This document shows, piece after piece, positions 1 to 64,000 of a stretch of DNA of 64,000 bases (position 1 is its first letter; the number at the start of each line of letters is the position of its first letter). The notes under the pieces were generated by a model that saw nothing but the letters and a program-made list of their open reading frames with translations, did no database searches and had not been told where the DNA came from. The stretch is from Chrysomallon squamiferum (lineage: Eukaryota > Animalia > Mollusca), in assembly GCA_012295275.1 (NCBI GenBank), contig CM022672.1, positions 11,160,001 through 11,224,000 of the forward strand, given 5' to 3'. The translations under genes were made by a program, and so were the position numbers.

Positions 1-19130: not shown

Positions 19131-21676
19131 CATGACAAATTTTTAAAATGGATAATAAGAATCAAATATGTTTAAAGAATTACGCAAAAATATCCCGTTA
19201 TTTTTAAATTTCTTACCTTGGAAACTTTTGCATATAAATAATGTTGAAGTTGATTTTTACAAGTGTAATTGTTTGAAAGAGATGGATTTTTGTTACAGAA
19301 AGGAATAGAGAAATTATAAATGTTATTCGTTTCCTTTTTTATCATTCCATAAATTATTTTTCTTACTTTATACTTTTTAATTTAATTCACATATTACTAT
19401 ATATGTTATAGATATAGTGCTGTTGTATATTACCATTTCTTTTTAAAAATTCTCTGTATGTCAGAATTTGTTGAAAGAGTTATTGTTCATGACCCAAACA
19501 AAAAATCTTCATAAAATTATTGTTTCAGCTTATTTTATTTATGACTTATAACATAGTGACATGTATGTAAACATTTCTTTAAAAATATTTTTAGAATATT
19601 TGTTAGTAATTGTAGTTAAAATAAATTCAGTCATTACATAATGTTTTATTCTTATTACTACTTACAAAAGTAGTATTGAATTTAATTTTCGTGGTAGTAT
19701 CAAAATATTTAGCTAAGAAGAATGGTTATATCTCCAGAACCAGAATAATTGATAATGTTTTTAGATATTACATGAACAAAATGAACAGTTCAAATTGTTA
19801 AAGTAAAAATGTTTTTCAGTTATCTGAAAAAAAGTGTCATGCATTAAAATCTTTCATAACAGGTGTTTTCCCTTCTTTTTTCTTTTTTTAATCATTTTTT
19901 CCTCATTATTACTGTATATTTATATTTTTAATTAAAAAATTCAAGAAAATAATTTTCTTGTATTGTCACACTGAGAAGTCTCATATTTCAGAAAAGATAA
20001 AAGATATAAATACAAATATATGTAACTTTTTTTTTTTTATATTTCAATTTGTAAAAGATGGAATTTCATCCAAGCCCAAAAAAAATTTTTGACATTTAAT
20101 CTTAATCATTTCAGATATATAAATCCTTTTACTTTACACTGTTCTTAGTGCTTTCAGAAATAATGTTAACACATTATAATTATTAAGTTGAGAATGTTTT
20201 GCCAGATTATTTACTGATAAACATTTTTACTCTTAATGCATAATATTTATATTATAAGATAATACATTAACAGAAAAATTAACTGAGATTATCTGACTGC
20301 TTTTATTGATGACATTTTCTGCAAAATTTATTTTTTATTGTTTTTATAGATATAGCCAAATTTTTAATAAACTACAAAATATATGCTGTCTACATTTTCC
20401 AAAAGGGTAGACTAATGTATTTTTGGTGATCAAATTGGTTGAAGAAAACTCATTAGTTCATTCAACTTGGAAACTTGTAATTATTGAATCTGGGGGCCCC
20501 TGTTTGGGCTTAGTGGGTAATAGTTTTGCACCCAAGCTCACAATGTAAATTTTCTTTGTCAGTTGTTTTTGATCAAGATTATCGAAAATGTGATTGTACT
20601 TCAGCAATTTTCATATTTTTTTTTTATAATTCATTTTATTTATTATCTTAAAGTATTTGGAAGATCTTGAACATGACTTGGCATCCCATGTGACTGCCTG
20701 GCCTTATTGTTTTTATTTTTAAAATCTACATGATTATTCAGCATTATTCATTGTATTTTACTTCATTTTGGAAACTTAATTAACTGTTTTAAAAACCTGT
20801 ACAACATTTCTTAAAGTGCCTTGCAAGCTTTATTTAAAATTGTCATTTTTTTTTTCAAACTACAGGTATCAATTATATTGGCTTCAGTTTTAAAATAAGT
20901 GTTCAAGATTATTTTTACTTGTTGTTTTGTTACATTTATAGCAATCAGTTTGGTTTTCTTTTTATTAAATTGTGTATTATTTTTCTTCTTTAAATTCATG
21001 ATGTTTGAATGAAGTAGATTAAACAAATACTGATTGGAATGTTTTTTGTTTTTATTTATTTGGATGTTAACTACATCACTCTGCTCATGTACAGTATTTA
21101 AGAACAGAAGGCTAGTTATATGTAATATTCAATACTAATTAAAAAAACATGTTTAATAACTAACAAATTGTTCCCTGTAATAACTTAGTGCCAAATTATA
21201 AAATCTACTCTCAGCATAAATAATATAACTTTTATACATAAATGTATTTGTGAGATCTGGGTGGATTAGTGTACAAGTATCAACAAAAAAAACCTCAAAC
21301 AACAAATCAAAATGCAGTAATCATTTCCAAGAAATTATTTTTTATTAATAATAGTTCAGATAAATTCACGATCCAGTATATCCTGAGTATGGATAAAATT
21401 ATCTATAAAATATTTTTTATTAAAGTAGATACTGTTCTACAAAAAAGCATTTGGTAAATTGGTTATATGTATGGTTTAAATAAATATTATTAAATATAAA
21501 ATTAATTACATCCTGAGACAGTAGGTTAATGATCTATCCAGCCATTACACCAGCATCACTTATTTATTTTTATATTTAAACTTTCAAATAAAAATACAAT
21601 TCTTGAAAACCACTTTAATAAACTTATTTGAGGACTGACTCCATTAATGTATTCATTACTAGTAACTTGTATTAAA

Positions 21677-23426
21677 TTATCGTTTACTGCCTGTTGGTCT
21701 TGGCAAATGACTTTTATTTCTGTGGTAAGGTGTTTCATTCATCCTCTGTGGCATGTAACATGAATTGTCTTTATTTTGAACCCTTCTGTGATGTAAACCT
21801 CTCCCTCTTCCTTGATGCTCAACACCATATGATCCATTATATTTTGGTCTATAAGGAGAATCTGAATAACAATTAACTACACTTCTCTGCTGCATGTTGT
21901 TGTAAGAATTATCACCCCAGTCTCTACCTCCAGGCTCTCTGCAACTGTGTGATCTTCTGTACGGAACATTATAAGGTGGCACAGCAACACCACCGTAACT
22001 GCAAGATACATTACGTGAATGTTGGTTATATCCTTGATTGTAATTTGGATTAAACCAGGTATTACACTTGTAATTTTTTGAACTGTTTCTGTGTTCTGGA
22101 GAACGATGATGATGAACTGCAGATTTTGTTGGAGATGTTCTATTTCTGTGTCTTGTTTTCCATTTACCTGCTAACTTTTCAGTTTCATGGCTGACACTAA
22201 GTTCAAATGATTTCTTTTTAACATTGCTGTATTTCTTTTCATCCTTAACAAAACCTTTTGGGTGTGGTGTGATTTTTCCTCTAAAATGTAAGAGAAAGTT
22301 AAATGTATTTTTTTTACATTTTTTATTGAAATATTTTTATCGTAAAAATTGTTTTCTGGATCTTCTTTTGCTAATAAAGTATGATGATAAATCATGTTCT
22401 TATGGAATCACATAAACACCACCATTTTTATTTTTTGTTACCAATTGCAGACTGATTAATAAATGTTTCTCTTGAAAATTGGCAAATCTATTGGCAAATC
22501 TATACTATTCATCATTAATTTTCATAACAATAAATATCTGGTACTTCATTTTCAGCTTAATATTATTTGTACTAAATTTCAAAAATGTTTCTAAATTATC
22601 TGCTTACGCTGTTCTTTTCTTCAGATCGTCTAAATAATTCTCACGTTCTATAGAATGACCTCTGGCAGTTCCAAAAGCTGTCAAAAATGAGAAATTGGAT
22701 AAAAGTAACCATTTATAAAAATAAAGTTTAATATATTCTTGACTACTGCTATCTTAAAGCCGTTAAATCAACTGGAAAACAAAAATGTAAAACTTTAAGG
22801 ATGATCTGAGTAATATGAAGTACACTCACCTGCTATTGCATCTTCAGGCTCAAAATTTAAATTCTCAATCATGTACCTTAATAGAAAAAAATAATTCTTT
22901 TTTAAAATTGTTCACTGTTATGAAATATTTTTTCTCACTCTGATGTTGTAGTATTTATATGCATATAATGCAGTTTTCTATAAAATATTACTGATTTCTT
23001 TATATCTTACCTGCACAAAAAATAACCTGTTCTGTTAACTCCATGAGTACAGTGCACTCCAACTACAGTGTCTGAAAAATGTAAACTTTAATGTTGAAAT
23101 AAATGTCTTAAATGTATTTAGGTCATCCTAAATGTTATACACATATGATATGTATGTATGTAAATTGCTTATAATTTTAATGCTGAAATACTGTAATATA
23201 AATAGACTGTCCTAAATGCCACGTGCAAATATATGTATAATTGCTTACAACTTTAATGTATCATAAAATTAAAAAGGCCACACATAGACACATATACACA
23301 CACAAACATATGTACATTAAATTGCTTATAATTTTAATACTGAAATATCATAATATACTTAGGTAATCCTAAATGTCATACTGTAAGTATATAATTATAT
23401 GCAACTGCTTTAAAGTGTCATGCCAC

Positions 23427-23469
<43 letters not shown>

Positions 23470-25546
23470 ATTGCTTATAACTTTAATGTTGAAAAATCAT
23501 AAAATGCAAATGGTCTGTCCTAACTGACATATGTATGTAATTGCTTGCACAATTAGTAAAATTTAACTGTCTGCATGCTGGTGTATTTATGATCAAATAA
23601 TTAAACAATTCAATCTTACTAGTGTGTTCAGGATTATCTATAAAATCACTAACGGAATCAGCAAATCTGCAAAATAAATAAATAAATTAACAATAAAAAT
23701 AAATAACAGACTCAATCATACCTAATGTATTTACAGAGAACTTGTAGATTATATTTATTTTAATTTGTTATTATTAATGATCTTTATTAAGCAATATAAA
23801 TACTTTATTATTACTAATGGTCTTTATTAAGAGGTAATTTTTTTAAAATATATATATATATTAATTAACATTCTAACATATATTACCTTAGAGTCAGACA
23901 TAACTCTTCTCAAAACTTTTTACAACAGTTATCAAAATAAGAAATAAAACACCTTCAGTAATGAGTTTAACAGAAATTCTTCCTCTATAGGCTCAATACT
24001 TTATTATTAGCAAAGGCTGATGTCCTTAAAAATTTATAATTTTATAACTAGTAATATTATCTCAGCCATTTTATAGCACAAAATGTTGGTCTCTAGAATT
24101 AAATCTAAATTATTAAAGATTAAGGTAAACAAATAAATAAATATATATATTCAGTGATTAAATCTGAAATTTAAAATATTTACCAAGAATAGAAACAGTT
24201 CTTACGTGCAGTACACATCATCATTTGGAATGATGTGACCAGCAGTCATTATCTTCAAATACTTTATAGAATGTTTCTCAAATATCTGCAAAGAAGAAGT
24301 AAAAAAAAAAATGGTTTAATACAATCTGCAGCATTAATGTTTTATTTCTATGCTATGGCATTTAAGATTTTGTGTATGAATGCATAACATTTAAATTTAA
24401 AATAGCATTGCTGTTACAATTAAGGATTAACAAAACTGGTTAAGCAGTTAAGTACTCAACACCCTTCTTAAAAAAAAAAAAAAAAAAAAAAACTAAAAGA
24501 AAACATTCAACATTTGAAATTTTAAAATATTTTTATCTCATTCACAATGTACTGAGGAAATGAGGAATAAAAATAAAATGATTACCCTAAAAAATAAGAA
24601 TCAGTAAATTGAAAAGAATTCACTGAAGTTATTAAATTAACTTACTTGACCATCATAATATTTATTAGTGTATGTCAGATCGATAACCATACCAAGTTTC
24701 TGTCCCTTTTTTGCCACCATTGACATTAAGATCCTAGGGGTGAATCTGAAAAAATGCAGTCAGTTGCTAACCATACTGAAATACTGATTATAAATTATAC
24801 AGATGTATTAAAAACAACTTATTAACCGAAAAGAAATTATTTGTCATTAACATAGATCAATAAAGGACAATGTTAACAAATATTGATTGCAAATATATAA
24901 TAATATATTAAAGTTTGGTTTTGAATGAAAACAAATTAGCAATTAAGATACAAAAAAACAACAACAACAACAAAAAAATAAACACCTTTGAATTTGGAAT
25001 TTTAACAAATAATATTATTAACATATACAGAAAAGATATTTTAAAAAAAAATTTTTTAAAAAGAAACTCAAACAAAAACAATAATTCTCATGAATAAATT
25101 AAAGATTGTTGAAGAAAAAAAAAATTTAAAAATTTAAAATTAAAATAATAATATTAATACTAAATAAATAAATACAGAACAAATTTAAAATAAAAACAAA
25201 CAAAAACTAACCTCTGAGGTTTTTGGAGACTCTCACACAGTTCCTAGAAAAAGATTATGTTATCTTACATTACATTATTTTATACTTTTGTTTTGTTTTA
25301 CAAGCCTACTAGTGATGATAGCAAAAAGATACAAACATACAAATGAGATAAATATAAATATATTACACTTAAGAGTCAACCATTCTAATCATATTTAAAC
25401 CTTCCATTAAATACTGCACTTACATCTTTTAAAGGCACTTTACAGGCAAACAATCTGGTTCCCTCTATGATTTTTCCTAATGGTGTATATATTTCCCATC
25501 TGAAAAATATGGTATACCAATCTGTACAAATAATAACTATTATTAT

Positions 25547-25583
<37 letters not shown>

Positions 25584-26011
25584 CACCGTCCTCTCTTAGT
25601 ACAAAATTGGGCACGGTAACTAGAAATAAAATTAGCGTAAGCCAGGTTTCTCATTATTTATACAATAAAAAAATTTGATTAAATTATTAATATTACTATT
25701 AGTATTAATAGTATTATATTTATACTTTTATAACATTAGTATTACTAGAGCCTCCATTCACAGAACAACATAAATCTGTAAATTTATTATAAGTTTATGT
25801 CAAATAGTGGCGATGTAAAAACGCACTGAACACTTATTATGAACATTCTGTTGATATTAATTGCTGATACTACAAGAATTTACTGTTTTGTCTACAAGTA
25901 CAAACGTTGAATTTTGAATGAGCTATCAATCGAAAACTAATCATGTTGTTGAATGTAATAACTAATACTGAGAAATGAAATGAATAAAACATACCGATCA
26001 GGCGGGGGCAT
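21677..26011 (-). CDS. DUSP11: RNA 5'-tri/diphosphatase, dual-specificity phosphatase 11 (PIR1)
   Basis: Exons 26011-25995, 25499-25424, 25243-25212, 24745-24646, 24285-24206, 23666-23620, 23071-23011, 22876-22830, 22677-22608, 22280-21677. Motifs MPPPDRW..P.G..I.GTR..ACKVPL, LGMVIDLTYTNKYY, active site VGVHCTHGVNRTGY, ARGHSIERENY. Basic low-complexity tail and no guanylyltransferase domain, so not the capping enzyme. Confidence 0.9.
23085..23550. repeat. Diverged intronic tandem repeat, about 5-6 units of roughly 70-140 bp
   Basis: Recurrent attgctta(t/c)aa(t/c)tttaat..tgaaa..tcctaa blocks in a DUSP11 intron. Confidence 0.65.
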
Positions 26012-26019
26012 TTTTAAAA

Positions 26020-26230
26020 CTGAATAATGAACCACACTTCACAGATCGAAAACGTACAACAACTTCCTTTCGGAGTTCACGATAACATTTTATTTCCAGT
26101 CCAATCGTAACACTTCGACTATTTCCGCATATTCACGACAATTCTCGAAGATGTTCTTTTAGCGGGAAAACTTAAAGATTTTCACCAAAAAAGAAAAGAA
26201 AAGGAAAAAGCCTTTTGCATCAATTTTAAG
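26020..26230. promoter_or_regulatory. Compact bidirectional promoter DUSP11/REC8 with REC8 non-coding exon 1
   Basis: DUSP11 ATG at 26011 (-); plus-strand donor aag|gtgag after 26230; CpG-rich relative to flanks; E2F-like GCGGGAAA at 26162; ETS-like ACTTCC at 26062. Confidence 0.55.
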
Positions 26231-27024
26231 GTGAGAGGAACCAACTAGATTAATTATCTAAAACGTACAACATTCCTATGTATTTTTTTTCTTAAAATTC
26301 ATATAATAGGATGCAGACTGCAGTAATTTACGTAGATATTTAAATTGGTGATAGTGTCAAAAAACCTGTCCCAAATTTGATGAGTCTAAGTTAAGAACCT
26401 AACGTATTTAAAATAGATTTAAAAAGTAATATATTGTTACTAAAATTTATTTTTTAAGTAACATATGCATGCAGTTTATTTTAGAAATGAGATAAAAAAA
26501 AAAAAAAAAAAAAATGATAATATTAAAATAACCCAAATATTAAGTGATTATAGCAGTGCAGACGGACATACAGAGTAAGTGGCTACATCGAATGGCCAAT
26601 GTCTGGAGTTGATCTTCACCTCGTTGTTTATTATCCGAATTCTCATTATAAAATTAACTAGGATATAATGTGCGTGTTGTCGCAGTTGCAAATTCACGAA
26701 ATATGCTTATCAGATTTAATAGCACAATAATATACGTTTACTTATTATTTTTCATGTGAACATATTTAACTGGCAGATGGATGGACCAGTTTTGATTTGT
26801 GTAATATTGGTATCATTGAATAATCAGACGAGTTATTATTAATTAACTAATTTATTTTTATTTTATTTTTTATTTTCAATAAAGCTCTAATATAACTGGT
26901 TGAAATGTTGATTAAAATAATCCATCAGAAGTTTTTAGTTCAGTATAAAATACTTGTTCTATAATATTACTGAAACTATAAAATTACATATTTCAGGTTT
27001 TGCTGAAGCCCTTAATTGAAAATC

Positions 27025-27208
27025 ATGTTTTATAGTCAGGATATTTTACAGAAAAGAGGTGGTAAATTTGGAATAATATGGTAAGTTGTAACAGGGAAGT
27101 ATTGCATATTGAAAATTAAAAACATTTTTTTATTTTTTATTTTCCTTTTTTATAGTATTATTACTAATGCCACTACCACTGCTGTGGTTCATACCACAAC
27201 TATTACTA

Positions 27209-27240
<32 letters not shown>

Positions 27241-30200
27241 GTTTTTTAGTAATCATAAAATAAATTGCTTTGAAATGCCAACTGCATCTAGTGTGTATTT
27301 AATATTTGAGGTTATGTAAAATAAAAAAAAAAAAAAAAACCTGCACAAAATTGTTTTTTTTTATGAATTTGTTTTCTTTTTGGGTCATTCCGTGTCAAAT
27401 CACCCCCCCAAAAAAAAGAAATTTAAACCTGACTGTCTCAGATTTTTATAAAACTTGGTATACTTGTTGACTGGGATCCCACAGCACCAAATCTGAAATA
27501 TTAGCCCAATTGGATCAGTGGTGTGGGAGATATGGCCCACCAAATTTTGAGATTTTTGGCAAAAATGGGTGTGACCACCAACCTTAGAACCCTCATATCT
27601 CAGGAACTACTGGGCCAAACTTCATAAAATTGGTATTGTTGAAAAGGTAATATGACAAGGATTCCAAATATGCCATTTTTGTTCAGTTTGGAAAATACTG
27701 GAGTACATTGACCTATTGACCTTTGCTATGACCTTGAAATTGAACGTGTGGATCACGTGACCTTGAGATGACCTTTATTGAAATTTAATCTCCCACATGT
27801 TAATTAAAACATATAAAAGTTTCCTGGGTGTAATGTTTCTTGTTTAGCCACAATATAGATTTAAAAAATGCACATACATGAAAATAACACCTTTTCAGCC
27901 ATTAACATCTGATTAACTAAAACGTGAATGATCAATACTGGATGCTAGGAATCACCATCTTTCTTGGTCATCGAGTAAGACATTGTAGGCCTACATGTAT
28001 GCATAAAGTTCACATTATAAGTTTTATAAAAATCTGAGACGGTCGGGTTTAACCCATTGGGTGATTTGACACGGAATGACCCTTTTTTTTTTTTTTCTAT
28101 TAATCTGTTGCTTAAATGACATATTCTTTAAAATCTATTTATCTACATATTTAAGATCAGTATCGAAAGTACCTTTTTAATATAATTTGAGTTCTACAAA
28201 TAAACAATAAGAAACTAATTTATTTGTTTGATTTTTTGTTGATTTAGGATTGCTGCAACTCAGCCAAAAAAATTAACTCGACGGGATTATGCCAGAGTCA
28301 ATGTGAAAAAAACAAGGTATTACTGATTATCATGAACAATTTGTTTTAACTTCTTATTTTCAAAAGTAAAAATTAACTTATTTTAATATTATATTTTATC
28401 TCATTTCACATTATCTTTACTGTCTTTATCAGTAAAATGAACCATCAAAATAAAACATGCAACAAACATTTTGTACCAGTTTATTAAAAATGTTAAGAAT
28501 TTAACAATAATTAAAAAAAATTATGATTCATAAATTGTTTTTTTATTTCTTTTAATGATGTTTAGGATTTTATAAATCTGTTTACATTATGTAAAGAAAG
28601 CATTTTTGAAACTGTACAAAAAATTCTCAAAAAGAACAGTAACAAAGAAAATGATTCATGAAAATATAGATTTGAATGTAAGTATTGGTATATAACTGAC
28701 TTTCCAGTGAGGCCATTTTGAATTGTATACAAATTCCCCCCACAAAACGAGGAAGCTTTGAAACTCGACTTTCTCTGTATTTGTCTTCTCAACTTATGTT
28801 TGGAGTTGTTCGCTGTCTTAATAAACAGGTGGACTTTTTGCTAGGTTTGTATCACCTTACATTTATTTTAAAATATTTTCAAGTTAAAATAATTTTTATT
28901 ATTAAGAACTGTGAAAAGCTGGTTATAAGAAAATTACAAATTAATTTCTTTCAGATAAAATTTTTTCATATTTGATAACTTTATTATTTTTAAAAGAGAG
29001 TATTTATCAGATGACAGATGGTTAATTTTGATAATTATATGATTATGAGTTAGTTCCCTTTGAAAAGACTGCACATAATTCTGTGTAGAGAATTTCTTTT
29101 CGTCAACACAGTCTAAGTGTTGAAAACCTTTCTAAATGCTACCAAGTCTTTCACTGAAATTATTTATTTTATTATTACTTTATTTTTCGTGAAAAGGTGA
29201 TGTTCGTGGTTTCCTTGGACAAATTAGAAGTACTACAGCTCATTCTTCAACAGCTGACATAGATCTAAAAGTAATGCCTAGGTAAATTATTTGTGATATA
29301 TTAAAACTTGTATAAAAGCTGTGTACTTTGTTTTCAGAGGACATTTTTACTTTTCTTGAAACAATGTATTTTTAACAATTGCAAATAAGATATTTGATTT
29401 AGATACATAAAATATAATTTAACCTGAAGTTTTCCTCATCAGTCTAAAAACAGTTTTCTGCTAAAAAATATTTCATTAGTTTTGAAAAAGCTGTTTTGCT
29501 TATTTATTTTTATTTAAATGAAAGAAAAAAAGGAAATAATATGTCCTATAAACTTAAAAAAAAAAAAAAAAAATAAATAAAAGCAAAAAAATACAAAATA
29601 AAAAAAAAATGTATTTTTTTTAAACAACAATAAAAAAAATAAAAAAATATAAATAAAATATTTTTAACATGACTCCAGATATAGTTCTTTCTTGCTTATT
29701 ATATTTAATGTCTGTTCCACAATTAAATAATAGAATGGATTTAGAATTTGTAAAAGTTTATTCATAAAAGTATATAGAGAAAAATAATTAGCATGTTTTA
29801 ATCATTTACATATTTTATTAAAAAGACTGCTTTTCTTAGAATAAGGACAAAGTTAAAAAAGTGATGAAGTAATGAAAAATTCCTAAAGTACTCTGTTCAA
29901 CAATTATCCTTGTTTTATAAGTTTTATTAAAGTAGTCTAATATTAATGTGAGTCTTTCTGTATGAATGTAAATGTGTTTATTTGTATGTTTGTATGTATT
30001 TATGCATGTATGTATATATGTATATGTTTGTACTATTTAATAAATTGTAATTCCAGAGCTGAACAGGTTACTCTGATGGACATGGCTGCTGCATCTGACA
30101 TACGAGGTCCTTTCTGTGACCCATTTTTTGGAAAATTTGACAGGGAAGACATGATGAAGCAATTAGCTATATTGGTTTGTTCTTTATAAATCTTGTTTTG

Positions 30201-32578
30201 ACTGTTATTATTTATTATTGTTATTGTTGTTGTTGTTTTTGTTGTTAATTTGAATACTGAATTTGGTAAATTTAAAAAATGAAAAGGAAAGAAAGAAGAA
30301 AATAAAGATTTCGTATTCATACTGTTGTAATATTTTTTTTTCTTTCTATTGTGGCTTTTTCCTGTAATAGAAAAACTGACCACATATATATTATGAAAAT
30401 ACTGACCAGTTATAGAACAAGCAAATATTGTTTATAAATTGTAGATGTACTATCCATGTGTTTGGTACTAAATACAGTATGTTATGATTCTGAAACTTTG
30501 AACATTCAAAAGCTGGTGATAAATTTAACATACACATTTCTTGTTGGTACAAATAAGTGTTAATAATTTTACAGGATGAATGGAGGATGCAGATGTCAGT
30601 GGAACCTTCTGGAAGTCCATCCATGACGCATCCAACAACACCCAGAATGAAGAAAGATATAAAAGAGAAACCATTCAAACCAGGTTTGTTTACATTAAAT
30701 ATGACCTTAGTGGTTTGTATAGTTGGCTTAAATACATGTTCTGTACTTAGGGGTGATTGTTTTTACACTCAGTCTTTGCTGTCAATTATATAAAAGAAAT
30801 TTATAAATAATGTTGGAGACCTGCATTTTATCTTAGGTATCATTTAAGATAGATAATTGTTAAAAATAAAATAATGTAGTATCTGAACATAGTGTACCTA
30901 TAGTTCATCAGCACAGTCTTTTTAAGCCATTTTCACCTTTCTGTAATATTCTCTTTATTTAGGAAGGTAACATAATATTATTGTTACATACAACTTTCAG
31001 TTGTTACAGTTTTATCATTATCATTGTCATTGTCATTGTCATTATCATTATCATTATCATTATCATTTTTTTTTTTTTTTTTTTTTTTAATTTATTTGGC
31101 AAAGATCTAGTTGTACAATGGAGAGGTCAAAGTTATTTAGTATTGTGATATTTTATTATTAACAAAGATAGTTCAGATGTGACAAATCAACAGGGACTTC
31201 AAAGTAGGCCAAATGTATTTAGACATATTTTGCAACTTAGAACTGTTGCCTAACGTCTCATGAAACATAACAAAAATAAAATGTTAGAGCAAATAAAGAA
31301 TTATTTTCTCTTTTTTTTTTTTTTTTTTTAAGTTGTTGGAGATCCACATACAGTGTCTGATCCAAAAGACATAAAACTTAAAGAAATATCTGACCAACTA
31401 GATTCAATAGAGGTTTGGTATTGTAAAATTTACTAATGTTTTAGACCTGAATAATAGTTGGATTTAAGAGAATATTAAGACTTTATTTTATTTCACCAGA
31501 ATTATTAATAAGATGGTTTTTCTTGTCTTTTAAAATGCAAATGTTCAGAACAATTATAATAATAAATAATAATAACAAAGAACCAAAATAAAAATAAATA
31601 AATAAAAAATAAAATAAATAGTAATGACGAGTCTAATGAAGAAATTATGCAATTGTGTATTGTTAATTAATTCTATTTTTAATTATAGTAACAATGGTGC
31701 ATAAAAATACTGAACCTGACCAAAACATGCCAGATCAGATAGATAATAAATGAATCTGACTGAAAAGGACTTTAAAATGAATATACTTGCACTTTTTCAG
31801 TTTCAGTTTCAGTTAATTTCTGATGCATACATCCAGTGTATTAAAATGATTTCAGATTCCTGGTGTAAAAGAACTTCCTGGATTGTTTGGTGAAGATCTG
31901 GATTTAGCCGATGATTCTCCTGAAGCAGATACCATGGTTGAAGAGTTGTTGTCTCCAAGAACAATGCCAATAATAACTGAAATGTAGGTACTGTTCAACT
32001 CTGATAGCATCATGGCCATCAATATACCATTAAATGACTGCATTAGATAAAAAATCCTGCCAAATTTCACTGATTAATTCAGTCGAGAATGTCAGCAAAA
32101 CATGGATTTATATAATTGACCACCTAAGTTTCTGTGGTGTCAAAAAACCCCAGAAAGTGTGGATGATTCTAGGGATAATACTTTATTTCACTATATATTA
32201 AAAGAGTCTGGCTGTTTAATACAAATATTTCCATTAACAGCTGTATTTCTGAAAATTACATTTTTATTTAACTGTTAATTAAAATGAATCGAATGGATTA
32301 TGTCTTTTAAACATCATACTCAATTTTAGTTCTGTTTAACAGTTTTTAATTTGAATATTTAAAATAATTTTGTATCTTCCATTGAAAGTTTATATATTTT
32401 CATTCTATTATTTTAATTTTATTCCCAGTGAATCTCTGACGCCTGAGGAAAAAACACCTGCAGTTAGACCTGTTCAAAGGAGAGCACCTCCTTCACCCGG
32501 TGTGACTCCTGCACCTCCTACAAAGGCTAGAACTATAAAGGTGTGTGGATATTGTTATCTTTATATTCTTCTGATTAG

Positions 32579-32612
<34 letters not shown>

Positions 32613-35600
32613 TAAAAAACCCAGAAATTTTAGTTCTAGTAGTAGTAATAATATAAACAAGATGACACAGTTAATACAATGCCATGTTTAAATATTGCAT
32701 ATATTAATGAATAAACATTCATAAAACTACAGCTACTTGCATCCCAAAATCAGTGTTTATTTTATTTTATTTTATAAATTAGATTGTTTATTGTTTTCAT
32801 AAATAAATCCATTGCTTGATTTTTTAACCTGATTTTTCTGTATGATTTTCACTGGTTTTTATACAACACTTGAAATATCACCTACTATCTTTTCTTAACA
32901 AGGTAACTTGTAGCAACATATAGTAACTGTAGGCATGAAACATTTTTATTTTGTCTTTTTTCATATATATATATATATATTTGTTTGGCAGAGACCTAAT
33001 TTTACAATGGAGTTGACTCCAGTTACTCCTAGTCCTATAAGGAGAAAACGAAGGAGGCAGCATCTCTTAGTTGACAGAGAAACCCAGATTCCAAAGAAAA
33101 GAATGAGAGAACTGCTGCTTTCTGGATCTGATACTTGTATTCCTTTAGTAAGTTAAAATGGAATCCGTTAAAGAGGACATTTAGTAGTACATACTAATAG
33201 CCTATTCATTTTTGGATGAAGAACATTCACCAGTGATAATCTAAAGAATTTATTATTACTGAAAACAAGTTTTAATAATGATATTGCTCTTGGTATTATT
33301 TTGATTTATATCTATTTCAGAGATTAATATGTTTTAAAAGACTTTCCTAAAAGACTAAAGAATATAAATTTTGGTATAAATTACCAATATATACATGTCA
33401 CTGAATATTAAGATTTAAAATAAAAATATTTGCCATGATTTAATCTTTTGTTAGATTCGACCTGATCCACATCCATCCACTGTTGATGAACTCTTTAATT
33501 ATCCTGGAAGAAAAAGTAATTAACTGTATATTCTAACTTTTTTGCTTTACCTGAAATTCTTTGAAACTACAGTAGTAGTAATTATACTTTAATTTTAAGT
33601 CTTTCTTTTTTATGTTTTCATATATTCAGTCCAGCAATCATGAAAAGACTGATCGTTAACAATGTTGTGTACTATATGCCTATCTGTGATGAGATAAGAG
33701 TTTATTTTTGTTGGTTTGTCTCATATTAATTTATGTCGAAAGCTTAAAATTATAATGCTAGCTTTGAGTAGAGATATACACCTCCTTTGTAGATGAGATC
33801 AAGATGAGCTTAACTAAACTTTATAGATTTGGTAATTACGTATTCTAGGTTTGTCTCCTAAAGTAACTATCAATCTTATTAAAAACTAATTTGTAAAATA
33901 AATATGTCGAAGGATTTTTTAAAGTTCTGTATTTGTTTTGTATTTTAGCATTAAGGCATCCAAAGTTGTTTCCACTATGGAGGCGGAATGCTGAAATTGG
34001 AGATACTTCAGAAACCGAATCTGAGAAAAATACTCCAATATGGACAGTTCCAGAACTAGGTAATAATTTTATTTTAATCAGATATTGTTATCAGTTAATT
34101 GATATCATGGTAAATGTGATGTACTGAATTAAATGAAATAGTGCGTTAGATTCACTTAATTTTTCTGGTTTCTTTTAAATAAATCTTTAATTTTATATAT
34201 ATGTGTGTGTGTGTGTGTGCGTGCGATTTTTTGTTGCTAGTTTTTCTTTTTGTACGCATCTGAGTTTAATTTCAGGTACTCATAAATCTGTAAGAGACAC
34301 TGAATTACTGAGTTCACCAAGATCAGAGGAAGAGCTTCCTAAGCAGGCTTTGGAACGTCCTTTTGAAACAACTTGGGCTTCAGAGGTATTTAATCATCTA
34401 TATTTCACAAATCTCTGCAGGTAGACATATTGTATAGTCTATATTTAACAGGTTTTAGTAGAGAGAGGTATTTTATAGTCTACATTTCAAAGACCTAAGT
34501 AGACAGTTTATATTGCATAAACCTAGATGGAGATTGTATTTCTAATAAAGAGATGTCAATACAGCAAATAATTATCAGTGGTTGTTTCAGACTTTTAATA
34601 ATTATAAAGATACAAAAAGTAATTTAATACAGTGTTTTGTGTTTGTTTACAAACATTAGCAAAGGTATATATGAATGTAATATATATATATATTTACATT
34701 TATGTATATTTATTTTCAGATTTTTTTTGCTGCTTCTTTTTTCTTTTCAGTAACTAGGTTTCAAAAAAACAACACATTGGTTTGATTTGTTGAAGTCAGG
34801 ATCAACAAACTGATGCTATGAGAGGAATATAGCTAATATTATATATTTTAGATTTCAGATATTGAAATAAAAACGGGCTTGCCATATACTTCTCTAGAAG
34901 AGATGCGTCAAGGTGGAGAGACACCTATTTCCATGGAAAGGACCATCTCTATGAGTCATGAAAAAAGCTTGGGTGATCAAAGTCTTGACAAAATTGAAGA
35001 AACTCTCCAAGCTCAACGTCTGTATGTTTCAAAATTTCTTTTGTCTAAAATTTAAATATTGTAAAAGATTGTGTTACGTTTCTTGTGAAGGATGATATAT
35101 AAAAGGTAACAGTTATGGAATAACTGTGTGTGTGACTGTTTAATGATACTTCAATATGTTTTACTGTTAATACTTGTTATGTATTAGAAAGTCTTTTTTT
35201 GCTACCATGGGTTATTTCTGTCAGATGGCAGCAAAAGATCTTTTATTTGCATTGTCACAAAAGCCATCAATAACATTTTAGTATTTGGTCCTATACTCTT
35301 TTTTTTTGCATAATGATAACTAAATAAAAAACTTTCTGTTATACTTCATGGATATAAAACACATATTATGACCTTTCAATAAACCAGTTATGGAGCATAA
35401 AAAGTTGGGTAAATTACATCTGTACCAGCAAATTAAAACCCACTAATAATGTTTATGGCAATACTAACAGCACCATAATTTTATATATGCAGCTTTAGTA
35501 GTTGTTAGCCTACAGTAAGTCTAGATTATTTGCAAAGAAATAAATCTGTCTGTACTTAAATAATTCCCACATCTGCTCTTCGCTTTTTACTGATTTTAAA

Positions 35601-37216
35601 AATATTATGTAATTATTTTCTTTCAAATAGAGGTAGGGAAATGTCTATTCCTGAAGATGAGATGTATGCAGAGGCTCAAACTAGAGAAAGTACATCTGTC
35701 AGAGATCTTGGCAGTCTTTTTGTTGTACCTGAGGAGAAAGAAGATGTTGTAAGTCCGTTAGTTTCACCTGCTCTTGAAATACCCCATCATGTTTCATCTA
35801 TAGAGGTCCTAAGGTAACCCATATTTGTTATTTCTCACCTAGTAAATATAGCATTCTTTTATAAGTAAAAGTTGCAAAATAGTCTCTTTTTGACTAGTAA
35901 AGAGCTGATTAAAGCTAATTTGTATTGCATTAGTTTTCTACAAATTCTTTTTCTTTGTTCTTTTTTTGGTTATTAATAGTGAACCAAAGGACAGGTATAT
36001 AGTAGTCTAGATTTATTTTGTTAGTTTTTACTGAAATTTATCCATAAATTTTATTATTAAAAATTTATAGAAAGATAAAATATATTTCTGGACTAATGCA
36101 GTATTTTATCATTTGTATTTGAATTCATTTTTAAATATAGAATGTGTAAATCTTTTTATTTTGTTTTATTGTTTAGGAACTTCATATAGAGTTATTTAAT
36201 AATGAAAAATAAAGATTAAAATATATTTTAATAATTACATTTAAGAAACAAATAATAACAATTAAATGAGAATTATCTAATTTTAACAGCTGCATCAACT
36301 CTCAGTTGAAATCAAAAGAAGAGACAACTTTCAGAGATATCTGCCCAACAAGCAAAACAAGACCCTATGCAGCTCAGATGTTTTCTGAATTTCTTCGTAT
36401 GTATATAGAAGTGTCTTTTCTTTTCTTTTATAAAATCTTCTTCAAACTGGAAGTCTATAATATCCTGATTTTAAAACTGTAAAGTTAGTGCATTATATTT
36501 TAATGGTTTTGTGTTTTAAAGATGTGACAGACAAAAATAAGAATCCACATCTAAGATTTCTAAATTACAGAATATGAAATGAAATCTGCAGATTTATATA
36601 TATTTAAAATGAAAGGAATTGTAATGAATGAATTAACAACAGGTATTCACAATATCTCAGCACATTTTATTATCTTCAAAATCTCAAGAATGTGCATACC
36701 ACAAAACCTTTGTAAACAAGCCATGGGCCATTGTTGGAACAGGAAATGATAATGATACGCCCTATAATTGTTTAGGCCTGCAATATAACAAACTGAGCTA
36801 GAGCTATTCTGATTTGTATGAAATGTACAAAGCTTAAATGATGTATTTGAATGTAAGAAAATTTATTGTTATCAGTCAGCATCAGTATTTAACCGTAATA
36901 ATCAAGGTGACATTTTAAAAAATAACTTAATATCAAATCGTCTGTAAATAATGAAAATAAATATCTGTATACTAATTATCCTAAAACCCATCCATAATAG
37001 AAATATAAATTTAATTTTTTTATATTTTTAATTATATCAGTATGTGCATTAGGTAATTTAATTATCTCAACTTTTACACTGGTTAGGGCATATCAGTTTT
37101 GTGTCACTAGTTATTTTTATTTCTTTCATTCATTAGAATTATGTAAAACTGGTCAAGTATCTGCACGACAAGAAGAACCATATGGAGATATTTACATTAC
37201 TCGTGGTGCAAACTGA
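27025..37216 (+). CDS. REC8: Meiotic cohesin kleisin REC8-like, copy 1 (conserved), about 623 aa, 17 coding exons
   Basis: Exons 27025-27080, 28248-28316, 28708-28844, 29197-29281, 30057-30174, 30575-30683, 31333-31412, 31856-31983, 32429-32540, 32992-33147, 33455-33515, 33949-34059, 34276-34385, 34852-35021, 35631-35813, 36290-36396, 37137-37216. N-terminal MFYSQDILQKRGGKFGIIWIAAT; Rec8-type RLSLYLSSQLMFGVVR; central RRKRRRQHLLVDRETQI; C-terminal winged helix AAQMFSEFL..ARQEEPYGDIYITRG. Confidence 0.88.
27382..28082. mobile_element. Non-autonomous DNA transposon (about 700 bp, Sola2-like family) in the first coding intron of REC8 copy 1
   Basis: Termini GGGTCATTCCGTGTCAAATCACC ... GGTGATTTGACACGGAATGACCC. 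Highly similar to one arm of the element at 48330-51180 and absent from the matching intron of copy 2. Confidence 0.85.
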
Positions 37217-39411
37217 CAACAAGAATCAATTCGTAGAATTCCTCAACCATTCTCATAAATCCCTTATTGTTGTTATTGTTTTATAAAATTTATTTATATA
37301 TTTTAAATTTTAGATGTTTTTGCATAACAGTATTTAAGATTTATAGTTTGTTCTGACAAGAGTATATGATTTTTGTTTAAGTAATCATGAATTGCATCGC
37401 CTAATTATGCATGAAAATTAAAAATACATATGCATTCTGCTGATCATGGCATAAAATGAATAATTCATTATACATTTTTTCTGCATGACAACATGATGAA
37501 ATTTTCACTAATAATGTTATTGTATTATTAAAATCTTTACTAATTGATCAATTTTAAATTGAGTGGATATATATAACATCTTAGACAAAAACGAATTATT
37601 TATTAAAAAAAAAAAAAAAAACAAATGTTTCAGACAAAAGAGTTAATTCTCTTGTTAATTCATTATTTTAATTTTTGGGGGGAAATAAAGTTGATATTTT
37701 ATTTTTGCTGAACAGATCTTAATTACAAAATATATTTGTACCAGAATAATTTTATTTTGAATGAAAGCATTACATTATAGCAAGAATTTTAGAATATCGT
37801 ATGTCTAATTCTAATGATGTTATTAAGCATGTTTATTTTAATTATTTCAGTGATATTGGCCAGATAAAACCAATGTGAATAATTCATTGGCAATCAAGTA
37901 GTTTAAACATTTTGAAGCCAACTTAACACTGTATTAAATCATGTATTTGTTTTAAGGAAGGATGGATTAATTGTGACTTTTAACTTTGAATATTTAGACA
38001 TGGTTTTCTTGTGTACACCAATGCATATTCATTATTAAATGATAAAATATTTTCTCTTTTGATGATTTGAAATGAAATTTGTATTTAATCATGTTGTTAT
38101 TTATTGTTGTTTGAAACATTGTTATTGTTTTAAATATTTGTTACATTGTTGAATTTTCAAGGTTTGTGAAACTGGAAAAACAAATGTTTAAAATATTTGT
38201 TAAAAATATCTGAATAGTTATGACTGATTTTTTCAAACATTATGTGGTTTCACACAAAAACTATTATATTGTTGTTATGCTTATTTATTAAAAATAATAT
38301 AACTTTACATAATGAAGAGGTATCCTAAATTTCAAGGCCTAGTTTATATGGAATAAATGTTTGTCCCATTTGTTCATGTGAACATGTATGTATATTACAT
38401 TTAAGTATGTACATAAATACTGGTTGTAATTTAAATAATGAATCGCATTCCAAATTGAAGTTTATTTAGAATAAATGCATTTCTTCCATTCATTTATGTG
38501 AAAAAGGTAAAATGACATACATTATATCTAAGTATATGTGTGAATCCTGAGATTATTCATTTAATAATACATTGTTTCAAATTAAACAGTTGTGCCAAAT
38601 TGTTTTATTTTGTTAGTATAAGAAATATATTCTACATTTTTCGTTATGGCAGTTTAGCCATTTAAACATATACACCTTGGTGCTTTCGTATCACTTCAAA
38701 TATTCAGATTTTTTAATCTGCACTGGTATTGCCCTCTCTTTCCAATGTGCAATATTGAGGTTTACTGAATTACTATCATACTTGTTTCAGTGATTTTTTT
38801 TGTTTTTGTTTAATGTTGTCTGGAAAAATATCTTGTTAATCATGTTACGATTTATTACCTTTGTTATTTGTAAGTTATTTGTTTTTTGAATGAATTGGTT
38901 TCAAATAAAATATTTAAATTTTATTTTATTTACTTTTTATTTAATTATTTTCATTCATTCTTTCTTTGGTATTTCACTGCCTGGAATTACTGGATTTCAT
39001 TGCGTGATTTTAGTTTTGTTCTATATGATTGGTGAATAGTCCCCCAAAACTCAATTTTCAAGAATGAGTTCCAAAATATTCACACTTCAAGCGGGGGTAT
39101 CAGTACGTCGCGATGGAGTAATGTTTTGTCATTGAAATATTTATCACCGTGACTATATTATATATCTGCATCTGCTTTTATGATACGGCCGTCTGCACAG
39201 ACACATACACACATTTATTTTATCGGTAAAATATTATATATATATATATATACTAGCTGCAGAATGACAATAAATCACGATCTAAAGTTGTTTGTGTTAA
39301 AATATAATTTAAAATCAATTATATTTTTATGGTTTATACATCACTAAACAACAGCGAATATATACCGTATGCAAACCAGCACAACCATTATATCCAGTTT
39401 ATATATAAACA

Positions 39412-39460
<49 letters not shown>

Positions 39461-39949
39461 TAATTATTTTAAAAAATAAATAATGTAAACGAGATTCTAA
39501 ATAAATAAATTTATCACTTTTTCTTTATTGCTATCATTACTATTTTACAAAAATATTATCTTTATAAAAGCATGACATTATGCGAAAATAATTTACTTTA
39601 TTAACGTTTTATTTTGTTAATACAGGTAAAAAAAAAAAACACCAAAAAACAACCATATACACTTTTGAATCAAAACTGTAGAAAATATATTAAAATTTAT
39701 TTCAGTACAGAATATATAAATATAATTATAAGATTGAGAATAATTGCAGTGACGAATATTCACGTTGTGCTTGCTGAGGGGAATTCAGCAACACAAGATA
39801 TTGTATCACTTACTTTTTTTATTTAGTTTTAGATTCTTATTTATATTATTTGTAGCTTTTTGTCTTTTACTTTCCGGTATCTTAAATAACAAATACACCT
39901 TTCATCTTTATCTCGGTCTCAAAGTAAGTTACGATAGCTTTAGATTTTT

Positions 39950-42225
39950 AAAAATTAATATAGTCTTGTCTATATATTTAAAATCGAACTGTTTTGTTTG
40001 TTTTTTTTAAAGGGGGAAAAAAACAATTACACTACAAACAACACCCAATGGCAACCAAACATACGAAAACATAGGGAACCGTCACTGATGACTCGGATAT
40101 GGAAACTATAGTTCCCAGACGACCGAGTGACAGGAGCCCTAACTCAGAAGAAAAAAACAAATGTAACAGGAGACAAAAAAAAAAAAAAGAAAAAAAAGAA
40201 ACGAACAACACATCCACACACACCCATACATTCTGACTCGGAGGAAACAGCGGAACAAAAAATCATAAATCGAAACCTACACATATTAGCAAGCCTTAGC
40301 GACACCGAAAACGAAAGCGATGCAAACATTTGGGAAACAACGAAAAAAAACAACACATAAAAATAACATATTGAACGCCGAGATACCATCGCGATACAAA
40401 AAAAAAAAAAAAAAAAAAAAAAAAAACAGGCAGATATCGAAAAAAGTTGCGATATTTGTTAGAAGCGCAAATACATATCATCGATAAAACAACTGAAGTA
40501 AACAAAATCATTAAAAGCTATAGGTCCCAGCATAACTATCTGGGAAGGAGTATTTATTACCAAAAATAATCCCTGACAGCAGACAAACAAAGAAAATACC
40601 CATACCACAACCCAGAAAAACACTACTCACGCAACAGCAGCCAAAGCAAACATTAATTACACAGCAACAAAACAACCCAAACAAACAACAAAGAAACAAC
40701 AAATTCACAAAAACATCTCCAAAGATTTGGGTTTTTACTACCCGTACGCGGACAAGCATGATTTCTTTGAGATGTTTAACAAAGAAATAATACAACAAAC
40801 AATCAACTAAACAGCGACCATCACCCAATACTCACCAACTACAACAGCAAGAACACTTTCTCGGATAGATCCATTTCCACACCCAAATGGAACTTCAACA
40901 AAGCGGACTGGGAAGGCTTCTACAAAGCATGCAGAAATATCACCACATAAAACCCAACGACATCGACACCTTCTGCGCATCGCTCACCAACACGATACAC
41001 TCCATTGCTAACAAATTCATACCCAAAACCAGACAATGCACCGGCAAAATATCCACTCCCTGGTGAACGGAACGCATAGAAAAGAAATGCAAAAAAAGAA
41101 ACATCTTCAAAAGACAATACAAAAAAGACCGAAATCATTCCACACACGAAAAATACAAAATACCAAAAAAAAAAAAAGAAGTTTCCAACCTAATTCTCAT
41201 CGCAAAACAAGAACACTGGGAACTCTTTTGCAACAACATCGACCACAAAACATCAGTCAAAGACATATGGGCCAAAGTGAAAAACATCCAAGGCAAAAAA
41301 CCCCACAGAATCAACACTCTCGGCAAAAACAACATCGCATTCACAGACCTACTCAGCGTAACTTTCGCCAAGTCCAGCAGCAGTTTCGAACTTCCCACTG
41401 AAATTCACAAAGAAACTACTGGACAACCCAACAAATGACGAACATTCCGCAGACACAGAACACATGAAATACAATCAACTCTTCAACATCAGCGAATTAA
41501 AACATGCCCTCAAAAACAAGAAAAGTACAGCCACGGGGCCAGACAAAATAAGCTACACAATACTACAACACCTTCCAGATGAAACACTACTAATCTTATT
41601 TGATCTCTACAACACAATATGGACCATAGGCAAGATTCCAACAAACTGGAAACACGCCGAATGTTTCAGCTTGCCCAAACCACACAAAGATCACTTACTA
41701 CCCAACAGCTGCAGACCGATCACGCTGACGTCACACATGTGCAAAACACTGGAAACGATGATCAACACACGCCTGAACCAGCATCTAAACGACAACAATT
41801 TAATTAGCAAATATCAAAGCGGCTTCAAGAAGAAACACAGCACAAACGACCAGATCACCCGTCTGCAAACATCAATCAACCAATCTTTTAGGAAATCGAA
41901 AAAAAGTCATCGCAATATTCATAGACATTGAAAAAGCCTTCGACATGGTTTGGAGGGAAGGACTGCTCGTCAAATTAATCAACAACAACATCAAAGGCAA
42001 CATGTTCAACTTCATTAAAGACTTCATCAACAACAGATCCACAGCCGTCAATGTGAACGGTCACACCTCCGAAAAAAAAAAACGACAATCGACAACGGCA
42101 TCCCACAAGGATCCGTGATCTCGCCTACACTCTTCAACGTTTACATCAACGACATCGTCACAGCACTCGACAAACAAGATAACGTCAAAAATCCACCAAC
42201 CGAACCAATAAACACAGCGCCTTAC
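39950..42225 (+). mobile_element. Decayed non-LTR retrotransposon (I/Nimb/Loa-like), 5' part: ORF1 remnant, end of endonuclease, RT up to Y of YADD
   Basis: A/C-rich strand bias; SDHHPILT (~40813), KWNFNKADWEGF, ATGPDKISY, RPITLTSHMCKTLE, QSGF, FIDIEKAFDMVW, GIPQGSVISPTLFNVYINDI; frameshifts in A-runs. The 5' boundary is approximate. Confidence 0.88.
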
Positions 42226-44045
42226 TCCCATCTGGTAGAATTCCCATTTCGTCGAAATGCTAAATGTGGTTCAGTGGTCTTAATGACATGTATGTCTTTA
42301 CCTCAGTCATTATAATGAACTGTTCCATATTATTTGGAAAGCGATTATTATTGTATAAATACAGTAATATTTCGCTTAACGATATCCTGCTTTAATGATC
42401 TTTTTTCTTTACAAATTATATAAACAGAAATTTAATAGTTAATTGCTCGAAATAAATGATACAAATGCATACAATGCATGTTTTTAAGTCCATATCGTTC
42501 GGTTTTCGTTCATTCACGAGCTTCTCTCAGCTGTGTTGATCAGTTGACACGTCATACGTGCATCTAATATTCTGATTCTCTTTTGTCTTCTGCTTCGATT
42601 TAGACTTAAACTCGTTTGTAATTTACCCTTCCAATATCTCAAAACGGATAACTGTATACTGGCAAATGCTGATGATAAAAAGAAACAGAAGACAATAACT
42701 TTAGAAACAAAATACATTATCTTAAATGAAACCAAAACCCACAAAAACGAACCCACAATGAGCGGCATATAATTATTTCTTAATGTATTTGTATAAATTG
42801 ATTTGTAATGATTTACTGTTTACTTAATATCTATAATCTATTAAATCATTTACGTCTAAACTGCTGTTTTATTTCTCCTTATTTCACCTTTTTTTTTTTT
42901 TGGTCAGATTTCATCAGGGAGAAAGTAACCACTGCCTTTAATCTCAATTCTATGTAAATTAGTCTCCCGCTTACCTCACTTAACCTTCGGAAATTTGGAA
43001 CCAGTTACATCTTTAACCTGAGGTATTACTGTAGTATGGATATCGCTTATCGCATAAAGTATGCAAATATGACAAATATCGAAATAATCTATGTATCGAA
43101 TGTAGTGAATGTAAATAATTAAAAAAGAAGGTATTCATCTAAAAGTATTCCCAATGATTTGGTCTAGAATAAACTTTTTCAGTCATAGCCAAAGTATTTG
43201 CAGGTCATAATATCTTTAGTGTACATATTATTAATATACTATATCACATATATTGTATAATAATATGTGCACAATGTGAATATGTATGTGTGCATAACGT
43301 AAATATGCTCGAAACATATATCTTGAACATGTTTGAGCTTAATATGGTTTAATTCGAACAGTTAATGATAAATGTAACGTTCACATATTCTATTTACTGA
43401 ATATAAGTGAATTACTCGTATGTAAAATATGTTTTTTTTTTTAATTATATTGCTGAATAAAATTAGTTATTTATAATATTTTTGTTGTTTTCTTTTATAG
43501 AAGCAAACCATGAGAATTAACAAAAAACACATCGTGCCGCTTTTTTCTTTTATTCTTTTTTTTTTTTTTTTTTAATAAATAGATGAAATTGATGTAAAAT
43601 TGTTTATTATTGCTTGTTTTGTAACGGAAAGGAAATGTTTATGAATTAGAAATTTAAATAATAATAATAATACGAATAAAAATAAGAAGAATACGAATAA
43701 TAAAAATAATAACAACAACAACAACAATAATATTAATAATAGTATAATAATAATAATGTTGATGATGATGATGATAATGAGAAGGTAGAAGAAGATGATG
43801 ATAATAATGAAAAAGTAAAAAATCTACAACAAATGAATAGTGAACGCTTATTCTGCTTTCGGTTGATGTTACGTAATCGATTTAGGAACAATGCGCTCCG
43901 CCTCTGAATGTTAGAAAGAAACAAGATGTATGTACAGGCCAAGTTCATTATATACAGAGGTAATCAGGTATTGCGGTAGACGAGTTTTTTTCTACGAAAT
44001 GGGAATTATACGACCTGGGAATTCTACCAGACGGGAAGACTCCAA
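42226..44045. mobile_element. About 1.8-kb non-coding insertion with terminal inverted repeats nested in the LINE RT
   Basis: Left end tcccatctggtagaattcccatttcgtcgaaa; right end tttctacgaaatgggaatt..tgggaattctaccagacggga. AT-rich interior; LINE coding resumes immediately afterwards. Confidence 0.7.
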
Positions 44046-45131
44046 CAGACGACTGCTCCTTTTGGCGTGCAGGCAGATCGACCGCAGCAATACAGAAACA
44101 AATACAAAAAGACCTAAACAACGTAAACGACTGGGCGTTGAAATGGGGCATAAAGATTTCTCTTTCCAAAACGACATGCCTCCTTTTCAACAAAAAAACC
44201 CAGACAACAACAAAATCGCACTAAACATCGACAACAACGTCATAACACAAACCAAAACATTCAAATTTCTACGTGTGACATTCAACAGTCAACTCAACTT
44301 CGGATGCCATATACGCAACATAATTGCATCCTGCAAAAAAACACCCAATCTTTCAAAACTAATTTCCGGCACCAGTTGGAGAGCAAACGAGTCAACGCTA
44401 ATTTTGATACACAAAGCATGTATTCTCTCCAGGCTCGACTACGGAGCCACGGCTTACTCGAATGCTCCCGAATACTCTTTACAAAAACTAGACGTAATAC
44501 AATCCAGCGCCCTCAGAGTGATCCAAACACAACACCATCCGACAGCCTCCTGTCGGAATACAGCATCCAACCACTAAAATACAGAAGAAAGCTGCAGCTA
44601 CTGAAATACCACCGAAAAATACACGCCCTCAGCACAGACCACCCCGTCAAGGATCTGGTCCCCGACCAACAAAGAATAGGACAACTCTTTAAATCGCATA
44701 GTCTACTACTATCGAATTTCCCGACAAAAGTAAGCGAAATCGAAAGGGAAATAGGAATAGGGAAAATGTCACTGCCGGAATACAACAAAGAAACAAAACC
44801 AGCAATAAACACACCTTTACTGATAAAAACAGAAACAGACGAAAGAGAGTTCCCACCCTTCAAAAAAGCTATATTTCTAGCAGCAGCAAACAACCACTAC
44901 AAACAACACTCGCACATCTACACCGACGGATCCAAAAACCTAGACAACGTTGACGAATACGAGACCTTCTACGAGCAAGACAAATGCCGGAAACCACAAG
45001 GAGCGGAAAACATCGCAACCGATTCGTTACGATCCGATATGCTGGACACTCCCTTGTGTCCTGCAATCGTAACGAGAACCCACTCTCTTTCCTTACACAA
45101 AACTCTTTTCTGCGACGGACACGCCCGCTGA
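44046..45131 (+). mobile_element. Decayed LINE, 3' part: remainder of RT and RNase H start
   Basis: DDCSFW..IQKDLNNVNDWALKWGIKIS, FKFL.VTF.SQL.F..HI, SRLDYG..Y..LDVIQSSALRV, and the RNase H motif HIYTDGSK (~44915). Confidence 0.85.
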
Positions 45132-45678
45132 CCTGTCAGAAAGCGTGCCCGTCGTAGACGTGCTTCACAACAGTTTGCTCTCATTAGCACGTTAATTTTT
45201 TTCAAGGTTCAAGATATTCAAAGGCTGGTTCTTGCAATCGTAATACTTCGAGCATTTGCGCATATTTACGACAATTCTGGAAGAAGTTCTTTTAGCGGGA
45301 AAGCTTGAAGATTTTCTCCAGAAAAGAAAAGAAAAAATATAGCCTTTTGCATCAGTTTTAAGGTGAGAGGAAGGAACTAGAGTAATTATCTAAAACGGAC
45401 AACATTCCTATGTATTTTTTTCTCAAAATTTGTATTATAGGATGCAGCCTGTAGTAATTTACATAGGTATTTAAAGTGGTGATAGTGTCAGAAAACCTGA
45501 CCCAAATTTAATTGAGTCTAAGTTAAAAACCTCACATATCTAAAATAGATTTAAAATGTATTGTATTGTTACTGAAATTAAGCGAATCCATAAAAATAAG
45601 GGCGTCAAATGATTCTAAATTCATTATACATTATTATTTCGTACTTAAAAAAATAAAATTTTTATTTATTTATTTATT

Positions 45679-45754
<76 letters not shown>

Positions 45755-45997
45755 AACTCATAAATCTTAAATAATAATAATAATAAAAACATTTGTAACA
45801 ACAGCACATCACAGGAGATTGGATTGAGTTGAAATGACGTCATTTTATTTAATGTGCTTTGACGTGGCAGTAATGCAATCGTAACACTTCGACCATTTCT
45901 AGTGCAGTATTGTCTTCAGTACAAAATAATTAAGTCTAGAATATTACAGAAACTGTATAATTACTAATTTCAGGGTTTGCTGAAATCCTTAATTAAA

Positions 45998-46185
45998 ATG
46001 ATATCGAATATTGAGGATATTTTAAAGAAAAAAGATGGTAAATTTTCAGTAGTAAGGTAAGTTGTAATAGTGAAATATTGCATATTGAAAATTAAAAACA
46101 TTTTTTTAAATTTTATTTTCCTTTTTTTATAGTATTATTACTAATGCTACTACTATAGCTGTGGTTCATACCTCAACTATTACTA

Positions 46186-46248
<63 letters not shown>

Positions 46249-49200
46249 TAGTTTTTAGTAATCATAAATTAAATAGCTTTGAAATGCCAACTGCATCTAG
46301 TGTATATTTAATATTTGAAGTTATGTAAAAAAAAAAAAAAATACAATTAAAAGAAAACATTTTAATTTTTTTATATATATTAATTTGTATCTTAAATGAC
46401 ATGTACTATAAAATCTATTTAATATTTAAGATCGGTATCGAAAGTACCTTTTTAATATAATTCGAGTTCTACAAATAAACAATCAGAAACTGTAATTTAT
46501 TTTATTTGCTTTATTGATTTAGGACAGCTGCGAAACATCCCGAAAAATTAACTCGACGGGATTATGCCAAAGTGAATGTAAGAAAAACCAGGTATAACTG
46601 ATTATCAAGAAAAATTTCTTTTAACTTTTTATTTTCAAAAGCAAAAATTTATTTTAATATTATATTTTATTTCATTTCACATCACCTTTACTGTCTTTAT
46701 CGGTAAAATGAACCATCAAATTAAAACATGCAACAAACATTTTGTACAAGTTTATTAAAAATGTTAAGAATTTAACAATAACTTGAAAAAAAAAAAAAAA
46801 ATAATAATAATAATGATTCGTAAGTTGTTTTTTTCCTTTTAATGATGTACAGGATTATATAAATCTGTTTACATTATGTAAAGAAAACGTTTCTGAAACT
46901 GTACAAAGAAGTCTCAAAAAACAACAGTAACAAAGAAAATGATTCCTTAAAATATAAAGCTGCTTGTAAGTACTGGTATATAACTGACTTTCCAGTGAAG
47001 AAATTTTGGATTGTATACAAGTTCCCCCCTCAGAGGCAGGAAGCTATGAAACTCGACGTTCTCTGTATTTGTCTTCTCAACTTCTGGTCGGTGCAGTTCG
47101 CTGTCTTGATAAACAGGCGGACTATTTACTAGGTTTGTATCACCTTAAGTGTTACTAAGGAATGTGAAAAGCTGGTTATAAGAAAGTTACAACTTAATTT
47201 GATTCAGATATTATTCTTTCATGTTCGTTAACTTTATCGTTTTTAAAGAAGACTATTTAACAAATGACAGAGATGGGTAATTTTGGTAATTAGACAATTG
47301 TGAGTTAGTTACCATTGAACAAGATTGCACATAATTCTGTGTAGAGATTTCTTTTGGTCAACACAGTCTAAGTGTTGAAAACCTTTCTAAATGCTGCCAA
47401 CTCTTTCACTGAATCCCAATTTCTCTCCTTTAGACTTTAGGTTACTTTTTAGAATTTGTCATTTTGTATATGGCCTAAGATCAGATCAAGTAGATTAATT
47501 GTTTTACATATTATTTACAGGAGAACAGCAAGTTCTGTGGTAAGTTAAAATAAGGGAAACATTAGAAATTTCTTTTAATCTATGACCGTGTGCTGGGCAA
47601 TCGTCTTAGGAATGATTTTTCTATTTGAAATTGCTGTCGTGATCTGTTAAAATACTGCTAAATTATCAATTCCTGTTTTCTGACATCTCTCCACTGTCTT
47701 AAGTTTCTTTCTACACTTCTTCTTTCGACTTGCTATTTCAGGACTGATTTAGTGAGAGTAAATTATTTATTTTATTATTACTTTATTTTTCATGAAAAGG
47801 TGATCTTCGTGATTTAGCTGGACAAATTAAAAGTACTGAAACTCGTTCTTCAATACCTGACATAGATCTAAAAGTAACGCCTAGGTAAATTATGTGTGAT
47901 ATGTTAAAACTTGTATAAAAACTGGGTACTTTGTTTTCAGAGGTTATTTTACATTTCTTGAAACAATGTAGTTTTAACATTTGCAAATAAGATATTTGAT
48001 TTAGATACGTAAAATATAATTTAACCTGAAGTTTTCCTCAGCGGTCTAAAAACAGTCTTCTGATAAAAAATATTTCATCTGTTTTGAAAAAATTGTTTTA
48101 CTTTTTTATTTTTATTTAACTGAAAGAAAAGGACAAAGATATGTCCTATAAACTTTAAAAAAAAAAGAAAAAATTTTACTCAGAGCATAAACAACAACAA
48201 CAAAAAAAAAAAAAGAAAAAAAAAAAAAGAAGATAAATAAAACATATTTTTAAAAGGAATCCAGATATAGTTCTCTCTTTCTTATTATATTTAATATCTG
48301 TGTCAGAATTAGATAATAGAATTTGTAAAGGGTCATTCCGTGTCAAATCACCCAATGGTTTAAACCCGACCGTCTCAGATTTTTATGAAACTTGGTATAC
48401 TTGTTGACTGGGATCCCACAGCACCAAATCTGAAATTTTAGCTCAATCAGACCAGTGGTGTGGGAGATACGGCCCACCGAATTTTGAGATTTTTGCCAAA
48501 AATGGGTGTGGCCACCAACCTTAGAACCCTCACATCTCAGGAACTACTGGGCCAATCTTCATAAAATTGGTATTGTTAGAAAGGCAAAATGACAAGGATA
48601 CCAAATCTGCCATTTTTGTTTAGTTTGGAAAATACTGGAGTACCTTGACCTTTTGACCTTTGCTATGACCTTGAAACTGACCATGTGGATCACGTGATCT
48701 TGAGATGACCTTTGTTGAAATTTAATCTCCCACATGTTAACTAAAACATATAAAAGTTTCCTGGGTGTAATATTTTTTGTTTAGCCACAATATAGATTTA
48801 AAAAATGCACATACATGAAAATAACACCTTTTCAGCCATTAACATCTGATTAACTAAAACCTGAATGATCAATTCTGGATGCTAGGGATCACCATCTTTC
48901 TTGATCATCAAGTAAGACATTGTAGGCCTACATGTATGCATAAAGTTCACATAAATTTGAGAGAACTAGGTGTTTCTGATGCTTAACCTTCTCACTATGT
49001 TTGTTTCAAATGCTCACTGTATCCTTCATTCCCAGACACATTCTACTGTTCTCATCACTTTCATAAAATTGGATTATTTCCTCCTTCAATTCATTGTCCT
49101 TTCAATGGTAAAGGGTGACAAAATCAAGATTTGCACACACTCTGGGTAGGATTCAGACATTAAGATGTCATTTTAATGTTACTGTAGCTGATGCTAGTTT

Positions 49201-52200
49201 TTTTCTGTCCTTTCATTCATTTACTGGAATTTGCTAGTGAATGGAGTTTGAAGAGGAGTTTCACCTAAACTCGACAGAATAGAATTCAAATCAAAGTCCT
49301 TTTCTGGGGAAACAACAACCAGTGGTTTGTCTGGCAAGTTATCACCAAATTCTCCCATTGTAATACCACCCATACTAAAGCCATCCTCTGCAGGACCTTT
49401 GATTTCTGAAGGGTAATCAGACAGTCACAGCACAACTTGTCTCCTGGCACTAGTGTCTTTGGAGGATTTACTAAGCATTTGTAAGTGCCCATGCTAACAA
49501 TTCTTAAAGATCTAGTGCGTGCTTGCTCAGGGTGGCGATTAAGGGGATCACAACAGTTTTTCTGCAATGTTGAAAATTTGATGAAAAGTTCTTGTTCGTG
49601 ATACTCTTGATGTCCCGTGTTTTGATCCCACTTCAAAGAGTGAGGAGTTCAACTTCCTCAGTTTTCCATACACTTCGCAACAACTCCTTTTTGATATGAT
49701 GGTGTTGATAACACACATTTTCAGGAGAGTTAAAGCTGCAGTTAGCCCTGGAAGAAATAAGGATTTTCAGTATTGGCCTGCACCTTCAATTCAATAGAAC
49801 AAAGTCAGTGCTTTCCTAAATATTAAATCAAATCCTGAAACCCTTTCAGTAAAGTTAAGCAGGTCATAAAATGGCAGCAGAGTACATGTGTTATTGCCAA
49901 AGGCCCACAAGTCTTGGGCATTTATGTCAATCTTCTCAAGTATAAATCACAGTTTATTAAGGTGAAGTAGACCTTGTTCATACTCTGTGCCGAAGACTGG
50001 GTGTACAAATACATTATGCAGTACATCACTCGATGACGTCTGATTTCAGACTGGGTTGTACTGTTGTTGACTGAAACCTTGTTCAAAACCAATGGCACGG
50101 CCCACATGACATGATAAAATTACTTAATAGGTTTTATGAAATAAAAATATTGTTTATATATCAACATCTGACATTGTGTCCAACTTAAAAAGCTTCAGAT
50201 TGTCAAAGAAATGCAGATGAAGAAACTTCTTTGTCTTAAACTTCTAATTGCCATGTGTTCAATGGGGATTGCACCAGGGAATCTAAAGGAGTTCCTGACC
50301 TGCCTGAAGCATCACTTCCTGTTAACCCTTTCAGCCTGATTGTGTACAACATGTCATGCCATTTGGCATCTTTTCATATCCTTCAGGCATTCCTTCAGAC
50401 ATGTCAGATGGGTTTTAACTCCAAAGATGAGTTTTTAGTCTCAGAAAAAATGTACATTGTAATGCATAGTATCAATCATCCATGCAGGTATGCATTTTTT
50501 AAATCTATTATGGCTAAACAAAAAATATTATACCCAGAAAACCTTTATATGTGAACTTTATGCATACATGTAGGCCTACAATGTCTTACTTGATGATCAA
50601 GAGAGATGGTGATCCCTAGCATCCAGAATTGATCATTCAGGTTTTAGTTAATCAGATGTTAATGGCTGAAAAGGTGTTATTTTCATGTATGTGCATTTTT
50701 TAAATCTATATTGTGGCTAAACAAAAAATATTACACCCAGGAAACTTTTATATGTTTTAGTTAACATGTGGGAGATTAAATTTCAACAAAGGTCATCTCA
50801 AGATCACGTGATCCACATGGTCAGTTTCAAGGTCATAGCAAAGGTCAAAAGGTCAAGGTACTCCAATATTTTCCAAACTAAACAAAAATGGCAGATTTGG
50901 TATCCTTGTCATTTTGCCTTTCTAACAATACCAATTTTATGAAGATTGGCCCAGTAGTTCCTGAGATGTGAGGGTTCTAAGGTTGGTGGCCACACCCATT
51001 TTTGGCAAAAATCTCAAAATTCGGTGGGCCGTATCTCCCACACCACTGGTCTGATTGAGCTAAAATTTCAGATTTGGTGCTGTGGGATCCCAGTCAACAA
51101 GTATACCAAGTTTTATAAAAATCTGAGACGGTCGGGTTTAAATTTCTTTTTTTTTTAGGTGATTTGACACGGAATGACCCTAAAAGTTTATTCATAAATA
51201 TTATATAAAGAAAAATAATTAGCATTTTTAATCATTTACATATTTTATTAGAAATACAGCTTTTCTTAGAATAAGGACAGTTAAATAAGGTGATCAAATA
51301 ATGAAAAATTCCTAAAGTACTCTGATCAACAATTATCCTTGTTTTTCTAGTTTTATTAACTTTAATAAAAGTAGTCTAATATTAATGTGTGTCTTTCTGT
51401 ATGAATATAAATGTATGTATGTATGTATGTATGTAACCTTAGTTTGTACTATTTAAAAAATTGTAATTCCAGAGCTGAACAGGTTACTCTGATGGACATG
51501 ACTGATGCATCTGACATACGTAACCCAGCAAATGACCCTACTTTTGGAAAATTCGACAAGGAAGAAATGACAAAGGAACTGGCTATGTTGGTTTGTTCAG
51601 TTATTGTTATTGTTGGTTTTGTTGTTAATTTGAATACTGAAATTGGAAAATTCAAAAAAATATGAAAAGGAAAGAATGAAGAAAATAAAGATTTCCTATT
51701 CATATTGTTATAATTTTTTTTTCTTCTATTTTTTCTTTTTCCTGTAACAGAAAATCTGACCACGTATACATTATGAAAATACTGACCAGTTATTGAACTA
51801 GCAAACATTGTTTATAAATTGTAGATGTACTATCCATGTGTTTGGCACTAAATATAGTGTGTTATGATTCTGAAACTTTGAACATTCAAAAGCTGGTGAT
51901 AAATTTAACATATTCATTTCTTGTTGGTAGAAATAAGTGATAATAATTTTACAGGAGGAATGGAGGATGCGGATGTCAGTGGTACCTTCTGGAAGTCCAT
52001 CCATATCGCACTTGCCAACAACACCCAGAATGAAGAAAGATATAAAAGAGAAACCATTCAAACCAGGTTTGTTTATATTAAATACGACCTTAGTGGTTTG
52101 TATAGTTGGCTTAAATACATGTTCTGTACTCAGGGGTGACTGTTTTACTATCAGTGTTTGATATCAGTTATATAAAATAAATTTATAAATAATGCTGGAG

Positions 52201-52932
52201 ACCTGCATTTTATGTTAAACAATATTTAAGATAGATAATTGCTAAAAATAAAATAATATCTGAACATACTGTAGCTGTAGTTCATCAGCACAGTCTTTGT
52301 ACCCATTTGCACCTTTCTGTAATATTCTGTTTATTTTAGAAAGGTAACAATATTATTGTTATGTACAAATTTCAGGGGTTCCAGTTTTATCATTATCATT
52401 ATCATCATTGTCATTATCATTATCATAATAATAATTATTTATTTATTTATTTATTTTTATTTGGCAAAGATCTAGTTGTTCAATGGAGAGGGCAAAGTTA
52501 TTTAGTATTGTGGTATTTTATTATTAACAAAGATTGTTTAGACGTGACAAATCAGCAGGGACTTCAGAGTAGGCAAAATGTGTTTAAAGCATAAAGACAT
52601 ACTTTACAACTTAGAACTGTTGCCTAACTTCTCATAGAACAAAATAAAAATAAAATGTTAAAGCAAATAAAGAATTCTTTTCTCTTTGTTTTTTCTTTTT
52701 TTAAGTTGCTGGAGGTCCACATATGGTGTCTAATCCTGAAGACATTAAACTTAAAGAAATATGTACCCGAATACAGTCAATAGAGGTTTGGTATTATTTG
52801 TAATAATTTACTAATGTTTTAGACCTGAATAATAGTTGGATTTAAGAGAATATTAAAACTAGATTTTATTTCACCAGAATTATTAATAAGATGGTTTTTC
52901 TTTTCTTCTAAAATGCAAATGTTCAGAACAAT

Positions 52933-52992
<60 letters not shown>

Positions 52993-55601
52993 AAGAATAA
53001 AAAGAAAAGAAAAAAATGAAAATAAATAAATAAAAAATAAAATAAATAATAATGATGATTATAATAATGAAATTATGCAATTGTGTATTCTTAATTAATT
53101 CTGTTTTTAATTATAGTAACATGTGGTACATAAAAATACTGAACCTGACCAAAACATGCCAGATCAGATAGATAATAACTGAATCTGACTGAAAAGGACT
53201 TTAAAATGAATATACTTGCACTTTTTCAGTTTCAGTTTCAGTTAATTTCTGATGCATACATCCAGTGTATTAAAATGATTTCAGATTCCTGGTGAAAAAG
53301 AACGTCCTGGATTGTTTGATGAAGATCTGCATTTAGCCAAGGATTCTCCTGAAGCAGATATCTTGGTTGAAGAGTTGTTGTCTCCAACAACAAAGTCAAG
53401 AATAACTGAAATGTAGGTACTTTTCAACTCTGATAGCATCATGGCCATCAATATACCATTAAATGACTGCATTAGATATAAAATCCTGCCAGATTTCACT
53501 GATTAATTCAGCTGAGAATGTCGGCAAAACACCCTACAAAGATTGGATCTATTAAAAGAGTCTAGCTGTTTAATAAAAAAAAATTTCATTAACAGTTGTA
53601 TTTCTGAAATTTTCATTTTTTATTTAACTGTTAATTAAAATGAATCAATTGAATTATGTTTTTTAAACATCTTAGGCAGTTTTATTTCTGCGTAACAGTT
53701 TTTAATTTGAATATTTAAAATAATTTTGTATCTTCCATTGAAAGTTTATATATTTTCGTTCTATTATTTTAATTTTTTTCCCAGTGAATCTCTAACACCT
53801 GAGGAAAAAACACCCGCAGTTAGACCTGTTCAAAGGAGAGCACCTCCTTCACCCGGTGTGACTCCTGCACCTCCTACAAAGGTGTGTGGAAAAAGTGATA
53901 ATATAAAAAAGATGACACAGTTAATACAATGCCATGTTTAAATATTGTTTAAATAATAATTAATAAACATTCATAAAACTACAGCTATTTGCATCTCAAA
54001 AATAGTGTCTCTGATTTTCTTTTTGTTTTGTAAATTAGATTGTTTATTGTCACCAACTAATTTCTTAAATCTCGCTGGTTCATAAATAAACCCATTACTT
54101 GATTCTTGAAACTGATTTTTCTCTAAGATTTTAATTGTTTTTTATAAAACATTTGAAATATCACCTACTATCTTTTCTTAATAAGCTGCTCTATACTAAG
54201 CTGTAGGCATGAAATATTTTTATTTTGTCTTTTTTTTTTATATATATATATATATTTATTTGTTTGTTTGTTTGAGACCTAACCTTACAATGGAGTTGAA
54301 TCCAATTACTTCTGATCCTGTAAGAAGACAAAGGGAGCAACATCTCTTAGTCGACAGAGAAAACAAGATTCCTTTTAAAAGAATGAGAGAACAGCTGCTT
54401 ACTAGATCTCATACTTGTATTTCTTTAGTAAGTTAAAATGGAGTCTGTTAAAGAGGACGTTTAGAAGTACATACTAATGGCCTAAAAAAAAAAATTACTT
54501 TATGTTTTGGGTAATTTTTGTTAGGTTTCATTCATCCAAAAATACATTTATTCACTTTTGGATGAAGAACATTCACCAGTGGTAACTGTAATAATTTATT
54601 GTGATTAAAAACAAGTTTTATTGATGATATTGCTCTTGTATTATTTTGATTTATATCTATTTCAGACTGTTTAAAAAGACTATTTCTGTTTTAAAAGACT
54701 GCTAAAAGACTAAAGAGTATAAATTTTGGTATAAATTACCAATATATACATGTCACTGAATATTAGGATTTAAAGAAAGAATATTTGTCATGATTTAATC
54801 TTTTCTTAGATTCGACCTGATCCACATCCATCCACTGTTGATGAACTCTTTAATTATCCTGGAAGAAAAAGTAATTAACTGTATATTCTTATGTTTTTGC
54901 TTTGCCAGTAATTCTTTGAAACTTCAGTAGTAGTAATTCTTCTTTAATTTTAAGTCTTTCTTTTTACTTTTTTATATATACAATCCAGTGATCATGAAAA
55001 GACTGATCATTAACAATGTTGTGTATCATATGCCTATCTGTGATGAGAACAGAGTTTATTTATGTTGGTTTGTCACATATTAATTTATGTCAAAAAGAGT
55101 TGAGTTAAAATCATAATGCTAGCATTGAGTAGAGATATACACCTCCTTTGAAGATAAATTTCATTAAAAAATACCCAAAACAACTGACTAAGCATCAAGA
55201 TGAGTTTAACTAAACTTTGCTAGATTCTGGTAATTACGTATTCTAGACACTATTCTGAATAAAAAGTAATTTGACTGAAAGTAACTATCAACTCTTATTA
55301 AAAATAATTAGTAAAATAAATATGTCGAAGGATTTTTAAAGTTCTGTTTTGTATTTTAGCATTAAGGCATCCAAAGTTGTTTCCACTATGGAAGCAGAAT
55401 GCTGAAATTGGAGATACTCCAGAAACCAAATCTGAGAAAAATACTCCAATATGGACAGTTTCAGAACTAGGTAATAATTTTATTTTAATCAGATATTGTT
55501 ATCAGTTAATTGATACCATGATAAATATGATGTACTGAAATAAACTGAGTTTTTTTATCAGTTAAAAATTCTCATCAAAATAAAGTTTCTTGCTTTCATT
55601 T

Positions 55602-55634
<33 letters not shown>

Positions 55635-58600
55635 TATATCTATAAATTAAATGAAACAATAGATTCACTTAATTTTTCTGGTTTGTTATAAATAAATCTT
55701 TAAATATAAATATATATATATATAAAAATCTTTAAATAAATCTTTAAATAAATAATATATATATATATATATAGATCTTTAAATAAATCTTTTAAATAAA
55801 TCTTTAAATTTATATATATATATATCTGTGTGTGTGTGTCCTGTATAATTTTTGGTGCTAATTTTTCTGTTTGTACTGCATCTGAGTTTAATTTCAGGTA
55901 CTCATAAATCTCTAAAAGACACTGAATTACTGAGTTCACGAAGATCAAGAAAAGAGCTTCCTCCTCAGGCTTTGGAAGGCCCTTTGGAAACAGCTAGGGC
56001 TGCAGAGGTATTTAATCATCTATATTTCACCTACCTCACCAGATAGAAGTATCTTATAGTCTATATTTCACAGGATTCAGTAAAGAGAGGTATTTTATAA
56101 TCTGTATTTCATTGATATCATAGATGTATTTTATAATCTATCACAGATGTCAGTTGATAGATGTATTTTAAGTCTACATTTCAAAGACCTAAGTAGACAG
56201 TTTATATTCAACAGACCTAGATGGAGATTGTATTTCTAATAAAGAGATATCAATAAAGAAAATAATTATTGTTATTTCAGACTTTTAATAATTATAAAGA
56301 TACAAAAAGTAATTAAATACAGTGCTTTGTGTTTGTTTACAAACATTAGCAAAGGTATATATGAATGTAATATATATATATTTACATTCACATATATTTA
56401 TTTTAAGAATTTGTTTGCTGCTTTTTTTTTTTTTTCAGTAACTAGGTTTCAAAAAGCAACACTCTGGTTTGATTTGTTGAAGTCAAGATCAAAATAGCTA
56501 ATATTATATATTTTAGATTTCAGAGAGTGAAATAACAAGGACCCAGTCTCTGGAAGGGACCCTTCAGGGTAGAGCAACATCTGTTTCCATGGAAAGAACC
56601 ATTTCTTTCAATCGAGAAAAAAGCTTGGATGATCAAAGTACTGACAAAATTGAAGAGACTCTCCAAGCTCAACCTGTGTATGTTTATAAAAATTCTTTTG
56701 TCTAAAATTTAAATATTGTTAAAGATTGTGTTACGTTTCTTGTGAAGGATGATATATAACAGTTATGGAATAAGTGTGTGACTGTTTAACGATGTTTCAG
56801 CATGTTTTACTATTAATACTTGTTATGTATTAGACAGACTTTTGGGGGTTATTTCTGTCAGTTGGCAGCAAAATACCTTTTATTTGCATTGTCACAAAAG
56901 CCATCAATAACATTTTAGTATTAGGTATTATACTTTTTTTTGCGTAATGATAACAAGAAAAAAAAGCTTTCTGTTGTACTTCATGGATATAAAACACATA
57001 TTATGACCTTTCAATAAACCAGTTATGGAGCATAAAAAGTTCTGTAAATTACATCTGTACCAGCAAATTAAAACCCACTAATAATGTTTATGGTGATACT
57101 AACAGCAAAGAAATAAATATGTCTGTACTTAAATAATTCCCACATCTGCTCTTCTCTTTTTACTGATTTTAAAAATATTATGTAATTATTTTGTTTCAAA
57201 CAGTCTTAGGGAAATACCTATTCCTGAAGATGAGATGTATGCAGAGGCTCAAACTAGAGAAAGTACATCTGTCAGAGATCTTGGCAGTCTTTTTGTTGTA
57301 CCTGAGGAGAAAGAAGATGGTGTAAGTCCGTTAGTTCCACCTGCTCTTGAAATACCCCATCATGTTTCATCTATAGAGGTCCTAAGGTAACCCATATTTG
57401 TTATTTCTCACCTAGTAAATATAGCATTCTTTTATAAGTAAAAGTTGCAAAATAATCTCTTTTTGACTAGTAAACAGCTGATTAAAGCTTATTTGTATTG
57501 TATTAATTTTCTACAAATCCTTTTTCTTTCTTCTTTTTTTGGTTATTAATTGTGAACCAAAGGACATGTATATAGTAGTCAAGATTTATTTATTAGATAA
57601 AATATATTTCTAGACTAATGCAGTATTTTACAATTTGTATTTGAATTCATTTTTAAATTTAGAATGTGGAAATCTATTGATTTTGTTTTATTTTTTAGGA
57701 AATTCATATAGAGTTGTTTAACAATAAAAATAAAGATTAAAATATATTTCAATATAAACATTTAAGAAACAACTAAATAATAACAATTAAATGGTGTTTC
57801 AAATATATTTGAGAATTATCTAATTTTAACAGCTGCATCAACTCTCAATTGAAATCAAAAGAAGAGACAACTTTCAGAGATATCTGCCCAACAAACAAAA
57901 CAAGACCCTATGCAGCTCAGATGTTTTCTGAATTTCTTCGTATGTATATAGAAGTGTATTTTCTTTTCTTTTTTAAAATCTTCTTCAAACTGGAAATCTA
58001 TAATATCCTGATTTTAAAACTGTAAAGTTACTGCATTATATTTTAATGGTTTTGTGTTTTAAAGATGTGATAGACAAAAAATAAGAATGCACATCTAAGA
58101 TTTCTAAATTACTGAATATGAAATGAAATCTGCAGATTTATATATATTTAAAAATAAAGGGATTGTAATGAATGAATTAATAACTGGTGTTCACAATATC
58201 TCATCACATTTTATTATCTTCAAAATCTCAAGAATGTGCATACCATAAACCTTTTGTAAACAAGTTGGAACAGAAAAAGATAATGATAAGCCCTATAACT
58301 GTTTAGGCCTGCAATATAAACTGAGCTAGAGCTATTCTTATTTGTATGAAATGTACAAAGCTTAAATGAGGTATTTGAATGTAAGAAAAATTATTGTTGA
58401 TATCAATCAGCATCACTATTTAACAGTAATAGTCAACATAACATTTTAAAAAATAACTTAATATCAAACCATCTGTAAATAATGAAAATAAATATCTGTA
58501 TATTAATTTTCCTAAAACCGATCCATAATAGAAATATAAATTTAATTTTTTTATAGTTTTAATTATATCAGTATGTGCATTAGGTAATTTAATTATCTTA

Positions 58601-58747
58601 ACTTTTACAATGGTTAGGGTATATCAGTTTTATTTCACTAGTTATTTTTATTTCTTTCATTCATTAGAATTATGTAAAACCGGTCAAGTATCTGCACGAC
58701 AAGAAGAACCATATGGAGATATTTACATTACTCGTGGTGCAAACTGA
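45998..58747 (+). CDS. REC8: REC8-like kleisin, copy 2 (diverged paralog; exon-10 acceptor lost)
   Basis: Exons 45998-46056, 46523-46591, 46996-47132, 47800-47884, 51473-51590, 51955-52066, 52706-52785, 53285-53412, 53785-53881, [54275-54427, no canonical acceptor], 54810-54870, 55360-55470, 55898-56007, 56517-56677, 57204-57386, 57833-57939, 58668-58747. No stops seen; all exonic indels seen are multiples of 3. Confidence 0.75.
48330..51180. mobile_element. Sola2-like DNA transposon, 2.85 kb, ~625-bp TIRs, decayed interior
   Basis: TIR arms 48330-48953 and 50548-51180; 4-bp TSD TAAA on both sides; empty site atttgTAAAagttta at ~29746 in copy 1; GGG..CCC termini; Cys/His-rich remnant ORF 49286-49636(-) (CCDPLNRH..LR..PGDKLCCDC). 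The superfamily is inferred from GRG termini, 4-bp TSD and long TIRs. Confidence 0.85.
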
Positions 58748-61604
58748 CAACAAGAATCAATTCGTAGAATTCCTCAACCATTCTCATAAATCCCTTATTG
58801 TTGTTATTGTTTTAAAAATTTATTTATATATTTTAAATTTTAGATGTTTTTGCATAACAGTATTTAAGGTTTATAGCTTGTTCTGACAAGAATATATGAT
58901 TTTTGTTTATGTAATCATGAATTGCATTTCCTAATTATGCATGAAAATTAAAAATACATATCCATTCTGCTGATCATGGCATAAAATGAATAATTCATTC
59001 TAAACCATTATAAATTTCTGCTGCATGATATGATGAAATTTCCACTAATTTGTTATTGCATTCTTAAAATCTTTACTAAGTGATCAATTTTAAATTGAAT
59101 AGATATATATAACATCTTTGTTTGACAAAAACGAATGATTTATAAAACAAAGAGAAAAAGTGTTTCAGACAAAAGAGTTAATTCTCTTGTTAATTCGTTA
59201 TTTTAATTTTTATTGGGAAATAAAGTTGATATTATATTTTTGCTGAACAGATCTTAATTACTAAATATATTTGTACCAGAATAATTTTATTTTGAATGAA
59301 AGCATTACATTATGGCAAGAATTTTAGAATATCGTATGTCTAATTCTAATGATGTTATTAAGCATGTTTATTTTAATTATTTCAGTGATATTGGCCAGAT
59401 CTTCAATTAAATAAAACCAATATGAATAATTCATTGCCAATCAAGTAGTTTAAAAAATTTGAAGCCAACTTAACACTGTATTAAATCATGTATTTGTTTT
59501 AAGGAAGGATGGATTAATTGTGACTTTTAACTTTGAATATTTAGACATGGTTTTCTTGTGTACACCAATGCATATTCATTATTAAATGATAAAATATTTT
59601 CTTTTGATGATTTGAAATGAAATTTGTATTTTTATCATGTTGTTATTTATTGTTGTTTGAAACATTGTTATTGTTTTAAATATTTGTTACATTGTTGAAT
59701 TTTCAAGGTTTGTGAAACTGGAAAAACAAATTTTAAAATATTTGTTAAAAATAACTGAATAGTTATGACTGATTTTTTCAAACATTATGTGGTTTCACAC
59801 AAAAACTATTATATTGTTGTTATGCTTATTTATTAAAAATAATATAACTTTACATAATGAAGAGGTATCCTAAATTTCAAGGCCTAGTTTATATGGAATA
59901 AATGTTTGTCCCATTTGTTCATGTGAACATGTATGTATATTACATTTAAGTATGTACATAAATACTGGTTGTTATTTAAATAATGAATCGCATTCCAAAT
60001 TGAAGTTTATTTAGAATAAATACATTTCTTCCATTCATTTATGTGAAAAAGGTAAAATGACATACATTATATCTAAGTACATGTGTGAATCCTGAGATTA
60101 TTCATTTAACAATACATTGTTTCACATTAAACATTTGTGCCAAATCGTTTTATTTTGTTAGTATAAGAAATATATTCTACATTTTTTGTTATGGCAGTTT
60201 AGCCATTTAAACATATACACCTTGGTGTATTTACCATACTGTGCTTTCGTATCACTTCAAATAGATTTTTTACATTATGTCACTTAATCTGCAGTGGCAC
60301 TGCCTTCTCTTTCCAGTGTGCAGTTCATTGAGGTTTACTGAATTAATATCATACTTGTTTTAGTGATTTTTTTTTTTGTTTGTTTAATGTTGTCTGGAAA
60401 AATATCTTGTTAATCATGTTATTTTATTACCTTTGTTATTTGTAAGTTATTTTTTTTTTGAATGAATTGGTTTCAAATAAAATATTCAAAATGAGTTCTT
60501 TTTCTTTTCGTTGAAGTATTAGTCTTTTAACCATCAACTGATTTTAGGTGTCACATATCCTATATAATTAGTATTAATAATAACTGGATATAAATAAAAA
60601 TAATCATATAAAATAAAAATAAGCTATGTAAATCAAAACAATGAACTATATGTTACCCCCAAGAAATTCCGATTTTATTCAAAATTATGAAAATGCACTT
60701 AAAAAGTTATTGAGTACTGATCAGTTTATTGCAAGAAGATTCAAATATTTATTTTCGAAGATCAAAACCGAGATATTCCAAGCCTTTCTATGTTAATCAT
60801 CTCGAAGAATGTTTGGATGTGTCTGCTTATTGGAAAAATTTACTGTCTTTGATTTGTTTGATAATGAATGAATGAATGAAAAGAGAATTAAATAAATCAT
60901 CATATTTACCACAACCATTTTGAATATAAGACTGATTTGTTTTATCCTCTATTTATAGTATATTGTATTGTGTTGTATTATTTTATTTAACTGATTATGA
61001 ATTTTAATAGTTATTTATTTTATTTACTTTTTATTTAATTATTTTAATTCATTCTTTCTTTGGGATTTCACTGCCTGATTTCATTGTGTGATTGTAGTTT
61101 TGTTCTATATCAAATAGATTATTATTGTTATTATTTAGAAGATTAATTTTGAACATTTATAAACTAACAGTAAAAGTCCAAGTTAACTGAGGGTATTTGA
61201 TAAAATTATGGAAAACTAAAACATTACAGTATCATATCATTTTGTGTATCCTAATTCGGACTGAATTTTTATTGTCCAATTAATAAAGTATTTGGCATAA
61301 AGGAGATTTTTAATAATTACTTTTAAAATGTTTACCATAATAAACATATCTATAAAACAGAGAAACCAAAGTAGAATATTAATAATAAAGAAAAAAGCAG
61401 ACCCCCAACAAATACACCAACAAGTGCACACGTGATTACACACTTGCACACAAAATATATTATATCCTGCATAAAGTTAATTTGTAGATTTTTGACGAGA
61501 ATTTTAAATCTCATGCATTTTTGATACTTCAGTGAAAAAGGTCTTCTGGAGATAATCTATTATAATTGTTATTATGAGTAGTATTTGTAATAACTGCACA
61601 TGAC

Positions 61605-63894
61605 TCAAAGATACTGATTGTCTTTTTCTAGCAGATGACTATGTGATTCTTGTGACAATAGTTGAACATGGTGAGCAGAGCCAGGGATGTGGTCAATCAT
61701 GCCGCTGTACTGCACAGACGTGGATGTCAAATGAATCTGGCTTGATAAGGAGGTACTTTGCTGTAATGAATTCTGTGACTGTCCTGAAGGCAGAGTGGAT
61801 GGATGAGTTAGACAATGAAGAGACGTCAGGTCAGTTTGGTTTGCTGAAGGATTCTGAAGATGTCTCTGACTTGGAAGGTCTGTCACAACTTGCCTCATTG
61901 TAGCCATGTTGGAGTGACGATTACTGGTATGACGGGGAGTTGGATCGTTCATATTCTCTGTTACAGATGGCAGAAAATGCTGCTGAGACAATGTTGGGGA
62001 ATGATCTCGTAGTGGCATTGGATTCTGTGCAACATATTTCATCACAGAAGATTCTGGTTTCATTACCGCATTAAAGTTCAAAGCCGAATTAATTGTCATA
62101 CGTGTTGAAATACATTCCTCTACCGGTTCATTTATAGACACTTCAGTTATACAATTCTGGAGCTCTTCTGGAGTCAGGATCTTACCATGACTCTTTATGT
62201 GTGTCCTCATATTATCTGCTCTGGTTCCTGTCTTTCCACAAAACTTACAGACGAACTGGCGTGCTGGAGCATGGATAGTTCTGACGTGTTTGCTTAAACC
62301 ACCTTTATCTGGAAAACAGCTTCCACAAGTATGGCATACAAAGGTCCTTTCAGGATTATGGCGTTTTTCGTGAGCTTTGCAACAGTTTTTAGTTTTGAAT
62401 GTTTTCGAACAAATGCGACACTGAAATGGAGTGTCACTTTTGTGAGTGTACTGGTGAGTATATAATGAGGACATACATTTGAACGTCTTTCCACAAAGTT
62501 TACAAGAAAAAGGACGGGCATCCATATGGACGAAAACGTGAGCATCTAAATTACTCTTGAACATGAACTGGCGGCCACAAATGTCACACATAAATCGATT
62601 GACATCATCAGTATGACGACGTCGATGCACGTTTCTTAAATGCTCGGACTTATAGTATTTCAAACATATATCACACTGGTAGTTCTTTTCAGAAACATGA
62701 AATGATTCTTCATGTGCTTTGAGTGCTTGGCGAGTCACAAACCCTTTGTTGCACATTGAACATTTATGTGGTCTTTCGTTCATATGTATCATCATGTGCG
62801 TTTTTAAGCTGTTGTTGTAATTAAATTCCTTGCCACAGCAGCTGCATGCAAATTTTCGCTTCTCCCCACAGTGATGGATAGCTTGTTTGTGAGCTTTCAA
62901 ATGAGTGCCTGTTAGATATGACTTGTCACAGAGGTCACACTGGTAAGGTCGCTCGCCCCGATGTTTTCGCATATGTAATTTATAACTGTGATGGAAGTTG
63001 AAGAACTGACCACATTCTTCACATGAATACGGTTTGACTTTACTGTGCAGACCTCTTTGATGATGAGATAAAGAATCAATGGAAGAAAAGTTTTTCCCGC
63101 ACTGGTCACACTGAAACTTTGACCAGTGACGATTTGTATGACGTCTGAAGGCTCTTTTAGTTTCAAAGGTTTTGTTGCACAGCAAGCAAGCTAAATTAGT
63201 TATGTCAACTGATGATTCTAATTGTCTACATTTCTCTTTAACTTCGATGCTTTCTTCCTTAGTTTGATGTACAGGTCTTTCAATTTGGCTTTTGTCCTAT
63301 TCAACTGTTTCATTTTGATTTTCAATGCTAATTTCGCTACTGTCCTTCGACCTTTATTAGAAACTGTCCTATTTCTCTGCGATTCTTTTCGAATTCGAGT
63401 AGACCTCCTGTTTTTCGTTGGTGTTTTACAACCACCATCACTTTCAGATTTTCTTTTCTGTTTTCTTTTAGTAGTTGTCTGTGAATCATCACTTTCCTCA
63501 CCTGTTAAATCTGGTTGATAATCATCATCTGATATATGTTCATTCTTTATCTTCTTACTCTTCTGAAAGTTAGAAGCGTCGCCATAGCTACTGTCATCAC
63601 TGTCGATTCCATTACTATCATTCTCATTTGAAACCACTCGAACAACCTGGTAATGCATACTGTTATCAGTTCGGTTTGATTGAGCAGCTGCATTACTGTT
63701 ATCTCCTTTTACAGTCTTTTTCAGAGGTATGATTGAGGCTGTAGGCAGACCATTTTGAGATTCTGTACTATCTTCATCTTTTACTTTCGTAATATCATCT
63801 GAATGAACGTTTGGTGAGGCATTAACTTCTTTACCGAATGATGTTTCTACTGATATTTGCATGGTGGTAGCAGGATTCTGCTTGATGTGATTTT
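61605..63894 (-). CDS. C2H2 zinc-finger protein, terminal exon region with 12 fingers; 5' exons lie beyond the window; frame disruption near 63190-63355
   Basis: Acceptor ttgcag| at 63895. Acidic/basic linker ORF 63218-63862. Twelve C2H2 fingers from CLLC (~63190) to CKFC..HIKSH, then a Q/H/S-rich tail to the stop at 61605. The two ORFs are in different frames. Confidence 0.8.
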
Positions 63895-64000
63895 CTGCAA
63901 TAAATGAAGGAAATGTTCTTATTATAGAAGTCTGAAAGACAGTAACGAAGAAAAAAATAATAACACCATAAATATTAAAAATATATATTATAAAATACTT

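What the first reader, a model, noticed from the sequence alone, without database searches (positions are those of the whole stretch)
45998..47884. REC8 copy 2 N-terminal exons diverge faster than their introns, with a compensatory new start codon
Seen (hand count): coding exon 1 differs at 14 of 56 aligned nt, all in amino-acid-changing codons (MFYSQDILQKRGGKFGIIW to MISNIEDILKKKDGKFSVVR). The next ~130 intronic nt differ at only about 10 positions. The ancestral ATG became ATA while the preceding ATC became ATG. Exon 3 has 14 amino-acid changes against 3 purely synonymous codon changes in 45 codons. Established: the kleisin N-terminal domain (MFY..W.AA plus the following helices) binds the Smc3 neck, the cohesin exit gate. 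Inference: positive selection is remodelling or disabling the Smc3 interface rather than neutral decay, suggesting neofunctionalisation, a dominant-negative kleisin or meiotic conflict.
Basis: partly seen in the sequence, partly recalled or inferred. Interest (0 to 1): 0.76.

Follow-up and report, generated by a model that had tools for sequence, protein, structure and literature searches.

The report
Duplicated REC8 lost its N-terminal tip
A young second copy of the meiotic cohesin gene REC8 is spliced in RNA, keeps an open reading frame and the helix that closes the cohesin ring, but has lost the conserved first 20 amino acids, so it would likely form rings that escape their normal release control, though slow decay of a spare copy is not excluded.

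Summary
The counts are exact: 14 of 56 nt differ in coding exon 1, against 10 in the next 130 intronic nt; ATG became ATA and the preceding ATC became ATG; exon 3 has 14 replacements and 3 silent codons. Copy 2 is real, spliced in two RNA runs, and free of stops and frameshifts. The reading needs correcting. Pairwise dN/dS is about 1 (0.8-1.4, not significant), and silent sites also outrun introns. But about 95% of the N-terminal amino-acid change lies on copy 2's branch, and exon 1 alone lost 6 of 11 conserved residues (7 of 71 elsewhere). That exceeds neutral expectation under most yardsticks, not all. These residues are not the SMC3-neck helix, whose anchors remain; they are the two small front helices that dock on the SMC3 head and are predicted to be gripped by WAPL and Sororin. 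The start switch needs no compensation. Contig ends imply exon-1 skipping and a 19-nt poison exon. Best reading (0.42): a diverging, still-coding paralogue that closes rings but has lost this control. Main rival (0.30): slow decay. Binding was not tested.

The parts
26997..37216 (+). REC8 copy 1, 18 coding exons, 632 aa (ATG at 27025); keeps every conserved residue that copy 2 lost
39900..45130 (+). decayed LINE-type element between the copies (approximate ends)
   Evidence: RVT_1 hit at 41362-41928, E 4.9e-09; broken frames
45235..45362 (+). inferred non-coding exon 0 of copy 2, donor after 45362; start not mapped; homology to copy 1 begins here
45874..45899 (+). second short copy of the sequence at which the duplicated block begins, about 75 nt before the exon 1 acceptor
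45974..46056 (+). copy 2 exon 1 (coding 45998-46056); encodes the two front helices; F2, Y3, R11, G12, G16, W19 lost (copy 1 numbering)
45998..46000 (+). new ATG (ATC in copy 1), A at -3, first ATG of the modelled transcript
46001..46003 (+). ancestral ATG, now ATA
46523..46591 (+). copy 2 exon 2
   Evidence: spliced to exon 3 in X8 and X9
46996..47132 (+). copy 2 exon 3; start of the long SMC3-neck helix, anchors kept
47412..47759 (.). 348-nt stretch present in copy 2 intron 3 and absent from copy 1; no other match in the window
47521..47539 (+). inferred 19-nt cassette exon; inclusion shifts the frame and stops at codon 96
47800..47884 (+). copy 2 exon 4
   Evidence: joints 3-4 (X8) and 4-5 (X8, X9)
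48323..51180 (.). transposon with about 630-nt inverted ends in copy 2 intron 4; spliced out
51473..58747 (+). copy 2 exons 5-18: open frame, 4 in-frame indels, C-terminal SMC1-binding domain almost identical to copy 1
54272..54277 (+). copy 2 exon 11 acceptor CAG changed to TTG; in-frame rescue sites exist, actual joint unknown

Best explanation
Copy 2 is a young, spliced REC8 paralogue with an open frame whose first 20 residues were stripped of their conserved amino acids, likely by selection, while the SMC3-neck helix and the SMC1-binding end were kept, so it is predicted to close cohesin rings that have lost the front helices used for SMC3-head docking and WAPL/Sororin control. Shown: duplication, splicing of exons 2-5, open frame, one-sided loss of conserved residues concentrated in exon 1, retention of neck anchors. 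Inferred: selection as the cause, translation from the new ATG, ring formation, and altered release. Likely order of events: ATC to ATG first (a harmless extra Met), then loss of the old ATG, then erosion of the front helices.
For: Spliced copy-2 contigs in 2 of 2 RNA runs laid; those joints are absent from 2 of 2 DNA runs. No stop in exons 1-15 where 4.2-5.0 are expected on one neutral branch (P0 0.006-0.012). No frameshift where 4.4 are expected (P0 0.012), and 4 of 4 exonic indels are in frame against 9 of 44 non-simple intronic indels. Exons 7 and 10 have 0 replacements and 6 silent changes. At sites conserved in at least 80% of outgroups, copy 2 alone lost 13 and copy 1 alone lost 0; exon 1 lost 6 of 11, exons 2-15 lost 7 of 71 (P=0.0015). 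Share of change on copy 2's branch: 0.96 for exons 1-4 (bootstrap 0.74-1.0) and 1.0 for exon 1 (0.80-1.0). Branch dN/dS for exon 1 is 3.0-6.0 and for exons 1-4 1.75-2.75, depending on the yardstick. Profile score of residues 1-24 falls from 40.4 to 12.4 bits, residues 24-100 only from 75.6 to 69.3. PMC10656103 names Scc1 Y3, L8, R11, W18 and W23 as predicted Wapl contacts and models the same for human Rec8 1-36; copy 2 lost Y3, R11 and the W18 equivalent and kept L8. RAD21 W18 bonds the SMC3 head.
Against: Pairwise ML dN/dS is 0.8-1.07 everywhere except exon 1, and exon 1 reaches only P=0.04-0.11 uncorrected. Outside exon 1, copy 2's loss of conserved sites (7 of 71) cannot be told from neutral under three of four yardsticks. 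Exon 1 was picked after the fact; counted as 9 events and corrected for 18 exons, P runs from 0.006 to 0.38. Silent changes are over-dispersed too (P=0.0005), so Poisson P values are too small. 4 of 6 changes in the first 14 nt match a 12/14 template 74 nt downstream, the best such match among the windows tested, so one templated event is possible. The branch estimates assume equal mutation rates on both branches and use distant outgroups. Zebrafish RAD21 lacking residues 1-21 fails to rescue the mutant. Inferred exon-1 skipping and a poison exon fit loose constraint. The Wapl contact model is itself a prediction.
Confidence: 0.42

Rival explanations
1. Copy 2 is a spare, still-transcribed duplicate in slow decay. 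Most of its protein drifts near neutrally, and exon 1's excess is a mutation cluster plus after-the-fact choice.
For: Pairwise dN/dS about 1. Conserved-site loss outside exon 1 matches one neutral branch. With a 1.65-fold local rate, exons 1-4 fit neutrality at both silent (13.5 vs 13.3) and replacement sites (47.5 vs 47.3). Possible templated event. Lost exon 11 acceptor. Inferred aberrant isoforms. Upstream homology ends beside a LINE.
Against: No stops, no frameshifts, 4 of 4 indels in frame. Exons 7 and 10 invariant at the protein level (P0 0.0003-0.005). The two-branch neutral fit ignores that copy 1's N-terminus barely changed. A new in-frame ATG was kept.
Confidence: 0.3
2. Copy 2 makes an N-terminally disabled kleisin, either full length with dead front helices or starting at Met124 after exon-1 skipping. 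It binds SMC1 through its intact C-terminus and acts as a brake or dominant negative on copy 1 cohesin, or selection simply disabled a harmful extra dose.
For: C-terminal exons 16-18 almost identical (6 replacements in 122 codons). Both internal Mets before 124 lost. Skipped isoform inferred in both RNA runs. Zebrafish RAD21 lacking 87 residues is toxic in wild type, and lacking 21 is a loss of function.
Against: Neck-helix anchors kept (25 of 28 conserved sites in exons 2-4). Three short out-of-frame ATGs precede Met124 in the skipped form. The 3' identity may be gene conversion, since introns 15-17 are also closer (6.3% vs 9.3%, P=0.0003).
Confidence: 0.18
3. Meiotic conflict: copy 2 biases segregation or counters a driver.
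For: Meiotic cohesins are under positive selection in mammals (PMC11431564, passages); fast one-sided change here.
Against: Nothing specific: no segregation, sex-expression or sweep data. The mammalian selected sites lie mostly in disordered regions, not at residues 1-20.
Confidence: 0.07
4. Assembly artefact: two haplotypes joined in tandem.
For: None beyond the general risk in heterozygous animals.
Against: About 10% intron divergence against 3 substitutions per DNA run in 2 kb; forms with and without the 348-nt stretch occur in 2 of 2 DNA runs; RNA contig ends fit both copies spliced in the same samples.
Confidence: 0.03

Closest known systems
Animal REC8 (mollusc and hemichordate REC8 homologues, e.g. 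Mytilus, Mizuhopecten, Lottia, Solemya)
   Same: Rad21_Rec8_N and C-terminal kleisin domains, SLYLSSQL helix start, PHTV and SPGVTP blocks; both copies form one clade 100/100.
   Different: Copy 2 lacks F2, Y3, R11, G16 and W19, each present in 10 of 10 mollusc and hemichordate outgroups with that region.
C. elegans REC-8 versus COH-3/4 (PMC4758955; abstract and section 16 read)
   Same: Meiotic kleisin paralogues that differ in WAPL sensitivity, which depends on kleisin identity.
   Different: Those are old paralogues and the cause was left open in that paper; here the pair is about 90% identical in DNA and the difference sits on the predicted Wapl-bound residues. WAPL sensitivity here is untested.
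Budding-yeast Scc1, which lacks the first small helix (PMC10656103, section 6 part 4)
   Same: A kleisin can work with the most N-terminal helix replaced by non-conserved residues.
   Different: There the second helix is proposed to take over; copy 2 changed both, including W19.
Zebrafish RAD21 deletions of 21 and 87 residues (bioRxiv 10.1101/2022.06.24.497451, section 11)
   Same: The first 21 residues match exon 1's span; the longer deletion resembles the exon-skipped form.
   Different: Engineered deletions in the mitotic kleisin; copy 2 keeps a basic segment of the same length (net charge +7 vs +8 over the first 42 residues), L8, G13, F15 and A21-A22.
Vertebrate RAD21L and teleost rec8 duplicates
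   Same: Duplicated kleisins with fast evolution (RAD21L dN/dS 0.49, REC8 0.27; a 'REC8 b' record).
   Different: Ancient; the selected sites listed for REC8 start at residue 152.

Membership tests
REC8-type alpha-kleisin | Rad21_Rec8_N domain (PF04825) | tested here: met
   Exon 3 alone: copy 1 25.8 bits (cut-off 23.1), copy 2 20.7 bits, E 4.8e-4; residues 1-101 of copy 2 score 91.9 bits on an outgroup-only profile.
REC8-type alpha-kleisin | C-terminal kleisin domain (PF04824) that binds SMC1 | tested here: met
   Copy 1 exon 18 23.5 bits (cut-off 22.7); copy 2 has 1 replacement in exons 17-18. Binding itself not tested.
REC8-type alpha-kleisin | Closer to REC8 than to RAD21 | tested here: met
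   The one named hit of exon 3 is Mytilus rec8; relatives named REC8; N-terminus matches mollusc REC8, not human RAD21. No mollusc RAD21 was in the tree.
REC8-type alpha-kleisin | Conserved MFY...R.G.FG..W.AA front helices | tested here: not met
   Copy 2 lost 6 of 11 conserved exon 1 sites; copy 1 lost none.
REC8-type alpha-kleisin | Hydrophobic anchors of the SMC3-neck helix (yeast L75, L89) | tested here: met
   Ungapped ranges map Scc1 L68/L75/L89 to L65/M72/L86; copy 2 has L, L, L. Essential role of L75 and L89: PMC6579514 passages. Nearby changes L63R, F73V, V75A, F93L.
REC8-type alpha-kleisin | Central STAG-binding basic motif | tested here: inconclusive
   Region maps to RAD21 STAG-bound peptides; copy 2 has R329E, K342F and a 1-residue deletion.
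REC8-type alpha-kleisin | Forms a ring with SMC1/SMC3 and holds sisters in meiosis | not testable with these tools
REC8-type alpha-kleisin | Germline-restricted expression and separase cleavage | not testable with these tools
   Tissue of X8 and X9 not given; contigs show presence only.
Pseudogene | Stops, frameshifts or lack of spliced RNA | tested here: not met
   the exon 11 acceptor loss remains unresolved.

The most novel reading that the evidence does not exclude
A naturally evolved WAPL-proof REC8: after tandem duplication, selection removed exactly the N-terminal residues that WAPL grips to hold cohesin's exit gate open, giving the animal two meiotic cohesins, one releasable and one locked, a minimal young version of the REC-8 versus COH-3/4 split.
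Probability: 0.25. Interest if true: 0.8.

Novelty: new variant of a known kind. Interest (0 to 1): 0.55.

Why it matters
How WAPL opens cohesin, and why some meiotic kleisins resist it, are open questions. The proposal that WAPL sequesters the kleisin's first 20 residues rests on structure prediction (PMC10656103). This pair is a natural test: two co-existing REC8 proteins, nearly identical at the C-terminus and in the neck anchors, that differ at three of the four shared predicted WAPL contacts. Swapping exon 1 between them tests the model directly. If copy 2 is only decaying, the case is an ordinary young duplicate and a caution about reading selection from one exon against one intron.

Tried and rejected
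No whole genome was held, so further paralogues, SMC3 and WAPL could not be sought. A word-based search with exon 3 found nothing; no close outgroup DNA was obtained, so silent changes could not be polarised. McDonald-Kreitman has no power: 1 replacement and 1 silent variant in exons 2-4 in 4 runs. Intron 1 or intron 3 retention as the cause of contig ends is rejected: predicted 317 and 212/111 nt, seen 319 and 211/110. A variant at 46052 shared by both RNA samples would also give 319 and is not excluded. A hairpin over copy 2's exon 1 donor is rejected (z -0.22; copy 1 folds better, z -2.32). CpG decay does not explain the exon excess (20 of 215 differences). Exon 1 as an older paralogue's tract is unlikely, as its silent sites are unchanged. 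The 'ex1' row is invalid (identical values in all 200 replicates, a failed run) and was redone without Patella. Exon 0-1-2 and exon 10-11 joints were not seen in reads. No complex was folded. The oyster N-terminal model matched RAD21-N chains only at E about 1e-3. The scan's earlier notes held nothing. The crystal-structure paper on Smc3-Scc1 was not held. A search on start-codon turnover listed nothing relevant.

Full report
Setting. The window is 28% GC animal DNA. A block at 26102-39026 is repeated at 45235-61110, with a decayed LINE between. Both blocks hold an 18-exon gene. Copy 1 gives 632 aa; copy 2 gives 625 aa without stops, with four in-frame indels of 3, 15, 3 and 9 nt. Pfam finds the N- and C-terminal kleisin domains. 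The two hits of exon 3 among 1.84 billion proteins include Mytilus rec8, and the relatives fetched are named REC8. The two copies form one clade at 100/100 among mollusc, hemichordate and fish REC8, with branch lengths 0.065 and 0.22; their place among molluscs is unresolved. The organism is probably a mollusc (inference).

Exon 1 differs at 14 of 56 nt, the next 130 intronic nt at 10 plus one gap. All 12 changed codons change the amino acid. The new ATG is at 45998 and the old one reads ATA at 46001. Exon 3 has 14 replacements and 3 silent codons of 45. Contigs from two DNA and two RNA runs agree with the window's copy 2 letters, with one replacement variant (47002) and one silent variant (47065) in exons 2-4.

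Copy 2 is transcribed. Of 11 runs listed, 4 were laid on 46260-48320. Both RNA runs join exons 2-3 and 4-5, X8 also 3-4; the DNA runs hold none of these joints. Contig ends carry more. A k-mer graph built from modelled transcripts gives exactly the lengths seen, 319 nt in X8 and 211 and 110 nt in X9, when it contains spliced copy 1, copy 2 with and without exon 1, and (X9) a 19-nt cassette exon at 47521-47539; intron retention gives 317 or 212 and 111. This is inference: the neighbouring contigs were not listed, and a shared variant at 46052 would mimic skipping. Under either reading exon 1 is joined to exon 2. The cassette stops the frame at codon 96. The skipped form has no in-frame ATG before Met124. 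The exon 11 acceptor changed from CAG to TTG; two in-frame rescues exist, but the joint was not observed.

The frame is under selection. One neutral branch should have gathered 4.2-5.0 stops in exons 1-15 (chance of none 0.006-0.012) and about 4.4 frameshifts (0.012); 4 of 4 exonic indels are in frame against 9 of 44 non-simple intronic ones. Exons 7 and 10 have 0 replacements and 6 silent changes. Copy 2 is therefore not a plain pseudogene.

Rates. Filtered introns 1-4 differ at 140 of 1369 sites (10.2%), introns 5-15 at 8.4%, and the 82 aligned nt before the ATG at 14. Introns 15-17 are closer than introns 1-14 (6.3% against 9.3%), which suggests gene conversion at the 3' end. Pairwise dN/dS is 1.0-1.16 over the gene and 1.2-1.4 in exons 1-4 by counting, and 0.79-1.07 by likelihood, never significantly above 1; exon 1 alone gives P=0.04 or 0.11 by model. 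Against an intron-derived, composition-matched simulation, exons 1-4 exceed expectation at silent (13.5 vs 8.7) and replacement sites (47.5 vs 30.7) by the same factor. 'Exons faster than introns' is thus not by itself evidence of selection. Exon 1 is the exception: 12.5 replacements against 4.1-4.7 even if both copies drifted (P 0.0003-0.0007), or 7.4 at a 1.65-fold local rate (P 0.03).

Direction. With 11 mollusc and hemichordate outgroups, exon 1 changes polarise 10 to 1 toward copy 2, exons 1-4 22 to 9, exons 5-18 26 to 24. At sites conserved in at least 80% of at least 7 outgroups, copy 2 alone lost 13, copy 1 alone 0, and 18 differ in both; exon 1 lost 6 of 11, exons 2-4 3 of 28, exons 2-15 7 of 71. 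Likelihood puts 0.96 of the exon 1-4 change on copy 2 and 0.57 of the exon 5-15 change. Assuming equal mutation rates, copy 2's branch has dN/dS 1.75-2.75 in exons 1-4 (chance of 1 or less 0.037 to under 0.001), 1.3-2.3 in exons 2-4 (0.23 to 0.009), about 0.7-1.1 in exons 5-15, and 3-6 in exon 1; copy 1's exons 1-4 give 0.10-0.15. Against this: exon 1 was chosen after the fact; silent counts are over-dispersed; a 12/14 template 74 nt downstream could explain 4 changes at once, though it beats other windows by only one match; as 9 events, corrected for 18 exons, P spans 0.006-0.38. I put selection on exon 1 at about 0.55-0.6.

What was hit. A model of the oyster REC8 N-terminus has helices at 5-8, 14-23, 32-37, 40-52 and 69-108 and ranks RAD21-N chains first. 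Exon 1 covers the first helix and most of the second. The long helix that binds the SMC3 neck lies in exons 3-4. There the equivalents of yeast L68, L75 and L89 are L65, M72 and L86 by the ungapped ranges, and copy 2 has leucine at all three; L75K and L89K are lethal in yeast (PMC6579514, passages). Copy 2 does carry L63R, F73V, V75A and F93L nearby. A profile of outgroups scores residues 1-24 at 40.4 and 12.4 bits for copies 1 and 2, residues 24-100 at 75.6 and 69.3. In human crystal structures RAD21 5-26 packs on the SMC3 head with W18 bonded to S127; deleting residues 1-21 abolishes rescue in zebrafish and deleting 1-87 is toxic (bioRxiv 10.1101/2022.06.24.497451, passages and sections 11 and 16). 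PMC10656103 (abstract, passages, section 5 part 1, section 6 parts 3-4, section 10 part 1) predicts that Wapl sequesters these two helices through Y3, L8, R11, W18 and W23, that human Rec8 1-36 does the same, and that Sororin sits on the first helix. Copy 2 lost Y3, R11 (to K) and W19, and kept L8; the W23 position is not conserved in either copy.

The start codon. ATC to ATG directly before the old ATG adds one Met and frees the old codon; no compensation is needed (inference). In the modelled transcript the new ATG is the first ATG, with A at -3. Its use was not shown.

Verdict. Best reading (0.42): a still-coding paralogue that closes rings but has shed the helices for SMC3-head docking and WAPL/Sororin control. 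Rivals: slow decay with a mutation cluster (0.30), a disabled or dominant-negative kleisin (0.18), conflict (0.07), artefact (0.03). Kleisin paralogues with different WAPL sensitivity are known in C. elegans (PMC4758955, abstract and section 16), kleisin N-termini are functionally specialised there (PMC12080224, abstract and section 5), and meiotic cohesins evolve adaptively in mammals (PMC11431564, passages). Searches listed no paper on a mollusc REC8 duplicate or on a paralogue losing these residues; only listings were seen, and subscription journals are mostly absent. No supplements were read; those of the bioRxiv paper may hold further truncation data. Novelty: new variant of a known kind. 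Interest 0.55.

Noticed in passing
window 21677-25530, minus strand: Exons of a gene head-to-head with REC8 copy 1; motifs resemble the RNA phosphatase DUSP11 (name recalled, not confirmed by a call). Copy 1 keeps this shared promoter region; copy 2 has a LINE upstream instead.
   Followed up: partly
window 14065-18480, plus strand: Gene with a 521-codon low-complexity frame and short exons resembling R3HCC1L (name recalled); no Pfam match above cut-off.
   Followed up: partly
window 61605-64000, minus strand: C2H2 zinc-finger gene, tail-to-tail with copy 2.
   Followed up: partly
window 27376-28085, 48329-48953, 50538-51186: One transposon family inserted in both copies at different introns: a short form in copy 1 intron 1, a 2.9-kb form with inverted ends in copy 2 intron 4.
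   Followed up: no
window 45830-45899: CRE-like TGACGTCA and TGACGTGG motifs beside a repeat of the block's first 24 nt, just upstream of copy 2 exon 1; could be a second promoter.
   Followed up: partly
window 27059-27188: Copy 1's exon 1 end and donor fold with intron 1 better than shuffles (z -2.32); the stem is gone in copy 2.
   Followed up: partly
copy 2 protein: Four ExxR motifs (61, 157, 233, 443 and 454 make five in all) against one in copy 1, none shared; possible change in separase sites, or chance.
   Followed up: no
window 54275-54427 (exon 11): Second focus of one-sided change (12 to 3 toward copy 2) in the basic STAG-binding region, including R329E and K342F.
   Followed up: partly
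window 57100-60500: 3' exons, introns and UTR are only 2.5-7% diverged from copy 1, suggesting more recent gene conversion.
   Followed up: partly
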